A stretch of 64,000 nt of DNA. It comes from Fusobacteriaceae bacterium (GTDB taxonomy: Bacteria > Fusobacteriota > Fusobacteriia > Fusobacteriales > Fusobacteriaceae). The stretch is taken from contig JBOFOQ010000013.1 of the NCBI GenBank assembly GCA_051659505.1, forward strand, positions 4,732 to 68,731, in the 5' to 3' direction. The notes under the pieces are model-generated. The model was not told where the DNA came from. It ran no database searches and worked only from the letters and a program-made list of their open reading frames with translations. A program made the position numbers and the translations under genes. Position 1 is the first letter of the stretch, and each line of letters begins with the position of its first letter. Shown one piece after another: positions 1 to 64,000 of this stretch.

Positions 1-129
1 GTCTAATCCAAAATCTCTGAATAATGGTACTTCTCCTCTAACTGTATTTAGCAATATGTACAATTGTTTCAGTATTTCTATTTGAGGTACTTCTCTATTA
101 TCAACTATCAGATTATTTCCTCCAGTCAC
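1..129 (-). CDS. Baseplate wedge protein, GpW/gp25-like (5' part only; the gene runs off the left edge)
   Basis: Hand translation of the minus strand gives (V)TGGNNLIVDNREVPQIEILKQLYILLNTVRGEVPLFRDFGLD. The TVRGE.P.FRDFG stretch resembles the conserved N-terminal motif of GPW/gp25 baseplate proteins, and the gene follows the gpV-like gene. The start is uncertain (GTG at 129 or CTG at 111). Confidence 0.45.
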   Translation of the reverse strand, partial: MTGGNNLIVDNREVPQIEILKQLYILLNTVRGEVPLFRDFGLD

Positions 130-721
130 TTATTTTTGAAATGGTGTCTTTCACCATTTTATTTGCTGTTTTTACTACACTATCTGCCATTTTTTTTATA
201 CCCTTCTCTATTACAAATTTATCTGTTCTTGGTTTATTTATATCATATATGTATTCTTCAAATTGTAATGAACATTCTGCAACAATTGGAACTCCAGCAC
301 CATTAGTTTTAGTTATTTTATAATTAAAACTTTTTATAATGAAATGTTGGTCACCAATCTTTTGATTTCCAACTATTAATGTATAGTGCTCTCCTAATTC
401 ACACATATCCACTAATTTGTTTATACTTCTTTGGACTGGAGCTAAAGTATATATTAATTTTATATCCATATTTAATGTTTTTAACTTTCTATTTGTATAT
501 TCTGTTATTGAAGGTGAGCCTATTCTTGAATGTGATATAGTCTCATTTCCTACACTTACAGAGTAATCTTTTGGAACCAAAGTTTTGCTTTGACCCACTT
601 TGAATGTAATACTCCCAAAGCCACCAAGCCTTCCTAATGTTCCTAACACAGGAATATCATTTAAATAATCATTTAAAATACCGTCTTTTACTTCTCCAGC
701 TAAACTTTTTATTATATTCAT
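113..721 (-). CDS. Phage tail/baseplate-module protein, family not recognised
   Basis: 202-aa ORF with a 4-nt overlap to the upstream gpV-like gene, located between the spike and gp25-like genes. No diagnostic motif seen. Confidence 0.6.
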   Translation of the reverse strand: MNIIKSLAGEVKDGILNDYLNDIPVLGTLGRLGGFGSITFKVGQSKTLVPKDYSVSVGNETISHSRIGSPSITEYTNRKLKTLNMDIKLIYTLAPVQRSINKLVDMCELGEHYTLIVGNQKIGDQHFIIKSFNYKITKTNGAGVPIVAECSLQFEEYIYDINKPRTDKFVIEKGIKKMADSVVKTANKMVKDTISKISDWRK

Positions 722-1260
722 ATCTTTATAAAATCCTTAGCCTTGATAATATTTCCAGTATTCATTTCCCCAGTTTCATCAACTGAAACGCCACTTAAAG
801 TCGATAAAGCTTTGTTTAAGGTTACATTCCCTGTTATTGTTGTTTCCCCATCTAATACTATTTTCCCTGTTATTGTTGTTTCGTCTGATTCAATTTTTAT
901 TGTTTCAGACTTTATATTAATTTCTTGAGCCACAATTTCTATGACTCCAGTCTCACATATAGTTATTTTACTTTTTTGATAATTTATTATTTTCTTTCCT
1001 TTAGACAAATCACATGGATTCTCATCCGAGTATCTGCCACCTATAACAACCCCTCTCTCGTTTCCATCACTAAACATGATAACAACACAAGGTGTCCCCA
1101 CACCTGGCAACTGTGATTCTTTGTTGTTTAGTGTGATAGGAGCTACTATCTGTAAATCTCCAGTGAGGATTCCATCATCCTCATCTAATTTTACTACTGC
1201 TGTATAATTTTTTTCATTAACACTGTGAATTTCTCCAAACCCTATTTTTGATGTAACCAT
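718..1260 (-). CDS. Baseplate hub/spike protein, P2 gpV / Mu gp45-like
   Basis: 180 aa. The N-terminal OB-like segment GEIHSVNEKNYTAVVKLDEDDGILTGDLQIV...GVGTPCVVIMF...GVVIGG is typical of gpV-family proteins. It sits immediately downstream of the gpD-like gene. Confidence 0.6.
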   Translation of the reverse strand: MVTSKIGFGEIHSVNEKNYTAVVKLDEDDGILTGDLQIVAPITLNNKESQLPGVGTPCVVIMFSDGNERGVVIGGRYSDENPCDLSKGKKIINYQKSKITICETGVIEIVAQEINIKSETIKIESDETTITGKIVLDGETTITGNVTLNKALSTLSGVSVDETGEMNTGNIIKAKDFIKI

Positions 1261-1278
1261 TCTCTGCTCCTTATTAAT

Positions 1279-2430
1279 TTAGAAGTAGTAGCTTTCTACT
1301 AAATATGACTCTATTTCAAATTTAAACCCTGGTATGTTTTTTACTATTTTATTTACAAGGTATTTACCATTAAATATTCCTGCTTCAGTTAATTCAAATG
1401 TATCTCCAGAGTATATTCCCATATCTCCAATAATAGAAAATGAAATTTCTACTCTTTTTGTATTTTCTTTTTTTAGTTTTTTTCTTGCAAATTCTGCTAA
1501 ATCTCCACTTTTACTTCTTTTATTTAGTTTTAGTATTTTAGCGTATAGTTTTACCTTTTTTTTAGATGCTGCAGTTTTAGTTTCAGTTTCCCCAAAGTAT
1601 TTTCCATAAGGATTACTCGCCGTTTTTGCTTCTGTTGCTTCAAAATATTTTCCATAAGGATTAGTTGATTTTTTTTTAGTAGCACTTTTTATTTTATTTA
1701 TAGTTGTTGCTGTTACCATTACTTTTTCTGTTTTGTTTGTTTTTGGATCTATATATGTTACCTCTGCGGCATCATATATTTCTTTTGTTTTTTCTGTAAT
1801 TCTATAATCTAATTCATTTATACTTAATTTGAATTTTGGTTCTTTTTCTTCAAATTTTGTTTCATCAAATATAATAAGATTATTGAATGCAATTTTTAGA
1901 ATTGCCCCCTCGTCATTTACTATTTTTTTTAAAAAAGAGAAGTCGGTTTCTTTTTCTTGTTTTACATTTTTTAAAATAGGATCGTTATCAACCATATATT
2001 TAAACTCTAAATTATATTTATTTGCAATCTCCAATCCCAATTTTGACATGGAAATTTGAACCCAAGATTTAGAATTAGTTTGGTCTTGTGCTTCTCCCAG
2101 TGGTATAGCTAAACCTTTTATTGACACTGAATTTCTTGAAAAATCTCTAGAGTCAATATTAAATATTCCCACCGGGTATACTATTTTCCCTTCATCTTCT
2201 TTTACCCAATTTTCAGTAATTATTGAAACATCTAATTCCTCATATACATCTAATGCCCAATTGGGCTTTAAGAACCGATTAGTGTCGTTTCTTAAAGTTA
2301 AACTAACATCATCTATTTGGTCTTTAAAGTTGTCAGTTATAGTTATTTTTGAAATATACTCTTCTAAATTTTGTGTAATATCATTTCCTGCATATTTTAC
2401 GACAGCATTAACTCTTCTTGCTAAAGCCAT
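1279..2430 (-). CDS. Tail protein, P2 gpD / Mu gp44 (late control D, VgrG-N-like) family
   Basis: 383 aa. Its size and its position after the tape measure and protein X match the family. The N-terminus MALARRVNAVVKYAGNDITQNLEEYISKITITDN resembles gpD-family starts. It contains an in-frame 48-bp duplication (NPYGKYF...TE.KTA twice). Confidence 0.6.
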   Translation of the reverse strand: MALARRVNAVVKYAGNDITQNLEEYISKITITDNFKDQIDDVSLTLRNDTNRFLKPNWALDVYEELDVSIITENWVKEDEGKIVYPVGIFNIDSRDFSRNSVSIKGLAIPLGEAQDQTNSKSWVQISMSKLGLEIANKYNLEFKYMVDNDPILKNVKQEKETDFSFLKKIVNDEGAILKIAFNNLIIFDETKFEEKEPKFKLSINELDYRITEKTKEIYDAAEVTYIDPKTNKTEKVMVTATTINKIKSATKKKSTNPYGKYFEATEAKTASNPYGKYFGETETKTAASKKKVKLYAKILKLNKRSKSGDLAEFARKKLKKENTKRVEISFSIIGDMGIYSGDTFELTEAGIFNGKYLVNKIVKNIPGFKFEIESYLVESYYF

Positions 2431-2639
2431 GGTGGTAACTCCTCTTTTAATATTTTTTCAACTTTCGGTATTGTTAAATGTACTCCTGCAGGGAATAAAA
2501 CAATTTTTAAAAAATCTTTATTTGCTTCTTTTATATGATTCATTAAATACTCATCCCCATAAACTTTATAAGCTATTAAATCCCAAGTATCATTCGTTTC
2601 TGTTATATAAACGTTATAGTAGCTTTCTTTGTTTTTCAT
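2421..2639 (-). CDS. Tail protein X-like (LysM-like small tail protein)
   Basis: 72 aa, overlapping both neighbours and lying between the tape measure and gpD-like genes as in P2. The segment YITETNDTWDLIAYKVYGDEYLMNHIKEAN resembles the tail-X/LysM-like signature. Confidence 0.5.
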   Translation of the reverse strand: MKNKESYYNVYITETNDTWDLIAYKVYGDEYLMNHIKEANKDFLKIVLFPAGVHLTIPKVEKILKEELPPWL

Positions 2640-5574
2640 ACATCGCCTCTTTTAACATTTTTTCAAATTCCTCTTTCATACTTTCCATTTTTGCAGTTAA
2701 CATATCTATTACACTTGTGTCTGCATTTCCAGTTATATTTATAACAGGATTAAATACAAGCGTTGGAGAAGAGCTTTGAGTGTTGTTTACTGTGTTAGAA
2801 ACACCACTTGGTCCAGAGGATAACCTTTCTAGTAAACTACCTTTATTCTCCTCTGCCGTTAATACTCTTTCTCCTTTATGGAGTTCGGCTATGTATCCAT
2901 CGTAAGGTACATACCCTAAGCCACCTCTATGGCTTCCGTCTGGGGATTTTGCTACGGGGTCTACCGTTTCTCCCATCCCTACAATTTTTAACATCCAATT
3001 GGGCGGTGTAGGAAGTTTTATCATTTCTTTTATTTCAGTAAATTTTGTGGTTATTCCTGTAATAATTCCTGTAAAAAATTCTGTTACTCCTGTAAAGGCA
3101 CCTTTTATGCTTTCTGCTATCCCTGTAAATATTCCCACTAACCCATCTTTTAATTCTATTGCTTTTGCTTTTATTATATCCCAGTTTTGATATATTCTAA
3201 TTCCTGCTGCAATTACCATTCCTATCGGTCCTAGTATTAATATAAAAAGCTCTGGAAATTTAGTAAATACCTCTTTTGCTTTTTCATACCATCCTATAAA
3301 AGTTCCTTTTATACTATCTGCTATTCCTTTAAATGTTCCTACTAATGAATTTATTAATTCAACTGCTTTTGCTTTTATTATATCCCAGTTTTGATATATT
3401 CTAATTCCTGCTGCAATTACCATTCCTATAGGTCCTAGTATTAATATAAATAATTCGGGGAATTTAGTGAATATCTCTTTTGCTTTTTCGTACACTCCTA
3501 TAAAAAATGCTTTTACTGCATCCCAGTTTTTATAAATTATAAATGCTGCTGCTATAAGTAGTGCCCCGATCCATACAATTGGTCCGCCAAGTGCTAGCAT
3601 AGCCATTTTTATCCCGCCTAATATAGCTGGAATAATTCCTAATGTTCCCATTAAACTTGAAACTGAAGCTATTACAGTGCTTATAGTTGAGACTACAGTT
3701 ATTACCTTCCCAATTGCCATAAATGCTCCTATGAAAATTAGAATATTATCTACTCCAATTTTCCCTAGTATCTTAGTTATAAAATTTATAACAGGAGCAA
3801 AAACTTCAAGTAGTGTTGATACTACTTTTGTTGCAGTTATTACTAGTTTCATTAATCCTTTTATGAACCCTTGTAAAAAATTACCGTCACTTGGGAATAT
3901 AGATTTAATTGCTTCTAATCCAGGAGCTAAGGCTTCTTTAAAAGATTTAATGAAACTTCTTGAGGTGCTCATTACTTCCTGCCAAAATTTGTTAACTGGT
4001 TCATCCGAGAATGTTCCATTGATAACATTTGCTAGTTCAGATATATAAAGAGTAACTTTTTGAACTTGTTTTAAGACGTTTTCTGATAACATTTTTTTTC
4101 CGATAGCTATTTTCATTCCATCGATAGCCGACAAGAAAAGAATTTTAGTTCCATTAGCACCCTCAAGCATTGTATCTCTCATCTTACTAGCAGAATTAAC
4201 ACTTTCTACTGTTGTTTCTTCTATCATTTGTTCAACCGCTGCTGCTCCTTTATAAGTTACTCCATTTATTGTTTTTTGAGCAGTTAACAGTTTCCCGAAA
4301 GATAATGCACCTTGTTTTCCTAAAACATCATTTAGAAACGCTACTCTTTGTACTTTTCCCATGTTTTTCATTTTTTTTTCAAATTGTTTCACAGTTTCAG
4401 CTATTCCTACAAAATCACCTTTATCTGTTGTTACCTTAATCTTTATTCCTTTTAAAGCTTCTGATTTTGAAGCTAAATTTGTGAATACCTCATTCAATCC
4501 TCTTCCTGCTTGACCACTTTTAATTGCTTGGTCTCCCATTAATCCTAAAACTGAGGAAGTTTCTTCTAAACTAACTCCTAAAGCTCCAGCTCCCCCTGAT
4601 GCATATTTGAATGATTCTCCTAACATATCTACATCTACATTAGTTTTACTCATTGTATAAGCTAATACATCGGCAAAACGCCCTGTATCTTTAGCTGTCA
4701 TATTAAACGGGATTAAGTTATCCGTTATTATGTCTGAAACAAGTGCTAAATCTGTTCCAGATGCTGCTGCTAAGTCTAGTACTCCAGGCATACCCTGCAG
4801 TATTTCTTTTGTACTAAATCCAGCTAGAGCCATTTTTTCCATTGCCTGTGCTGATTGAATACTTGTAAAAGAGGTAGTAGCTCCAAATTTCATTGCTGCT
4901 TTTTCTAAAGTATTAAAATCTTCGGTCGAGGCATTGGAAATGGCTTGAACTCTCTTCATTTGTCCGTTAAAGTCTGAGTAAGCCTTAGCAGATTGAACTG
5001 CTCCATAACTAAGAGCTATTGTTCCTGCTACTGCTCCAACTGCTGCTACTTTTCCTACTTTTTTTACTGCTCCACCAACTGCACCGCCTACAGCAGTCTT
5101 GATTTTACTCATTCGAGAATTTACAGCTAGTTGTCTATTTAATATAATTAGACTTTTAGTATTTTTTTTATACTGCCCGTCTAATTTATCCAATGGAATT
5201 TTGAGCTTTTGAAGTTCCATTTTTGAATTTCTATAAGCATTCTTCTGGTCGCCCATTTTTTTATTTAAATTATTAACACTTTTACTTAAACTACTATATC
5301 TAGCTTCTTCTTTTTTAGTTAAGCTTAGTCCTGAGTCTTTAGCTTCTTTTAACATTCTTAACTCATTTCTATTTGCTCTGTATAAAGCTATGTTTTCTCC
5401 TAACTTTTTTTTCAAATTATTGTGATTATCTCCAGCTTTTTGTGATGCTTTTATTTCTTTTTGCTGCTTATTTAATAAGTTCATTTCTTTGGACACATTT
5501 CTTAATGAAGTTGGGAGTTGTTTATCTACTCTAGCTGATAACTTCATTACTAAATCCATGTACTTAGATGCCAT
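2614..5574 (-). CDS. Tail tape measure protein
   Basis: 986 aa with a coiled-coil N-terminus, a Gly/Ala-rich central region, hydrophobic repeats and the C-terminal motif DGSHRGGLGYVPYDGYIAELHKGERVLTAEE common in tape measure proteins. RBS AAGGAGGTGGAAA precedes the ATG. It lies downstream of the chaperone genes. Confidence 0.9.
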   Translation of the reverse strand: MASKYMDLVMKLSARVDKQLPTSLRNVSKEMNLLNKQQKEIKASQKAGDNHNNLKKKLGENIALYRANRNELRMLKEAKDSGLSLTKKEEARYSSLSKSVNNLNKKMGDQKNAYRNSKMELQKLKIPLDKLDGQYKKNTKSLIILNRQLAVNSRMSKIKTAVGGAVGGAVKKVGKVAAVGAVAGTIALSYGAVQSAKAYSDFNGQMKRVQAISNASTEDFNTLEKAAMKFGATTSFTSIQSAQAMEKMALAGFSTKEILQGMPGVLDLAAASGTDLALVSDIITDNLIPFNMTAKDTGRFADVLAYTMSKTNVDVDMLGESFKYASGGAGALGVSLEETSSVLGLMGDQAIKSGQAGRGLNEVFTNLASKSEALKGIKIKVTTDKGDFVGIAETVKQFEKKMKNMGKVQRVAFLNDVLGKQGALSFGKLLTAQKTINGVTYKGAAAVEQMIEETTVESVNSASKMRDTMLEGANGTKILFLSAIDGMKIAIGKKMLSENVLKQVQKVTLYISELANVINGTFSDEPVNKFWQEVMSTSRSFIKSFKEALAPGLEAIKSIFPSDGNFLQGFIKGLMKLVITATKVVSTLLEVFAPVINFITKILGKIGVDNILIFIGAFMAIGKVITVVSTISTVIASVSSLMGTLGIIPAILGGIKMAMLALGGPIVWIGALLIAAAFIIYKNWDAVKAFFIGVYEKAKEIFTKFPELFILILGPIGMVIAAGIRIYQNWDIIKAKAVELINSLVGTFKGIADSIKGTFIGWYEKAKEVFTKFPELFILILGPIGMVIAAGIRIYQNWDIIKAKAIELKDGLVGIFTGIAESIKGAFTGVTEFFTGIITGITTKFTEIKEMIKLPTPPNWMLKIVGMGETVDPVAKSPDGSHRGGLGYVPYDGYIAELHKGERVLTAEENKGSLLERLSSGPSGVSNTVNNTQSSSPTLVFNPVINITGNADTSVIDMLTAKMESMKEEFEKMLKEAMYEKQRKLL
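3085..3492. repeat. Tandem 204-bp (68-codon) duplication inside the tape-measure gene
   Basis: The protein segment YEKAKE(I/V)FTKFPELFILILGPIGMVIAAGIRIYQNWDIIKAKA... occurs twice back to back. The DNA string cccagttttgatatattctaattcctgctgcaattaccattcctat recurs at 3180 and 3384, an offset of 204. Confidence 0.85.
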
Positions 5575-5604
5575 TTTCCACCTCCTTATATCTTTTAATT
5601 TATT

Positions 5605-5849
<245 letters not shown>

Positions 5850-5868
<19 letters not shown>

Positions 5869-6218
5869 CCTTTCACAAAAACCATCACCTCATTAAAATC
5901 TTTTGCTTTTAAATCTAAGAAATAACTAGTTCTTTGATTCGTTATTGAAGCAGCTACTAAAGCATAATAAAAGTCGTCAAACTCCGCCATCACACCCGCC
6001 TTTCTTTTTCTTAATCTAAAATATTCATCTTTTATTCTTAATATATCTCTACCTGTAATATATCCTACATTAAAAGATATTTCATCTCCATTCGATAATG
6101 TCATTTTTGTTATTTCTTCTTCACTATTATCTTCTAAATCTTTATTTTCTGAATTTTCTAAACCTAATTTGTTTTCTGCAGCTTTTAATTCTTCCTCGTG
6201 TGTTAAATACTTTTTCAT
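5850..6218 (-). CDS. Tail assembly chaperone (0-frame, G-like product)
   Basis: 122-aa acidic protein between the tail tube and tape measure genes. It ends 12 nt after a T_TTT_TTG slippery heptamer. Confidence 0.7.
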
Positions 6219-6237
6219 TTTGTTCCTCCTAATAGTT

Positions 6238-6753
6238 TTATCTTCCTAAAATACTGTTTATAGCTCCTAAAATATTTTCTCCATCTATTACTGCTATTTG
6301 ATTAAATACATCTATTTCATAATGAACCTCTCCATCTAGTTCTAACTTGTAGTAAGTCAGAGATAGAGTTCTTTCAGGTTCTATTTTTCCACCTTTAGAT
6401 ATTTCTCCTTCTTTAGATGATTTAATTGTCCCTTTTACTGTTACCATTACTTTTTGTGTTATAGCTTCATGAGTTTGTTTATCTCTGCCTTGAATTGCAG
6501 CAGTTATCACAAGCCCTATTGATTTTCCTTTAGTTTTTAGATTGTTTTTTGCCATTCCTCTGAATTTTAAAGTAAGTGACATGGAGTTATATAACCCTAT
6601 TACTACTTCCTCAAAGTTTCCTACTCCTAACCCACTCATTTCCTCTGTTTTACTTTCTATATCTGGTAATGTTACTGTTGCTACTCCAACGAGTTCTTCT
6701 GACCCCTCGAGCTTTACAATCGCATCTACAATCGTGCTTGATACAAATGACAT
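6238..6753 (-). CDS. Tail tube protein (P2 FII / Mu gpM-like)
   Basis: 171 aa, directly downstream of the sheath gene. The segment VGVATVTLPDIESKTEEMSGLG resembles the tube-protein motif (VTLP...). Confidence 0.7.
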   Translation of the reverse strand: MSFVSSTIVDAIVKLEGSEELVGVATVTLPDIESKTEEMSGLGVGNFEEVVIGLYNSMSLTLKFRGMAKNNLKTKGKSIGLVITAAIQGRDKQTHEAITQKVMVTVKGTIKSSKEGEISKGGKIEPERTLSLTYYKLELDGEVHYEIDVFNQIAVIDGENILGAINSILGR

Positions 6754-6766
6754 ATATACCTCCTAG

Positions 6767-8191
6767 TTAATTAAAAAATCCTGTTGCATAATTAGTATCG
6801 TATTCTAAAATATATTCTAATGATTCTCCTGGCATAACTATTCCTAAGTATATGTGCCATTTAAATCTTCCATTTGTAATATCTACAAGAGGATTTTCAC
6901 TTTCTAAAAACTCTACTCTTCCTCCTAATAATTTTCCTTCTGAAGTTAAACCGTTTAAAAACATGTTTAATTTCATTTTTATATTTTCTGCTTTTGAAAA
7001 AGTCATAGGTCTATCTACATCTGCTTCTGTATTAAGCATTATAGTATTAGCTATATATTTAAACATTCTTTTAGCAGGTATAAATAGGTCTTTTGCATCT
7101 GTTATCCCACCTGGTTGTTGTGCTGAAGTTCTATTCCCCCATGCTACAGTTCCATTTGGTCTTTTTATTATTGTTACTATACCGTTTTCATTTAATAGAT
7201 TAGCTTGATTTTCATCTAAATCTAATCCTATAAATTTAGTTCCGTCGTTCCAACTTATCCCTTCAACTTTTATGTTTTTGTTTGAAGGAGATTCAAAGGG
7301 AACTCCATCATTTGTGAAGTCTGTTGCACTCATAAGTGCAGCTAAAAGAATGTCTTGAGGGATAAAATCATCTCCTATTCTTCCCATTCCATAAGTTAGG
7401 ATTTGGTCTTCATCTATGAAGTTTTTTTCTTTCTTGTATTCTATTAATTCTCCATATTTCAACTCACTTGGTAAATCTACTATTGACATTGCCCCCCACT
7501 TGCCACCAATTTTACTAGCTTTTGTATCTAGTATTGCCCTTACATCAGGTTCATGACTAAACCCTGGCACTATCACTAAGCTAGGTATCATCGAGTACTT
7601 TTGAAATATTGTTCCCAATACTTCTAGTCCTTTTGCTTCTAATGTAGCGGTATCTATTCCGCCTATAATATCTTCCTTTGTCACTTTTGTTGGGTCTAAA
7701 ACATCATATGCAATATCTAATGTTGTTATAGTTGCATCTTCAACTTCTAGAGTTAGTTTTCCATTGCTTGAAAAATAGTAATCATATCCTTCTGTTAAAA
7801 TATCTGTTCCTTTTTTTATTACTAAACTAGAAACTATAATTCCAATGTCGTCTAAAACTGTTTTTCCTTCTAATATTAAATATTCTTTTTCCAACACGGA
7901 CTTTTTATGTTTAGTTGGGTCTAATACATTTATGCAAATTACAGGTTTAACTCCAAAAAGTTGAAAGAATGTATAAAGAGCAGTTGAAATTGAATATCCT
8001 TTTATATTTCCTAACCCTCCAAATTTTTCTGTGGCTTCTGTTTCAGTCATTATTAGCTCTGCTTTGTTTATAGAAGTCATATCTCCCATATTTACAGGAG
8101 CTATTCCCACAATAACCACTGGAGATTGTGCTACATTTACCCCTTGTAACTTAGTAGGTATCTCACTGCTATATGTTCCATGTCTAAACAT
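6767..8191 (-). CDS. Contractile tail sheath protein
   Basis: 474 aa. The N-terminus MFRHGTYSSEIPTKLQGVNVAQSPVVIVGIAP matches the conserved sheath start (.HG.Y..E.PT). It is followed by the tube gene. Confidence 0.85.
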   Translation of the reverse strand: MFRHGTYSSEIPTKLQGVNVAQSPVVIVGIAPVNMGDMTSINKAELIMTETEATEKFGGLGNIKGYSISTALYTFFQLFGVKPVICINVLDPTKHKKSVLEKEYLILEGKTVLDDIGIIVSSLVIKKGTDILTEGYDYYFSSNGKLTLEVEDATITTLDIAYDVLDPTKVTKEDIIGGIDTATLEAKGLEVLGTIFQKYSMIPSLVIVPGFSHEPDVRAILDTKASKIGGKWGAMSIVDLPSELKYGELIEYKKEKNFIDEDQILTYGMGRIGDDFIPQDILLAALMSATDFTNDGVPFESPSNKNIKVEGISWNDGTKFIGLDLDENQANLLNENGIVTIIKRPNGTVAWGNRTSAQQPGGITDAKDLFIPAKRMFKYIANTIMLNTEADVDRPMTFSKAENIKMKLNMFLNGLTSEGKLLGGRVEFLESENPLVDITNGRFKWHIYLGIVMPGESLEYILEYDTNYATGFFN

Positions 8192-8510
8192 TAGTTACCT
8201 CCCTTAATTTCATAGATACTTCTTTTATTTTTTTATTTATTGGAGAATTTATCTCCTTCATTTTGTTTTTAATTGTAGAATACTTATTTATTTCTACAAA
8301 TAAATCTTTCATTCCTGTTATTTCAGTAAATAATTTTTTATATTTATCTAAATTATTCACTATTGAGTTCTTTGTTATGTTTATTTTGTGATTAGCTACT
8401 GTTTCTCCTATATAAACATAAATTTTTGTTGATTTTGTTTCTGCAACTTCTTTTTTAAATTGATTTGTTTTATTTGTTGTGGTATCTTTCTCTTCTTTAA
8501 TTTTAATCAC
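8184..8510 (-). CDS. Phage structural-module protein, unknown function
   Basis: 108-aa ORF overlapping both neighbours in the head-tail joining region. Confidence 0.55.
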   Translation of the reverse strand: MIKIKEEKDTTTNKTNQFKKEVAETKSTKIYVYIGETVANHKINITKNSIVNNLDKYKKLFTEITGMKDLFVEINKYSTIKNKMKEINSPINKKIKEVSMKLREVTNV

Positions 8511-8994
8511 CCTCCTTAAAAAATCTTGTTTCTATAACTGGGATTGATAATTTAATATCGATTTCATATAACCAGTAATCGCCACCTGAAGACTCATTAT
8601 TTATTCCGCCCTCAAAATTATCTTGTTCTAACACATATCCAGAATCTAAGTATGGATTCTCACTTAATAAATTAAGAATTTTATCTCCAAACTCTTGTAT
8701 TATTTCATATCCCTCTTTTAAATCTGCTTTTATCCCTAAAATTATTTTATACATTTGCATTCTTTCGCTAACACCGTTTTGAATGCTTTGCTTGAATTTT
8801 CCTCTTCTTAATATTAGCAGTGGGTAACTTTCAGTTTTTCCTGTTTTTAATAATTCTAAATTATTTTTTAAACTTTCCTCGGCTAAATATCCTTGAATGA
8901 AATTAATATTTTTTTCATTTATCATATAATCTTTCAAACTTTCTTTTAAAAAATTAAGTAATGACTCTTCCGCTTTAATAGTTAAATTTTTCAT
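8503..8994 (-). CDS. Phage head-tail/tail-completion module protein, unknown family
   Basis: 163-aa ORF with 4-8 nt overlaps to its neighbours. The assignment rests on position only. Confidence 0.55.
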   Translation of the reverse strand: MKNLTIKAEESLLNFLKESLKDYMINEKNINFIQGYLAEESLKNNLELLKTGKTESYPLLILRRGKFKQSIQNGVSERMQMYKIILGIKADLKEGYEIIQEFGDKILNLLSENPYLDSGYVLEQDNFEGGINNESSGGDYWLYEIDIKLSIPVIETRFFKEGD

Positions 8995-9545
8995 GATTTA
9001 TTTATTGTCTCCTCTAAAGTTTTTGAAAAGTTTTTATTAAATATTTCTTGTAAATCATCATAAAGCCCTATCCTTGATAAATTAATAGATAATGAATGAA
9101 TTGATGGAGATTTAACTTTTACTATCTCTTTACTTCCCTCTTTTCTTTTAAAAAGACCTATTTTACTTGTGTCTTTTTTGTAGAACGCCCAGAACATATT
9201 TTTAATTCCTTTAGGAGTTGTACTTCTATATACAGCTGCTTTTATATTTTCTTTAGAGGCTGATGGTTTTCTAAGGGATATATAATACTCTTCAATTGAC
9301 ATTCTTTGTTTTGACGCTGATAATGTTACTTCTCCTGTACTTCTTTTTATAAGAAGTGATTTAGGATTTAGTAACGCACCATTTATATGAAATTTCTTTT
9401 TAATTTCTCTAACATCATGTTTCCTTATTTCAGTCGCTGATCTAGATAGCGACTGTTTTATTATCTTTTCCATTATCTTCGGTGTTTCTTCAAAAAAAAG
9501 TTGCATTTTTTTTAGTTCTTTTTCAGGTATCTCAAGGTTATACAT
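8991..9545 (-). CDS. Phage head-tail/tail-completion module protein, unknown family
   Basis: 184-aa basic ORF, translationally coupled. The assignment rests on position only. Confidence 0.55.
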   Translation of the reverse strand: MYNLEIPEKELKKMQLFFEETPKIMEKIIKQSLSRSATEIRKHDVREIKKKFHINGALLNPKSLLIKRSTGEVTLSASKQRMSIEEYYISLRKPSASKENIKAAVYRSTTPKGIKNMFWAFYKKDTSKIGLFKRKEGSKEIVKVKSPSIHSLSINLSRIGLYDDLQEIFNKNFSKTLEETINKS

Positions 9546-9903
9546 CCGTTATCCTTTCAAGATGAATATCATAGTCTACATCTTTATCAATAAATTTAAT
9601 TACAGTATATTTTTTATTGTTTAATTCTAGAGTTGTTCCAGCTGATATTTCAAAATCAGCTGGAACAACCTCCACATCCTTAAATAGTTCAGATTTTTGA
9701 ATTGACAGAATTAAACCTTGTGTTATTAATCCTGTTGTTGCTTCTTTATATAAGTATTTATCATTGAAATCTATCTCTGATATGATACCAATATATTTTT
9801 CTCCATCTAAAATTATTTCTTCTGCAAATTCATTAGTGTTATAAAACACATTTTTTAAATCTTTTTGCAAAAGTTCTTTGAATGACACTTTATTTATCCT
9901 CAA
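9538..9903 (-). CDS. Putative head-tail connector/adaptor protein
   Basis: 121-aa ORF downstream of the capsid genes. The assignment rests on position only. Confidence 0.5.
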   Translation of the reverse strand: MRINKVSFKELLQKDLKNVFYNTNEFAEEIILDGEKYIGIISEIDFNDKYLYKEATTGLITQGLILSIQKSELFKDVEVVPADFEISAGTTLELNNKKYTVIKFIDKDVDYDIHLERITDV

Positions 9904-10165
9904 CTTTTTTTAATTTCTTCTCATAATCTTTGTTTTGTTTTTCTAATTCTTCTACTTTTTTTTCTAATTCCTGTATTTTATTTTTTAATTCTCTATTTTC
10001 AATTTCGCAACTTTCGAAATGGAGTTCATTTTTTGTTTTTATTATTTTGCTTTCTACTGCTGTATTAGTTTCTAGTAAAAATTTCAATTCTCTTTCTCCA
10101 TCCTTAAATTCTTCTTCATCTCCTATTTTGTATGTTTTATAATTTTTTGTAAATTTAACTCTCAT
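9890..10165 (-). CDS. Small coiled-coil phage protein
   Basis: 91 aa. The C-terminal half (ENRELKNKIQELEKKVEELEKQNKDYEKKLKK) is heptad-like. It lies just downstream of the major capsid gene. Confidence 0.5.
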   Translation of the reverse strand: MRVKFTKNYKTYKIGDEEEFKDGERELKFLLETNTAVESKIIKTKNELHFESCEIENRELKNKIQELEKKVEELEKQNKDYEKKLKKVEDK

Positions 10166-10187
10166 TATTTACCTCCTAATTTATTTA

Positions 10188-11201
10188 CTATTTACAAACT
10201 GTTACACAGAAATATCCCTCTATATCTAGAGGTTGTAAAACTGGTCTTGATTGTGTTATTATTTGCAATCCTGAATCATTTACATTTTTTACATATGAAT
10301 ATCTTTTTACTTTTTTAAATATTTCTTCTTTTATGTTGTTTGTATTATACACAGGAGCATATAATATTTCTCCATCTACTGGTCCTCCAATTATTACATT
10401 TGGAGGCATAAGTTCTATTCTTACTCCTGCAGAATTTAAAACACCTCTTTTGTATCTATATAAATCTATTCCAAATGTTTTGTATGTTCCCACCCAAATA
10501 ACACCTGGATGTTTTCTTACTACAGTTTTTACAAATTCACTTTGTAAATCTCTACTTAATAATTTCTGCTTTTCCGCTTCTCTTATAAAGTTTTCTGCTG
10601 CATTATATCCCATTACTACAACATCAGTTATATTTCCATTTTCTTCTGCTTTAGTTAATATTTTGTCTAAACTTGCAATTGGATTTACTCCAACTTCTCC
10701 CCACTGCTCTGCTTCAGGTAGTGTTTCTATATTCCCTAATCCATAATCTACTTCATATCCACTATCTCCATTAACTGATGTTACTTTTCCAGTTGTTAAG
10801 AATTGTGATACCATCAATTCTTCTTTATTTACTATGTAGTTTTCTTGGTCTTCTAGTATTTTCTTTATTATCTTTACTGTACTCTCTGTTTTTGATGCAC
10901 TAAATGGTTCTCCTGCTCCTCTAAGTTCCATATCTCTTTCTGATATAGTTTTTGTTATTCCTATCTTAGGAGCTGTTATTATATTTGTTTGGATTTTCTT
11001 ATTTTCCATAGCTTTTCCATTCTCTAATGGAGCTACAAATGGGGCAAACGATTCTTTCCCTTTTGTTATTTCTAACATAATCATAGAACTATCTACATTT
11101 GTCGCATTTTTAAAAAAAAGTTCTCTTAAAAAATTTCTTTTAAGGTCTATTTTTTCCCTTACTTTTCTTATTGTTCTAGTTGTGTATAACCCGTTTTCCA
11201 T
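10188..11201 (-). CDS. Major capsid protein, lambda gpE-like
   Basis: 337 aa (lambda E is 341). The N-terminal FLRELFF matches the lambda E FLRLFF region. Gene order W-portal-protease-D-E is preserved. Confidence 0.8.
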   Translation of the reverse strand: MENGLYTTRTIRKVREKIDLKRNFLRELFFKNATNVDSSMIMLEITKGKESFAPFVAPLENGKAMENKKIQTNIITAPKIGITKTISERDMELRGAGEPFSASKTESTVKIIKKILEDQENYIVNKEELMVSQFLTTGKVTSVNGDSGYEVDYGLGNIETLPEAEQWGEVGVNPIASLDKILTKAEENGNITDVVVMGYNAAENFIREAEKQKLLSRDLQSEFVKTVVRKHPGVIWVGTYKTFGIDLYRYKRGVLNSAGVRIELMPPNVIIGGPVDGEILYAPVYNTNNIKEEIFKKVKRYSYVKNVNDSGLQIITQSRPVLQPLDIEGYFCVTVCK

Positions 11202-11217
11202 ATGTTCCTCCTAATTT

Positions 11218-11529
11218 TTATTTTACAAATATTGATTTTTCTCTTAATTTTATTAGATATTCTTTTTCTTTAGCTGTTTCTATTTTCACAAAATCTTTAT
11301 GTAATGAACCAGTTAATATAACTGTTGCTAATCCTGGTTCTTCCAGTGAATTATAAGCTACCCCATAAATATTAGGATATGTTGTTCCAATTTTTCCGAA
11401 TTCATATGTAGCACTAACTCCCACTATATCCCCATCTAATAAAGTTGTTTTACTGTCAACCTCTATTGTTTCCATTGGAAATGTGCCGTTAAATACTCTT
11501 TTTAATTCATGTTCATATTTTTTATTCAT
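11218..11529 (-). CDS. Head decoration protein, lambda gpD-like
   Basis: 103 aa, between the protease and the capsid gene exactly as lambda D. The segment DIVGVSATYEFGK...TGSLHKDF is reminiscent of D-family proteins. Confidence 0.55.
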   Translation of the reverse strand: MNKKYEHELKRVFNGTFPMETIEVDSKTTLLDGDIVGVSATYEFGKIGTTYPNIYGVAYNSLEEPGLATVILTGSLHKDFVKIETAKEKEYLIKLREKSIFVK

Positions 11530-11538
11530 ATATTCCTC

Positions 11539-12633
11539 CTAGTTAGATGTTTTCTCAAATGCTTTTTCTATTGCATCATCAATGTTTGTTACATTTGTTC
11601 CAATATTATCTGTTATATTATTAATGCCTACTTCTTCTGCTTCTTTTTTTCCTTGATTTATTACTTCATTTGCTGCTAAAGACCCATCATTGTAAAACTG
11701 TACTATCAGTTCTTCTGCTGTTCTAGGTTCTTCATATTTCGCCTTGTTTATTATTTCTATTTGTTTTTTATTTATTGGTTTTAAATTTTCTAATTTTCTT
11801 ATTCTTTCCCTATCATCATTTAATGCGTTGTTTATTTCTTCTTCTGATAGTTTAACAATTTTGTTTTGAGTTCCAGTATTTATATTTTGCATTTCATTTT
11901 CTAGCTCTTTTTTAAGTTCTTCTCTAAGCTCATTTATTACATCAGGGTATTTGTTTTTTATTTCTAAACCTGTCATTTCTTCCTCCATATTTGTTTTATT
12001 TATTTCTGGAAATAATTTATTAACTATTTCATTTGAAAACATATTTTTTATATTGTTTTTTAAATCTTTTTCACTAAGTGCTATTTCTTCATCCACAAAA
12101 CCTGTTTCTATTGCTTCTTTTGTTGAGAAGTATTTTTCTTCATCCATATATGCACTTATTTCTTCTCTTGTTAATTTTGTTTTTTCCATGTAAATATCAA
12201 TGATATCTTCTTTTACAGCATCTAATTGCTCTGCTACTTTTCTAAAGTCATTACTTGTTCCTCCGCTATAAGTTGCTGGATTATGTATCATAAATTTACA
12301 TCCAACACCCATATATACTTTGGAACTGGCGAGTGCTAAATATGATGCTGCACTTGCTGCCATTCCCTCTATGTATGTTGTTGTTTTTATGTTATTATCT
12401 TTTGTAAATCTTCTAAAAGAATTAAACATAGCTACAGATTCATACACAGAGCCCCCGTTTGAGTTTATCCTTAAAGTTATTTCTTCACAACCTTTTAAAT
12501 TTTCAAGTTGGTCTGTAAAACTTTTAGCACTACAATCACTTTCAATCCAAGTGTGTCTTGCTATATCTCCAAAAACTTTTATTTCTCCTGTTTTCCCTTT
12601 ATTTATTATTTCCCACCACTTCATTTTTTTCAC
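11539..12633 (-). CDS. Head maturation protease (ClpP/S49 fold) with C-terminal scaffold-like coiled coil
   Basis: Has RINSNGGSVYESVAMFN and IEGMAASAASYLALAS serine-protease motifs. The acidic coiled-coil C-terminal half is analogous to lambda C/Nu3. Confidence 0.8.
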   Translation of the reverse strand: MKKMKWWEIINKGKTGEIKVFGDIARHTWIESDCSAKSFTDQLENLKGCEEITLRINSNGGSVYESVAMFNSFRRFTKDNNIKTTTYIEGMAASAASYLALASSKVYMGVGCKFMIHNPATYSGGTSNDFRKVAEQLDAVKEDIIDIYMEKTKLTREEISAYMDEEKYFSTKEAIETGFVDEEIALSEKDLKNNIKNMFSNEIVNKLFPEINKTNMEEEMTGLEIKNKYPDVINELREELKKELENEMQNINTGTQNKIVKLSEEEINNALNDDRERIRKLENLKPINKKQIEIINKAKYEEPRTAEELIVQFYNDGSLAANEVINQGKKEAEEVGINNITDNIGTNVTNIDDAIEKAFEKTSN

Positions 12634-14137
12634 CTCCTTTATATGATTTTTTTATCTTTATTAGGTTTAACTCGTGAGTAGCAAGCATTTCTTCCTCTCG
12701 CATTATTTCACCAGTTATATCATCATAATCAACTCCATTTCTTCGAGCTATTATTGCTCTCGTGGTTATTTTGTTTCTTAAATTAATTTCATCTGCTTTT
12801 GCATCTCTTAAAGGATCTAACGATGTTTTGTTAGTTCCTATCCAAATGCAATGTGAGAATGCATATCTCACTGTTACATCGTCAAAGAAATTTGGGCACT
12901 CTATATCTCCATTTTTCATAAGTTCAATTATGAACTCTTCATAAATTGGTTGGCAAAATTTCTTTTCTATAATTCGTCTTGCTGTTTTAAATCTTGCTTC
13001 TGCTTCTTCGAGTGAGGCTTTAGCAGCTGAGTATGATGATTTGAAACTACTCATCATTACTTCCACAGGTATTCCTGTTGCTGCTCCTAACTCTTCACAT
13101 ATTTTTTCTACAAAATCTTTATAGTTTTTATTAGGTCTTGATGTTATAAATTCTTTTAGCTCTTCATCTTTTCCCGCTACATAAACTTGACCGTGACCAA
13201 AACTCTTATTAAGTTCTCTTTCTATTGAGTTTTTACTCGATGTTTTAGGTTCGTTTTCTTTTCCCATAGACTGCATAACTTTATCTTTATTTAAAATATT
13301 AGAAGCATTTTCAGTTTTCAGTAACATTGCAACTGAGGCATTAAGAACCGCCGCCATCATTTCTGCTTTTTTATATCTGTCTAGTTGTTTAAAAGTTCTT
13401 AGAACTGGACTTAATAAAGGTATTCCTCTTCTCTGACCTATTCTTGTTGGTTCAAAGATATGGAGGATATTTCTTCTCGCCATAGAATTAAAAACAGGAT
13501 ATTTTTTTATTTCTACTGCTCCGTCTCCTGGATGCTTGTTAGAAATATAATAATTTAGTAAAGTTCCTTCTTTGTCTACTTCTACACCGCCTTTTATAGC
13601 TTGGTTGCCACCACTAGGGTTAGTTACCCTATCTGCTTCTAAAAGTTGAATACAGAGCTCTACATCTATATTTTTTGTTGGTTTCCTTTTCACCACGGCA
13701 AATACATCACCGTTCATTATCCAACTTAACTGAACCAAAGATTGTAAAGTGTAAAAATCATGTACCCTTGAACTGTCTGAGTTAGTGCTATATGCCCAGG
13801 CATCAAACTTGGTACTGATTATTTGTTCCATCTCTTTTGCTTTTTCTTTTGTTATATTCAAAAACCTATAATTTATTGTAGGTTTTGGTATTAAGCCTGT
13901 TCCTATTACTTTAGTTCTATACTTGTCCAAAATAGCTGTTGCTATTTCATTGTTCATGTATAGGTCTCTACTTCTTGCTCTCATGTCTTCTAAATTTTCT
14001 AATATATCATTATCTGGACTTTCAGGTTCTGGTTGCCAAGTGAAGTCCTCTGTGCTTCCTCTTTGCTCGTATCCTTTGTTTACTATTTCTTTAGGCTGCC
14101 TATGAATAATATTTTTTATTTTATCTAAAACACTCAT
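12599..14137 (-). CDS. Portal protein, lambda gpB family
   Basis: 512 aa, between the gpW-like and protease genes and downstream of the GpA-type terminase. Confidence 0.8.
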   Translation of the reverse strand: MSVLDKIKNIIHRQPKEIVNKGYEQRGSTEDFTWQPEPESPDNDILENLEDMRARSRDLYMNNEIATAILDKYRTKVIGTGLIPKPTINYRFLNITKEKAKEMEQIISTKFDAWAYSTNSDSSRVHDFYTLQSLVQLSWIMNGDVFAVVKRKPTKNIDVELCIQLLEADRVTNPSGGNQAIKGGVEVDKEGTLLNYYISNKHPGDGAVEIKKYPVFNSMARRNILHIFEPTRIGQRRGIPLLSPVLRTFKQLDRYKKAEMMAAVLNASVAMLLKTENASNILNKDKVMQSMGKENEPKTSSKNSIERELNKSFGHGQVYVAGKDEELKEFITSRPNKNYKDFVEKICEELGAATGIPVEVMMSSFKSSYSAAKASLEEAEARFKTARRIIEKKFCQPIYEEFIIELMKNGDIECPNFFDDVTVRYAFSHCIWIGTNKTSLDPLRDAKADEINLRNKITTRAIIARRNGVDYDDITGEIMREEEMLATHELNLIKIKKSYKGGEKNEVVGNNK

Positions 14138-14145
14138 TTATCCCC

Positions 14146-14358
14146 CTATCTTGGATATCCAGTTATAAATCCTCCACCACTAATTCCTTTAGCTCTTTCT
14201 AATCTTTTTTCCCAAACCTCTTGCATTTGGAGAACATATCTTAAATCTGCTTTTTTTAATTTTTTACCCATATGTTCATATTCCTGGGCACTTGCAATTG
14301 CTATTTCTGCTTCTAACCAAATTTCTAAGTGTTTTTCACATTGTTCTTTGCTATACAT
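14146..14358 (-). CDS. Head-tail joining protein, lambda gpW-like
   Basis: 70 aa (lambda W is 68), lying between the large terminase and the portal, with a C-terminal GGGFITGYPR tail. Confidence 0.55.
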   Translation of the reverse strand: MYSKEQCEKHLEIWLEAEIAIASAQEYEHMGKKLKKADLRYVLQMQEVWEKRLERAKGISGGGFITGYPR

Positions 14359-16114
14359 CTTCTCTCTCCTCTCTTAACAATTGTTCTGTATTCTCTATAA
14401 ATAGCATTCCTGCTGTATTATAGTTTCTTATATCTAAAGGTTCGTTTCTTTTTCTTCCAGGTATTATTTCCCATGAAAGTTTTTTTCCTTTATTTGTCTT
14501 TTGTAATTTTTTTACTTCTGCTGTTAAACCTTTAAAGTAATCTACACTATATCCATTCTCTAATGGAAAGAAGCATTGTCCTGCTCCCTCTTCTAAATCT
14601 AACCTAAAGTACAGTGTATCTTTTAGAGCATTTACTCCTAGACTCAATAAATTAATAGGAAGGCATCCTTCCTTGTGAACAGTATTAAATCCATTAATTG
14701 GATTTTTACCTTCTCCACCAATTCCTTTTATTGCAAATATATTTTCATTTTCCTTTCCATGAACAAAGTTATACACTTCGTTCGTCGCATGTCCAGAATC
14801 TATTAATGTTATCGCAATCTTTAATGTATCTTTTTTATTTTTGAAATAAAAATCTCTTTTTAATATTTTATATAATTTATCCCATGTATTTTGTTCTCCA
14901 GGGCTTCCTTGTATCACGGTATACATAACTCCGTAACTTCTTTGACCTAATCCCCAGCCAACTATCTCAAGTTCAAGTCTATTAGCTTGTACATCTACTC
15001 CGCACGTTAGATATTTTATATCTTTATGAAGTTCTGCTTCATAGTCTATTCTTGAATTGTATAGTTTCATAAAGTCTTTTATTTCTGATGTATTTGTTTT
15101 CCACGGTATTCCTAACACCGTGTTATAAAATGTTTGAAGTCTATTAGGATCATCTTTTGAGGCATAAAACTCCTCTACAATTTCTGACCATTTAACCCAA
15201 GGACTGGCTAGAGCATTCATTGAAAACCCTCTATGTTCTTTCCTTTCAGGAAATTTTGAAATCCACTTCCCTTTTTGCTTGTCCCCTTTCCATTGCTTTT
15301 CTGTGCTTAGAACACCGCAATGGTTACATAATAGTTTTACTGTTTTTGAATTTTTATCACTCCACTTTAAATTATCCCAAACTAACACTTGATATTCTTT
15401 ACAGTGTGGACATTCTAGTCCCCACTCTTCCTGGGATGAATTTTTATATTCTCCTTGAATTAAGCTTATTCCATCTAGCGTTGGTGTTGACACTCTAATG
15501 GATTTTTTATTGTGGAAGTTTTGTGTTCTTCTATCTGCTAGGTCTATTGGTGAACCCTCTGTTCCTGCAGATTGTGGAAATCTATCCACTTCATCCATTA
15601 GAACTATTCTTATGGGTCTACCTGAAAGTTCTGTTGGAGATTGTGCACCGACGATTGTTACAAATCCTCCTGGAAACTTCTTTCTCATGATCGTGTCGTT
15701 ATTATCTATCATGATTATTTTTCTCAATACTTCTGTATCTCTTATCATAGGACCTAGTCTTTCATGACTGAAAGCTTTTCCAAAACTAGAGGTTGGAAAT
15801 ATTAAGAGTATTGAGCATGGGTCCAAGTGCATAAATCTTCCGATTATATTTAGAAGTAGTTCTGTTTTACCCACTTGGGAAGAGCTCATTATCGTAACTT
15901 TTATTGTTTCTATACTTGTTACACTTTCAAATATAGCTTTCATATATGGAGTTTTACTTGTTTTCCAGTCTCCCTCTTTGGGAGAGCTTTCTCTTGATAG
16001 CTTCCTGTATTTATCAGCCCAAGAAGCTATATCTAACATTTCTCTAGGTTTTAAACATTCTTTAAATGTTTTTTTTATTAATGCTAACGATTTATTTTTT
16101 TCAGTCATCTTCAT
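14351..16114 (-). CDS. Terminase large subunit, GpA family
   Basis: 587 aa with a Walker A-like SSSQVGKTELLLN and a Walker B-like RIVLMDEVDRF. Overall organisation is lambda-A-like, and it overlaps the small subunit gene. Confidence 0.85.
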   Translation of the reverse strand: MKMTEKNKSLALIKKTFKECLKPREMLDIASWADKYRKLSRESSPKEGDWKTSKTPYMKAIFESVTSIETIKVTIMSSSQVGKTELLLNIIGRFMHLDPCSILLIFPTSSFGKAFSHERLGPMIRDTEVLRKIIMIDNNDTIMRKKFPGGFVTIVGAQSPTELSGRPIRIVLMDEVDRFPQSAGTEGSPIDLADRRTQNFHNKKSIRVSTPTLDGISLIQGEYKNSSQEEWGLECPHCKEYQVLVWDNLKWSDKNSKTVKLLCNHCGVLSTEKQWKGDKQKGKWISKFPERKEHRGFSMNALASPWVKWSEIVEEFYASKDDPNRLQTFYNTVLGIPWKTNTSEIKDFMKLYNSRIDYEAELHKDIKYLTCGVDVQANRLELEIVGWGLGQRSYGVMYTVIQGSPGEQNTWDKLYKILKRDFYFKNKKDTLKIAITLIDSGHATNEVYNFVHGKENENIFAIKGIGGEGKNPINGFNTVHKEGCLPINLLSLGVNALKDTLYFRLDLEEGAGQCFFPLENGYSVDYFKGLTAEVKKLQKTNKGKKLSWEIIPGRKRNEPLDIRNYNTAGMLFIENTEQLLREEREDV

Positions 16115-16565
16115 TAGCGTCTCCTTTTAAATTGAAATCTGATAATTGTTTTAAAATTTCTATAACTTCAGAATTAATAATATCTTCTATTTCAGATTTA
16201 TTATTTTTGTCTATTAACTCTGAGCTTAACTCTCCTGCTAAATTACTTAATTTCATTTTTACTTTCATTAGTGTATCTATAAATATTTTTTCTATAACAT
16301 CTATTTCCACATACTTCTCTTGAACAACATTTAATTTATGTTCTTTTAATTCTTTATCCAGTTTTTTAATTTCAACTGCATAATCTTTTTTATCTTTATT
16401 AATATTTTCTAGATATAATTGAATTGATTTAATTAAATCGTATTTTCTCAAATAAATAGATTCCTTTTCTTTGTTTTTAGCAGCTACGCAAACATCTCTT
16501 ATTCTTCTTGTTGTAACTTTTAATATTTCACTTAATCGATCTTCTGATACCCAATATATTTTCAT
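16101..16565 (-). CDS. Terminase small subunit, Nu1-like (winged HTH + coiled coil)
   Basis: The N-terminus VSEDRLSEILKVTTRRIRDV...YDLIKSIQLYLE follows the Nu1-type HTH pattern. It is immediately upstream of GpA and overlaps it. Confidence 0.5.
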   Translation of the reverse strand: MKIYWVSEDRLSEILKVTTRRIRDVCVAAKNKEKESIYLRKYDLIKSIQLYLENINKDKKDYAVEIKKLDKELKEHKLNVVQEKYVEIDVIEKIFIDTLMKVKMKLSNLAGELSSELIDKNNKSEIEDIINSEVIEILKQLSDFNLKGDANEDD

Positions 16566-16589
16566 TTTACACCTGCTTTTTCTTTAAAA

Positions 16590-16671
16590 GGTTGGGGGGA
16601 TTCCTAAAAATTTTGGAAGTCAATTTTTTTATTTTTAAGAGGTTAAAAATCCCGAGGCTCTCGGACCCCCG
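16590..16671. other. Candidate cos region (GC-rich islands upstream of the Nu1-like gene)
   Basis: ggttgggggga (16590-16600) and cccgaggctctcggacccccg (16651-16671) are isolated GC-rich blocks in AT-rich non-coding DNA. They sit where lambda-type phages carry cosN/cosB. Confidence 0.3.
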
Positions 16672-16709
16672 AATAATAATTTTAGTTCTCACAGTACCTT
16701 TTTTGAAGG

Positions 16710-17231
16710 TTACCCTTTAAATTCCTCTTCAGTACTGATTTCTTTCTCAGTGTCGCGAGCTCTCTCTAACTTTATCTTTAGGAGTTCGAACTCTGTAGTC
16801 TTTGTGTCATGCTCGACTTCTTCTAAAGTATTCTTTATCTTGTAGAGCTTTCGACTGAGCTCATATCCTGCATCTAAGCTTTTAATTCTCATATTCCTTG
16901 CCTCTTCTGCTGACTTCTTTAAATCAGCAGTTTGTTTAGCTTCTTCAACCATTCCTAATAGCCAATGTTTATACAGGTACTTATGATTTGTATCTAGCTT
17001 CCTAAGTTCTTCTTCTATCTGTTCTTCTAAGACCTCTTGTTCTTTTAAGTAGATTACTTCGGCTCTACTTCCTTTTACCCACTCGTTTTTACTTGAGTAG
17101 TTTTTTAAGGTATTGTAGTTGACTTTATACTCAATAGCTAAGACCGCTAAGTCCTCACCAAGTTCATATCGACTTCTAATTTCGTTTTTAATTTTAATAG
17201 GAACTTTTATATACTTCTTTGTTTTTTCCAT
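16710..17231 (-). CDS. Phage HTH-domain protein with coiled-coil C-terminus, function unknown
   Basis: I prefer the start at ATG 17231 (RBS GGAGAG 5 nt upstream) over the ORF-track start at 17285. RSRYELGEDLAVLAIEYKVNYNTLKNY looks like an HTH. Confidence 0.55.
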   Translation of the reverse strand: MEKTKKYIKVPIKIKNEIRSRYELGEDLAVLAIEYKVNYNTLKNYSSKNEWVKGSRAEVIYLKEQEVLEEQIEEELRKLDTNHKYLYKHWLLGMVEEAKQTADLKKSAEEARNMRIKSLDAGYELSRKLYKIKNTLEEVEHDTKTTEFELLKIKLERARDTEKEISTEEEFKG

Positions 17232-17370
17232 TATTCTCTCCATAGTAACAATTAAGTAATAAATTTTAATAATATTTCTCGACACTTACTATTTAGGAGA
17301 AACGAATTTTTTATAACATCAAAACAGTTGCTTAAACTCTTATAAATAAAAGCTTTCAACCATTTCACTC

Positions 17371-17400
17371 TTGCACCACTAAATGGGATTAGTGGTGCAA
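17371..17400. repeat. Perfect 12-bp stem / 6-nt loop hairpin overlapping the stop codon of the initiator gene
   Basis: ttgcaccactaa-atggga-ttagtggtgcaa, verified base by base. No U-tract follows on the coding strand. Confidence 0.8.
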
Positions 17401-18414
17401 AATATAATCCACCAAATAATTAAATTTATCTAAATTATTGTGATGAATATATTGTTTTCTTATTCTACTTATTTCTCTTCCCTTGTGTCTTTTATCATAC
17501 TTATTAACTAAGTTTTCTAGATATGTGTAATCAAATATCCAATAGTTTTTTTGTAAATATTTATATACATTTCTTTCGGGATTAACTCCTTTGTCCCGAC
17601 TTACTTTTGCTGTGTTTTTAAATCTTATATACCCTCTTTCTAGGTTAGGTATTAAGTTTGTTTCTATGTATCTGAAAGCTCTCTTTATTAGCTTTCTCTT
17701 TGTATGTTCCACAAATATATATGGAACTATTTGTGAGAAGTTATTTATAAGAGTGCTTAAACTAGAATCTTGTTCTAGTTGTGTTATATAATATCGGTAT
17801 ATATAAGAGTCCAGTTGCCACTCTAGTCTTGTTAAATTTTTATTTAACAATCCTATATTATCTATTTCTTTCTTCTTGTCATATGCAATAACTTTATATG
17901 ACTTCCAATTGCCCTGAAGGCTACCATCTGTGAACATTTTTTTAAATGCTTCTCCACCTTCATAATCAGATATTTTTTTGAGCTTAGGACAACCTATAAA
18001 TATAAGTTGTAATGCTTCTTTTAACTCTGAAAAGCTTTTTTCAAAATTTATGTTAATTTCTAATGCTTTTATTTTTGCTTCTGATAAATCTATTTGTATC
18101 CCTTTACTTTCTAACATCTCTTTTAATTTATCTATTGCTTTTTCTATTTCTTCTCCAGTAGAGTTATATATGTTGTGCCCATATAAAATCCTATTAGGAT
18201 TGAATCTTAAAACTTTATATTCTGTTAGTTTTCCAGTTTCATAAAGTCTTATGCTTGTATCTAGCATAAACAAAGGTTCTACTATCCTTATTCTTTCTTG
18301 ATAGTATTCTTTGTTTACTTCTTCTGTTATTTTATAATTATCTGTATATTTGATATTAAAGTTATAGACCGTTAACCAGTCTATCCCTATTCTTGTTGCT
18401 TTTTCTAAATTCAT
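17389..18414 (-). CDS. Replication initiator, gene II/X (rolling-circle nickase)-like
   Basis: 341 aa. IGIDWLTV near the N-terminus, NPNRILYGHNIYNSTG (compare M13 gpII SPAKVLQGHNVFGTT), IKALEININF and LTRLEWQL follow the order of conserved gpII blocks as I recall them. Confidence 0.5.
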   Translation of the reverse strand: MNLEKATRIGIDWLTVYNFNIKYTDNYKITEEVNKEYYQERIRIVEPLFMLDTSIRLYETGKLTEYKVLRFNPNRILYGHNIYNSTGEEIEKAIDKLKEMLESKGIQIDLSEAKIKALEININFEKSFSELKEALQLIFIGCPKLKKISDYEGGEAFKKMFTDGSLQGNWKSYKVIAYDKKKEIDNIGLLNKNLTRLEWQLDSYIYRYYITQLEQDSSLSTLINNFSQIVPYIFVEHTKRKLIKRAFRYIETNLIPNLERGYIRFKNTAKVSRDKGVNPERNVYKYLQKNYWIFDYTYLENLVNKYDKRHKGREISRIRKQYIHHNNLDKFNYLVDYILHH

Positions 18415-18514
18415 ATCTAATCACCAAACTTGCCTCCCCTCTCCCGAACCTTATCGATTCAACCGTATTTTTTATTTAATTATATTTAAAGTTCTATATC
18501 TATGAATTCTATTT

Positions 18515-18820
18515 TCATATAGCTCCTTTTTCTGTTAACAACTTTCTTATTTCTATCATTCCTATCCAGGTAAATTTCCTGTTAAGAATTTTCTTGTTCG
18601 CTGCAACTTCTTTTTCTGTTAGTTTGTCCCAGCCTTTATTTCTAAATTCTTCTGTAAATTTCCAAGTATTAGAAAATTTATCCTTCTTCTGAATTTTTAA
18701 TCTTTCTAAAGTTAAATTTAATTCTTTAGCACTCTTAAAGCCGTATGATTTTGATAAATATGTTGCACTGTATAGTTCTTTCCTAAAATCTTTTTCTATG
18801 ATTTTACCTCCTATTTTCAA
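18515..18820 (-). CDS. Phage early protein, unknown function
   Basis: 101-aa basic ORF overlapping the replisome-organizer gene by 17 nt. Confidence 0.5.
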   Translation of the reverse strand: MKIGGKIIEKDFRKELYSATYLSKSYGFKSAKELNLTLERLKIQKKDKFSNTWKFTEEFRNKGWDKLTEKEVAANKKILNRKFTWIGMIEIRKLLTEKGAI

Positions 18821-19709
18821 ATTTTTTCATTTGTTCTAATATTTCTTCTCTGCTCTTTTCTTCTGCTAAGCCTACAGTTTTTTTGTTTATAAATTCAGAA
18901 AAATTAGAAGGTATTTTTGTATTAGGTGTTTCTTTCGTTTCATCTTTCGTTGCTAAACTATTTAGATAGTCCTCAGCTGTTAAGCCTTTTTTTATATAAA
19001 TGCCATTTTCAAATTTTTTAGTATTAATATATTTTTCTTTTTTTAAACCTTTTCTTAAAATTGTTAGAGCCACAGCTATTTTATTTTTAGCGTTTGCTCC
19101 TACTAGTTTTATAGCTTTTTCTTGTTCTTCTTTTGTGTATTCTTCCCATTTCTTTTCAAGATTAGATTCAACAACAATTTTTTTCTCTGTTTGTTGTTGT
19201 TCTTTCTCTAACTCTGTCTCTAACTCTAACTCTTGTCGGACATTGTCTTTTTTTGTCTCAATAATGTCCTCTTGTTTATTTTCTAATAAATTTTCTTTTT
19301 CTTGTTTTAAATTTATCTTTGATTTATCTTCAGTTTTCTTTAAATTTTCTCTATATTCTCTTTTCTTCTTTGCAAAGTCTGTTTCCGACCCAACCATCTT
19401 AGATAGTTCTGACATCCAAAGTGCTCCACTGGATAATGTTTCCATTAATCCTAGTTGTATAAATATATCAATAGCATATCTAACTGTCGCTACTGGTGTA
19501 TTTGTTATACTTCCTAACATTTCAGGGGTATAAGGTATTGCCCCCCTAAACAGTAATTCGCCCTCTGTTCCTACAGATTTTAATAAAAGTTTAAAATATA
19601 ATAGAATATATTCTTTGCCTTCTGGCATACTTTCTATAACCTTTATTTCATCTCTTTCGAAAAAATTGTCCTGAAGTTTTAACCAATAATATTTTTTTGT
19701 TTTTTCCAT
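18804..19709 (-). CDS. Phage replisome organizer (N-terminal domain) protein
   Basis: YYWLKLQDNFFERDEIKVIESMPEGKEYILLYFKLLL is the characteristic start of replisome-organizer N-terminal domains. It has an acidic/Lys-rich linker. Confidence 0.65.
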   Translation of the reverse strand: MEKTKKYYWLKLQDNFFERDEIKVIESMPEGKEYILLYFKLLLKSVGTEGELLFRGAIPYTPEMLGSITNTPVATVRYAIDIFIQLGLMETLSSGALWMSELSKMVGSETDFAKKKREYRENLKKTEDKSKINLKQEKENLLENKQEDIIETKKDNVRQELELETELEKEQQQTEKKIVVESNLEKKWEEYTKEEQEKAIKLVGANAKNKIAVALTILRKGLKKEKYINTKKFENGIYIKKGLTAEDYLNSLATKDETKETPNTKIPSNFSEFINKKTVGLAEEKSREEILEQMKKFENRR

Positions 19710-19873
19710 TTGCTACCATCTCCTTTTTTTAGGAGTACCTACCACAGATACTCTTTTTTATTTCTAATAAATGACCTCAAACTACCGAATTGGTAGCCCT
19801 GTGGTAGGATTTTTAAGGTCATATATTAATAATAAAAATGGGGATGGACAGTTTCCAGTCGTGTCTAGGACTT

Positions 19874-19903
19874 TTGACATTTTTTAATTAATAGTGCTAT
19901 AAT
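19874..19903 (+). promoter_or_regulatory. Near-consensus sigma70-type promoter on the plus strand, antisense to the early genes
   Basis: TTGACA (19874-19879), 18-nt spacer, TGcTATAAT (extended -10; TATAAT at 19898-19903). This could be a chance match in AT-rich DNA. Confidence 0.3.
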
Positions 19904-19941
19904 ATAATTCCTTGCAAGGGAAAATTATAAGTGTATTGATA

Positions 19942-20372
19942 TTAGTGAAAAAAATTCTCTAAAATCACAAGAGAATGAGGACTAAAATTATTATTTAGAG
20001 AATTAAATAATTTATGATAAAGTTTAACCGAACTATTTATTCTTTTTCTATAATAATAAACAAGTCTATCAATTTCAAAGTGCTCTTTAACCTGAACTTC
20101 AATTGGAAATTCTTTTTCAATTGAAGTTCTTTTGTTTTTTAAATATAATATTATTTTATTAAGTTTTTCTAATTTATCTGTAGTTTTCAAAAAAACATCA
20201 TTTTCTTTTATATCTTTAATTTTCCCAAAATTAAAAGATTGCTTATCTAATGGGTCACATCTTTTAAAATGTTCAACGAAATTATATTCAGCTTCGATTA
20301 AATTAAATTCTTGATGAGAAAAAACATACTTTTCTCCAGTGTTTTTTACTAATATTTTTTTGGTTTATTCAT
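19942..20372 (-). CDS. Hypothetical early phage protein (~143 aa) whose reading frame changes at an A7 tract
   Basis: ATG at 20372 with RBS GGAGGGAAACA reads MNKPKKY then a stop. The downstream 138-codon frame is open from 20364 to 19942 but has no ATG or good RBS. The frames join by a -1 shift at A_AAA_AAA (20361-20355) or by an A8 allele. Confidence 0.45.
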
Positions 20373-20694
20373 TGTTTCCCTCCTACTTCATCTTTCTTCA
20401 TTAGTTTATTTTTTCAATTTACATAAAAAACTATATAAAAATTAATTATTAATTTTTTTCAACAATAAAACTATTTTTTCTCTTTGTTCAATAAAATTAT
20501 TTTTTTTATTAAACAAAGTTTTTTTTATTTTTCTTTTATAAAATTTGATGTCATTTATAAGATTATAAGTTTTATTATTTTTAAATTTTTTATTTATAAG
20601 TTTTATTGTTTTTAGAACTGAATTATATATACTTACTTCTCTTAAGCATTTAATTTTTGAATGTTTTTTTTTGAAATTTCCATTTAACTCCTTT

Positions 20695-21006
20695 CTAAAG
20701 ATTTGGAACCTTTATTATTTCTTTAATTTTTTTTAAATAAAAATTTCCATAATCACCATATTTAATTAAAATTTCTTGTTCTGATATTCCTGTCGTAAAC
20801 AAATTTATAATTTCAATTTTTAAGCTGTCATTCTCAAGTTGGCAATTATTTATATTTAATGTTTCATAAGGACAATATCTAAAATCTTGTTCCATATATT
20901 TTTTTAATATAAAATTTCCATAATCACCATATTCTTTTGAAATAGAAGCTATTGATTTTCCTTTTTTAAAGTCTAATATTATTTGTTCTGTTTTTTTAAA
21001 GTGCAT
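20695..21006 (-). CDS. Small protein with an internal duplication of an HTH-like unit; first gene of the leftward early operon
   Basis: SIASISKEYGDYGNFILKKY and SEQEILIKYGDYGNFYLKKI are two copies of one module. The gene lies directly downstream of the PL-like promoter/operator. Confidence 0.55.
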   Translation of the reverse strand: MHFKKTEQIILDFKKGKSIASISKEYGDYGNFILKKYMEQDFRYCPYETLNINNCQLENDSLKIEIINLFTTGISEQEILIKYGDYGNFYLKKIKEIIKVPNL

Positions 21007-21078
21007 GTTAACCTCCTAAATAAATATTTTAATTAAGTTGTTTTTAGGATATAAATTAAAATAAATATCATCAACACT

Positions 21079-21107
21079 TTCTACATATTTGTAGAAAATA
21101 ATTGCAA
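21079..21107 (-). promoter_or_regulatory. Leftward early promoter with an 18-bp palindromic operator (PL-like)
   Basis: The minus strand reads TTGCAA-TTATT-TTCTAC-AAATAT-GTAGAA-A. It has a perfect TTCTAC-N6-GTAGAA palindrome (21079-21096), with the -10-like TAGAAA inside the right half-site. Confidence 0.5.
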
Positions 21108-21115
21108 ATTTTTTT

Positions 21116-21307
21116 TTATATTATTTTTATTCCTGTTATTTTATCAATAAGCATTATTTGATTTCCACTAAAAGTTATATTATTGTTCTTCAAATTATTA
21201 ATATGCTTATAGTAGTTTTGCTTACTACAACCTAAAGATTCGTATATAGTTTTTTGTTTTATTTTTTTTAATTTCAGTTTTTGCTTGTAACTTTGATACA
21301 AAGTCAT
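21116..21307 (-). CDS. Small XRE/Cro-like HTH protein
   Basis: I place the start at ATG 21307 (RBS GAGAGGTGA), giving 63 aa. KTIYESLGCSKQNYYKHINNLKN is HTH-like. Confidence 0.55.
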   Translation of the reverse strand: MTLYQSYKQKLKLKKIKQKTIYESLGCSKQNYYKHINNLKNNNITFSGNQIMLIDKITGIKII

Positions 21308-21479
21308 AAAATCACCTCTCATTTTTATTCTACAATTAAGTGGAAACAATGTCAAGTTAAAATTAACTTTACTTTTTATTCTATGCCTTATGTAATGTTT
21401 CATTAAAATCTAATATTATTTATAAATTTTATGTGCTATACTTGTTATGATTTAAATAAATTTATAGGAGTAAATAAAA

Positions 21480-22457
21480 ATGGATATTATTTTGTTTTTA
21501 AGTTTTGTATTAAGTATTTTTTGGTTTATTTTTATTTTTGTGAAAGTTATTATTAAAAAAGAAAAAATATTTAAATTGAAAATTCCATCAATTGTGATTG
21601 TTGTTTGTTTTTTTTCATTTATTTTTTCTGTAACTAATGATTCTGAAAAAAAAAATAATGTTGAAAGTAAAAAAGAAAAAGTAGTTGAAAAAATAAATAA
21701 AGTTGAAAGCGAAAAAGAAAAAGTAGTAATTGAGAAAACAATCGACAAAAAAATTGAAATCGAAAAAACAATGAAAGATGAGGGAGCTATAGAAACTTAT
21801 TTTTTTAAAGATAAATATTATTCTGTGTTTAAAAAAATTACTTATAATAACAAAAATTTAATTACTGTTGTCACAAATGAAATTAATGAAAAAAATATTA
21901 TTGATTACTCCAAGCAATTAATGAATGATAAAACTATTAATATTCATTTTTTTAAAAATTCAAAACAAATACCTGAAATACCTGAATTAACTAAAAAAAA
22001 TTATCAACTTGTATTTGATTTAGAAAATATTGGTGCGAATGGTAGATTTGCACACTTTTATAGAACTAGTGCGGGATATGAAAGCTATTTTAAGTGGAGT
22101 GGAGATGGGAGCCTCTACAGTAATAGTGAGTATTTAGATGTTACTGATGAAAAAACTGTTGAATTATTTAGCGACAATAAAAAAAAGGAAAGAGAGAGAG
22201 AACAGTTAAATGAGAATGTTGTTCTAGCAAAAAAGTTTATTTCAGAAGGTTACATAATATTCAAACAAGCACACCAATACTATATATTGTCTGATGTTTG
22301 GTCTCAATCCAATGCAATAACAAAAGAAAAAATACTTATAATTATGGCTTCTTTAGAAAAAGAAAAAGATGATTATATGATGGTAGAGTTATTTGATTAT
22401 AATAGTTCTAAGCTTGTAGGAGAACACGGACCATTTAAGGGAACGAAAATATATTAA
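21480..22457 (+). CDS. Membrane-anchored protein of unknown function inside the immunity region (moron; candidate superinfection-exclusion/abortive-infection factor)
   Basis: 325 aa. Two N-terminal hydrophobic helices are followed by the repeat linker ESKKEKVVEKINKVESEKEKVVIEK and then a ~230-aa globular part. It has its own RBS (AGGAG) and terminator, and its orientation is opposite to the flanking phage genes. Confidence 0.7.
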   Translation: MDIILFLSFVLSIFWFIFIFVKVIIKKEKIFKLKIPSIVIVVCFFSFIFSVTNDSEKKNNVESKKEKVVEKINKVESEKEKVVIEKTIDKKIEIEKTMKDEGAIETYFFKDKYYSVFKKITYNNKNLITVVTNEINEKNIIDYSKQLMNDKTINIHFFKNSKQIPEIPELTKKNYQLVFDLENIGANGRFAHFYRTSAGYESYFKWSGDGSLYSNSEYLDVTDEKTVELFSDNKKKEREREQLNENVVLAKKFISEGYIIFKQAHQYYILSDVWSQSNAITKEKILIIMASLEKEKDDYMMVELFDYNSSKLVGEHGPFKGTKIY

Positions 22458-22458
22458 T

Positions 22459-22503
22459 AAAAAATGCACATTGAACCTATAAAATAGGTAATGTGCATTT
22501 TTT
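22459..22503. terminator. Bidirectional hairpin terminator between the moron and the repressor gene
   Basis: aaaaatgcacatt..acctat-aaa-ataggt..aatgtgcattttt. A long interrupted stem is flanked by an A-run and a T-run. Confidence 0.6.
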
Positions 22504-22532
22504 ATTAATATAGACTAAATTAATACCAAAGT

Positions 22533-23321
22533 TTAATTTTTATTAGTAATTTCAAACTCATTCATTATTGATTCAATTATTTTTCTTTGCTCTGAATTAA
22601 GGTTTTCTATTTTATGTTGTAAAGGATTTTTATTTTCTTTTTTTAAATCTTTTTTTATTATAAAAACAACTTTTCCACAAAAAATAACATCTTTTGTATT
22701 TATTTTTATATCTTCATAATTAGTGTTATCGCTTTCTAAAACATGAATTCCATTTTTAAATTTTAATCTTTTTACAACTGCATCTCCAAATTCTCCATTC
22801 AAAATAAAGACTCCGATTTCACCTACTTGTATTTCTTCATTCTTTTTAACAACAATGATATCACCTTTTTTTATCTTTGGTTCCATAGAATCACCATCAA
22901 CAACAACTGAAAAAATATCTCCATAAATTTTAGGAATATCTATATAGTCGATAGGAACAGCTTCTGGGCATTTACCTATGCCTGCAGACACACTCGAGTA
23001 TAATGGTACTCTCATCATTTCAATTTCATCTTTTCCATTGATGCTGATAGCTGTATTTTTTAATTTTTCTAATTCATCTAGCTTATTTAATATATTTTTA
23101 GGTGTCCTATCTCTTTCTATAATTTCTTTTATAATTTCTTTGTTAAGAGAAAACGCCTTTATAAAATTATTAATAAAATCATCCTTAGGGGTTCTATCAC
23201 CATTTTTATAAAATCCTACTGCAGATAAAGATGCATTTGTTTTTGTAGATACATATTCTAATTTATATCCTGTTTTTACTAAAAATTCACTTAAATATTT
23301 ACTAAATTCCGTTTTATACAT
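22533..23321 (-). CDS. cI/LexA-like repressor (N-terminal HTH, C-terminal S24 autopeptidase)
   Basis: I place the start at ATG 23321 (RBS AAGGAGAA), giving 262 aa. GYKLEYVSTKTNASLSAVGFYKNG is an XRE-type HTH. The C-terminus has VVDGDSMEP (Ser nucleophile) and AVVKRL (Lys). The 115-codon upstream extension in the ORF track is hydrophobic junk. Confidence 0.8.
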   Translation of the reverse strand: MYKTEFSKYLSEFLVKTGYKLEYVSTKTNASLSAVGFYKNGDRTPKDDFINNFIKAFSLNKEIIKEIIERDRTPKNILNKLDELEKLKNTAISINGKDEIEMMRVPLYSSVSAGIGKCPEAVPIDYIDIPKIYGDIFSVVVDGDSMEPKIKKGDIIVVKKNEEIQVGEIGVFILNGEFGDAVVKRLKFKNGIHVLESDNTNYEDIKINTKDVIFCGKVVFIIKKDLKKENKNPLQHKIENLNSEQRKIIESIMNEFEITNKN

Positions 23322-23358
23322 AATCGATTTTCTCCTTTTGATAATTATTATAATTAAT

Positions 23359-23389
23359 ATTATATAACTTTTTCTACAAAAAGGTAAAC
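23359..23389 (-). promoter_or_regulatory. Possible repressor-maintenance promoter overlapped by an imperfect operator
   Basis: The minus strand reads TTTACC-N18-TATAAT (the TATAAT is at 23364-23359). The imperfect site TTCTAC-AAAAAG-GTAAAC (23372-23389) overlaps the -35/spacer. Confidence 0.3.
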
Positions 23390-23395
23390 TAAGGC

Positions 23396-23424
23396 TTGAC
23401 TTTATTTCTACAAAATAGTAGAAT
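23396..23424 (+). promoter_or_regulatory. Rightward early promoter with an 18-bp palindromic operator (PR-like)
   Basis: TTGACT-TTAT-TTCTAC-AAAATA-GTAGAA-T. It has a perfect TTCTAC-N6-GTAGAA palindrome at 23406-23423, a 17-nt spacer and a TAGAAT -10 inside the right half-site. Confidence 0.5.
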
Positions 23425-23472
23425 ATAGAAAACAACCACAAAAAAGTAGAAAAAAACAGGAGTGAGATGTAA

Positions 23473-23724
23473 ATGACTAAAAAAGAAAAACAGGATATCT
23501 TAGAACATGTAGAAAGAAACGAAGGTATAAAGCTAGTAGTTATTCCTAGCAAAAGAAGAACACACTTTGATATTGATACATCTAAGCTTAGCAAAAATGA
23601 ATTTAGGAATTTAGATAGACTTAGCAACAAATATAAAAAATTCTCTATATCCCAAAATGGATACAAGAAATATGCAATACAAAAATATAACGGTAAACTA
23701 AATAATATCGAGTTATTATTTTAA
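23473..23724 (+). CDS. Early phage protein, unknown function (first gene of the rightward operon)
   Basis: 83-aa basic ORF with an AGGAG RBS, directly downstream of the PR-like promoter. Confidence 0.55.
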   Translation: MTKKEKQDILEHVERNEGIKLVVIPSKRRTHFDIDTSKLSKNEFRNLDRLSNKYKKFSISQNGYKKYAIQKYNGKLNNIELLF

Positions 23725-23744
23725 AAAAATTGAGGAGGAATATT

Positions 23745-23873
23745 ATGCATGTAAAATTAATCAACGGTAAATTTTTTACTAGATTAAAAACTAAAGGTTT
23801 AGTATTTGAATTTTGGACGGATACCAGAGATGGAGCGTTCGAAAGAGCAAGCGAAATAATTGGAACAGATTAA
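23745..23873 (+). CDS. Small early phage protein (42 aa)
   Basis: Not in the ORF track because it is under 60 aa. GAGGAGGA RBS lies 6 nt before the ATG. Sequence: MHVKLINGKFFTRLKTKGLVFEFWTDTRDGAFERASEIIGTD. Confidence 0.45.
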   Translation: MHVKLINGKFFTRLKTKGLVFEFWTDTRDGAFERASEIIGTD

Positions 23874-23887
23874 AAGGAGAATATAAC

Positions 23888-24145
23888 ATGAAAATCAAAT
23901 CAAATGAATTACTAAGGATTTTTGAATCAATCAGTAATGGGGCAACCATTTTTGGATATGTGGAAGCACAAGAAATAAGAAAAGCGACTATAGCGCATCC
24001 AGGATGTATCAGAATATTGGGAATAGAAGAACTTGAAGAAATGGAGTGTGAAATTTATGATAACGGTAGATTAGCTTATTTTGGAGCTATATTAACAGAA
24101 CAAGGTAACATCTTGTTAGATACACTTACAGCAACTGAAAATTAA
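23888..24145 (+). CDS. Early phage protein, unknown function
   Basis: I place the start at ATG 23888 (RBS AAAGGAGAA), giving 85 aa. The ORF-track start at 23813 would overlap the previous gene. Confidence 0.55.
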   Translation: MKIKSNELLRIFESISNGATIFGYVEAQEIRKATIAHPGCIRILGIEELEEMECEIYDNGRLAYFGAILTEQGNILLDTLTATEN

Positions 24146-24179
24146 AAATTGAAATTAATTAATTAAAAGGAGTGAGGTA

Positions 24180-24377
24180 ATGAACGATAAAATGAAAGAA
24201 TATATAAAATCATTGATTGAGGAAGTTGACTCGGCAGGGATGAGCGAAAATGTATCAAAAGAATTAGATAATTATAATTGGAAAGATTATTTATATGAAC
24301 TTGCTGATAAAGAAGATGGTGATTTTTGGATATTGATAGATGATATCAATATGATTATTAGTGGAGAATCAGAATAA
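24180..24377 (+). CDS. Small strongly acidic early protein
   Basis: 65 aa with an AAGGAG RBS. By my count it has 18 Asp/Glu against 6 Lys and no Arg. Confidence 0.6.
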   Translation: MNDKMKEYIKSLIEEVDSAGMSENVSKELDNYNWKDYLYELADKEDGDFWILIDDINMIISGESE

Positions 24378-24392
24378 AGAGGAGTGATTAAA

Positions 24393-24587
24393 ATGTGGAA
24401 ATGCGACGTGTGTTTTGAATCTAATTTTATAGAGGAGCCGACAGGGTCGGGTCATAGAAAAGTAACGTATGACGACATTGGTCTTGAGGATGAAATCATA
24501 GATGATCAGATAGAGTATAGAGTCTGCTGCGAGAACTGCGGAGAATCAGGTAGCACGGTGGTTAATATAGCTACTTGGGTAAAATAA
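24393..24587 (+). CDS. Zinc-ribbon mini-protein (CxxC...CxxC), paralog of 25341-25523
   Basis: I place the start at ATG 24393 (RBS AGAGGAG). Sequence: MWKCDVC...CCENCGE...IATWVK. Confidence 0.6.
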   Translation: MWKCDVCFESNFIEEPTGSGHRKVTYDDIGLEDEIIDDQIEYRVCCENCGESGSTVVNIATWVK

Positions 24588-24634
24588 GACACTTAACATG
24601 TGAATTGTGGCTGACATTATCTAGGAGGAGAGTT

Positions 24635-24988
24635 ATGAAAAACTATATATTAGGACAAGAAGTTTATCACAAAAAGCATGGCTTAGGCTTTATTTGTATA
24701 AAAATAGAGCTTGAAGATACCTTAATAATTGACTTTGCCAAAGAAGAAGGGCTTACAGAAATAAAAGATAAATCTTCACTAAGAATTATAAACATTAGTG
24801 GAGATAGTAGATTAAAGAAACTGGAAGAAGCTTTAATTATAAACAACAACTTGATAAATGAAACTACTCATTCAAAAAAAACAAATTTAAAAATTAGTGT
24901 TCTATACTTTAAACAAGCAAATATTTATAAAAGAATAAATTATTATAATAGAAAAAATCAATTTTTGAATAGACATTGGGAGGTTTAA
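24635..24988 (+). CDS. Early phage protein, unknown function
   Basis: I place the start at ATG 24635 (RBS TAGGAGGAG), giving 117 aa. Confidence 0.55.
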   Translation: MKNYILGQEVYHKKHGLGFICIKIELEDTLIIDFAKEEGLTEIKDKSSLRIINISGDSRLKKLEEALIINNNLINETTHSKKTNLKISVLYFKQANIYKRINYYNRKNQFLNRHWEV

Positions 24989-25171
24989 ATGAAAGATTTT
25001 AGAGACACCTTAATTTCCGAGGTTAATTTTTTAGAAATTAACAAAGATATTGAAGCTAACATAGGAGATAACTGGGAACAGATGCTACAAGATGAGAGTA
25101 AAAAAAATAGCGAACATTTTTGGAGATATGTTGTTATTATTGCACAGCTAATTGCACATCATAAATCATAA
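24989..25171 (+). CDS. Early phage protein, unknown function
   Basis: 60 aa with a GGGAGG RBS. The start abuts the previous stop. Confidence 0.5.
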   Translation: MKDFRDTLISEVNFLEINKDIEANIGDNWEQMLQDESKKNSEHFWRYVVIIAQLIAHHKS

Positions 25172-25217
25172 TTAATACCCAAAAACAATTTTTTTTTTAA
25201 TTAACTAGGAGGTACAA

Positions 25218-25322
25218 GTGGAAATAAAAATTGAAATTTATAAAGGTTTAGAAGCAACCAAACCTTTTAAAACCTTTATATATTTAATTGATAAAAAAAT
25301 TATTTTGGTGAATAAAAAATAA
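25218..25322 (+). CDS. Possible 34-aa early peptide
   Basis: GTG start 6 nt after TAGGAGGT. It is short and unsupported otherwise. Confidence 0.3.
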   Translation: MEIKIEIYKGLEATKPFKTFIYLIDKKIILVNKK

Positions 25323-25340
25323 AAAAAAAGGGAGATTAAA

Positions 25341-25523
25341 ATGTGGATATGTACTAAGTGTGGAGCTAAAGGTAGTATAGTATATGAAGGTATTGAGTAT
25401 ATTTTAGATAAAGATTTAAAGGTAATTGTAACAGACCACGACGGATATTATTGTGAGCAGTGTGATAACTATTCTGACGAAATTACTGAAATAGCTTTTT
25501 GGAAAGAAATTGAAGGAGATTGA
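25341..25523 (+). CDS. Zinc-ribbon mini-protein (CxxC...CxxC), paralog of 24393-24587
   Basis: 60 aa with a GGGAGA RBS. Sequence: MWICTKCGA...YCEQCDN...IAFWKE. Confidence 0.6.
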   Translation: MWICTKCGAKGSIVYEGIEYILDKDLKVIVTDHDGYYCEQCDNYSDEITEIAFWKEIEGD

Positions 25524-25535
25524 GATTTAGGAAAA

Positions 25536-25754
25536 ATGACTAGGGAAAATTCATTTAAAATAGATAAACTAGACGACTGTTTAAAAATAAATTCAAAGAT
25601 TATAAAGCTTATTTCAAAAGAATGTATAAAGTTTTCATTAAAAGGGGATGACATTATGCAAAACATTTTAAAAAACAAAATAAAAGATATAGAGAATGAA
25701 AATAAATTAATCGTAAAAGAGATGAACTCAATTCATATTCATAATTTAAAATAA
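25536..25754 (+). CDS. Early phage protein, unknown function
   Basis: 72-aa ORF in the same-strand array, with a weak RBS. Confidence 0.45.
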   Translation: MTRENSFKIDKLDDCLKINSKIIKLISKECIKFSLKGDDIMQNILKNKIKDIENENKLIVKEMNSIHIHNLK

Positions 25755-25767
25755 AAGGAGGTTTAAA

Positions 25768-26172
25768 ATGAGAGAAGATTTATTTGAAGTAGGAGATGAG
25801 GTATGGTTTTCCGGATTAGGTTGGGGTATAGTTGTTGAGATAGATGATGACGAAATTTCTTCTTTAGGAGTTCAATTTAAGGGGTTGAATTCACTAACTT
25901 CTTTTTATATGGATGGTAGACGTCGCAGTTTCGGACCTAGAGCGCTATTTTTTGAAGAAATCCCAATCCCCGAAAGTGCATTGGTAAGAAAACAGTGGAG
26001 AGCAGAAAAGGGCGAAGGATACATGTTTGTAAGCAGTGCTGGACACATAATAAGGGCAAAAGAACTAGGGAAAAGTTTAGATAATCATAGGCACGAACTA
26101 GGAAACTATTTCAAAACAGAATACAAAACTATAAATAGCAAATTTTACAAAGTATTTCATGAGGAGGTTTAA
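25768..26172 (+). CDS. Early phage protein, unknown function
   Basis: 134 aa with an AAGGAGG RBS. Confidence 0.6.
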   Translation: MREDLFEVGDEVWFSGLGWGIVVEIDDDEISSLGVQFKGLNSLTSFYMDGRRRSFGPRALFFEEIPIPESALVRKQWRAEKGEGYMFVSSAGHIIRAKELGKSLDNHRHELGNYFKTEYKTINSKFYKVFHEEV

Positions 26173-26173
26173 A

Positions 26174-26419
26174 ATGTTTGATGTTAATAAATTAGATTTG
26201 TATAAAGTAGTTTTAGATGATGGATTGTGTATAAGTTATGATTTATCAAAATATGAATTACTTGCATTTTACAAAGAAAGCGATAAATACAAATTAGTGT
26301 GTTTTACTAAAGTGTATTTGTTTGATAGTGAAGAGGCAATAGTTACAGAAGAAAAAGACTGGAAAACTTTCAAACAAAAAGTAGTTGATTTTTTTTCTAA
26401 ACTTGGAGGTGCAAAATGA
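26174..26419 (+). CDS. Early phage protein, unknown function
   Basis: I place the start at ATG 26174 (RBS GAGGAGG), giving 81 aa. Confidence 0.55.
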   Translation: MFDVNKLDLYKVVLDDGLCISYDLSKYELLAFYKESDKYKLVCFTKVYLFDSEEAIVTEEKDWKTFKQKVVDFFSKLGGAK

Positions 26420-26703
26420 GATTAACAATAAATCTGGAAAGAGAAATAGTTGAGTTTGCTAGAAAAAAAGATGATTATTCTGATTGTTCAGAAAGTTGTA
26501 AGCAAAGCTATACTCACGACGGAGGAAGGTTTTGTAGTGCGTTCAGTACTCATGCTCATAATCATGAATCACTAGATATTTGTGATGAAAATCACGTGAT
26601 GATAGAGAAAATATTAAAAAACATGACCAAAGAAGAACTAAAAGAAATTAAAAACAACAATTATGAAAAATTAAAAAAAATATTGAATAAAGAGCAGAAC
26701 TAA
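26416..26703 (+). CDS. Cys/His-rich early phage protein
   Basis: 95 aa with a GGAGGT RBS and an ATGA overlap with the previous gene. Contains CSESC...HDGGRFC...HAHNHESLDIC. Confidence 0.55.
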   Translation: MRLTINLEREIVEFARKKDDYSDCSESCKQSYTHDGGRFCSAFSTHAHNHESLDICDENHVMIEKILKNMTKEELKEIKNNNYEKLKKILNKEQN

Positions 26704-26724
26704 AAAATAAAAGGAGTTTAATAT

Positions 26725-26928
26725 ATGATTATGAAAATAATATTTACTTTGTTTACTATAATAGAAGGAATCCGCGTTTACAAGATGAAGTCTAAATACA
26801 GTTTAACTGAAAGTAAAAAAAATATGTTTTTTATACATGGTAATAGCTTTATCACTATATTTAAGAAAATAAAAATGTGTAGTAGAGAATTAAGGGGGGA
26901 GAATTATTTTTCTGTGAAGTTGGTTTAG
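26725..26928 (+). CDS. Small protein with a hydrophobic N-terminus
   Basis: 67 aa with an AAGGAG RBS. Its 3' end overlaps a convergent minus-strand small ORF. Confidence 0.4.
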   Translation: MIMKIIFTLFTIIEGIRVYKMKSKYSLTESKKNMFFIHGNSFITIFKKIKMCSRELRGENYFSVKLV

Positions 26929-27016
26929 GTGTTGGTGGTTTTGAATTATTATTCATACCATTTTGTATATCACTTATTGGGGCTACACTTTGATAACTGT
27001 TATTATCATTACTCAT
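26861..27016 (-). CDS. Possible 51-aa Pro-rich peptide with a hydrophobic tail
   Basis: Not in the ORF track. The unusually GC-rich RBS AAAGGGGTGGTGA lies 5 nt before the ATG at 27016. Sequence: MSNDNNSYQSVAPISDIQNGMNNNSKPPTPKPTSQKNNSPPLILYYTFLFS. Confidence 0.3.
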   Translation of the reverse strand: MSNDNNSYQSVAPISDIQNGMNNNSKPPTPKPTSQKNNSPPLILYYTFLFS

Positions 27017-27067
27017 AGAATCACCACCCCTTTAATTTTCTACTACACTTAATAATATTATAACCTA

Positions 27068-27096
27068 TTGAAAAAATATTAGTAAAATTTTATAAG
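27068..27096 (+). promoter_or_regulatory. Possible promoter of the ParA-integrase module
   Basis: TTGAAA-N17-TATAAG, 22 nt upstream of the parA-like start. Confidence 0.25.
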
Positions 27097-27117
27097 TTTG
27101 TAATTATGGAGGAATAT

Positions 27118-27816
27118 ATGAATAAAACAATATTAATAAAAAATAATAAAGGTGGTGTTGGCAAGAGTTGGATAACATTGCAAATAGCACATGGCTTATC
27201 CTTAATAACAGATAAAAAAGTATTAATACTAACTTCTGACTCTCAAAACAATATTTTAAATTATAGCGGTATCTCTTGTGATTATAATAAAGGATTAGAA
27301 GATTGGTTGGAACTAGGTGTAGGAGAGAAAATAAACATCAGAGAAAGCTTACAATTCATCCCACTAACTTGTGATTTTATAAAAAAAATACATCAAGAGA
27401 AATTTGATAACTTCATTCAAAAATTAAAAAATGAATATGAATACATATTAATTGACTCGAGCCCAGTATTAACATTAGATAAATGTTTTATGGATATAGC
27501 AGATGAAATAATCATACCTACATTCCTGGACAATGTAACAACTCATTCAATTTTCAATATGTTAGAAAAAATTGATAAAAATAAAATTGCTGCTATTATC
27601 CCAAATAAATTTTCTAGAACTAAAATAGAGAAACTGTTTTATACAGAACTTTCTAATACTTTTAAAAATACTAACATATTGCTTACAGTCCCAGTTGCAC
27701 AGAGTGCCTTTATTGGTGCTTTAATAGATAGAGGGAAAACAATATGGGAAACTAGAAACAAAGCTTTAAAAGATACCACACAGGTATTTATAGATATAGT
27801 AGAAATATTAATATAG
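27118..27816 (+). CDS. ParA/Soj-family partition ATPase
   Basis: Has the deviant Walker A KNNKGGVGKSW, TSDSQNN, and a Walker B-like ILIDSSP. I place the start at ATG 27118 (GGAGGA RBS). Confidence 0.8.
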   Translation: MNKTILIKNNKGGVGKSWITLQIAHGLSLITDKKVLILTSDSQNNILNYSGISCDYNKGLEDWLELGVGEKINIRESLQFIPLTCDFIKKIHQEKFDNFIQKLKNEYEYILIDSSPVLTLDKCFMDIADEIIIPTFLDNVTTHSIFNMLEKIDKNKIAAIIPNKFSRTKIEKLFYTELSNTFKNTNILLTVPVAQSAFIGALIDRGKTIWETRNKALKDTTQVFIDIVEILI

Positions 27817-27825
27817 GAGAACAAC

Positions 27826-28521
27826 ATGGCAATAAACAAAGAAGCAATCAATAAACTAAAAAATAGTTTAATAGTTACTAAATATCAATCAACTTTTGAT
27901 TTCGCAACTTTCGAAATTGAAAAAGAAGTAGCATTAGTTATAACAGAAAATGAAAGTGTTATTGCTACTTCATTAAACCGAATTAGAAAAGCAACTCTTG
28001 ATGTTTGTACATCTTTATATAACACTTCAGTTATCCTAAAACCACATGGATGTTTTATGGAGTGGTATGAACAATTTTATACAAAAGATGAAGTTTCTAT
28101 TCTTATGAGAAGATACGAGCTTTATCTTAACTATCCTGACTTTAAAGAATACATTTTTTCTTTATCGGATGCAGCAATAAAAGAAATTAAAAGAATAACA
28201 GATGAAACTATAATTCTTGAAATTATGAATTTAAAATTAAGAAAGCTGGAAGATATTAGGAAATATCTAATAGTTGAAATTCCAATAAGTGAAAAAGAAA
28301 ATGAAGTAGTAATAAAAATAGAAAGCAATTTTTCCTACAAAATAAGAGATATTAAAGAAGATTTTAAAACTGAACTTGAAACAGTTGAAGATACTACTGT
28401 TTTAAAAAAAGATTTAAATTCTTTGAAAAAAATTATAAAAGAATTAGAGGAATTTTTAGAGGAAAAAGAATTGAAAAACACCAATAAAAATAATTTAAAA
28501 CTGGAGGGGCTAAATGAGTAA
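27826..28521 (+). CDS. ParA-associated protein (possible centromere-binding partner), unknown family
   Basis: 231 aa, 9 nt after the parA stop, with a coiled-coil C-terminus. Confidence 0.5.
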   Translation: MAINKEAINKLKNSLIVTKYQSTFDFATFEIEKEVALVITENESVIATSLNRIRKATLDVCTSLYNTSVILKPHGCFMEWYEQFYTKDEVSILMRRYELYLNYPDFKEYIFSLSDAAIKEIKRITDETIILEIMNLKLRKLEDIRKYLIVEIPISEKENEVVIKIESNFSYKIRDIKEDFKTELETVEDTTVLKKDLNSLKKIIKELEEFLEEKELKNTNKNNLKLEGLNE

Positions 28522-28690
28522 TAGTTGGCAAAATAAATATTTGTTGGATCATGAGTTTATAGATTATCTTCATGATTGTAAAATAAGATATTGTTATACA
28601 TCCCATGAATTCAGAAATAAAAATTCTGAAATAATAGGAAGTATTGATATTGATAATTATTATAAAACTTTTGAAGTTGTTAAAATTTAA
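28514..28690 (+). CDS. Small phage protein (58 aa)
   Basis: Not in the ORF track. The ATG overlaps the previous stop region, and a GGAGGGG RBS is present. Confidence 0.45.
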   Translation: MSNSWQNKYLLDHEFIDYLHDCKIRYCYTSHEFRNKNSEIIGSIDIDNYYKTFEVVKI

Positions 28691-28718
28691 TATAATTTAT
28701 AAAAAAGGAGATGATAAA

Positions 28719-28835
28719 ATGACAGGAACTGTAATATTAAAAAATGATACTAATGAAAAGAATTTAATTGCTATTGTTGCTAGAATAAAAAAACTAGCTT
28801 TAGCTAAAATTGAAGTGAAAAAAGATGAAAAATAA
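28719..28835 (+). CDS. Small phage protein (38 aa), possible recombination directionality factor by position only
   Basis: AAGGAG RBS. It overlaps the integrase start by 11 nt. Confidence 0.4.
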   Translation: MTGTVILKNDTNEKNLIAIVARIKKLALAKIEVKKDEK

Positions 28836-30174
28836 GGTTGCAATTTATGCGAGAGAGAGTACAGATAAACAAGACCTTGATAAACTTGTTGATATGTGTG
28901 TAATTGAAGCTCATAAGCTAGGCTATGATAACTATGAATTATATAAAGATGTTGGTTCTGGAACTTCTAATACAAGAAAAATGTATCTTGAATTAATAAA
29001 AGATATAAAATCTAACAAAGTAAAAATTTTAATCTTGTATGAAAGTTCAAGGATAACAAGAGATACGCTGGAACATCAAATATTTTTTAGGATTTTACAA
29101 GAATATGGTGTTAAACTTTATATTCTGAATAGAGGTTGGGTTGATCCTGATGATGAAAATGATGAATTCACTTCTGCTCTTTTTAACTTATTAGATGCTA
29201 AAGAAGTAAAGAGGTTGAGAGCTCGTGTTAAAGATGCTATGGCTCATATAAAAAACAGTGGGCGTTGGACTGGTGGCGACCCTCCTCTTGGCTATTCTCT
29301 TATAAATAAGAAGTTACATGTTAATGATGATGCCATTATTGTTAAAGAAATATTTGAATTGTTTTTAACTGGAGAGAATAGAAGCAAAATAGCAAAAACA
29401 TTCAATCTTAATTTAAAAAAAGTTGTTAGAATTCTTAAGAACCCAATCTACATCGGAAAACTTAAAAAAAATGAAATAACTACCGTAAATAGAAAACCAA
29501 TTTATAATAAAATATATGAAGTTGTAGATGGAATTCATGAACCAATAATTTCAGAAACAGATTTTAGAAATGTCCAAAATATATTAAAAACTATTATAAG
29601 AGAAACTACTTCTGTTGAGTGCTGCTTCAAAGACATATTAAAGTGTTATTGTGGTGAAAAGCTTTATCCTAAAAAACCTGATATTTATCATAAAAAATTT
29701 TATTATTACTGTAATTGTGGTTCAAAAATAATAAAAGAAGATGAACTTTTAGAATCAGTTTTAATAACTTTAAAAGATGTGATATTATCTCTAGACTTAA
29801 TCCAAGCAAATACTGATATATCTGATTTTAATAATCAAACTAGTTTTTATAAAAGAGAATTAAGTAAAATTCCAGGAAAAGAAGAAAAACTCATAACAAA
29901 ATTAATCGATGGCTCTATATCTGATTTCCTATATGAAAAACAACTAATTAGATTAAATGAATTAAAAGAAGAATATAAAGATAAATTAAATAAGCTTGAA
30001 AATATTAGACAAAGTGAATTAAGTAGAGAAAATACTGTTGATTTATTGAAAAATTATTTTCATAAAATTTCTGAAGAAAAAAATCCAAAAGAATTAAATA
30101 TTTTTTTCAAATTAATTATAGATAAAATTGAGTTTATTAACTCACATAGGTTTCAGCTACATTTAAAAATATGA
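28825..30174 (+). CDS. Large serine recombinase (phage integrase)
   Basis: VAIYARESTDKQD carries the catalytic serine motif within a resolvase-type N-domain. This is followed by a recombinase domain, a Cys cluster (CCFKDILKCYCG...YYCNCG) and a coiled-coil C-terminus. Confidence 0.85.
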   Translation: MKNKVAIYARESTDKQDLDKLVDMCVIEAHKLGYDNYELYKDVGSGTSNTRKMYLELIKDIKSNKVKILILYESSRITRDTLEHQIFFRILQEYGVKLYILNRGWVDPDDENDEFTSALFNLLDAKEVKRLRARVKDAMAHIKNSGRWTGGDPPLGYSLINKKLHVNDDAIIVKEIFELFLTGENRSKIAKTFNLNLKKVVRILKNPIYIGKLKKNEITTVNRKPIYNKIYEVVDGIHEPIISETDFRNVQNILKTIIRETTSVECCFKDILKCYCGEKLYPKKPDIYHKKFYYYCNCGSKIIKEDELLESVLITLKDVILSLDLIQANTDISDFNNQTSFYKRELSKIPGKEEKLITKLIDGSISDFLYEKQLIRLNELKEEYKDKLNKLENIRQSELSRENTVDLLKNYFHKISEEKNPKELNIFFKLIIDKIEFINSHRFQLHLKI

Positions 30175-30210
30175 TTAAAGAATAATAAATATTCCTTAAT
30201 CATATTTTTT
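30165..30210. terminator. Bidirectional hairpin between the integrase and the S8 protease gene
   Basis: A 14-bp stem, aaaaatatgattaa / ttaatcatattttt, with an 18-nt loop, flanked by A and T runs. Confidence 0.55.
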
Positions 30211-30217
30211 TATACAG

Positions 30218-32482
30218 CTACACTCTTATTTTTATATTAGATTTTAGTTTTATTTCTCTTTGTATAAAATTATATTCATTTAATTTTGATACTACATCAT
30301 CGTATACCTCTATATTTTTTTCTGGGTCAGAAATAGTTATAATTATACATATTTCTTGACTAATAGATTTTCTTTGTGATTCATATAGCATCTCTAAATT
30401 CTTACGATAACTTCCTTCCAAAGAAAGAAACCATTTTTTAGGTGCTTTTAAATAATATTCTTTATTCGTATCTGTAAGCATTTCTAAATCTAATGAATAT
30501 TTTTTTATTGGGCAATATTTATTCCCGTATCGAACCAATAATCTTTCTTTTGCAATAAAATCATTTTTACCTTTAAAATTTTTTACATTTTTCGAATAAA
30601 TACTATCTAATAATAAATTTTTATTCCCTTCCTTTCCAATTGGATTTAGTATAAATGGCTTACTTGTGTCTCTTGACACTTTTTCATCATAAGTTCCTAG
30701 CTTTACTTCTAAATTAGATTGACAATATTCTCCACCTTCTGTTCCTTCTAGTAAAGAAGACGCTCCTACAGTAACTTTTATTCTCCCTCTATAAAATCCA
30801 TCATCTGTAATTAATTTTTCTGGAAATGGAAATTCTAATATGTCAACTTCCTCACTCTTGTTCAATGTTTGTCTTAATATTAAAGTTATTTCATTCTTTG
30901 TATTATAGCAAATCTGCTCTATAGTATCGGGAATACCAAATCCATATTGATTCAGTTTTTCAGATTGGGACAAATCATTTTCTGAATATTTAGCTGAATG
31001 AATCAACAAAGTTTTTATCAACAAAGGATCAAAAGATTCGTTTAACTCTGTTGCTAGTGTAGAAGCTAATGATGCTACTCTCGGAGTAGAAAAACTAGTC
31101 CCACTTGACGTTACTATTTCCCCATTCTCTGAAAATGATTTTACATTTTCGCCTACATGTACTAATTCCGGCTTTACAATGTAGCAAGGACCTTTTCCTA
31201 TTCTACTAAATTTAGAGATTTTTTTATTTATATCGCAGCTTCCAATAGTCAAAGCTCTAATTGAGTCAGCACCATTAGTAATTCTAGATACTGGTATATT
31301 TTTCTTGAAATTATCACAATTACCTGCAGACTTAATTATTAGTATATTATATTCATCTTGAAGCTCATCTAAGGCCATGGCAAAATCAGAAAATTTATCT
31401 ATGTCCGATTCAACCGAACTTCCTATTGATAGTGTCCAAATATTAACCTCTGGATATCTCTCTATATTCTCTCTAATATTATCAATTATTTCAGTTTCAT
31501 AGATCATTTGTTTTTTTATATTTGGAATAATTGCTGCATCTATAATTCTACATCTATTAGCACCAGTTAAACTTTCTCCTTCTAATTTATCTCCACAACA
31601 TACTATTCCCGCTACAAAAGTTCCATGAGCTCTACACATATCTTCGTCTATATAATTTGTATTTCTATCTTTAATGAAATTTTTTAATGGAAAGTTCTTT
31701 GAAATTCCAGAATCTAAAACTCCAACTAAAGGATATTCTTTCTCTTCTAATATTTTTTCATCATCAAATAATATACCACCACTATGCCCTAAAAAATTTC
31801 CTGTTACAACTGGCATTGGCTCTAAAGATAGCACCATACTATTATCTTTAACTATATTAGATACTATTTTGGCATTCCCTTTTATTTCATATATATTAAG
31901 CCCTTTATTATAATTGCACTTTTTATATTCAATTTTTTCTTTATCAAATAACTTTTCAAAATAATTACTTAAAACTGTATTTTCTTTATTATCTTTAAAT
32001 TTTACTAGCTTAAGTTTTAAAATTTCTTCATTTCCTTCGTTTATATCACTTTTTAGAATCTGAATTTTCTCTATTGCAGAAATTCCTTTATCATAACGAG
32101 TAAAATCTTTTATTTTGTTTAATATTTCTTCTGATTCTAACTTTGAAATTTTAAATAATAATTTGTCATCCCCTTTTACTCCAATAATATTATTAACATT
32201 ATCACAAAATATTTTATTTATAGCCTCTCTATGACTTTTTGCAATGGAGTCTTTTATTATTTTTACCTCCATTATGGAAGAACCACATCCTAACAAAGAT
32301 TTATCTCTTATTTGTTTACTTTTAAATGAAAATAAGTCTTTAGTTAATATTTCAGCTTGTTTTTCTAATCTCTCCCCTGATAAAATCCATGATACCGGCT
32401 TATTTCCTCCTCCTCCTTCTACTCTTCTCTCATCTACTTGATTCCTTCTCTCGAATATTCTTATTGGTAATTTTCTTTCCAT
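30218..32482 (-). CDS. Cytoplasmic subtilisin-family (S8) serine protease with large N- and C-terminal extensions; IetS-like
   Basis: 754 aa with catalytic Asp VGVLDSGIS, His AHGTFVAGIV and Ser SSGTSFSTPRVA. No signal peptide. Its ATG lies 2 nt after the stop of the ATPase gene. Confidence 0.8.
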   Translation of the reverse strand: MERKLPIRIFERRNQVDERRVEGGGGNKPVSWILSGERLEKQAEILTKDLFSFKSKQIRDKSLLGCGSSIMEVKIIKDSIAKSHREAINKIFCDNVNNIIGVKGDDKLLFKISKLESEEILNKIKDFTRYDKGISAIEKIQILKSDINEGNEEILKLKLVKFKDNKENTVLSNYFEKLFDKEKIEYKKCNYNKGLNIYEIKGNAKIVSNIVKDNSMVLSLEPMPVVTGNFLGHSGGILFDDEKILEEKEYPLVGVLDSGISKNFPLKNFIKDRNTNYIDEDMCRAHGTFVAGIVCCGDKLEGESLTGANRCRIIDAAIIPNIKKQMIYETEIIDNIRENIERYPEVNIWTLSIGSSVESDIDKFSDFAMALDELQDEYNILIIKSAGNCDNFKKNIPVSRITNGADSIRALTIGSCDINKKISKFSRIGKGPCYIVKPELVHVGENVKSFSENGEIVTSSGTSFSTPRVASLASTLATELNESFDPLLIKTLLIHSAKYSENDLSQSEKLNQYGFGIPDTIEQICYNTKNEITLILRQTLNKSEEVDILEFPFPEKLITDDGFYRGRIKVTVGASSLLEGTEGGEYCQSNLEVKLGTYDEKVSRDTSKPFILNPIGKEGNKNLLLDSIYSKNVKNFKGKNDFIAKERLLVRYGNKYCPIKKYSLDLEMLTDTNKEYYLKAPKKWFLSLEGSYRKNLEMLYESQRKSISQEICIIITISDPEKNIEVYDDVVSKLNEYNFIQREIKLKSNIKIRV

Positions 32483-32484
32483 CT

Positions 32485-33585
32485 TTAATCATCCCCTTTT
32501 AACAAATTATTAACTTGTCTTGCAGACATTGAATAATAATTAATTATATCTTTTTTAGTCACTCCATTTTCATATAAAAATATATATTTATTCATCTCTG
32601 ATTTTTTCGTTATGTAAATTTGTTCTAACATTTCAATTCTTCCTATTTTATTTTTTTGATTAATAATAGCTTTCTTCAATATATTTTGTACAATAATTTT
32701 TATTTCTGCTGCCGATATTCCCACAAATAATTTTACAATATTATTTAAATTTTTATCATCTACATCTAATTTTATTTTAAGTTCCTTAATTAAGCTATTA
32801 ATCAATTTTAAAATATTTTCTTTCTCAGGATACTCTATTTCTATTTTTGAAGAAAATCTTCTCCAAATAGCTGGGTCCAGTAATTTTTCATGATTAGTTG
32901 CTGCAATCAAAATATTATTTCCTTCTGTAAAATTATCTATATTTTGTAAAAGTGTATTTACCACTCTTTTCAATTCTCCAACCTCATGAGAGTCATCTCT
33001 TGATTTAGCTATAGCATCAAACTCATCTAAAAATAAAACACAAGGTCTAGCTTTTGCATAATCAAAAATTTTTCTAATATTTTTAGAAGTATTTCCTAAC
33101 AAAGAAGAAACTAATCCATCTAATCTTGCAACAACTAAAGGCAACTCTAATTCATTTGCTATATAATGTGCCAATGATGTTTTTCCTGTTCCTGGAGGTC
33201 CGTATAACAAAAGAGAAGAAGGTAGTTCTAATCCATGACTAATTAATAAAGATTTGTTTTGTAGTAACTTTATATAATCATCTACCTCTTCTTCTACTCT
33301 ATGTGATAAGTACAAATCAGACTTTTGAGGTTTTAAGTATACATCTACCATTTCTAGTTTACTATCTTCATCTTTTGGTTTTAAAACAAATTCATCAAAC
33401 TGCACCGTATTAATAAAGTACTTCTGCTCTAAAATATTTAATATTCTTTCAGAATATTTTAATTCTCCTTCTTTAATTAATTTTGCAGAAAGTAATTCAG
33501 CATATTTTTTTACTTTTTCAGAATTTTTTTCTAATCCTGCTTCTATTATCTTCAACATTTCCGTTCTAAGTTTCATTTTTTTCAC
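32485..33585 (-). CDS. AAA+ ATPase (classic clade); IetA-like
   Basis: 366 aa with Walker A LLYGPPGTGKTS, Walker B VLFLDEFDAI, sensor-1 IAATNH and the Arg-finger region DPAIWRRF. Confidence 0.85.
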   Translation of the reverse strand: MKKMKLRTEMLKIIEAGLEKNSEKVKKYAELLSAKLIKEGELKYSERILNILEQKYFINTVQFDEFVLKPKDEDSKLEMVDVYLKPQKSDLYLSHRVEEEVDDYIKLLQNKSLLISHGLELPSSLLLYGPPGTGKTSLAHYIANELELPLVVARLDGLVSSLLGNTSKNIRKIFDYAKARPCVLFLDEFDAIAKSRDDSHEVGELKRVVNTLLQNIDNFTEGNNILIAATNHEKLLDPAIWRRFSSKIEIEYPEKENILKLINSLIKELKIKLDVDDKNLNNIVKLFVGISAAEIKIIVQNILKKAIINQKNKIGRIEMLEQIYITKKSEMNKYIFLYENGVTKKDIINYYSMSARQVNNLLKGDD

Positions 33586-33626
33586 CCTTTTTCATTTTAA
33601 TTAATTATATCACACTTTATAATTTA

Positions 33627-33694
33627 AACAACGTTTTTTTTAAATAAAATACATATAAAACACTTTTAAAAACGTTTTTTTGAAATAAAATACA
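33627..33694. repeat. Two ~25-nt direct repeats in the region upstream of the ATPase gene
   Basis: aacgttttttttaaataaaatacat and aacgtttttttgaaataaaatacat, with starts about 41 nt apart. Confidence 0.7.
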
Positions 33695-33830
33695 TTTTTT
33701 CGTTTAAAATATCATTTTAGCCCCACAATAAAAAATAGGAATAAATAGAATATTACTTCTCTTTACTCCTGTTTTTTTTGTATAGCTTCTTCTACTTTCT
33801 TGTTCTCACTATACTGCTCTAAAGAATTTT

Positions 33831-34349
33831 TTAATTTATTTTTCTCAAGTATTCTGCTAATATCCCATCAAAAGCTAAATGCCATTTTTCTTTATATTTT
33901 TCATAAAGCACTGGCTCTTCTATTTTATAATCTTCTTTAAATTTTTCAAGCTTATCTTTTTCACCATAAAGTTCTATATGCCTTTTATGTTTTTCCAATA
34001 TCAAGTTATAAGTATCAAGGCTGCATTCTATATGTAAAACATCTAATAATTTATCTAAATTTTCTTCTTTCACTATTTTTGAATTATAGTTAAATCCTTT
34101 TACTAAAAAGTTATAAAAATTGGAAGTTAAATAACTTGTAGGAGAATAACCTTTAACCAAAATATTAAAAAGAGTTTTTAGTTCTTTATATTCTTTATAT
34201 CGTAAACCATAATCTTTTATAAAATCTTCATAAGTATAATTTACAACAGCATTATCATATTTTTTTAATATTTTATTTAAAGTATATCTTACTCCTTCCT
34301 TTGGTTCATATTGTTCATCAATTTTTTTTATCTTTTCATGAATTATCAT
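33831..34349 (-). CDS. Hypothetical protein
   Basis: 172 aa with a strong RBS (AAAGGAGGGG). It lies 63 nt downstream of the O-methyltransferase gene on the same strand. No motif recognised. Confidence 0.65.
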   Translation of the reverse strand: MIIHEKIKKIDEQYEPKEGVRYTLNKILKKYDNAVVNYTYEDFIKDYGLRYKEYKELKTLFNILVKGYSPTSYLTSNFYNFLVKGFNYNSKIVKEENLDKLLDVLHIECSLDTYNLILEKHKRHIELYGEKDKLEKFKEDYKIEEPVLYEKYKEKWHLAFDGILAEYLRKIN

Positions 34350-34412
34350 TAACCCCTCCTTTATACTCTAAAAAATTAAAAGTAGTGAATATCCCCAATA
34401 ACTATCTATCTT

Positions 34413-35063
34413 TTATTTTACACTTAGTTTAGAAGAAACGAGACCAACCCCATCGCCAAAAGGTAGCAAGACAAAATTATGACTTTCATATAAGTAATCA
34501 ATAAACTTATCTAATTTTTTAACTATTGTCTTAAATCTTTTAGGGTATTCTTTATATAAATAACCTCTGAACATTATGTTATCTATAAAAATTATTCCGT
34601 CTCTACTTAACATTTTATATGATTCTTCAAAGAAATTTTGATATTGACCCTTAGAAGCATCTATAAAAATAAAGTCAAAAGACTCTTTTTGTTCAACTAA
34701 ATTAGGGAGAACTTCATTGGCATCTCCTAGATAAGTCATAATATTTGTATAACCTGACTCTTTAAAATTTTTCTTAGCCTCTTCATATCTGATTTCATCT
34801 ATCTCAATTGTTACTAGTTTTCCTTTTTTTTCATTCATAGCCTCTAACATTACTATTCCAGAATAACCAATAGCTGTTCCTATTTCTAAAATAGAGTTAA
34901 ATTTATGACTTTTAATTAAAAATTCTAAATATTTAGCTACTTCTTTTGTTATTATTGGAACATTATTTTCCCTTGCATACTCTTCCATTTTTATAATTAA
35001 TTTATTTTTTTCAACTATTTTTTTTATTATATATTCATTAGCTTCTTTTAATTCTTCCAGCAC
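34413..35063 (-). CDS. Class I SAM-dependent O-methyltransferase (YrrM/caffeoyl-CoA OMT-like family)
   Basis: Has ILEIGTAIGYSG (SAM motif I) and FIDA, at 216 aa. It lies downstream of rsmB, as yrrM-type genes often do. Confidence 0.75.
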   Translation of the reverse strand: MLEELKEANEYIIKKIVEKNKLIIKMEEYARENNVPIITKEVAKYLEFLIKSHKFNSILEIGTAIGYSGIVMLEAMNEKKGKLVTIEIDEIRYEEAKKNFKESGYTNIMTYLGDANEVLPNLVEQKESFDFIFIDASKGQYQNFFEESYKMLSRDGIIFIDNIMFRGYLYKEYPKRFKTIVKKLDKFIDYLYESHNFVLLPFGDGVGLVSSKLSVK

Positions 35064-35078
35064 TTTTCCAACTCCACC

Positions 35079-36377
35079 TTAATCTATTTTTGTTAATTTT
35101 ATAATATAGAAACTATCTAAAACTTCCTCTGTATAATCTATTTGAAAACCACCAAATTCATCAAAAACTCCATTTACATTTTCTGGCATTGTTATTTCTA
35201 CACTTTTAAAATTTTTGTGTTCTTTTAAAAATTTAGCAATATTCATGGTATTCTCTTCTTCTGTTATTGTGCAAGTACTATAAACTAATTCTCCACCAAC
35301 TTTTAATATTTCAGCTCCAGCTTTTAATATTTCATACTGCAACTCTGCTAGTTCTAAAATGTTTTCTCTATTTTTATTATATAGTGCTTCTGGTTTTTTT
35401 CTCAATACGCCATAGCAAGAACAAGGGGCATCTATTAATATTTTATCAAATTTTTTACTTTGATGAACTAATTTTCTCGCATCCATTTTTATTGCTTTTA
35501 CAATAGTAGCCCCCATTTTGTTACAATTATCTTCTATTAATTTGAGCTTATGAGTATGAATATCAAAAGCTAGTATTTCACCTTTGTTTTCCATTATTTC
35601 TGCCATGGAAATAGCTTTTCCTCCTGGAGCACTACAGGCATCTACTACAGATTCCCCACTTTTAGGAGCTAAAATTTTTCCACACAAATACGATGAAGCA
35701 TCTTGAACTGTTATTTTCCCTTCTTTAAACTCTTGAGAGTTCAAAAGAACACCTGAATCCACATAATAGATACTTTCAACTTTTTTTAATATATTTATTT
35801 TATTTTCCACTAATAATTTTTCAAACTCTTCATCAGTATACTTAATTTTATTTACTCTAAAACTCATATATGGTACTTTTTTTATTGATAGTAAGAATTT
35901 TTTTGCATTTTCTTTATATTTATTTTTTGCAACTTCGTAAAACCAAAGTGGACAAGAGTATAAAACGTCTAACTTTCCTTCTTTTTTCAGTTCTAATATA
36001 TCAGAGTCTTTTTCTCTTATATATGCTCTTAGAACACCATTTACGAATTTTCCAACAGGAACTCCATATTTTTTCTTTGCCAGTTCAGAACCTTCCCAAA
36101 CAACACCTTTATCGTCACTATCCATATATGTTAATTGATATAACGATATTCTTAAAAGTTCTTTTAACCAATCTTTTTTTATAGATTTTACTCTTTTATT
36201 TATTTCGTAATCTATAAAAATCTCGTTTCTTATTACACCGTAAAATACTTCAGTAATAAACCCTTTTTCCCCATTTGTAAAATTATTTTTTTTAAAAAAT
36301 TCACCAAGTAGTATATTTGAATATTTACCCGACCTGTACTCTCTTAATATCTCTATCGCCTTTAATTTTATACTCAT
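35079..36377 (-). CDS. rsmB: 16S rRNA (cytosine967-C5)-methyltransferase
   Basis: 432 aa with an N-terminal NusB-like domain, DACSAPGGK, DAPCS and YSTCT motifs. Confidence 0.85.
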   Translation of the reverse strand: MSIKLKAIEILREYRSGKYSNILLGEFFKKNNFTNGEKGFITEVFYGVIRNEIFIDYEINKRVKSIKKDWLKELLRISLYQLTYMDSDDKGVVWEGSELAKKKYGVPVGKFVNGVLRAYIREKDSDILELKKEGKLDVLYSCPLWFYEVAKNKYKENAKKFLLSIKKVPYMSFRVNKIKYTDEEFEKLLVENKINILKKVESIYYVDSGVLLNSQEFKEGKITVQDASSYLCGKILAPKSGESVVDACSAPGGKAISMAEIMENKGEILAFDIHTHKLKLIEDNCNKMGATIVKAIKMDARKLVHQSKKFDKILIDAPCSCYGVLRKKPEALYNKNRENILELAELQYEILKAGAEILKVGGELVYSTCTITEEENTMNIAKFLKEHKNFKSVEITMPENVNGVFDEFGGFQIDYTEEVLDSFYIIKLTKID

Positions 36378-36413
36378 TATTAAACGTCTCCCCTTTGTAT
36401 AATTCTTCTTTTT

Positions 36414-37403
36414 TTAAAGTACTTTATATAGTTCATCGCTTTCAGGCTCTTCAATTAAAGTTTTTTCTCCAATTGAATTTATCATTAGCTTTTCTTTATT
36501 TTCAGTTAATACTCCTATAAAATAACTTTCAATATTATTTTCAGAGTATTTTTTTTTAAGTTCTTCCAAATCTTTTTTTTCTACTAAAATTAGCATAGTA
36601 CCACTTGAAATTAATCTCAAAGGATTTATTTTATAGTAATTTGAGATCTCTCTAGTTTCTTTAGAAATATATATTTTCTCTTCATAAATTTCAGCTCCAA
36701 ATCCACAAAATTCACAGAGTTCCCATATTGCACCTAATAGTCCACCTTCAGTAGCATCATGCATACTCTTAGCTAATTTTTTTCCTAATATTCCATCTTT
36801 TACTACACTTGTATGTTGTAAATTATCTTTCGCTTTATCTACAAAGTCTTTTCCAAATTTTTCTGTTAACTCATATTCTTTTTCACTTGCAATTATTCCT
36901 GTTCCCTCTATTCCAACCCCTTTGGTTATTAAAAAACAATCTCCTGCTTTTATCTTATTTTGCAATTTCAATTCTTTTTTTTCCCCAATTCCAATAGCAG
37001 TTACAGAAATTATTATCCTATTTACTGCATCTGTAATCTCAGTATGACCTCCTAATATTGACATATTAAGTTTATCACACTCATCTTGAGCTTCTTTTAT
37101 TATTTTTTCTAACTCATTTTTTTTAGTGTTCGGCGGTGCTAAAATTGTCAACATTATCCCTAAGGGGGCTGTTCCTGATGTAGCTATATCATTAGCATTT
37201 ATATTTACCCCTAACTTTCCGATCTCTTTTGTAGAACCAGTTATAGGATCTGAAGATAAATATATTAGTTTCTCTCCCTTGCACTCTATAATAGCACAAT
37301 CTCCTCCAATTTCAGGGTTAGTTAAAACCTCTTCACGATTATTTCTTATATTATCTAAAATAAGGGATTTTAAATCTGAAATATTTAATTTTCCAATTTT
37401 CAA
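36414..37403 (-). CDS. AIR synthase-related (PurM/ThiL/HypE-fold) protein
   Basis: Has GGDCAII, SSDPITG and LGGHTE motifs of the PurM superfamily, at 329 aa. Confidence 0.7.
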   Translation of the reverse strand: MKIGKLNISDLKSLILDNIRNNREEVLTNPEIGGDCAIIECKGEKLIYLSSDPITGSTKEIGKLGVNINANDIATSGTAPLGIMLTILAPPNTKKNELEKIIKEAQDECDKLNMSILGGHTEITDAVNRIIISVTAIGIGEKKELKLQNKIKAGDCFLITKGVGIEGTGIIASEKEYELTEKFGKDFVDKAKDNLQHTSVVKDGILGKKLAKSMHDATEGGLLGAIWELCEFCGFGAEIYEEKIYISKETREISNYYKINPLRLISSGTMLILVEKKDLEELKKKYSENNIESYFIGVLTENKEKLMINSIGEKTLIEEPESDELYKVL

Positions 37404-37497
37404 TTTTTATTCACCTTCTTATATTTTTTCTTCTTCTTTTATAATTATACTAATTTTTATTGTTTTTTTCAATGTTTATTACGTAAAGAAAAATTAC

Positions 37498-37526
37498 TTG
37501 ACACTTTTTATATTTTGATATATACT
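37498..37526 (+). promoter_or_regulatory. Promoter of rpsP
   Basis: TTGACA-N17-TATACT, about 40 nt upstream of the rpsP start. Confidence 0.5.
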
Positions 37527-37569
37527 AATCTAGTAATATAAAATTTAATTATTTAAGGAGTGATTAATA

Positions 37570-37833
37570 ATGTTAAAAATAAGATTAACTAGATTAGGAG
37601 CAAAAAAGAGACCTGTATACAGAATAGTAGCTATGGAAGCTTTAACTAAAAGAGATGGAAAAGCTTTTGCTCAATTAGGAAACTATTTCCCATTAGAAGA
37701 TTCAAAAGTAGTTTTAAAAGAGGAAGAAATCATCAAATTACTTTTAAATGGTGCTCAACCTACTAGAACAGTAAAATCTATATTAGATAAAGCTGGAGTA
37801 TGGGCTAAGTTTGAAGCAGCTAAAAAAAATTAA
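37570..37833 (+). CDS. rpsP: 30S ribosomal protein S16
   Basis: MLKIRLTRLGAKKRPVYRIVA is the canonical S16 N-terminus. An AAGGAG RBS is present. Confidence 0.95.
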   Translation: MLKIRLTRLGAKKRPVYRIVAMEALTKRDGKAFAQLGNYFPLEDSKVVLKEEEIIKLLLNGAQPTRTVKSILDKAGVWAKFEAAKKN

Positions 37834-37854
37834 TTAATTTTTTTAATAAAAATT

Positions 37855-37890
37855 AAGGTTTAATCATTTGGGTATGGTTAAGCCTTTTTT
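37855..37890 (+). terminator. Rho-independent terminator after rpsP
   Basis: A 9-bp stem, aaggtttaa / ttaagcctt (one G-U pair), followed by T6. Confidence 0.55.
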
Positions 37891-37916
37891 ATTATATTTT
37901 CATAATATATGTTCCC

Positions 37917-37945
37917 TTGACACTTTAGCATATATTTACTATAAT
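37917..37945 (+). promoter_or_regulatory. Consensus promoter of ylxM-ffh
   Basis: TTGACA-N17-TATAAT, perfect in both hexamers. Confidence 0.6.
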
Positions 37946-37974
37946 AAATAAGAATATAGGAAGTAGGTGACCTT

Positions 37975-38286
37975 GTGGAATTAAATGAATTATTAGAAAT
38001 ATCTGTTCTTTTAAACTATTATAAAAATTTATTAAGTGATAAGCAAAAAGATTATTTAATTGACTATTTAGAAGGTGATTTATCTCTTTCTGAAATAGCT
38101 AAAAACCATACTGTAAGTAGACAAGCTGTCTACGACAATATTAAAAGAGGTATAAAAATTCTTAATGATTATGAAAAAAATATTGGTTTTTATAAAAAAG
38201 AATGTGAAATAGAAAAAGAACTTAAAAACTTAAAAAAAGATTTAACTATAGAAAATATAGATAAAATATTAGAAAAAATGTTTTAA
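37975..38286 (+). CDS. ylxM: UPF0122 HTH protein YlxM
   Basis: 103 aa with a GTG start. Has LSDKQKDYL...LSLSEIAKNHTVSRQAVYDNIKR (sigma-70 region-4-like HTH). It is immediately upstream of ffh, which is the conserved arrangement. Confidence 0.8.
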   Translation: MELNELLEISVLLNYYKNLLSDKQKDYLIDYLEGDLSLSEIAKNHTVSRQAVYDNIKRGIKILNDYEKNIGFYKKECEIEKELKNLKKDLTIENIDKILEKMF

Positions 38287-38310
38287 ACTTATAATGAAGA
38301 GGTGAAATAG

Positions 38311-39672
38311 ATGTTAGAAAATTTAGGAAATAGATTTCAAAATATTTTTAAGAAAGTAAGGGGACATGGAAAATTAAGTGAAGCAAATGTTAAAGATGCT
38401 CTTAAGGAAGTTAAAATGTCCCTTCTTGAAGCTGATGTAAATTACAAAGTTGTAAAAGATTTTACCACTAAAATTTTAGAAAAATCACTTGGTGAAACTG
38501 TTCTCTCTGGTATTAATCCAGGTCAACAATTTATTAAAATAGTAAATGATGAATTAATTGAACTTCTTGGTGGAACTAATTCAAGACTTACTAAATCCCC
38601 TAAAAATCCAACTATAATTCTACTTGCAGGTCTTCAAGGAGCAGGAAAAACTACTTTTGCTGCAAAACTTGCTAATTTTTTAAAAAAACAAGGTGAAAAA
38701 CCTTATTTAGTTGCAGCTGACGTATACAGACCTGCTGCTATTAAGCAATTACAAGTTTTAGGTGAAAAAATTGGAGTTCCTGTTTATGCTGAAGAAAACT
38801 GTGGAAATCCTGTTGATATATGTGTAAATTCATTGGTTAAAGCCTTAGAATACGGGGCTACCTATGTTATTCTTGACACTGCTGGTAGACTTCACGTAGA
38901 CGAAACTCTTATGAACGAATTAAAAGAGATAAAAAAACTAACTAAACCTCAAGAGATTATATTAGTAGTAGATGCTATGATAGGTCAAGACGCTGTTAAT
39001 CTTGCACAGAATTTTAATGCTGCAATAAGTATTGACGGTGTAGTTTTAACTAAATTAGACGGTGATAGCAGAGGAGGTTCAGCTCTTTCTATTAAGTCTG
39101 TTGTTGGAAAGCCTATTAAATTTATTGGTACTGGGGAAAGAATTGAAGATATAGAACTTTTTCATCCTGAAAGATTAGCTTCTAGAATTTTAGGAATGGG
39201 AGATGTTATCTCTCTTGTTGAAAAAGCTCAAGAAGCAATAAGTGATGATGATGCAAAATCACTGGAAGAAAAAATTAGAACACAAAAATTTGATTTGGAA
39301 GATTTTAGAAAGCAACTTCAAATGATAAAAAAACTTGGACCTTTAAAAAATATATTAAAAATGATTCCTGGTGCTGGGGATATAGGAGATATTGCTCCTG
39401 CTGAAAAAGAGATGAAAAAAGTTGAAGCCATTATCCAATCTATGACAAAAAAAGAAAAGAAAAATCCTGAAATTTTAAAATCTAATAGAAAAATTAGAAT
39501 AGCTAAAGGTAGTGGAACAGAAGTATCTGATATTAATAAACTTTTAAAACAATTTGAGCAAATGAAGCAAATGATGAAAATGTTTGGTGGTGGAAAAATG
39601 CCAAATATGTCTGCTCTCTCTAAGGGAAGCATGCCAAATATGTCTATTCCTAAATTTGGAAAAAGACGTTAA
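38311..39672 (+). CDS. ffh: Signal recognition particle protein
   Basis: Has GLQGAGKTT, DTAGR and TKLDGD GTPase motifs and a Met-rich C-terminal M domain. Confidence 0.95.
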   Translation: MLENLGNRFQNIFKKVRGHGKLSEANVKDALKEVKMSLLEADVNYKVVKDFTTKILEKSLGETVLSGINPGQQFIKIVNDELIELLGGTNSRLTKSPKNPTIILLAGLQGAGKTTFAAKLANFLKKQGEKPYLVAADVYRPAAIKQLQVLGEKIGVPVYAEENCGNPVDICVNSLVKALEYGATYVILDTAGRLHVDETLMNELKEIKKLTKPQEIILVVDAMIGQDAVNLAQNFNAAISIDGVVLTKLDGDSRGGSALSIKSVVGKPIKFIGTGERIEDIELFHPERLASRILGMGDVISLVEKAQEAISDDDAKSLEEKIRTQKFDLEDFRKQLQMIKKLGPLKNILKMIPGAGDIGDIAPAEKEMKKVEAIIQSMTKKEKKNPEILKSNRKIRIAKGSGTEVSDINKLLKQFEQMKQMMKMFGGGKMPNMSALSKGSMPNMSIPKFGKRR

Positions 39673-39714
39673 TTTATATTATTTTTAATTAAAAGATGGT
39701 TAGAAGGTGATAAT

Positions 39715-40215
39715 TTGAAGAATAACCGTAATAAATTTAAATTTTTTATTTTTATTTTTGTACTTTTTTATTTTACAGGGTGTAGTTCTCTTAATAGTCA
39801 TGGAAAAAAAAGAGATTTAAACAGTAAGCTTTCTAGAAACTTTACTTTAAAAGAAGCTATTAAAACTGATATTCCTATATCTGATTCTATTTACAGTAAT
39901 TTAAAATATACTGCTAAAAGATTAGAAGACCTTCGTGATTTGCTAGGAGAACCTCTTGCTATAACTAGTTGGTACAGAAGTCCTAGCCACAATAGCTCTG
40001 TGGGAGGTGCCTCTCGTTCTGGTCACTTATCAGGGCTAGCTGTTGATTTTAGAAGTAGTCGTTCCCATGACCAACGATTAATTTTTAATAAAATAATAAA
40101 ATCTAAAATCTCATATGATATGATTATTTTTTATAAAAATCAAAATCGTATGCATATAGGGTTTAAAAGAGATAAAAGCAAGGAACAGCAACTTATTATG
40201 ACAAATGGATATTAA
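39715..40215 (+). CDS. Lipoprotein, peptidase M15 (LAS zinc-peptidase, YcbK/DUF882-like) family
   Basis: Lipobox FYFTGCSS. SRSGHLSGLAVDF and a later MHIGF fit the LAS-type H..D...H metal site. TTG start. Confidence 0.6.
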   Translation: MKNNRNKFKFFIFIFVLFYFTGCSSLNSHGKKRDLNSKLSRNFTLKEAIKTDIPISDSIYSNLKYTAKRLEDLRDLLGEPLAITSWYRSPSHNSSVGGASRSGHLSGLAVDFRSSRSHDQRLIFNKIIKSKISYDMIIFYKNQNRMHIGFKRDKSKEQQLIMTNGY

Positions 40216-40238
40216 AAAAGAGGCTTTGCCTCTTTTTT
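40214..40238. terminator. Bidirectional terminator
   Basis: aaaaagaggc-ttt-gcctctttttt, lying between convergent genes. Confidence 0.65.
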
Positions 40239-40243
40239 AATAA

Positions 40244-40885
40244 TTATAATTTTGAAAATATAGCTTGAACTTCTAAAACAACACCAAACAAAAATACTAA
40301 ACCACCACAAATTTTAACAACAAGTCCAATAGTTTTTTCCGTTATTTTTTCTCTTAAACTTCCCAATATAAAAGTTGTTACAAACCAAAGTAGAGAATCT
40401 CCTATAAACATTCCTAATATTAGCTTAATTGCAATATAATCACCTTTTATACTAAATATATCTAATCCTGTAAATATAGTTATTATTGTAACTACATTAA
40501 ATACATTTGGAAGGGATATAAAAAAAATATTTATATATTTTTTTTTCAAATTTTCACTTACTTCTATTTTTTCGAAACCTTCTTTTTTAAACAATTTTTT
40601 GTCTATTTTATTTTTTCCAAAAAGTTTTGTACTTCCTACTATCATTAAAAATATTCCGACTATTACCCTAAGTATAAAATCATGTGACACAATTAAATAA
40701 TTCACCTTCATTAATGTATAAAAAACTACAACACTGTATATAACATCAACTGTAACAGCTCCTAAAGCTGAATAAAAACCACTTTTTCTTCCCTCTTCTA
40801 TTGTTTTTCCCATACATAATATTCCAACAGGACCAAAAGGCATTCCCAATATTAATCCTGCTAATATAAATTTAAGTATTTCCAT
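40244..40885 (-). CDS. LysE/RhtB-family amino-acid exporter
   Basis: 213 aa with about six TM helices. The N-terminal GLILGMPFGPVG is typical of the LysE superfamily. Confidence 0.7.
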   Translation of the reverse strand: MEILKFILAGLILGMPFGPVGILCMGKTIEEGRKSGFYSALGAVTVDVIYSVVVFYTLMKVNYLIVSHDFILRVIVGIFLMIVGSTKLFGKNKIDKKLFKKEGFEKIEVSENLKKKYINIFFISLPNVFNVVTIITIFTGLDIFSIKGDYIAIKLILGMFIGDSLLWFVTTFILGSLREKITEKTIGLVVKICGGLVFLFGVVLEVQAIFSKL

Positions 40886-40930
40886 GCTTTAACTCCTCTG
40901 TTTTTTATTTTTAATTTGTTTAAAATATAA

Positions 40931-40952
40931 AAAAAAACACCTAATAAAGGTG
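40931..40952 (-). terminator. Weak terminator after the tRNA cluster
   Basis: The minus strand reads CACCT-TTATT-AGGTG followed by T7. The stem is only 5 bp. Confidence 0.35.
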
Positions 40953-40965
40953 CACAATTAATAAA

Positions 40966-41042
40966 TGGTGCCTAGAATAGGATTCGAACCTACGGCCGTC
41001 CGGGTATGAACCGAATGCTCTAGCCAACTGAGCTATCTAGGC
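40966..41042 (-). tRNA. tRNA-Met (CAT anticodon; elongator Met or lysidine-Ile2 cannot be told apart by eye)
   Basis: Hand-folded cloverleaf: acceptor GCCTAGA/TCTAGGC, D-arm GCTCAGTTGGCTAGAGC, anticodon loop TTCATAC, T-arm GGTTCGAATCC, with CCA encoded. Confidence 0.85.
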
Positions 41043-41047
41043 AAAAA

Positions 41048-41123
41048 TGGTGGAGACGAGCGGGATCGAACCGCTGACCTACGCAGTGCAAGTGCGTTGC
41101 TCTCCCAACTGAGCTACGTCCCC
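41048..41123 (-). tRNA. tRNA-Ala (TGC)
   Basis: GGGGACGTAGCTCAGTTGGGAGAGC..., anticodon loop CTTGCAC, G3:U70 present, T-arm GGTTCGATCC, with CCA encoded. Confidence 0.9.
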
Positions 41124-41133
41124 ATAATTAATA

Positions 41134-41208
41134 TGGTACCCCGTAGGGGAATTGAACCCCTGTTTACAGAGTGAAAATCTGTTGTCCTCACCACTGGACG
41201 AACGGGGC
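41134..41208 (-). tRNA. tRNA-Glu (TTC)
   Basis: GCCCCGTTCGTCCAGTGGTGAGGAC..., anticodon loop TTTTCAC, T-arm GGTTCAATTCC, with CCA encoded. Confidence 0.9.
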
Positions 41209-41215
41209 GATAGTT

Positions 41216-41291
<76 letters not shown>

Positions 41292-41302
41292 ACACAAGAA
41301 CT

Positions 41303-41331
41303 ATAATACCATTTTTTTACTTTTTTGTAAA
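41303..41331 (-). promoter_or_regulatory. Promoter of the tRNA operon
   Basis: The minus strand reads TTTACA-N17-TATTAT with an extended -10 (TGg). The -10 ends 11 nt before the tRNA-Gly 5' end. Confidence 0.5.
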
Positions 41332-41354
41332 GCATTTTTTATTTTTTGTATATT

Positions 41355-41402
41355 ATTTGCTTTTTTATTTGCTTTTTTATTTGCTTTTTTATTTACTTTT
41401 TT
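41355..41402. repeat. Four tandem 12-bp units (atttgctttttt x3 perfect, plus atttactttttt)
   Basis: Counted directly. On the minus strand these are phased A6 tracts, 24-71 nt upstream of the tRNA promoter -35. Confidence 0.9.
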
Positions 41403-41405
41403 CTT

Positions 41406-42905
41406 TTATCCTATTAAAGCTCCAAAAATTAAACCTGCACATGTTGTTAAAAATATAACAGTTAAGTATTTAGCTGAAAACTTTAACCATGTTACATAGT
41501 CTACTCTTACTAAAGCTAATCCGCCCATAACAACTGCAGAGGCTGGAGTTATTAAATTCATTATTCCTGACGCAGATTGAAACGCTGTTACTACAACACT
41601 TTTTGAAACTCCTGCAAAATCACCAAGTGGAGCAAGAATTGGCATTGTTAGTGTTGCAAGTCCTGATGTTGATGGAATTAAGAATCCCATAGGCATATAA
41701 AATAAATATGTGAATATAATAAACGGTATTTTTCCTAAATTTGTTAAATATGTTTCTCCTAAATGTAAAACTGTTGCTGTCATTCCTCCAGCCCCCATAA
41801 CAATTGTAATACCTCTTGAAAGTCCAACTATTAAGGCAACACCTAATATGTCTCTAGCTCCATCAATAAAAGTTGAAACTATTTCTTTTTCTTTCATTCC
41901 ATATATTTTTCCTATAATTACTGCCATAACTAAAAATAAAACCGTCATTTCACTAAACCACCAATCACCTAATGGAACTATTTCCCCTAATAAACTTCCT
42001 ACAACTGGAGTATTTTTTAATGCTGTTGCTGAATCTTTAAATATATTTATATTAAACTTATAGGCCCATGGAATTACACCTAAAATCATAGTTACAAATG
42101 TAAATGTAAACAATGTTAACACTAATTTTCTTTTAAATGTTAATTCTTTTTCTTCTTCACTTTTGGCAGCAGTTTTTCCTAGAAAAAACTCATAGTCTGC
42201 TTCTCTTGTTGAAAATACTACTGAATTTTTAGGATTTTCTTTCACTGATTTTGCATATTTCATTATCATCATGCTTACTAAGGCCAATTGAATTATTAAC
42301 ATTCCACCTCTTAAAAATATTCCGTCTCCAATGGAAATACCTGCAAATCCTGAAGCTATTCCCGTTGAAAAAGGATTTACTGTAGCATTTAAACATCCTA
42401 TTCCTGATCCTAATAAAATTGTTGCCATTGTTGTTATTGTATCAAACCCTGCAGCTAGCATAACAGGAGTTAAAATAGCATAAAATGCAACAGTTTCCTC
42501 TGCCATACCAAATGTTGTTCCTCCTAGTGCAAATACAACCATCATAATGGGTATCATTAATGTTTCATTTCCTTTAAATTTTTTAACAACTGCTGCTACT
42601 CCAGCATCTATAGCTCCTGTTTTCATTACTATTCCTAAAAAACCACCGATTATAAGAACAAATAAAGCTATATCTTGTGCATCTGAAAATCCTCTTACAG
42701 GTGCCATAATAACTTCCCATAACCCTTGTGGAGTTTTTGGTATAACTTCATAAGTTCCTGGTATAGGTTGCAATTTTGAAGCTGTAGCATCTACATATTT
42801 ATATGCACCTGCTGGTACTATCCATGTTAAAATTGCAACTAAGGCTATTAATAAAAATAATACTGTATACGAGCTTGGCATTTGAAATTTCTTTTTTTTT
42901 GACAT
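41406..42905 (-). CDS. YfcC/DcuC-superfamily anaerobic carrier (putative amino-acid/peptide or C4-dicarboxylate transporter)
   Basis: 499 aa, polytopic. The N-terminus KFQMPSSYTVLFLLIALVAILTWIVPAGAY is typical of YfcC-family proteins. Confidence 0.75.
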   Translation of the reverse strand: MSKKKKFQMPSSYTVLFLLIALVAILTWIVPAGAYKYVDATASKLQPIPGTYEVIPKTPQGLWEVIMAPVRGFSDAQDIALFVLIIGGFLGIVMKTGAIDAGVAAVVKKFKGNETLMIPIMMVVFALGGTTFGMAEETVAFYAILTPVMLAAGFDTITTMATILLGSGIGCLNATVNPFSTGIASGFAGISIGDGIFLRGGMLIIQLALVSMMIMKYAKSVKENPKNSVVFSTREADYEFFLGKTAAKSEEEKELTFKRKLVLTLFTFTFVTMILGVIPWAYKFNINIFKDSATALKNTPVVGSLLGEIVPLGDWWFSEMTVLFLVMAVIIGKIYGMKEKEIVSTFIDGARDILGVALIVGLSRGITIVMGAGGMTATVLHLGETYLTNLGKIPFIIFTYLFYMPMGFLIPSTSGLATLTMPILAPLGDFAGVSKSVVVTAFQSASGIMNLITPASAVVMGGLALVRVDYVTWLKFSAKYLTVIFLTTCAGLIFGALIG

Positions 42906-42928
42906 GTAATTCTCCTTTAGTTTAATTT

Positions 42929-43024
42929 AATTTTTTTTATCTTTAATTTTTTTTATCTTTAATTTTTTTTATCTTTAATTTTTTTTATCTTTAATTTTTT
43001 TTATCTTTAATTTTTTTTATCTTT
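42929..43024. repeat. Six perfect tandem copies of a 16-bp unit (aattttttttatcttt)
   Basis: Counted base by base. It fills nearly the whole 126-nt spacer between the pepV stop and the yfcC start. Confidence 0.95.
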
Positions 43025-43031
43025 AATATTG

Positions 43032-44378
43032 TTATTTAGCAAGTTCATAAATAGCTTTAGCATATATTACAAAAGCTCTGTCCATATCTCTTATTGCTAA
43101 ATTTTCATTTGGTTGATGCTCTGTTTTGTGTCCATCTGGAAATACTGCTCCAAATGCTACACAATTTTCCATTGACCTTGCATAGGTAGCTCCACCTGAA
43201 GATAGAGGTGTTGAATCAAAATCTGTCTCCTCTTCGTAAACTTTTCTAAGCGTTTTTATTAAGGTATGATCTAAAGGTACGTATAAAGATCTTAAAAAAT
43301 CTCTCTCTTCATACTGGAAACCATACTTTTTAATTACATTTTTTATTTTTTCAACAATCTCTTCTTTACTTATTGTAACTGGAATTCTAATATCAATACC
43401 TAATAAAGATTTTTCACTATTAATTTCAACTTTTCCTAAATTAAATTTTAATTTTCCAGAAGCTTCATCTTCTAAAACACCAAATATTTTTTCTGCATAA
43501 GGATCATTCCCTACATAATCATTTATAAAATCTAGAGACGGCGTAGATATTCCAGTATCTTTTAATGCTAGCATTAATAACTTTATTGCATTTATTCCTT
43601 CTTCTCCCACTGCAGCATGAACAGATTTTCCAAATACAGTTATTTCATCTCCATTTATTTCATATTTAGCTTTATTATTTTTTAATTTTTCCTCTACTTT
43701 TTTTGACTCTTTACTTTTATATTGAAATTTATCTGGTACAGCATTATATGCACCGCCACCATTTAGTTCTATACTTTCACCTTTTCCAACAGCATTAAAT
43801 TGTAACAGTCCTTTTTCTGCATAAATCATTGGAAATTTAGAGTCTGGAGTAAATCCCATAGATGGTTTTTCTTCTAATTCCATATATCTATTTATACATC
43901 TCCATAAATTTTCTTCATCTGTTCCAAATATAACTCTAACTCTTTTATTTAGTTCTAGTCCCATATTCATAATAGCTTTTATGGCATATAATGCTATTAC
44001 AGTAGGTCCTTTATCATCTTGTGTCCCTCTTCCGTAAAGTTTCCCATCTCTTTCTTCCATTTCAAAAGGTGGAGAATCCCACTTCTCTATATCCCCAGCT
44101 GGTACTACATCTAAATGACCTAATACTGCAATCATATCTTTTCCTGTTCCTATTTCAGCATAACCATAATATCCTTTAGTATCTTTATAAACTTTAAATC
44201 CTAATTCTTTGCATTTCTCTAACGCTTTATCTAAGCATGAGTCTATATTTTCTCCAAATGGTGTTTCCACAGCTTTTTCATCTAATACACTTGGAAATTT
44301 TACTAATTCCCCTATTGTTTTAATCATTTCAGGTTTTAACAACTCATACTCTTCTATAATTTTTTCTCTAATACTCAT
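43032..44378 (-). CDS. pepV: Dipeptidase PepV (M20 family)
   Basis: Has GHLDVVPAG, GRGTQDDKGP and FGTDEE motifs. I place the start at ATG 44378 (GGAGGGA RBS) rather than 44390. Confidence 0.8.
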   Translation of the reverse strand: MSIREKIIEEYELLKPEMIKTIGELVKFPSVLDEKAVETPFGENIDSCLDKALEKCKELGFKVYKDTKGYYGYAEIGTGKDMIAVLGHLDVVPAGDIEKWDSPPFEMEERDGKLYGRGTQDDKGPTVIALYAIKAIMNMGLELNKRVRVIFGTDEENLWRCINRYMELEEKPSMGFTPDSKFPMIYAEKGLLQFNAVGKGESIELNGGGAYNAVPDKFQYKSKESKKVEEKLKNNKAKYEINGDEITVFGKSVHAAVGEEGINAIKLLMLALKDTGISTPSLDFINDYVGNDPYAEKIFGVLEDEASGKLKFNLGKVEINSEKSLLGIDIRIPVTISKEEIVEKIKNVIKKYGFQYEERDFLRSLYVPLDHTLIKTLRKVYEEETDFDSTPLSSGGATYARSMENCVAFGAVFPDGHKTEHQPNENLAIRDMDRAFVIYAKAIYELAK

Positions 44379-44411
44379 AATTCCCTCCATTTTTTTTATT
44401 TTAGTAATTTT

Positions 44412-45599
44412 TTAGTCTAAGTAAGTTAATATTTTTTCTATTTTAGACACAGCATAATCTATCTCATCTATAGTATTAAAATAACCAAAAGAAAATCTTA
44501 CACTTCCTGTATTTTCAGTTCCTAAAAACTCATGGATAAGAGGTGCACAGTGGAGTCCAGAACGAGTTATTATTCCAAATTCTTCATCTAGTATATTTGA
44601 AAGTTCTGAAGCTACTACTCCCTCTATATTTATAGAAACAACCGGACCATCACTTGCCCCATAACTTGTATATAATTTAATTTTATTTTCTTTATCTATA
44701 CTTTTAAGTCCTTTTATAAAATTTTCTTTTAATTGTTTTTCATGTAATTCTATATTTTTTATTCCTACTTCATTTATAAAATCTATTCCTGCTCCTAATG
44801 ATATTATTCCTGGTGTATTTAGTGTCCCTGCTTCTACACAATCTGGCATCTCCAAAGGTTGCTGTTTTTCTCTTGAGTGACTTCCTGTCCCCCCCACTAT
44901 TAACGAGTCTAATTTCAAACCATCTTTAAGGCATAAACCACCTATTCCTTGCATTCCAAATAAAGATTTATGACCAGTAAAACACAAGATATCTATATTC
45001 ATTTCCTTCATATCAACTTTTGTTATTCCTGCACTTTGAGAAGCATCTACTATTAATAAAATTTTGTTTTCTTTACATATTTTACCAATTTCTACTAAAT
45101 CTATAATTTTACCTGTAACATTAGACATATGATTTATAACTACTGCTTTTATAGTTTTTTCTTTATTTACTTTATCTTCTTCTAGCTTTTTCTTCAATTC
45201 AATTCCATTAAATTCATTTTTTAATATTTCGACATTTATTATTTTTTCTTCCATCATTTTATAAAGAGGTCTAATAACAGAATTATGTTCAAAATATGAA
45301 GTCAATACTCTATCTCCACTTTTCAATATTCCTCTTACAGCTATATTTAAAGCCATTGTTGAATTACTTGTAAAAGCAACATTTAAAGAGTTTTCTAGAT
45401 TAAAAAAAAATGCTATCTTTTCTCTAACTTTATATATTTCTTCAGCTGTTTTTACAGCCAATCTATGTCCACCTCTCCCTGGATTACTATTTAATTTTTT
45501 CAGTGCATATTGCACACTTGAGTAAACAGTTTCTGGTTTTGGATTACTTGTTGCTGAATTATCAAAATAATATATTTTATCCATTTTATTCAACTCCAC
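44412..45599 (-). CDS. Class V aminotransferase / cysteine desulfurase family protein
   Basis: YFDNSATS start motif and PLP-lysine context FTGHKSLFG. The start could instead be the internal MDKIYYFDN. Confidence 0.75.
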   Translation of the reverse strand: MELNKMDKIYYFDNSATSNPKPETVYSSVQYALKKLNSNPGRGGHRLAVKTAEEIYKVREKIAFFFNLENSLNVAFTSNSTMALNIAVRGILKSGDRVLTSYFEHNSVIRPLYKMMEEKIINVEILKNEFNGIELKKKLEEDKVNKEKTIKAVVINHMSNVTGKIIDLVEIGKICKENKILLIVDASQSAGITKVDMKEMNIDILCFTGHKSLFGMQGIGGLCLKDGLKLDSLIVGGTGSHSREKQQPLEMPDCVEAGTLNTPGIISLGAGIDFINEVGIKNIELHEKQLKENFIKGLKSIDKENKIKLYTSYGASDGPVVSINIEGVVASELSNILDEEFGIITRSGLHCAPLIHEFLGTENTGSVRFSFGYFNTIDEIDYAVSKIEKILTYLD

Positions 45600-45732
45600 T
45601 TTCTTTTATCATTTTCCTCAAGTTTATTATAACATATTCAAGAGTTTTTCGTTGATTTTTTTTGTTTTAGATGTTATTATAATTTGAAAGTAATTTTCTT
45701 AAATTTACTCTATTTTTTTTAAAGGAGGAACC

Positions 45733-47031
45733 GTGAGTAATATTTTAATTAATAACAAGTTTATCGAAATTTTAAAAAAAGAGGTTGTTCCTGCATTTGG
45801 TTGTACAGAACCTGTTGCAGTTGCTTATGCTGCAGCAAAAGCAACTGAAGTTTTAGGTGTATTACCTGATAAAGTTGAACTTACTCTTTCAGGTAATGTC
45901 ATAAAAAATGCTATGAGTGTGGGTATTCCAGGAACAGGTATGAAAGGAGTTAATATTGCTACAGCAGTAGGAGTCTATGCCGGTAAATCATCTAAAGGCT
46001 TAGAAGTTTTAAATAATATCTCTGAAGAGGATATTCTCCATTCTAAAGAACTTTTAAAAGAAGGTTTTATTACTACACATCTTTCTACAGAACCAAACAA
46101 GCTCTATATTAAAGTTAATGTGAGTAAAGGTTCTGAATCTGCTGTCGTTGAAATTAAAGATTTTCATACTGCGATTTCATCTATTGAAAAAAATGGTGTT
46201 TCTCTACTTAAAACTAATTGTGATAATGGTACTATTTTAAACTCTGTTAATGATGAAGACAGATCTTTTATGACAGTTAATTCTATCTATGATTTTTCGA
46301 TGAATATTCCTTTAGCCGATTTGTATTTTTTAAAAGATATTATCGTTTTAAATGAAGCTATTGCAAAGGAAGGGTTAATTAATGACTATGGACTCAAAGT
46401 TGGGAAAACAAGAATTTCACATATGAGCAATGGTGTTTTAGGTGATTCTTTAGAAAGTTATGCCATAGGACTTACTGCTGCTGCTACTGATGCTAGAATG
46501 GCAGGTTCTACTATGGCAGTTATGACTAATTCTGGAAGTGGTAACCAAGGAATAACGGCAACTGTTCCTGTTATTGCTGCTGCTGCTAAACTTAATTCCA
46601 CTGAGGAAGAATTGTTAAGAGCTCTAGCCCTTAGCAGTTTAGTTGCAATACATATGAAGAATCACTTAGGTAGACTTTCTGCTCTTTGCGGTTGTGTTGT
46701 TGCCTCTACAGGATCAAGTTGTGCTATTTCTTATCTTATGGGCGGAAAACTTCCCGAGATTGAAGGTACTATTAAAAATGTTTTAGGTAACATCACTGGG
46801 ATGTTCTGTGACGGTGCTAAACCGGGATGTTCTTTAAAAGTAGCAACTGGAGTTAGTGCTGGTATTCAAGCGGCGCTTCTTGCTAATGATAAAATCATTA
46901 TTGGAGGTGACGAAGGAATTATTGATAAATCAGTAGAACAAACCATAGTTAATGCCTGTTCTATTGGACGTGATGCCATGAATGAAACTGATAAAATGAT
47001 ACTTGATATTATGGTAAAAAAAAATATATAA
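45733..47031 (+). CDS. UPF0597 / serine dehydratase-alpha-like protein (CyuA/YhaM-type L-cysteine desulfidase family)
   Basis: 432 aa (E. coli YhaM is about 436). The GCTEPVAVAYAAA start and SGSGNQG motif are typical of UPF0597. GTG start with an AAAGGAGGA RBS. Confidence 0.7.
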   Translation: MSNILINNKFIEILKKEVVPAFGCTEPVAVAYAAAKATEVLGVLPDKVELTLSGNVIKNAMSVGIPGTGMKGVNIATAVGVYAGKSSKGLEVLNNISEEDILHSKELLKEGFITTHLSTEPNKLYIKVNVSKGSESAVVEIKDFHTAISSIEKNGVSLLKTNCDNGTILNSVNDEDRSFMTVNSIYDFSMNIPLADLYFLKDIIVLNEAIAKEGLINDYGLKVGKTRISHMSNGVLGDSLESYAIGLTAAATDARMAGSTMAVMTNSGSGNQGITATVPVIAAAAKLNSTEEELLRALALSSLVAIHMKNHLGRLSALCGCVVASTGSSCAISYLMGGKLPEIEGTIKNVLGNITGMFCDGAKPGCSLKVATGVSAGIQAALLANDKIIIGGDEGIIDKSVEQTIVNACSIGRDAMNETDKMILDIMVKKNI

Positions 47032-47063
47032 TATAATAAATAATATAATTTGGGAGGATTTAC

Positions 47064-48443
47064 ATGTTAGTTTTAATTAATTTAATTATTTTTGCTGTTT
47101 TAATTTTTATTCTTTACTTAATGCAAGCCAAATTTGTTGCTTTTTCTAAAAGAGTTTTTTTAGCTCTTGGAATGGCTATAGTTTTTGGAGTTGTTCTTCA
47201 ATATATATACGGATCAAATAACCAAATAGTTACTACATCTGTAATGTATATTAACATAATTGGAGATGGATATGTTCGAATGCTTAAAATGATAGTTATG
47301 CCTCTTATTATGGTTTCTATTGTTTCTTCTATTATTAATTTAGAAGACGGTAAATCTCTTGGTAAAATGGGTGGATTAATTATTAGCATTTTAATTGGAA
47401 CTTCTATTATTGCTGCTTTAATTGGTGTAGGAACTGCTCTTTTATTTGGATTAACTGCTGAAGGTTTACAAGTTGGAGCTAAAGAAATGGCTAGAGGTGC
47501 ATATTTAGAAGGAAAAGTTGCAGATGTTAGTATAGCTTCTTTTATTTCTAAATTTGTAGAAATGATTCCAACTAATCCTTTTCTTGACATGACTGGTGCT
47601 AGAGACTCATCTACTATCTCTGTTGTATTCTTTTCTGCATTTACTGGAATTGCAGCTCTTGGAATTATGAAGAAAAAACCAAAGTCTTTTGAAACTTTTA
47701 AAAATATAGTTAATTCTCTTCACGATGTTGTAATGAGAACTGTTACTTTAGTTTTAAGACTTACTCCTTTTGGAGTTCTTGCTCTTATGACCAAGGTTGT
47801 TGCAACTTCTAATATAGAAGAAATTTTAAAACTTGGAACATTTGTTTTAGCATCTTATGTTGCTTTAATTGCAATGTTTATTGTACATCTAGTTCTTATA
47901 ATGTTAACAGGATTAAGTCCTATTAGATTTATTCAAAAATCTTTACCAGTTTTGACTTTTGCATTTACTTCTAGAACAAGTGCTGGTTCTATTCCTTTTA
48001 ATGTAGAAGCACAAACTAAAAAAATGGGTATATCTGAAGGTGTTGCAAACTTATCAGCTTCTTTTGGTTCTTCTATTGGTCAAAATGGTTGTGCTGCAAT
48101 ATATCCAGCTATGCTTGCTATTATGATAGCTCCTACAGTTGGAGTTCCTATTACTGTTTCTTTCGTTGTTCAATTGGTTATAATAATTGCTGTTAGTTCT
48201 TTTGGTGTTGCAGGAGTTGGTGGGGGTGCTACATTTGCTGCTCTTATCGTTCTTTCTTCTTTAAACCTTCCTGTGGGATTAGTAGGATTATTAATTGCTA
48301 TTGAACCTCTTATAGATATGGGAAGAACAGCTTTAAATGTTAGTGGTTCTATGACTGCTGGTGTTATTTCTGCTAAAGTTTTAGGTGAAATAAATATGGA
48401 AACTTATTCTTCTTCTTCTACAGAAGATGATGACCAAAACTAA
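47064..48443 (+). CDS. Dicarboxylate/amino acid:cation symporter (DAACS) family transporter
   Basis: 459 aa, polytopic. Has FTSRTSAGSIPFN and IYPAM motifs of the sodium:dicarboxylate symporter family (TcyP/SstT/GltP relatives). Confidence 0.8.
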   Translation: MLVLINLIIFAVLIFILYLMQAKFVAFSKRVFLALGMAIVFGVVLQYIYGSNNQIVTTSVMYINIIGDGYVRMLKMIVMPLIMVSIVSSIINLEDGKSLGKMGGLIISILIGTSIIAALIGVGTALLFGLTAEGLQVGAKEMARGAYLEGKVADVSIASFISKFVEMIPTNPFLDMTGARDSSTISVVFFSAFTGIAALGIMKKKPKSFETFKNIVNSLHDVVMRTVTLVLRLTPFGVLALMTKVVATSNIEEILKLGTFVLASYVALIAMFIVHLVLIMLTGLSPIRFIQKSLPVLTFAFTSRTSAGSIPFNVEAQTKKMGISEGVANLSASFGSSIGQNGCAAIYPAMLAIMIAPTVGVPITVSFVVQLVIIIAVSSFGVAGVGGGATFAALIVLSSLNLPVGLVGLLIAIEPLIDMGRTALNVSGSMTAGVISAKVLGEINMETYSSSSTEDDDQN

Positions 48444-48490
48444 GTAAAAATTTTATTACTATGAAAATAATTTAATTTGGAGGTTATCAT

Positions 48491-49834
48491 TTGAAAGTTA
48501 TTATAATTGGAGGAGTTGCAGCTGGAATGAGTGCTGCTGCTAAAGCTAGTAGACTTAATAAAGATTTAGAATTAACTATTTATGAAAAAACAAATATTGT
48601 TTCATGGGGAGCTTGTGGTCTTCCTTACTACGTTGGAGATTTTTTTGAAAAACCTGATAACATGATTGCAAGACCTGTAGAAAAATTTATTGAAGCAGGA
48701 ATGGATATTAGAATAAATCATGAGGTTATTGGAATTAATCCAACTGATAAAACTTTAACAATTAAAAATTTAGATAATAATACTATATTTCAGGATAAAT
48801 TTGATAAACTTATGGTAGCAACTGGTGCTCACGCTATTATTCCACCTATTAAAAATGCTAATTTGGAAAATGTTTCCACACTTAAAGAGTATGCTGATGG
48901 TATATCTCTTAAAAATGTAGTGATGAGAGATGATATTCAAAATATTGTTATCATTGGTGCTGGATACATTGGAATTGAATCTGCTGAGGCTATGCATCAT
49001 CTTAAGAAAAAAAATATAAGAATTATACAATTAACTCCTAGAATTTTACCAGACAGCTTCGATAAAGATATGACTGATATCATGGAAGAAGAACTTAGAA
49101 GTCATGAAAATATAAACCTTCATCTTGAAGAGGTTGTTCTTGAATTCACTGATAAGAATGGTAAAATTTCTAGTGTTATAACTAACAAAGGAGAATATCC
49201 TGCTGATGCTGTTATTATCGCAACTGGAGTTAGACCTAACACTGGATTTTTAAAAGAAACAGGAATTAAGATGTTAGGTAATGGAGCTCTTATAATTGAT
49301 GAACATGGACAAACTTCACTTCCTGATATTTATTCTGCTGGAGATTGTGCTACAGTTTTTCATTCTGTTAAAAATGAAAATGTATACATTCCTTTAGCTA
49401 CAACTGCTAATAAAATAGGGAGAATAGTAGGAGAGAATCTTGCTGGTCTTGAAACTACTTTTAAAGGAACTTTAGCTTCTGCTGCTGTTAAGATTATGAA
49501 CTTAGAAGCTGGAAGAACAGGAATTTCTGAAGAAGAAGCTATTAAAATGAAAATTAATTATAAAACTCTTTTTATAAAAGATAAAAATCAAACTAATTAT
49601 TATCCTGGACAAAGTGATATTTGGGTAAAAATAATTTATCATGCTGAAACAAGAGTTATTTTAGGTGGACAAATATTAGGTAAGAAAGGTGCTGTTTTAA
49701 GAGTCGATGTTCTTGCTACTGCTATTTATGCTAAAATGACTGTTGATGAACTTGGAATGCTTGACTTATGTTACTCACCTCCATTTGCTAGGACTTGGGA
49801 CGTTTTAAACATAGCAGGAAATGCTGCTAAATAA
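48491..49834 (+). CDS. FAD-dependent pyridine nucleotide-disulfide oxidoreductase, CoA-disulfide reductase / NADH oxidase family
   Basis: Has the IIGGVAAGMSAA FAD fold, a single redox cysteine in SWGACGLPYY, and a second Rossmann motif IIGAGYIGIE. TTG start after GGAGG. Confidence 0.8.
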   Translation: MKVIIIGGVAAGMSAAAKASRLNKDLELTIYEKTNIVSWGACGLPYYVGDFFEKPDNMIARPVEKFIEAGMDIRINHEVIGINPTDKTLTIKNLDNNTIFQDKFDKLMVATGAHAIIPPIKNANLENVSTLKEYADGISLKNVVMRDDIQNIVIIGAGYIGIESAEAMHHLKKKNIRIIQLTPRILPDSFDKDMTDIMEEELRSHENINLHLEEVVLEFTDKNGKISSVITNKGEYPADAVIIATGVRPNTGFLKETGIKMLGNGALIIDEHGQTSLPDIYSAGDCATVFHSVKNENVYIPLATTANKIGRIVGENLAGLETTFKGTLASAAVKIMNLEAGRTGISEEEAIKMKINYKTLFIKDKNQTNYYPGQSDIWVKIIYHAETRVILGGQILGKKGAVLRVDVLATAIYAKMTVDELGMLDLCYSPPFARTWDVLNIAGNAAK

Positions 49835-49849
49835 AAAAAATTTAGTTAT

Positions 49850-49905
49850 AACCATAAAAATAAGAGGAGTGTAAATTAATTTACACTCCTCTTATTTTTA
49901 TGGTT
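49850..49905. terminator. 56-bp perfect palindrome (28-bp arms) between convergent genes; probable bidirectional terminator
   Basis: aaccataaaaataagaggagtgtaaatt | aatttacactcctcttatttttatggtt, verified pair by pair, with no loop mismatch. Confidence 0.6.
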
Positions 49906-49910
49906 TATTT

Positions 49911-50513
49911 TCACGGTATAATCTCTTCTAATTTTATTAATTTAGCACCTATTTTTTCTAGATATTTTAACGCTTCATTCGAATCTTCTTCTTTTAAATT
50001 AACCCCTTTACAAGCATCTGTAACAACATAGACTTCATATCCCAAACTTAATCCATCTTCCACAGTATATTTCACGCAATAATCTATTGCTACACCTACA
50101 ACATATATCTTTTTAATATTTTTAGTTTTTAATATTTCATTTAGTTCTGTTTGGTTTATTTTTTTATTATCAAAAAAAGCACTGTAAGAGTCAACTTCAC
50201 TATCTATACCTTTTTTTACTACTATATCCACTTCTTCTAATTCTTTGTGAAATTTACTACCATAAGTATTTTGAACACAGTGTACAGGCCAATAGTTATC
50301 TATTCCAATTAAACTTTTCTCACTTTTGTTTATTTCAAAACTTTTGTGACAAAGAGGATGCCAATCTTTTGTCCCTATAATTAAGAAGTTTTGTTTCCTC
50401 ATTTTTTTTATAAGTTTATTTATTTTAGGTATTATTTCTTCTGTATTTTTAACTTCTAAAGAACCACCTTTACAAAAATCATTTTGTAAATCAACTACTA
50501 TTAATGCCTTCAT
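49911..50513 (-). CDS. pncA: Nicotinamidase/pyrazinamidase (isochorismatase family)
   Basis: Has VVDLQNDFC, DWHP..H and the catalytic Cys context AIDYCV, at 200 aa. Confidence 0.8.
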   Translation of the reverse strand: MKALIVVDLQNDFCKGGSLEVKNTEEIIPKINKLIKKMRKQNFLIIGTKDWHPLCHKSFEINKSEKSLIGIDNYWPVHCVQNTYGSKFHKELEEVDIVVKKGIDSEVDSYSAFFDNKKINQTELNEILKTKNIKKIYVVGVAIDYCVKYTVEDGLSLGYEVYVVTDACKGVNLKEEDSNEALKYLEKIGAKLIKLEEIIP

Positions 50514-51730
50514 AATTGTTTACCTTTAAGTCTCTTTGTAACCCACTCTAATGCAAAATTTGTTATATCTTCATTAGGTTCATTTCCATCGCCCTTAGAA
50601 TCACTAACATACATATTCTCTACATCTGACATTATAAATGCATCAACTAATTTTAGACTTTGTTTTATTGGAGAGTCTTTATCTAATAATCCATGCGAAA
50701 CAAAAGTTGGAGCACTATTTTTATCCACATAATATAAAGGACTTGCCATTTCAGTTAAATGAACCTTATTCCAAAAATATGATTTTGTTTGCTGCTCTCT
50801 TTTTAAAGCTCTTATACCTTTTAGCCCTTGCCATCCTTCTTCATTAAAATCGATCAATTTTGCTTCTGGAGCATCTTTTTCATCAAATCTTTTTACTGCT
50901 AATTCTTTACTCAGAATTTTTTCATTAAAATCTTGTGAAATATTTATTAAATCAGTAACTGCACCAAAAGATATTACAGAATCTACACTACTTTTATACT
51001 CTTTATTTCCTCCAATATTCCCTTCAAATTCTTCTTTTCCTGCTGTTGTTCCTAAAAGTAAAGCTAAGGTTGCTCCTGTCCCTTCACCAGCTACTGATAT
51101 TTTTTCTGGTATAATTCCATAATTTTCAGCATTGGCTTTTATAAATCTAATTGCCCCTTTAATATCATATATTTGATTAGGAAAAACAGCTTCATTTACA
51201 TCTCTATACTGAACATCAATTACCGCTATCCCTTTTTCTCTAAGTTTTTTTAAGTGATTATAAAAAATATTATTTTCACTTTGGTCTTTTTTAAAACTCC
51301 AGTTTTCACCATTTATATACACTATAGCAGGAGCTAGTTCAGTTGAATCAAGAGGTCTATATATATTAACATTCAATTTTTTTACTATATTTTTACCTTT
51401 TTCTTCTTTTGAAATAGTGGCATATGTGACATTTTTATATTCATTCTTATATATTTTAACCTCCACTATATCTATTTTTACTTCTTCTACACTTATTTCC
51501 TCTTTAATTATTGTGTTCGTTTCTAAATTTTCATTTGATTTATTCCCTAGCACTTTATTAGCAGTAACTAAAACTCTATTATTTAACTCTAAATTTCCTA
51601 TTACATCTGAATATCTTTTAGATAGTTCTGGTTTTATAATATAAACTAGTATCCCTAATAAAATTGAAACTAAAATTATAACAAAAAAACCTTTTAATTT
51701 ATTTTTTTTTCTTTTTTTATAATAATACAA
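50510..51730 (-). CDS. Membrane-anchored alpha/beta-hydrolase-fold protein (esterase-like)
   Basis: Has an N-terminal TM helix and a VYINGENW oxyanion-type region. The nucleophile elbow reads VAGEGTGATLA instead of G-x-S-x-G. There is an ATGA overlap with pncA. Confidence 0.65.
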   Translation of the reverse strand: MYYYKKRKKNKLKGFFVIILVSILLGILVYIIKPELSKRYSDVIGNLELNNRVLVTANKVLGNKSNENLETNTIIKEEISVEEVKIDIVEVKIYKNEYKNVTYATISKEEKGKNIVKKLNVNIYRPLDSTELAPAIVYINGENWSFKKDQSENNIFYNHLKKLREKGIAVIDVQYRDVNEAVFPNQIYDIKGAIRFIKANAENYGIIPEKISVAGEGTGATLALLLGTTAGKEEFEGNIGGNKEYKSSVDSVISFGAVTDLINISQDFNEKILSKELAVKRFDEKDAPEAKLIDFNEEGWQGLKGIRALKREQQTKSYFWNKVHLTEMASPLYYVDKNSAPTFVSHGLLDKDSPIKQSLKLVDAFIMSDVENMYVSDSKGDGNEPNEDITNFALEWVTKRLKGKQL

Positions 51731-51826
51731 TTTTTCCCCCTTTATCCTTTTGATTCAACAATACTTTTATAATTTAAGATAAGATATTAATGTAGATTAT
51801 TCAACTTTGTCTTCTAAAAACAATTT

Positions 51827-52798
51827 TTATAGTAATTCTTTTTTTCTTAAAATTAACGCTACAATTATTGAAATTAGCGTTATGAAACTTATAACAGCTA
51901 AAAACCCTATTTTAGAACTTCCTAAAGGAACTCCCACATTCATTCCCCAAATTCCTGATAAAATTGTAGGTACTCCCATTACTATAGTAATAGAAGTTAA
52001 CCTTTTCATCAATACATTAAAATTATTAGAGATTACTGAAGCAAAAACATCCATTACAACACTTAATACGTCACTATATATTTTTGCCATTTCTATTGCT
52101 TGTTTATTTTCAATAATTGCATCTTCAAGTATCTCTAAATCATCTGGATATTTTTTTACAATACTTAATCTAGATAATCTTTCTAAAACACTTTCATTAG
52201 TTTTTAAAGAAGTTGAGAAATACACAAGGGATTTCTCAAGTTCCAAAATAGCTAAAAGTTCACTATTTCTCATGGATTTATAAAGTTCTGTTTCCCATTC
52301 CTTAGATTGTTTTTCTATATTTCTAAGATATATCAAATAATTTGCTGCATTTCTATAAAGCATTTGTAGTAAAAATGCTGTTTTTTTAGATGTCACAATA
52401 CCTTTATGCACTCCTGTTTTAAATGTTGCAAGTAAACTCACTTCTGCTGAAGCTATTGTTATTATATTTTCAGGAGTTATTACAATACCTAAAGGTAGTG
52501 TAGTATATGAAATTCCAGATCTAGTTTTTGTACTTTTCTCCAAATAAGGAACATCTACAATTATTAGTATTTCTTTATCTTCTATTTCTATTCTAGGTCT
52601 TTCCTCTGTATCTAATGCCGCCATTAAACTTTGCTCTTCTACTCCTAGCATTTCAGCTAGTTCTATTATCTCTTCATGTGAGGGGGACACTAAATTTATC
52701 CATGCTCCCTCTTCTATTTTATCTAACACTATTAGCTTTTCATTAATTGTTTTATAAATTTCCAAAAGAGCCCCCCTTAAAATAAATTCTTTACTCAT
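51827..52798 (-). CDS. corA: Magnesium/cobalt transporter CorA
   Basis: GIWGMNVGVP (the GMN motif) lies between two C-terminal TM helices. I prefer the start at ATG 52798 over TTG 52810. Confidence 0.85.
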   Translation of the reverse strand: MSKEFILRGALLEIYKTINEKLIVLDKIEEGAWINLVSPSHEEIIELAEMLGVEEQSLMAALDTEERPRIEIEDKEILIIVDVPYLEKSTKTRSGISYTTLPLGIVITPENIITIASAEVSLLATFKTGVHKGIVTSKKTAFLLQMLYRNAANYLIYLRNIEKQSKEWETELYKSMRNSELLAILELEKSLVYFSTSLKTNESVLERLSRLSIVKKYPDDLEILEDAIIENKQAIEMAKIYSDVLSVVMDVFASVISNNFNVLMKRLTSITIVMGVPTILSGIWGMNVGVPLGSSKIGFLAVISFITLISIIVALILRKKELL

Positions 52799-52892
52799 AG
52801 TATACCACAATTTATAGTTAATTTCTAGAACTCTAACCCTATTATATTTTTTTTCTTATTTTGATACGTCTTTATTTGATATTCCTAAAAAT

Positions 52893-52929
52893 ATAAAAAA
52901 AGAGCTGGATTTCATTCTAGCTCTTTTTC
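52893..52929 (-). terminator. Rho-independent terminator after the repeat-lipoprotein gene
   Basis: The minus strand reads AGAGCTAGA-loop-TCCAGCTCT followed by T7. Confidence 0.6.
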
Positions 52930-52969
52930 TCTCTATAGTATTTTTCCTGAAATTAAACTTTTTTTAGTT

Positions 52970-53710
52970 CTACAATAATACTCCTTTTTTAGAATACCGT
53001 TTTGATTCACCAACTTGTTCCCCAAATTTGTAATTTAATTCAACCTTTAATTGACCATTTTTATAATATTTTTTCACTATGCCATCTGCTTTCCCCAATT
53101 TATAATTTTCTTCACTCTCTAATTGACCATTTTCATAATATTTTTTTAATAGGCCATCTCGTTGTCCTAATTTATAATTTGATTCAACCTCTAATTGATC
53201 ATTTTTATAATATTTTTTTAATAGGCCATCTCGTTTCCCTAATTTGTAATTTTCTTCACTTTTTAATTGACCATTTTTATAATATGTTTTTAATAGGCCA
53301 TCTCGTTTCCCTAATTTGTAATTTTCTTCAATCTCTAATTGACCATTTTTATAATATTTTTTCGCTATGCCATCTGGTTGCCCTAATTTATAATTTCCTT
53401 CAATCTCTAATTGACCATTTTTATAATATTTTTTAAATATGCCATCTTGTTCTCCTGAGTTATAATTTGATTCAACCTCTAATTGACCATTTTTATAATA
53501 TGTTTTTAATATGCCCTCTGGTTGCCATAATTTATAATTTACTATACTCCTTAATTTACCATTATCATAATATTTTTTCGCTATACCATCTGGTTTACTG
53601 TAGTGAAAATTTAGGTCAACCACTAATTGATCATTAGTATAATTCCCATCTTCATTATTACAAGATATAAAAAATACACTTAGTAAAAATAAGAATAATA
53701 TTTTTTTCAT
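52970..53710 (-). CDS. Lipoprotein built of MORN/YwqK-like repeats
   Basis: Lipobox FFISCNN. There are 8 clear copies and 1 degenerate copy of a 24-aa unit (DG..KKYYKNGQLE.E.NYKLG..). The DNA has 72-bp periodicity. Confidence 0.75.
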   Translation of the reverse strand: MKKILFLFLLSVFFISCNNEDGNYTNDQLVVDLNFHYSKPDGIAKKYYDNGKLRSIVNYKLWQPEGILKTYYKNGQLEVESNYNSGEQDGIFKKYYKNGQLEIEGNYKLGQPDGIAKKYYKNGQLEIEENYKLGKRDGLLKTYYKNGQLKSEENYKLGKRDGLLKKYYKNDQLEVESNYKLGQRDGLLKKYYENGQLESEENYKLGKADGIVKKYYKNGQLKVELNYKFGEQVGESKRYSKKGVLL

Positions 53711-53977
53711 TCCCCCTCCCCTTAATATCTATTAATTTTATTACTCGATTATTATTATATCACATATACACATAGAAATAAAATAAAGTTCTTGTTTTGA
53801 TTTTAAGCTAAATTGTAAGTTTAATTATTTCAAATTTTTAAAAAAATTTTTGGGACAATTCATTATACAACTTAGTCTATTATTTTATTTAAATAAAAAA
53901 TAATAATTTTTTATTTGGTTTTATTAATTTTATCAAGTATAATATTTACAAACAAATAAAAATAAAAAGGAATATCT

Positions 53978-54556
53978 ATGAATAATAATAAAATTAAAGC
54001 TCCATTGTTTTATTTTAAAAAATTTTTAACTATCACTTTTTTAACTTTATCTCTCTTTGGTTGTAGCAATGTTTCTAAAAATGCACCTTGGGAAAGTAGT
54101 GATAACCTCATAGCAAATTGGAGTAAAACACAAGTAGGGGATATTATAGTAAAAAATGTTACTTATGACCCTTTAGGTTGGTTTGGTCATGTTGGTATTG
54201 TCGTTACTCCTCTAACAGTTGCGGATTATCCTCAACCTTTTGTAGGATATCAAGAAAGTCATTACAAATATTGGTTAGAAGAAAAAAGAGATGTTATTGT
54301 TCTAAGATATACAGGTTTTAACGAAGAATTTAAAGCTCAATTTCTAATAAATATTGAAAAATTTAAGAATCAAACCTATTGGATAGGTTCTAGAAAAAAA
54401 ACTTATAGCACAACATATTGCTCAAAATATGTTTGGTTTATCTATTCTGAAACTGCAAAGGATTTAAATTATAACTTAGACTTAGATAGGGATTACGGTT
54501 ACTTTGTTTTTCCCTATGATTTTTTAGAAAATAAAGATTTAAAGTATATTAAATAA
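53978..54556 (+). CDS. Lipoprotein, permuted papain-fold (YycO/YiiX, COG3863-like) putative amidase
   Basis: Lipobox LSLFGCSN. GDIIVKN...GHVGIVV precedes YCSKYVWFIY, the His-before-Cys arrangement typical of the permuted NlpC/P60-like family. Confidence 0.55.
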   Translation: MNNNKIKAPLFYFKKFLTITFLTLSLFGCSNVSKNAPWESSDNLIANWSKTQVGDIIVKNVTYDPLGWFGHVGIVVTPLTVADYPQPFVGYQESHYKYWLEEKRDVIVLRYTGFNEEFKAQFLINIEKFKNQTYWIGSRKKTYSTTYCSKYVWFIYSETAKDLNYNLDLDRDYGYFVFPYDFLENKDLKYIK

Positions 54557-54597
54557 TACTAAGTTAAATAATATTAAAATATAAAGGAGTTTATTTT

Positions 54598-55563
54598 ATG
54601 AAAAAATTATTAATTGTTACCGTCTTCTGTTCTATTCTTTCGTTTTCCTTGTTTGGAAATGAAAACTATAAAACTTTTAAAATTAATGAATCAGGAAGAA
54701 TAATGATACTTATGTATCATGCCTTTACTCATGAGGAACCTAAAGATGACTACTCTAGAAGTTTTTCAAATTTTGAGAAAGATTTAAATTATTTAAATAA
54801 AAATGGCTATGTTCCTATATCTATAAATGATTTTATTTCTGGAAATATAACTGTACCTGCTGGTAAAACTCCAATTCTCTTAACCTTTGATGACGGGCAT
54901 AAAACTCAAGCATCATTTACTAAAGTCAATGGTGAATTGGTGCTAAATAAAGAAACTATGCTCTATAAATTTTTAGAATTCTCAAAACAAAACCCTGATT
55001 TCCCAACTAAAGGAATCATCTATATTAATGCAAACCCTTTTAGTGGTGATGGAACAATTAGTGAAAGAATTAGTGGAGTTTTGAGTACTGGTTTTGATAT
55101 TGGTAACCATACTTGGAATCACTTAAACTTGAGAAAGGCAGATAAATTAGAAATAGAAAAAAATATGGCCAAAATTGTTAAAATGGTTAATGACATTAGT
55201 CCTGGTTACAAGGTGAATTCTCTTGCTCGACCTTATGGTTCTTCTAGTAAAAAATTTAGTGAGTCTATGTTCAAAGGTGAGTATAACGGAACTAAATATG
55301 AAAACCTTACTACATTTTTAGTTGGGGCTAATCCTTCACAGAGTATTTTTAATGTGAACTTTAACATTCTTTCTGTACCAAGAATTAGAGCTGGAAAGGA
55401 CGGGGCTCAACTTGATATTAATGAATGGTTTACTCATTTTGATGAAAAACCTCAAGATAGATATATTAGTGATGGAAATCCAAATACTGTTGTAGTTCCA
55501 GCAAAAGATTTAAAGAAAATTGATAAAAATAAAATAGGAAAAAAAGAACTTATCACATATTAA
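54598..55563 (+). CDS. Polysaccharide deacetylase family protein (secreted)
   Basis: Has a signal peptide and the TFDDGH and HTWNH metal-binding motifs of NodB-type deacetylases. Confidence 0.75.
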
Positions 55564-55567
55564 TAAC

Positions 55568-55628
55568 AAAAGAGTACTCTCTAACTGGATTTAACTATAC
55601 TTGTCCAGTTTAAAAAGTACTCTTTTTT
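55568..55628. terminator. Bidirectional terminator between the deacetylase and the RND pump
   Basis: aaaagagtact...ctgga..tccag...agtactctttttt, a nested hairpin with A and T runs. Confidence 0.5.
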
Positions 55629-55644
55629 ATTTAAGTTTAAATTT

Positions 55645-58600
55645 TTATTTATTATAAAATCTATTCTCTAATTTTTTTCTAGTTTCATAATAAACTTCAA
55701 ATAAAACTGGAATTAAAATCAAAGTTAAAAGGGTTGATAGTGTTAATCCAAAAATAACAGCTGTTGCCATTCCTTTATATCTTTCACTACCTTGTCCTAT
55801 TCCCAGTGCTAGTGGAACCATTCCAAAAACTGTTGTCATTGTTGTCATAAGAATTGGTCTAAGTCTTGTTTTTCCTGCTTCTAACAATGAGTTATATAGT
55901 GAGTTCCCATTTTCTTGTAAAAATTGAATATAATCAATTAGAACAATAGCATTATTTACTACTATTCCAGCAAGCATTATCACTCCTACAAATACCATTG
56001 TATTTGTTTTTTGCCCTGTAACAAAAAGTCCTAAATATACTCCTGTTACTGCTAATGGTACACTTCCCATAACAATTAATGGTAATATATAAGATTCAAA
56101 TTGAGCAGCAAGAATAAAATAAACTAAAAATATAGCAACTATAAATGCTAGTTTTAAGTGCTCGTTTACCTCTTTCATCGATCTGCTTTCCCCTGTAAAC
56201 TCATAAGTCATACTTTGAGGTAAACCAATTTCTTCTATCACTTGACTTATATATTTTTGACTGCTTATTAAATCAGATTTATTTGCTAAATTAGCCTTTA
56301 TTGTAGCTGTTATTATTTTGTCTTCTTTTTCTATTCCCCAAGGTCCTTCTCCAATTTCAAGAGTGGCAACATCTCTCAGTTTTAAAACTGCATTCTCTGA
56401 TGTTTTTACCCTTGATTCCATTAATAGTTCCAAAGATTCTCTATATTTTGAATCTAATTGCAAAGTTACATCTAGTTCTTCCTTATCTGTTTTGATTTTA
56501 ACTGGAGCTCCCCCTAAAATCTGATAACTAACACTAGTACCTAAATCATTTATATTTATCCCTTGATATTCCAATTTTTTTCTGTCCAAAATTAGTCTAG
56601 CCTCAGGATTTCCATTTACTAGAGAGTTACTTATATCAACAATATTTGAAGATTCTGATATTTTTTCGGTTATTAGTTTTGTGATATATTCTAATTGTTT
56701 AGAATTATCTGATTTTAATAAAAGTGTTATATCCTTTGAAGCTCCTCTTCCATATGAAACCTTGGGAACTACACTAAGTTTCACATCTGGAATATTTATT
56801 ATCTCTTTTCTTATTTCACTTGTAATCTCAGATATTGCTTTTTTATTTTCTCTTTCATTTTTAATTCCCACATCAACAACCACAGAAACAGCTGATTTTG
56901 AAACTGAAGTTGTGTACTGTTTAGTATATTTATTATTTTTTATAGCTTTTTCAAATTCCAGTGCCACTCTATTTGATTTTTCTATATCTATTCCACTGGG
57001 CATCTCTCCTATAATGCTATAAACTCCGTCGTCTGTTACAGGCATAAATTCCCCACCAATTTTTGACGACCCATATACTACAAAAATTAAAAACATTAGT
57101 ATAGCTGTTCCTATTGTTATAACTCTATTTTTTAAAGATAACTTTAGTAGTTTTTCATACCTAACTTTGAAATAATTTAAAATTTTTCCATCTTCATGAA
57201 TTCTCTCTTTATTTTTCAAAATACGACTACACATCATGGGAACAAAAGTTAAAGCTATAATTAGTGAGGCTATAAGAGAAAAAGTTATTGAATATGCCAT
57301 ATCTTGATATATCTCTTTAGCCATTCCATCTCTTAATACTATTGGAATAAACACTGCTATTGTAGTGGCAGTAGAGGTTATAATGGGAACTACAACTTCT
57401 GATGCCCCTAAAGATGAAGCAGTCATTCTATCCTCTTTTAACTCTGTTAAATGTCTAAATATATTATCTAGTACAACTACTGAATTATCCACAAGCATTC
57501 CTACTCCTAAAGATAATCCCATTAGAGATATCATATTTAGAGTCATTCCCTTTGCTCCAAAAAAACCAAATGTAGCAATTATTGAAACTGGAATAGCAAC
57601 TGCGACAACTAAAGTAGCTCTAAAATCTTTTAAAAAGACCAATAATATAATAGTTGCTAAAACTAATCCTGTAAGAGCGTTATTTTTTACTGCTTCTATT
57701 GAGTTTGTTATATCTATTGCTGAATCTCTATTTATTGTAAATTTTGTTCCTAAAGGTAAATAAGGCTCTAATTTTTTCAGTTCCTCCTTTACTATTTTAG
57801 AAATTTCCACTGTATTTCCTGTGTCTGTTTTTTCTACACTTATTATTATATTATCTGCTCCATTTGTTCTTCCATAAGTATCTCTATCCTTAGAGCCTAA
57901 ACTTACTTTTGCTACGTCAGTTAAGTATAATGTATCACCATCTTTATTTTTAAGTACAATATCCTTAATATCTTCTAAAGTTTTTAATTCTCCGTAGAAT
58001 TTAACCAAATATTCTTTATCCCCTTCTCTTATATAACCAGCTGGATAATTTATATTACTTTTTTTAAGTAAAGAATAAAGTTCGTTTATACTTAAATTAT
58101 ATGCTTCTAATTTGTTTGGATCGATACTAACTATTATTTCTCGTTCATCTCCACCGTTTACTTCTATATTTCCTACTCCATTTATTTTTTCAAGTTTAGG
58201 AACTACAATGTTATCTGCAAATATTTTTAAACTTACTAAATCAGTACCTGTAACCCCAAGTAATATTACTCTATCATTATTTCCACCACTTTTTGAAACT
58301 TCTGGTTCGTCTATCTCATCAGGAAGTTGATTTCTTATTCTATTTACTGCTGTAACTAAATCATTTACTTTTTTATCTATATCTTCTCCATAATTAAATT
58401 CCACCGTAACTACGGAACTTCCTAAAGTCGATTGAGTGTTTACTCTTTTTACCCCTTCAACTTTAGACAATCCTTTTTCAACTTCTCTAGTTACTAATTT
58501 TTCCATATCTTCAGGAGAAGCCCCTCTCCATGTCGCTTTAATTCTAGCTCTTGGAATATTATAATTAGGCATAAGTTCTGTTTTTAAATTTATTAAAACT

Positions 58601-58680
58601 AAAGCTCCTAGTATTACCATTGATAATATAATCATCATCGTTAATACTGGACGTTTTATTGAAAATTCTGATATATTCAT
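55645..58680 (-). CDS. RND efflux transporter permease (AcrB/HAE1 family)
   Basis: 1011 aa with 12-TM topology and two large loops. The MNISEFSIKRPVLTMMI start is typical of AcrB-type pumps. Confidence 0.9.
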   Translation of the reverse strand: MNISEFSIKRPVLTMMIILSMVILGALVLINLKTELMPNYNIPRARIKATWRGASPEDMEKLVTREVEKGLSKVEGVKRVNTQSTLGSSVVTVEFNYGEDIDKKVNDLVTAVNRIRNQLPDEIDEPEVSKSGGNNDRVILLGVTGTDLVSLKIFADNIVVPKLEKINGVGNIEVNGGDEREIIVSIDPNKLEAYNLSINELYSLLKKSNINYPAGYIREGDKEYLVKFYGELKTLEDIKDIVLKNKDGDTLYLTDVAKVSLGSKDRDTYGRTNGADNIIISVEKTDTGNTVEISKIVKEELKKLEPYLPLGTKFTINRDSAIDITNSIEAVKNNALTGLVLATIILLVFLKDFRATLVVAVAIPVSIIATFGFFGAKGMTLNMISLMGLSLGVGMLVDNSVVVLDNIFRHLTELKEDRMTASSLGASEVVVPIITSTATTIAVFIPIVLRDGMAKEIYQDMAYSITFSLIASLIIALTFVPMMCSRILKNKERIHEDGKILNYFKVRYEKLLKLSLKNRVITIGTAILMFLIFVVYGSSKIGGEFMPVTDDGVYSIIGEMPSGIDIEKSNRVALEFEKAIKNNKYTKQYTTSVSKSAVSVVVDVGIKNERENKKAISEITSEIRKEIINIPDVKLSVVPKVSYGRGASKDITLLLKSDNSKQLEYITKLITEKISESSNIVDISNSLVNGNPEARLILDRKKLEYQGININDLGTSVSYQILGGAPVKIKTDKEELDVTLQLDSKYRESLELLMESRVKTSENAVLKLRDVATLEIGEGPWGIEKEDKIITATIKANLANKSDLISSQKYISQVIEEIGLPQSMTYEFTGESRSMKEVNEHLKLAFIVAIFLVYFILAAQFESYILPLIVMGSVPLAVTGVYLGLFVTGQKTNTMVFVGVIMLAGIVVNNAIVLIDYIQFLQENGNSLYNSLLEAGKTRLRPILMTTMTTVFGMVPLALGIGQGSERYKGMATAVIFGLTLSTLLTLILIPVLFEVYYETRKKLENRFYNK

Positions 58681-58694
58681 ATTTCCTCTCTTTC

Positions 58695-59759
58695 TTATTT
58701 TATAATGTTTAATTTATCTTTATTTTCCAGTATATATTGTCCGTCAATTATAAGGTCCATTTTATCTAAAAGTTCTGTCCCTATTACTTCTTGCTCTTCA
58801 CCATTTGAATACCCTCGCTCTACTTTTATCTCTTTAGCAAATCCATTTTCATTTATATATATGTATGAAAAAAGGTCTCTTACAACTACTGCATTTTTAG
58901 GAACTACATGAGTTATTTTTTCTCCTGTTTCTATTGTTACATTTGAGTACATTCCTTTTTTTATTTTTTTCTCAGAATTTTTAACCGCTACTTTAACTTG
59001 GTATTTTTTGCTATCCTTTTGAGCTACTGGATTTATTTCTATAACCTTTCCTATTTGCTTTTCCTCTATCCCTTCTATTTCTAAAATTGCTCTATTCCCT
59101 TCTTGTACACCTACTATTTCATAAGGTGATACAGAGGTTTTCACATAAAGATTTTCATCATCTACAACAGTAAATAGAACTTTTCCCACTTCTATCTCTT
59201 CAAACATTTTCACATCTAAATCTGTTACTACTCCTGTTATTTTAGATTTCATATTTAAATTTTCATAATTCTCTTTTGCTGATAAATATATAGCCCTGCT
59301 TGAATCTAAATTGGATTTACTTTGAATAAAACCACTTTTTTTTACTAAAAATTCGTCTTCAGAAATAAATTTTTCTTCTCTTAATTTTACTATTTTTTCA
59401 TAGTTCACTTTTTTAGTATTGTAATCACTTTGACTAAATAAATATCCTGCTCTCGCCTTTAAAAACTCTGAATGGATATTTTGATTTTCAAGTATTAAAA
59501 CAGTATCTCCTTTTTTTACTATTTCTCCATTTTTATAATTAATTTTTACTACTTTACCACCTGTTTTCGTTACTTCCATAACTTGATTTATAGCTTCTAT
59601 TACTCCACTAGAGATATTTGTTTTCACTATTTTTTTAGGTTTTATTTCTATTGTTTTTACATTTTTTATATTTTCTAATTTCAATTTTTTCTCATTTATT
59701 TTATTTCCACATGCTGATATTATAATTAATAATACTGATAATATAATTTTTTTTAACAT
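58695..59759 (-). CDS. RND efflux periplasmic adaptor (membrane fusion protein)
   Basis: Lipobox IISACGN. The lipoyl/hairpin/beta-barrel layout is inferred from length and operon position. Confidence 0.8.
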   Translation of the reverse strand: MLKKIILSVLLIIISACGNKINEKKLKLENIKNVKTIEIKPKKIVKTNISSGVIEAINQVMEVTKTGGKVVKINYKNGEIVKKGDTVLILENQNIHSEFLKARAGYLFSQSDYNTKKVNYEKIVKLREEKFISEDEFLVKKSGFIQSKSNLDSSRAIYLSAKENYENLNMKSKITGVVTDLDVKMFEEIEVGKVLFTVVDDENLYVKTSVSPYEIVGVQEGNRAILEIEGIEEKQIGKVIEINPVAQKDSKKYQVKVAVKNSEKKIKKGMYSNVTIETGEKITHVVPKNAVVVRDLFSYIYINENGFAKEIKVERGYSNGEEQEVIGTELLDKMDLIIDGQYILENKDKLNIIK

Positions 59760-59768
59760 TTCCTCTCC

Positions 59769-61025
59769 TTATTTAAGTAAACTGTTATAGATTTCATAAG
59801 CAATATAATAATTATAATTTTCAACTATTAAGCTTAATCTACTTTCTAATAATATTTTTTCTATTTCTATAAGTTCAATGGCGTCTATTAATCCCAGCTG
59901 ATATCGTCTACTTTCCACCATAAAATTTTCTTCTGCTGACTCTACTGCTGCTTTTTGTTCTTTGACTATATTTTCATATTTAACTAAATTCAAGTAACTT
60001 TTTCTTAATTCTAATTCTGTGTCATTTTTTATTTTAGCTTCTATATTTTTAGATTTTTTTACTTCATTATCACTTATTCTATAATTATCTATTGACTTTC
60101 CAAATTCAAAAATGTTCATTTTAAAAGATACTCCTGCTTCCCAATTATAATCATCGTGGGAATTACTATAACTTTTATCGTTAGATTTCTGAGATATTAC
60201 TGCATCAATCTTTGGTAGAAATTCTGATTTTGCTATTTTTTTATCAGCTTCTTTTGTTTTTAATTCTAACTGATTAATTTTTACAGTTCTATTATTTTCC
60301 CTTACAAATTTTACGTCTTCATCAAGTTTAATAGCACTTATATCATATTTTTTTTTATCTACTGGGGCTAAATCTATTTTTGTATCATTTAATAATCCTA
60401 TATAATTTTTTAAATCTATTTCTGATATAGCTATCATATTTTCAGTTTCTAGTATTTTAGTTTTTATATTTAATATTCTTGTATTAAATGGTAATATTTC
60501 TGATTTTGCTATCATATCTAAATCATATTTACGTTTCACCACTTCATGTTCCTTATATAAATTTTCTAGAGAGTATTTATATACATTTAATTGTTCGTTA
60601 AAACTTAAAATAGAAATATATTTATCTATTGTTGTTAAGTACGTAGATATTTTTGTATCCATTAACAAATATTGTTTTTTTTCTTTATCAATCTCTGACT
60701 TTTTCAAATTAGCTGATAATACACCACCACTATATATTGATTGAGTCACTGAAATTTGATTTTCATACATTTGATTATTACTATTAACTTCTTGTTCATA
60801 CTTTAAATACTTTCCATTATAATCTAAAGTAGGTAAAAAATTCTTGTATGATTCTTTTAATTTTAAATTAGAGTTATCTAAATCTAGCTTAGAATTTTTC
60901 AAAATATAATCATGTTCATAAGCTCTTTCAATCGCATCGTCTAAATTTATTTTAATTTTTTTTACATCTTCTGAAAATAACATAGAAGAATATATTACTA
61001 ATAGAATAAATATTTTTATTTTCAT
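59769..61025 (-). CDS. TolC-family outer-membrane efflux protein
   Basis: 418 aa with a signal peptide and tandem coiled-coil repeats. It is the first gene of the RND operon. Confidence 0.8.
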   Translation of the reverse strand: MKIKIFILLVIYSSMLFSEDVKKIKINLDDAIERAYEHDYILKNSKLDLDNSNLKLKESYKNFLPTLDYNGKYLKYEQEVNSNNQMYENQISVTQSIYSGGVLSANLKKSEIDKEKKQYLLMDTKISTYLTTIDKYISILSFNEQLNVYKYSLENLYKEHEVVKRKYDLDMIAKSEILPFNTRILNIKTKILETENMIAISEIDLKNYIGLLNDTKIDLAPVDKKKYDISAIKLDEDVKFVRENNRTVKINQLELKTKEADKKIAKSEFLPKIDAVISQKSNDKSYSNSHDDYNWEAGVSFKMNIFEFGKSIDNYRISDNEVKKSKNIEAKIKNDTELELRKSYLNLVKYENIVKEQKAAVESAEENFMVESRRYQLGLIDAIELIEIEKILLESRLSLIVENYNYYIAYEIYNSLLK

Positions 61026-61229
61026 TTTTTCAACTCCTATTAACTACTATTTTTTACTCTTAGTATTATACCTTTTTTATGTGTCAAAAATAAGTTATTT
61101 ATAATCTTTTTTTATTCTACATTTAATTTTTATTTAATTTTTATTTTTCATTTCATTTATTGAGTTATAAGTTTCACTATGATATAATAATAACTATAAT
61201 AAAACATCATATAATTAAAGGAGATAAAA

Positions 61230-62609
61230 ATGAATACTAAGAATAATGAAAAATCAAATTTGTTTCAAACCTTCACTCAATTTTGTGTTTCACTAATGCA
61301 AAAATATTTACCTGATCCATTTATTTTCTGTGTTATACTTACTTTTATTGTATTTATAGCCGCTACTTTTTTTACTAAACAAAATCCTTTAGAAATTTTA
61401 AAATATTGGGCTGGTGGGTTTTGGTCTTTACTCTCTTTCTCAATGCAAATGGCTCTTGTTTTAGTTTTAGGTCATACAATGGCAAACTCTCCTATCTTTA
61501 AAAAGTTTTTGTCTACTTTAGCTTCAAAATTAGCAAGTCCTCGACAAGCTATTGTTGTTGTTACTTTAGTTTCTATTGTAGCTAATCTTATTAGTTGGGG
61601 ATTTGGTTTAGTTATTGGAGCTCTTTTTGCTAGAGAAATAGCTAAAAAAATTAAAAATATAGATTATAGACTACTTATAGCCTCTGCTTATTCAGGATTT
61701 ATTGTTTGGCACGGTGGATTATCAGGTTCTATTCCTTTACAACTTGCCAGTGCTGGTGAAGCGTTATCTAAGCAAACAGCAGGAGCAATAACAAAATCTA
61801 TTCCTACATCACTAACAATTTTTTCACCTATGAATATATTTATTGTTATTTCCATTACTGTAGTTTTACCTTTTCTAAATAGAGCTATGTATCCTACTAA
61901 TGATAATGTTGTATCAATAGAGCCAAAACTTTTAATAGATCCCATTGTAGAAGAAAAAAATTATAAAAATATGACTCCTGCAGAAAAACTAGAAAATTCT
62001 AAATTAATTTCAGTTCTATTAGGTTCTATGGGAGTTGTTTATATAATTTATTATTTCTTTACACAGGGGTTTGATTTAAACCTTAATATTGTAAACTTTA
62101 TTTTTCTATTTTTAGGTGTTCTACTTCACAAAACTCCTAGAAAATTTATAAATGCAATTTATGAAGCAACAAAAGGTTCTGCTGGTGTAATTTTACAGTT
62201 TCCTTTCTATGCTGGAATTATGGGTATTATGGTAGGAAAAAATTTAGAAGGTATTTCTCTTGCAGCACAAATGTCTCAAACTTTTGTGAGTATTTCGACA
62301 GTTAGAACTTTCCCTCTTTTTTCTTTCTTTAGTGCAGGTATCGTTAATTTCTTTGTTCCTTCAGGTGGAGGACAATGGGCAGTGCAAGCTCCTATTATGA
62401 TGCCTGCTGGGCTTGATCTTGGAGTTGACACCGCTAAAACTGCTATGGCTATTGCTTGGGGAGATGCTTGGACAAATATGATACAACCATTTTGGGCTCT
62501 TCCTGCTCTTGGAATTGCAGGACTTGGAGCTAAAGATATTATGGGATATTGCTTAGTAGTCACTATTGTTTGTGGTTTTATAATTTCTTGTGGTTTTTTC
62601 TTATTTTAA
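61230..62609 (+). CDS. atoE: Short-chain fatty acid transporter
   Basis: Collinear with E. coli AtoE as I recall it: YLPDPFIF, MQMALVLVLGH, FPFYAGI, VPSGGGQW and QPFWALPALGIAG blocks. Confidence 0.85.
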   Translation: MNTKNNEKSNLFQTFTQFCVSLMQKYLPDPFIFCVILTFIVFIAATFFTKQNPLEILKYWAGGFWSLLSFSMQMALVLVLGHTMANSPIFKKFLSTLASKLASPRQAIVVVTLVSIVANLISWGFGLVIGALFAREIAKKIKNIDYRLLIASAYSGFIVWHGGLSGSIPLQLASAGEALSKQTAGAITKSIPTSLTIFSPMNIFIVISITVVLPFLNRAMYPTNDNVVSIEPKLLIDPIVEEKNYKNMTPAEKLENSKLISVLLGSMGVVYIIYYFFTQGFDLNLNIVNFIFLFLGVLLHKTPRKFINAIYEATKGSAGVILQFPFYAGIMGIMVGKNLEGISLAAQMSQTFVSISTVRTFPLFSFFSAGIVNFFVPSGGGQWAVQAPIMMPAGLDLGVDTAKTAMAIAWGDAWTNMIQPFWALPALGIAGLGAKDIMGYCLVVTIVCGFIISCGFFLF

Positions 62610-62612
62610 ATA

Positions 62613-62657
62613 AAAAATTGACTTTAAGTAATATTTCTACCTAAAGTCAATTTTTTT
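62613..62657. terminator. Bidirectional terminator between atoE and dnaJ
   Basis: attgacttta / taaagtcaat 10-bp stem, flanked by A5 and T7. Confidence 0.55.
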
Positions 62658-63813
62658 ATATAAATATATCTTTTAATTTTTTTAAAAAACTTTTTTTATC
62701 TTTATAATTTTTATCTTTTAAACTATCATCAAAATCTTTTAATAGTTTTTCTTGAGTTCCAGTTAAATTAATAGGTATTTCAATAAATATTTCAACATAT
62801 TGTGTCCCTTTTCTTCCACTTCTTAAACTTACTATCCCTTCATCTCTCATGCTAAAACGTTTTCCATTTTGAGTCCCTGAAGGTATTTTCATCGTTTTCT
62901 TTCCATTTAAAGTTGGAACTTCTATTTCTCCACCTACAGTGGCTGTATAATAACTAACTGGAATTCTACAATAAATATCAGAGCCATCTCTTTCAAAGAA
63001 GTCATGAGATTTTATTCTAATTACAATAAATAGATCTCCGTTAGCTCCTCCGTGTCTACTTGCTTCTCCCATATCTGTTAATTTTAACTTTTGACCACTA
63101 TCTATTCCAGCAGGTATTTTCACTGTTTTTTCTATCGTTTCTCTCACTATTTTTTTCCCATTACATGTAGGGCATTTTTGTTCAGGAATTTGACCACTAC
63201 CACTACAAACATCACAAACATCTTCTGAAGCAAAGTTTCCTAGCATAGTTCTCTGAATTTTCTTTATTCTTCCACTACCATTACAGTTAGAACACTTATT
63301 CATTTTACTGTTAGGCTTTGCACCTGTTCCATTACAAGTTCCACATTTTCCATTTCTTGCATATTTTATTAATTTTTCTACACCTTTTGCAGCTTCTTCT
63401 AAAGTTATTTCTATAGTATAGCTTAAATCATCTCCAGGTTCTGGACCTCTTCTGGAGTTTCTTCCTCCAAAACCACCACTTCCACCAAAGAAAGAACCAA
63501 ATATATCTCCTAAGTCATCTCCTCCAAAACCACCGAAACCACCACCACCATATCCACCTGAGCCACCACCTTGTTCAAATGCAGCGTGTCCATACTGATC
63601 ATACTGTTGTTTCTTTGGTGAGTCAGATAAAACTTGATAAGCTTCGTTTATTTCTTTAAACTTTTTTTCTGCTTCTGCCTTTTCTGATTCTGAAGAATTA
63701 TTTACCTTATCTGGATGGTACTTATTAGCAAGTTTTCTATATCCTTTTTTTATTTCTGATTCTGAAGCACTTTTAGTAACTCCTAAAACCTCATAGTAAT
63801 CTTTTTTAGCCAT
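62656..63813 (-). CDS. dnaJ: Molecular chaperone DnaJ
   Basis: Has a J-domain with HPD, a Gly/Phe-rich linker and four CxxCxGxG zinc-finger repeats. Confidence 0.95.
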
Positions 63814-63922
63814 TAAAAATCTCCTTTTTTATAATTTAAGAAGAGGATAGTCACGTAATAACTATCCCCTTCTTTGTATTTTAGAATATAATTACTACTC
63901 TATTTTATAACATTTTTACTAA

Positions 63923-64000
63923 TTAGTCTACTATTTCCGCTTCAGCAACTCCATCATCTTTCTTTGAATTAGTGGCTTCTTCTTGCCCACCTTGCTGTGC
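63923..64000 (-). CDS. dnaK: Molecular chaperone DnaK, C-terminal 25 codons (the gene continues beyond the window)
   Basis: Hand translation gives ...AQQGGQEEATNSKKDDGVAEAEIVD then a stop. The acidic tail and the position upstream of dnaJ fit dnaK. Confidence 0.6.
   Translation of the reverse strand, partial: AQQGGQEEATNSKKDDGVAEAEIVD

What the first reader, a model, noticed from the sequence alone, without database searches (positions are those of the whole stretch)
30218..33585. AAA+ ATPase + cytoplasmic S8 subtilase operon at the prophage/chromosome junction (IetAS-like candidate defence pair)
Seen in the sequence:
- 32485-33585(-) encodes a 366-aa classic AAA+ module. It has Walker A GPPGTGKTS, Walker B VLFLDEFDAI, sensor-1 IAATNH, the Arg-finger region DPAIWRRF, and a ~110-aa N-terminal extension.
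- Its TAA stop is followed 2 nt later by the ATG of 30218-32482(-), a 754-aa protein. The central third of that protein carries a complete S8 triad (VGVLDSGIS / AHGTFVAGIV / SSGTSFSTPRVA).
- The protease has no signal peptide or TM segment, so it should act in the cytoplasm.
- About 250 aa on each side of the catalytic domain match nothing I can recognise.

Established: an ATPase + S8 peptidase gene pair was reported as the anti-phage system IetAS (Gao et al. 2020). Its trigger, protease substrate and mechanism were left unresolved.

Inference: this is an Iet-type, or a related ATPase-licensed protease, immunity module. It sits convergent to the serine integrase, the classic cargo slot next to a prophage att site. 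It is the best candidate in this window for a poorly understood system.
Basis: partly seen in the sequence, partly recalled or inferred. Interest (0 to 1): 0.75.

Follow-up and report, generated by a model that had tools for sequence, protein, structure and literature searches.

The report
Known IetAS defence pair in prophage
The two genes are a divergent but complete copy of the already described IetA/IetS ATPase-protease anti-phage (toxin-antitoxin) system, carried as a swappable cargo cassette beside the integrase of a prophage in a Fusobacteriaceae genome; this is ordinary for the family, whose mechanism is still unsolved.

Summary
Window 32485-33576(-) encodes a 363-aa classical AAA+ ATPase; the true start is ATG 33576, not GTG 33585. 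Two nucleotides downstream, 30218-32482(-) encodes a 754-aa cytoplasmic S8 subtilase. All catalytic motifs are intact.

Both proteins match the PADLOC IetA and IetS profiles over their full length (E = 1e-126 and 9e-254). It is a divergent member: the nearest homologues are 45-53% identical, and both proteins score below NCBIfam's equivalog cut-offs.

Comparison with four related Fusobacteriaceae assemblies shows that the 3.6-kb cassette (about 30212-33830) is an exact insertion. It sits between the stop codon of a conserved 172-aa gene and a shared bidirectional terminator at the 3' end of the prophage serine-recombinase gene. In relatives the same slot is empty or holds other cargo.

Additional findings about the family:
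- IetS models as a pro-subtilase-like protein, with a propeptide-like N-terminal region, a catalytic domain and a C-terminal beta-jelly-roll.
- IetA has a conserved C-terminal helix-turn-helix and no aromatic residue in pore loop 1.
- The ietA promoter carries two 31-nt repeats.

Published work makes the likely function toxin-antitoxin-type abortive infection. Interest is low to moderate.

The parts
32485..33576 (-). ietA: 363-aa classical-clade AAA+ ATPase. It has an N-terminal three-helix bundle, an AAA+ module and a conserved C-terminal helix-turn-helix.
   Evidence: - PADLOC IetA PDLC02196: E = 1.4e-126, full length.
- NCBIfam IteA: 367.8 bits, below the 510-bit cut-off.
- Pfam AAA.
- phrog_3757, full length.
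- Alignment A2.
- AF2 model, pLDDT 86.
- Foldseek best matches: FtsH, Rpt/PAN and p97.
30218..32482 (-). ietS: 754-aa cytoplasmic S8 subtilase, the putative toxin/effector. It has a propeptide-like N-terminal region (about 65-225), a catalytic domain (about 250-520; D257, H286, N388, S463) and a C-terminal beta-sandwich/jelly-roll (about 530-754).
   Evidence: - PADLOC IetS PDLC02201: E = 8.9e-254, residues 1-754 against profile 2-779 of 781.
- NCBIfam IteS: 317 bits, below the 900-bit cut-off.
- phrog_3964, full length.
- Catalytic residues invariant in alignment A1.
- AF2 model: pLDDT 86, pTM 0.88.
- Foldseek best matches: ProN-Tk-SP 3afg, PCSK9 and pro-subtilisin E 3whi.
33604..33695 (-). 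Putative ietA promoter and operator. There is an extended -10 element, TGTGATATAAT, at 33614-33604. Two 31-32-nt direct repeats lie at 33695-33665 and 33654-33623 (period 41 nt). Each contains the palindrome AAAA(A)CGTT(T/G)TT, and the proximal copy overlaps the -35 region.
   Evidence: - Repeat family D20.
- The 25-nt repeat core occurs only at these two places in the window, against 0.01 expected by chance.
- Sequence reading.
- Function as promoter or operator is inferred, not shown. The simple promoter scan did not single this site out.
30161..30211 (.). Bidirectional terminator-like hairpin with a 20-bp stem. It is shared by the convergent ietS and serine-recombinase genes and overlaps the recombinase stop codon at 30172-30174. 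It forms the conserved right-hand edge of the cargo slot.
   Evidence: - Folds at -20.2 kcal/mol on the minus-strand transcript and -14.9 on the plus-strand transcript.
- The same sequence follows the slot in L016 and L020.
30212..33830 (-). The IetAS cargo cassette as an insertion/deletion unit of about 3.6 kb. It is absent from L016-L019 and L029, where the ORF172 stop codon is joined directly to the hairpin. In L020 it is replaced by a 2.2-kb three-gene cassette.
   Evidence: blastn breakpoints fall at window 33834/30215 against L016 and at 33828/30211 against L020. Junction sequences were read directly.
33831..34349 (-). ORF172: a conserved 172-aa gene of unknown function that forms the left-hand edge of the slot. 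It is present in relatives whether or not IetAS is there, so it is not a component of the system.
   Evidence: - Only seven homologues in 5.8 billion proteins, and no family hits.
- It always lies between the O-methyltransferase/rsmB genes and a serine-recombinase element.
28825..30174 (+). Large serine recombinase (the prophage integrase), convergent with ietS.
   Evidence: - Pfam Resolvase plus Recombinase.
- NCBIfam XisF/CcrA-like, below cut-off.
- 77-93% nucleotide identity to the recombinase genes of L016 and L020.
1..28824 (.). Body of the prophage; its left end lies outside the window. Genes recognised:
- tape-measure protein, 2614-5574(-)
- major head protein, 10188-11201(-)
- portal, 12599-14137(-)
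- large terminase, 14351-16114(-)
- replisome organiser, 18804-19709(-)
- CI/S24-type repressor, 22533-23666(-)
- ParA, 27106-27816(+)
   Evidence: PHROGs hits, Pfam and NCBIfam.

Best explanation
The pair is a genuine but divergent member of the known IetAS (Gao_Iet) family. This is a two-gene module in which an AAA+ ATPase (IetA) is co-transcribed with, and translationally coupled to, a cytoplasmic subtilase (IetS).

Here the pair is accessory cargo of a temperate tailed prophage in a Fusobacteriaceae chromosome. It occupies a variable slot between a conserved 172-aa gene and the terminator of the prophage's serine-recombinase gene.

From experiments on other family members, the most likely function is as follows. 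IetS is a latent toxin and IetA is the ATP-dependent antitoxin that keeps it inactive. A protein of a superinfecting phage breaks this restraint. IetS then cleaves cellular or phage proteins, the cell stops growing or dies before the phage completes its cycle (abortive infection), and the lysogen population is protected.

The following mechanistic details are inferred here and not shown:
- IetS resembles an unprocessed pro-subtilase whose propeptide-like N-terminal domain could hold the active site shut.
- IetA's FtsH/PAN/p97-like motor, which lacks an aromatic pore-loop residue, would act on IetS as a remodeller or clamp rather than as a processive unfoldase.
- IetA's conserved C-terminal helix-turn-helix probably autoregulates the operon through the two palindrome-containing repeats that overlap the ietA promoter.
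For: Family membership:
- Full-length PADLOC matches to IetA (E = 1.4e-126) and IetS (E = 8.9e-254).
- Full-length NCBIfam IteA alignment and near-full-length IteS alignment.
- Full-length matches to phrog_3757 and phrog_3964.
- All ATPase and protease catalytic residues are intact and invariant in the family.
- Gene order and spacing (AAA first, then S8, gap of 3 nt or less) are the same in Leptotrichia, Anaeromicrobium and Bacillus loci.

Cargo status:
- Exact indel breakpoints relative to L016 (slot empty) and L020 (a different cassette).
- L021 carries a Schlafen-type ATPase gene at the same place.
- The nearest homologues are only 45-53% identical and come from Bacillota, which implies horizontal acquisition.
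- The prophage itself is confirmed.

Function by homology:
- IetS is the toxin and IetA the antitoxin, and protease activity is needed for defence (PMC13069673).
- A Mycoplasma AAA/S8 pair was validated as a toxin-antitoxin system (PMC8562856).
- A B. cereus IetAS acts by abortive infection and is triggered by the SPbeta protein YosG (10.1101/2022.08.27.505566).
- ietAS has been noted in E. coli prophages (10.1101/2022.08.21.504612).

Architecture:
- AF2 models have pLDDT 86.
- Foldseek hits to pro-forms cover the propeptide. Pro-subtilisin E 3whi keeps a target TM-score of 0.70 over 355 residues.
- The HTH columns are conserved, and a homologue's C-terminal tail passes the Pfam Sigma70_r4_2 and HTH_28 cut-offs.
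- The promoter repeats are unique to that spot in the window.
Against: - No experiment exists for this pair or for its host.
- Both proteins score below NCBIfam's equivalog cut-offs (367.8 against 510 bits; 317 against 900 bits).
- IetS scores about 230 bits less than typical members of its own PADLOC subfamily (842 against about 1080).
- The B. cereus m1293 IetA, which was tested experimentally, maps to a different IetA subfamily profile (PDLC04232). No member of this exact subfamily is known to me to have been tested.
- The propeptide resemblance is structural only. hhalign of the IetS family against pro-subtilisin E aligns only the catalytic domain, and Pfam finds no I9 domain.
- The window's own 35-residue IetA tail gave no Pfam HTH hit.
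- The att site and the left end of the prophage were not found, so 'inside the prophage' as opposed to 'abutting it' is not proven.
Confidence: 0.8

Rival explanations
1. The pair works mainly as an addiction (post-segregational killing) module that stabilises the prophage or element. Cells that lose or excise the element lose the labile or continuously needed IetA and are killed by IetS. Any anti-phage effect would be secondary.
For: - IetAS was first described as a stability and incompatibility toxin-antitoxin system of plasmid pTiC58 (Yamamoto et al. 2009, as cited in PMC13069673 and PMC8562856).
- Mycoplasma homologues behave as a toxin-antitoxin system.
- The element also carries a ParA-type partition gene and a partner gene directly upstream of the recombinase. 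This is a typical maintenance set.
Against: - The element is integrated next to rsmB/ffh in several independent assemblies, where segregational loss is less of an issue.
- Related prophages do without the cassette or carry defence-type cargo in the same slot: a Schlafen-type ATPase in the slot, and a restriction-modification system nearby.
- Anti-phage activity of IetAS has been shown in three laboratories.
- The two roles are not mutually exclusive.
Confidence: 0.13
2. The pair is an ordinary chromosomal housekeeping chaperone-protease pair of this lineage, unrelated to mobile elements or conflict.
For: The AAA+ module resembles those of FtsH, PAN and p97, which serve proteolysis.
Against: - It is absent from the closest relatives at the same locus.
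- The nearest homologues are 45-53% identical and lie in other phyla.
- It matches the defence-family profiles over the full length.
- It occurs in varied mobile contexts elsewhere.
Confidence: 0.02
3. The cassette is a decaying or inactive remnant. Its divergence from the family, and the shorter IetS (754 aa against about 780-795), would reflect loss of function.
For: - The IetS PADLOC score is lower than for typical members (842 against about 1080 bits).
- IetS is 25-40 residues shorter than its homologues.
- Both proteins fall below the NCBIfam cut-offs.
Against: - Both ORFs are intact and still translationally coupled.
- Every residue that is invariant in the family and was checked is present: triad, oxyanion Asn, Walker A and B, sensor-1 and the arginines.
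- The AF2 models are confident over all domains.
Confidence: 0.05

Closest known systems
IetAS / Gao_Iet anti-phage system (Gao et al. 2020; PADLOC IetA PDLC02196 and IetS PDLC02201 subfamily)
   Same: - Two co-oriented genes, with the AAA+ ATPase first and the S8 protease second, coupled by a 2-nt gap.
- Full-length profile matches for both proteins.
- The same domain layout as homologues in Bacillus, Paenibacillus, Clostridium and Leptotrichia.
- Located in a mobile or prophage context.
   Different: - Only 45-53% identical to the nearest homologues.
- IetS is 25-40 residues shorter and scores lower than typical members.
- Both proteins are below the NCBIfam equivalog cut-offs.
- The host is a Fusobacteriaceae MAG.
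- No functional data exist for this pair.
IetAS of Bacillus cereus m1293 (abortive infection, triggered by SPbeta YosG; bioRxiv 10.1101/2022.08.27.505566)
   Same: The same family and gene order, so presumably the same toxin/antitoxin logic.
   Different: Its IetA N-terminus maps to another PADLOC IetA profile (PDLC04232) and looks unlike the window's N-terminal domain. Only 61 residues of it could be recovered from the supplement, so identity could not be computed.
IetA/IetS of Agrobacterium plasmid pTiC58 (the founding toxin-antitoxin and plasmid-stability system) and the Mycoplasma mycoides TA132/133 pair (353-aa AAA plus 757-aa S8; PMC8562856)
   Same: An ATPase antitoxin with a subtilase toxin. 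The protein sizes of the Mycoplasma pair are nearly the same as here.
   Different: The relationship is distant. Ti/Ri-plasmid and Mesomycoplasma hits cover only the protease domain or 57% of IetS, at about 25% identity.
ietHAS (three-gene variant with an SNF2 helicase; PMC13069673)
   Same: It shares the IetA and IetS components.
   Different: No helicase gene is adjacent here. The upstream gene is ORF172, which has no family hits and is present in relatives without IetAS.
Prophage-borne defence hotspots, i.e. variable cargo between conserved phage genes, as described for P2/P4-like elements. The comparison to P2/P4 rests on my own knowledge, not on a tool result.
   Same: The flanks are conserved (ORF172, and the hairpin plus integrase gene) while the content is interchangeable: IetAS, a DUF4325 three-gene set, a Schlafen-type ATPase, or nothing.
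   Different: - A different phage lineage and host phylum.
- Only four slot variants were seen.
- It is not settled whether ORF172 is a phage gene or a chromosomal gene.
Pro-subtilases that keep their propeptide (ProN-Tk-SP 3afg, pro-subtilisin E 3whi, PCSK9)
   Same: The predicted IetS fold superposes on propeptide, catalytic domain and C-terminal beta-domain together.
   Different: - There is no sequence-level propeptide homology.
- IetS is cytoplasmic.
- It has an extra, highly conserved 30-residue N-terminal segment and a second beta-alpha-beta module.

Membership tests
IetAS (Gao_Iet) | Adjacent, co-oriented gene pair with the AAA+ ATPase upstream of the S8 peptidase | tested here: met
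   ietA lies at 32485-33576(-) and ietS at 30218-32482(-). The stop and start codons are 2 nt apart.
IetAS (Gao_Iet) | The ATPase matches an IetA profile over its full length | tested here: met
   PADLOC PDLC02196: E = 1.4e-126, residues 4-364 against profile 1-370 of 374. Three further IetA profiles also match.
IetAS (Gao_Iet) | The protease matches an IetS profile over its full length, including the non-catalytic flanks | tested here: met
   PADLOC PDLC02201: E = 8.9e-254, residues 1-754 against profile 2-779 of 781.
IetAS (Gao_Iet) | Scores above NCBIfam's equivalog cut-offs for IteA (NF042959) and IteS (NF042956) | tested here: not met
   367.8 bits against a 510-bit cut-off, and 317.4 bits against 900. 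The alignments are full length or nearly so, so this shows subfamily divergence rather than a different architecture.
IetAS (Gao_Iet) | Intact ATPase motifs (Walker A and B, sensor-1, arginine finger) | tested here: met
   The motifs are located. The corresponding columns are invariant in 58 homologues.
IetAS (Gao_Iet) | Intact S8 catalytic triad and oxyanion Asn | tested here: met
   D257, H286, S463 and N388 are invariant in 59 homologues.
IetAS (Gao_Iet) | Cytoplasmic protease (no signal peptide or transmembrane segment) | tested here: met
   Hydropathy only: the maximum 19-residue Kyte-Doolittle mean is 0.95 and the N-terminus is hydrophilic. No dedicated signal-peptide predictor was available.
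IetAS (Gao_Iet) | IetS is toxic and IetA neutralises it (toxin-antitoxin behaviour) | not testable with these tools
   Known for other members (PMC13069673, PMC8562856).
IetAS (Gao_Iet) | Protection against phage infection | not testable with these tools
   Shown for E. coli and B. cereus systems, but not for this subfamily or host.
ietHAS variant | An SNF2-type helicase gene in the operon | tested here: not met
   The neighbours are ORF172 (no family hits) and the convergent recombinase gene.
Prophage cargo/defence hotspot | Conserved flanks with different or no content in related elements | tested here: met
   The slot is empty in L016-L019 and L029. L020 holds a three-gene DUF4325 cassette and L021 a Schlafen-type ATPase. 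The breakpoints are exact.
Prophage cargo/defence hotspot | The slot lies inside the element, between att and int | tested here: inconclusive
   - ORF172 and int are more similar to L016 (82% and 77.5%) than the chromosomal flank is (72-74%).
- L001's contig breaks at the 5' end of ORF172.
- No att site was found, and the left end of the prophage is outside the window.
Subtilase with retained I9-type propeptide | A propeptide-like domain N-terminal to the catalytic domain | tested here: inconclusive
   Foldseek alignments to pro-forms include the propeptide (3whi target TM-score 0.70 over 355 residues; 3afg aligned over 603 columns). However, Pfam finds no I9 domain and hhalign aligns only the catalytic domain.
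Type II-like toxin-antitoxin autoregulation by an HTH antitoxin | A DNA-binding domain in the antitoxin and an operator in its own promoter | tested here: inconclusive
   - The C-terminal HTH-like columns are conserved (G338, Q341, S351, R353, R356) and the model has three helices at residues 330-360.
- A homologue's tail passes the Pfam HTH cut-offs, but the window's own tail does not.
- Two palindrome-bearing repeats overlap the promoter.
- Binding was not tested.

The most novel reading that the evidence does not exclude
The IetAS family, this pair included, may work as a zymogen-type switch that has not been described. In this reading:
- IetS is a cytoplasmic pro-subtilase held shut by its own retained propeptide-like domain.
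- IetA is a DNA-binding AAA+ remodeller, with a conserved C-terminal HTH and a non-aromatic pore loop. It represses its own operon at the paired palindromic repeats and also keeps IetS latent.
- A phage trigger, or loss of IetA from the DNA or from IetS, would release the protease.

Separately, the ORF172/integrase slot of this Fusobacteriaceae prophage lineage may be a hotspot that can be mined. Its other occupants, such as the 339-aa / DUF4325 / 185-aa cassette of L020, could be uncharacterised defence systems.
Probability: 0.25. Interest if true: 0.5.

Novelty: new member of a known kind. Interest (0 to 1): 0.25.

Why it matters
For this window it settles the annotation. The two genes that NCBI names only 'AAA family ATPase' and 'S8 family peptidase' are an IetAS defence/toxin-antitoxin cassette carried by a prophage. 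This is an expected kind of lysogenic-conversion cargo.

The wider value is modest. IetAS still has no known mechanism (PMC13069673, 2026). Three features at the family level give concrete, testable hypotheses:
- a pro-subtilase-like fold for IetS;
- a conserved HTH and a non-aromatic pore loop in IetA;
- promoter repeats that could serve as an operator.

The precisely bounded slot, with its alternative cargoes in related prophages, offers a small natural experiment in cassette exchange. It also gives a lead to possibly new defence genes in Fusobacteriaceae, a phylum with little experimental phage-defence work.

Tried and rejected
- Exact-sequence look-ups of IetS and of the leftmost window protein found no record, so the parts of the 73.4-kb source contig outside the window could not be read.
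- A search for att-type direct repeats within 1-40000 found nothing convincing. This is expected for a serine integrase, and the left prophage end is off-window.
- An IMG/VR scan with the integrase found no relative.
- A metagenome scan with the conserved 3' end of ORF172 returned only a duplicate of L016.
- L002 first seemed to mark an att junction inside ORF172, at window 34111. The break is instead due to an IS30-like remnant in L002, so I rejected that reading.
- The palindrome AAAAACGTTTTT is not enriched elsewhere in the window. It is therefore not a general operator of the prophage repressor.
- The simple promoter and terminator scan gave counts no different from shuffled sequence and missed both the AT-rich hairpin and the extended -10 element.
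- PDB sequence searches found no solved IetA or IetS structure.
- The supplement that holds the B. cereus m1293 system truncates the sequence, so only 61 residues of that IetA could be compared.
- The founding paper (PMC2704731) is not held in the library.
- hhalign against pro-subtilisin E did not extend into the propeptide.

Full report
**1. Observation**

The window has the two minus-strand ORFs exactly where stated. The upstream one encodes a classical AAA+ ATPase. Walker A GPPGTGKTS, Walker B VLFLDEFDAI, sensor-1 IAATNH and the DPAIWRRF arginine region are at residues 129-137, 183-192, 227-232 and 237-244 of the 366-aa reading.

The downstream ORF encodes a 754-aa protein with a complete S8 triad. 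D257, H286 and S463, together with the oxyanion Asn388, are invariant in an alignment of 59 homologues.

The ietA stop codon TAA is followed by AG and then the ietS ATG. The genes are therefore translationally coupled.

Neither protein has a hydrophobic stretch. The maximum 19-residue Kyte-Doolittle mean is 0.95 for IetS and 1.36 for IetA, so a cytoplasmic location is the sensible reading.

Pfam sees only AAA (residues 125-252) and Peptidase_S8 (residues 250-516). It finds nothing in the two flanks of IetS, even at E <= 10.

One correction is needed. The ietA start is almost certainly ATG 33576 (363 aa). The GTG at 33585 sits within an RBS-like GGGTG. All homologues start at the corresponding Met, the PADLOC alignment begins at residue 4 of the long reading, and the public record of the identical protein is 363 aa.

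**2. What it is**

Both proteins match the defence-system profiles for IetA and IetS over their whole length:
- IetA against PDLC02196: E = 1.4e-126, residues 4-364 against profile 1-370 of 374.
- IetS against PDLC02201: E = 8.9e-254, residues 1-754 against profile 2-779 of 781.

NCBIfam's anti-phage models IteA and IteS are also the best hits, with full-length or near-full-length alignments. The scores are 368 and 317 bits, below the strict equivalog cut-offs of 510 and 900. PHROGs holds both as full-length families of unknown function, phrog_3757 and phrog_3964, so this subfamily recurs in phage genomes.

That is the outcome.

It is nonetheless a divergent member. The source is a Fusobacteriaceae MAG (identical proteins P0001 and P0128). 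The next-best IetS and IetA in 5.8 billion proteins are only 45-46% and 52-53% identical, and most come from Bacillota. Typical members of the same PADLOC subfamily score about 1080 bits against 842 here.

The only experimentally studied Gram-positive system I could partly recover is B. cereus m1293. Its IetA N-terminus maps to another IetA profile, PDLC04232. I therefore cannot say that this exact subfamily has been tested.

**3. Surroundings**

Positions 1 to about 30174 are a tailed prophage. It has a tape-measure protein, major head protein, portal, large terminase, replisome organiser, a CI/S24-type repressor, a ParA-type protein and a large serine recombinase at 28825-30174(+).

To the right, from 34413, lie chromosomal core genes:
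- an O-methyltransferase;
- rsmB (above the equivalog cut-off);
- an AIR-synthase-family gene;
- rpsP, ylxM and ffh;
- then a tRNA cluster.

Between IetAS and the O-methyltransferase is ORF172 (33831-34349), which has no family hit in any library and only seven homologues.

**4. The pair is a cassette in a variable slot**

Related assemblies were found through RsmB and through ORF172 homologues. They compare with the window as follows.

| Locus | Identity to the window | Content between the ORF172 stop and the recombinase gene |
|---|---|---|
| L016-L019, L029 | 72-74% in the chromosomal flank | Nothing: the stop codon is followed after 2 nt by the hairpin |
| L020 (same MAG as L001) | 92% in ORF172 and the integrase gene | A 2.2-kb three-gene cassette: 339 aa, a 110-aa DUF4325 STAS-like protein, 185 aa |
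| L021 (more distant) | 64% in the O-methyltransferase gene | A Schlafen/AlbA_2 plus HATPase_c_4 gene, followed by a second partial copy of the ORF172 3' end |

- In L016-L019 and L029, the hairpin is a 51-nt sequence that in the window lies at 30161-30211 and overlaps the recombinase stop codon.
- The blastn breakpoints against L016 are window 33834 and 30215. The 3.6-kb IetAS segment is therefore an exact indel.
- In L020 the cassette has the same borders, at window 33828 and 30211.

The hairpin has a 20-bp stem and folds at -20 kcal/mol. It is flanked by T-runs on both strands, consistent with a bidirectional terminator.

This pattern is what one expects of accessory or defence cargo exchanged between related prophages through conserved flanks. 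Elsewhere the IetA-then-IetS pair, always with a gap of 3 nt or less, sits in other mobile or island contexts:
- after the lysis genes of an Anaeromicrobium prophage;
- beside an IS200-type transposase gene in Leptotrichia;
- next to spo0A in B. spizizenii.

It also occurs, rarely, in deposited phage genomes and on plasmids.

Whether the slot lies inside the prophage could not be settled. Three things point to ORF172 belonging to the element:
- ORF172 and int are more similar to L016 (82% and 77.5%) than the chromosomal flank is (72-74%).
- ORF172 was seen only next to such a recombinase element.
- The 148-kb contig of L001 ends in the first codons of ORF172 and overlaps L020 by 139 nt, matching the k = 139 in the contig name.

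Against that, no att site was identified, and the left prophage end is outside the window and could not be fetched.

**5. Anatomy of the proteins**

IetS was modelled with a 59-sequence alignment and gives a confident model (pLDDT 86, pTM 0.88). It has these parts:
- A strongly conserved N-terminal segment of about 30 residues (L5, P6, I7, K8, F10, R13, D17, E22, G24, G25, P30).
- A long helix.
- Two beta-alpha-beta-beta-alpha-beta modules (about residues 65-225).
- The catalytic domain.
- A C-terminal beta-rich domain (about residues 530-754) with an invariant E-Y-C-Q-S motif at 585-589.

The best PDB matches are subtilases solved with their propeptide, and some with a C-terminal beta-domain as well. 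They are ProN-Tk-SP (3afg; 603 aligned columns, E = 2.5e-21), PCSK9, EpiP, KP-43 and unprocessed pro-subtilisin E (3whi). The last keeps a target-normalised TM-score of 0.70 over all 355 residues, much like mature subtilisins over 269-275 residues. The propeptide must therefore be superposed too. Weak viral hits to jelly-roll capsid proteins fit a jelly-roll C-domain.

This resemblance is structural only. Pfam finds no I9 domain, and hhalign of the family against pro-subtilisin E aligns only the catalytic domain.

IetA (pLDDT 86) has an N-terminal three-helix bundle, an AAA+ module most like FtsH, proteasomal Rpt/PAN and p97-D2, and three C-terminal helices (residues 330-360).

In 58 homologues, the position of pore-loop 1 reads S-S-L-L-G-x-T-x-K-N. 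S157, S158, L160 and G161 are invariant and L159 is nearly so, and there is no aromatic residue.

The C-terminal helices carry a conserved pattern, NGVSQxxIxKxLxISxRQVRN, that looks like a helix-turn-helix. The tail of one homologue passes Pfam's Sigma70_r4_2 and HTH_28 cut-offs, but the window's own 35-residue tail does not.

Upstream of ietA there is an extended -10 element (TGTGATATAAT, 33614-33604). There are also two 31-32-nt direct repeats 41 nt apart (33695-33665 and 33654-33623). Each contains the palindrome AAAA(A)CGTT(T/G)TT, and the proximal one overlaps the -35 region. The repeat occurs nowhere else in the window.

**6. How it most likely works**

Shown by others for family members:
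- IetS is toxic and IetA counteracts it. An inactive ietA cannot be cloned with an active ietS, and protease activity is required for defence (PMC13069673).
- A Mycoplasma AAA/S8 pair of nearly the same sizes is a functional toxin-antitoxin system (PMC8562856).
- A B. cereus IetAS protects by abortive infection and is set off by the SPbeta protein YosG (10.1101/2022.08.27.505566).
- The mechanism is still called unknown in 2026. I found no later mechanistic paper and no solved structure.

Inferred here: IetS is a latent, pro-enzyme-like protease. IetA uses ATP to keep it latent, more likely by clamping or remodelling than by processive threading, given the non-aromatic pore loop. IetA's HTH binds the promoter repeats and autoregulates the operon, as type II antitoxins do. 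A protein of a superinfecting phage disturbs IetA or IetS and frees the protease, and the cell dies or arrests. For the prophage this amounts to superinfection immunity of its host. The same module could also penalise loss of the element.

**7. Rivals**

- A primary role as an addiction module is plausible, given the pTiC58 precedent and the ParA-type partition gene on the element. It is less likely to be the main role for an integrated element whose relatives lack the cassette or carry defence-type cargo instead. I give it about 0.13, and it does not exclude defence.
- A housekeeping chaperone-protease pair is contradicted by the empty slot in relatives and by the distant, cross-phylum homologues.
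- A decayed remnant is unlikely, because every conserved catalytic residue is present and both models are confident.

**8. Verdict**

The finding is a new, divergent member of a known kind of system in a typical place for it.

The features with some wider interest are hypotheses about the whole IetAS family, not peculiarities of this locus. They are the pro-subtilase-like build of IetS, the conserved HTH and unusual pore loop of IetA, and the candidate operator. The alternative cargo in the same slot of related prophages, especially the L020 cassette, may be more novel than IetAS itself.

Interest: 0.25.

Noticed in passing
L020:631-2820 (relative of the window; the same slot as window 30212-33830): A different three-gene cassette sits between ORF172 and the integrase terminator. 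It encodes a 339-aa protein (phrog_3364, unknown function), a 110-aa DUF4325 STAS-like protein, and a 185-aa protein with no hits. None of them matches a PADLOC model, so this may be an uncharacterised defence cassette.
   Followed up: partly
L021:10586-12512: In a more distant relative the slot holds a 492-aa gene with Schlafen/AlbA_2 and HATPase_c_4 domains. It is followed by a second copy, about 100 nt long, of the ORF172 3' end. This looks like a scar of cassette insertion by recombination at the end of ORF172.
   Followed up: partly
L016:7036-9968 (also L017-L019 and L029): A type II restriction-modification unit is inserted between the O-methyltransferase gene and ORF172. It consists of a 599-aa m5C methylase fused to an Eco47II-like endonuclease domain, plus a 314-aa gene. 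It is flanked by an imperfect 65-89-nt direct repeat of the ORF172 upstream region and its first seven codons. This is a second variable spot on the other side of ORF172.
   Followed up: partly
L002:6730-7172: In this relative, ORF172 is cut after about 80 codons and joined to the C-terminal remnant of an IS30-like transposase. This imitates an att junction at window 34111 but is not one.
   Followed up: yes
window 21480-22457 (+), within the GC trough at 20001-22000: A 325-aa protein with two N-terminal hydrophobic helices, an internal 42-nt tandem repeat (21644-21727) and no family hit in any library. It lies in an 18.7% GC stretch beside the CI/S24-type repressor gene. That position is typical of prophage superinfection-exclusion genes.
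   Followed up: partly
window 27106-28521 (+): A ParA-type ATPase and a 231-aa partner (phrog_32652) lie directly upstream of the serine recombinase. This is a partition-like module in a prophage that is integrated next to chromosomal core genes.
   Followed up: no
window 5604-5692 and 3088-3495: A TTTA/TTTATTTA microsatellite of about 90 nt lies just downstream of the start of the tape-measure gene region. There is also a 204-nt tandem duplication (86% identity) inside the tape-measure gene.
   Followed up: no
L027:about 6720-6750 (B. spizizenii ietAS locus): A sequence matching the Bacillus SOS (Cheo) box pattern, CGAACGTTTGTTCG, lies next to TATGATATAAT about 150 nt upstream of ietA. This hints at DNA-damage control of that homologue. 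The Cheo-box consensus is quoted from memory.
   Followed up: no
L016:14838-17450: A tightly spaced gene pair of 366 aa and 502 aa lies just downstream of the S24 repressor of the related prophage. Neither protein has a hit in PADLOC or PHROGs, so this is another possible accessory module.
   Followed up: no
window 33576-33585: The mechanical ORF start (GTG 33585) overstates ietA by three codons. ATG 33576, with GGGTG six nucleotides upstream, fits the homologues and the public annotation.
   Followed up: yes
window 40966-41291 (-): A cluster of four tRNA genes (Met, Ala, Glu, Gly) lies in the chromosomal part of the window. It is not adjacent to the prophage end seen here.
   Followed up: no
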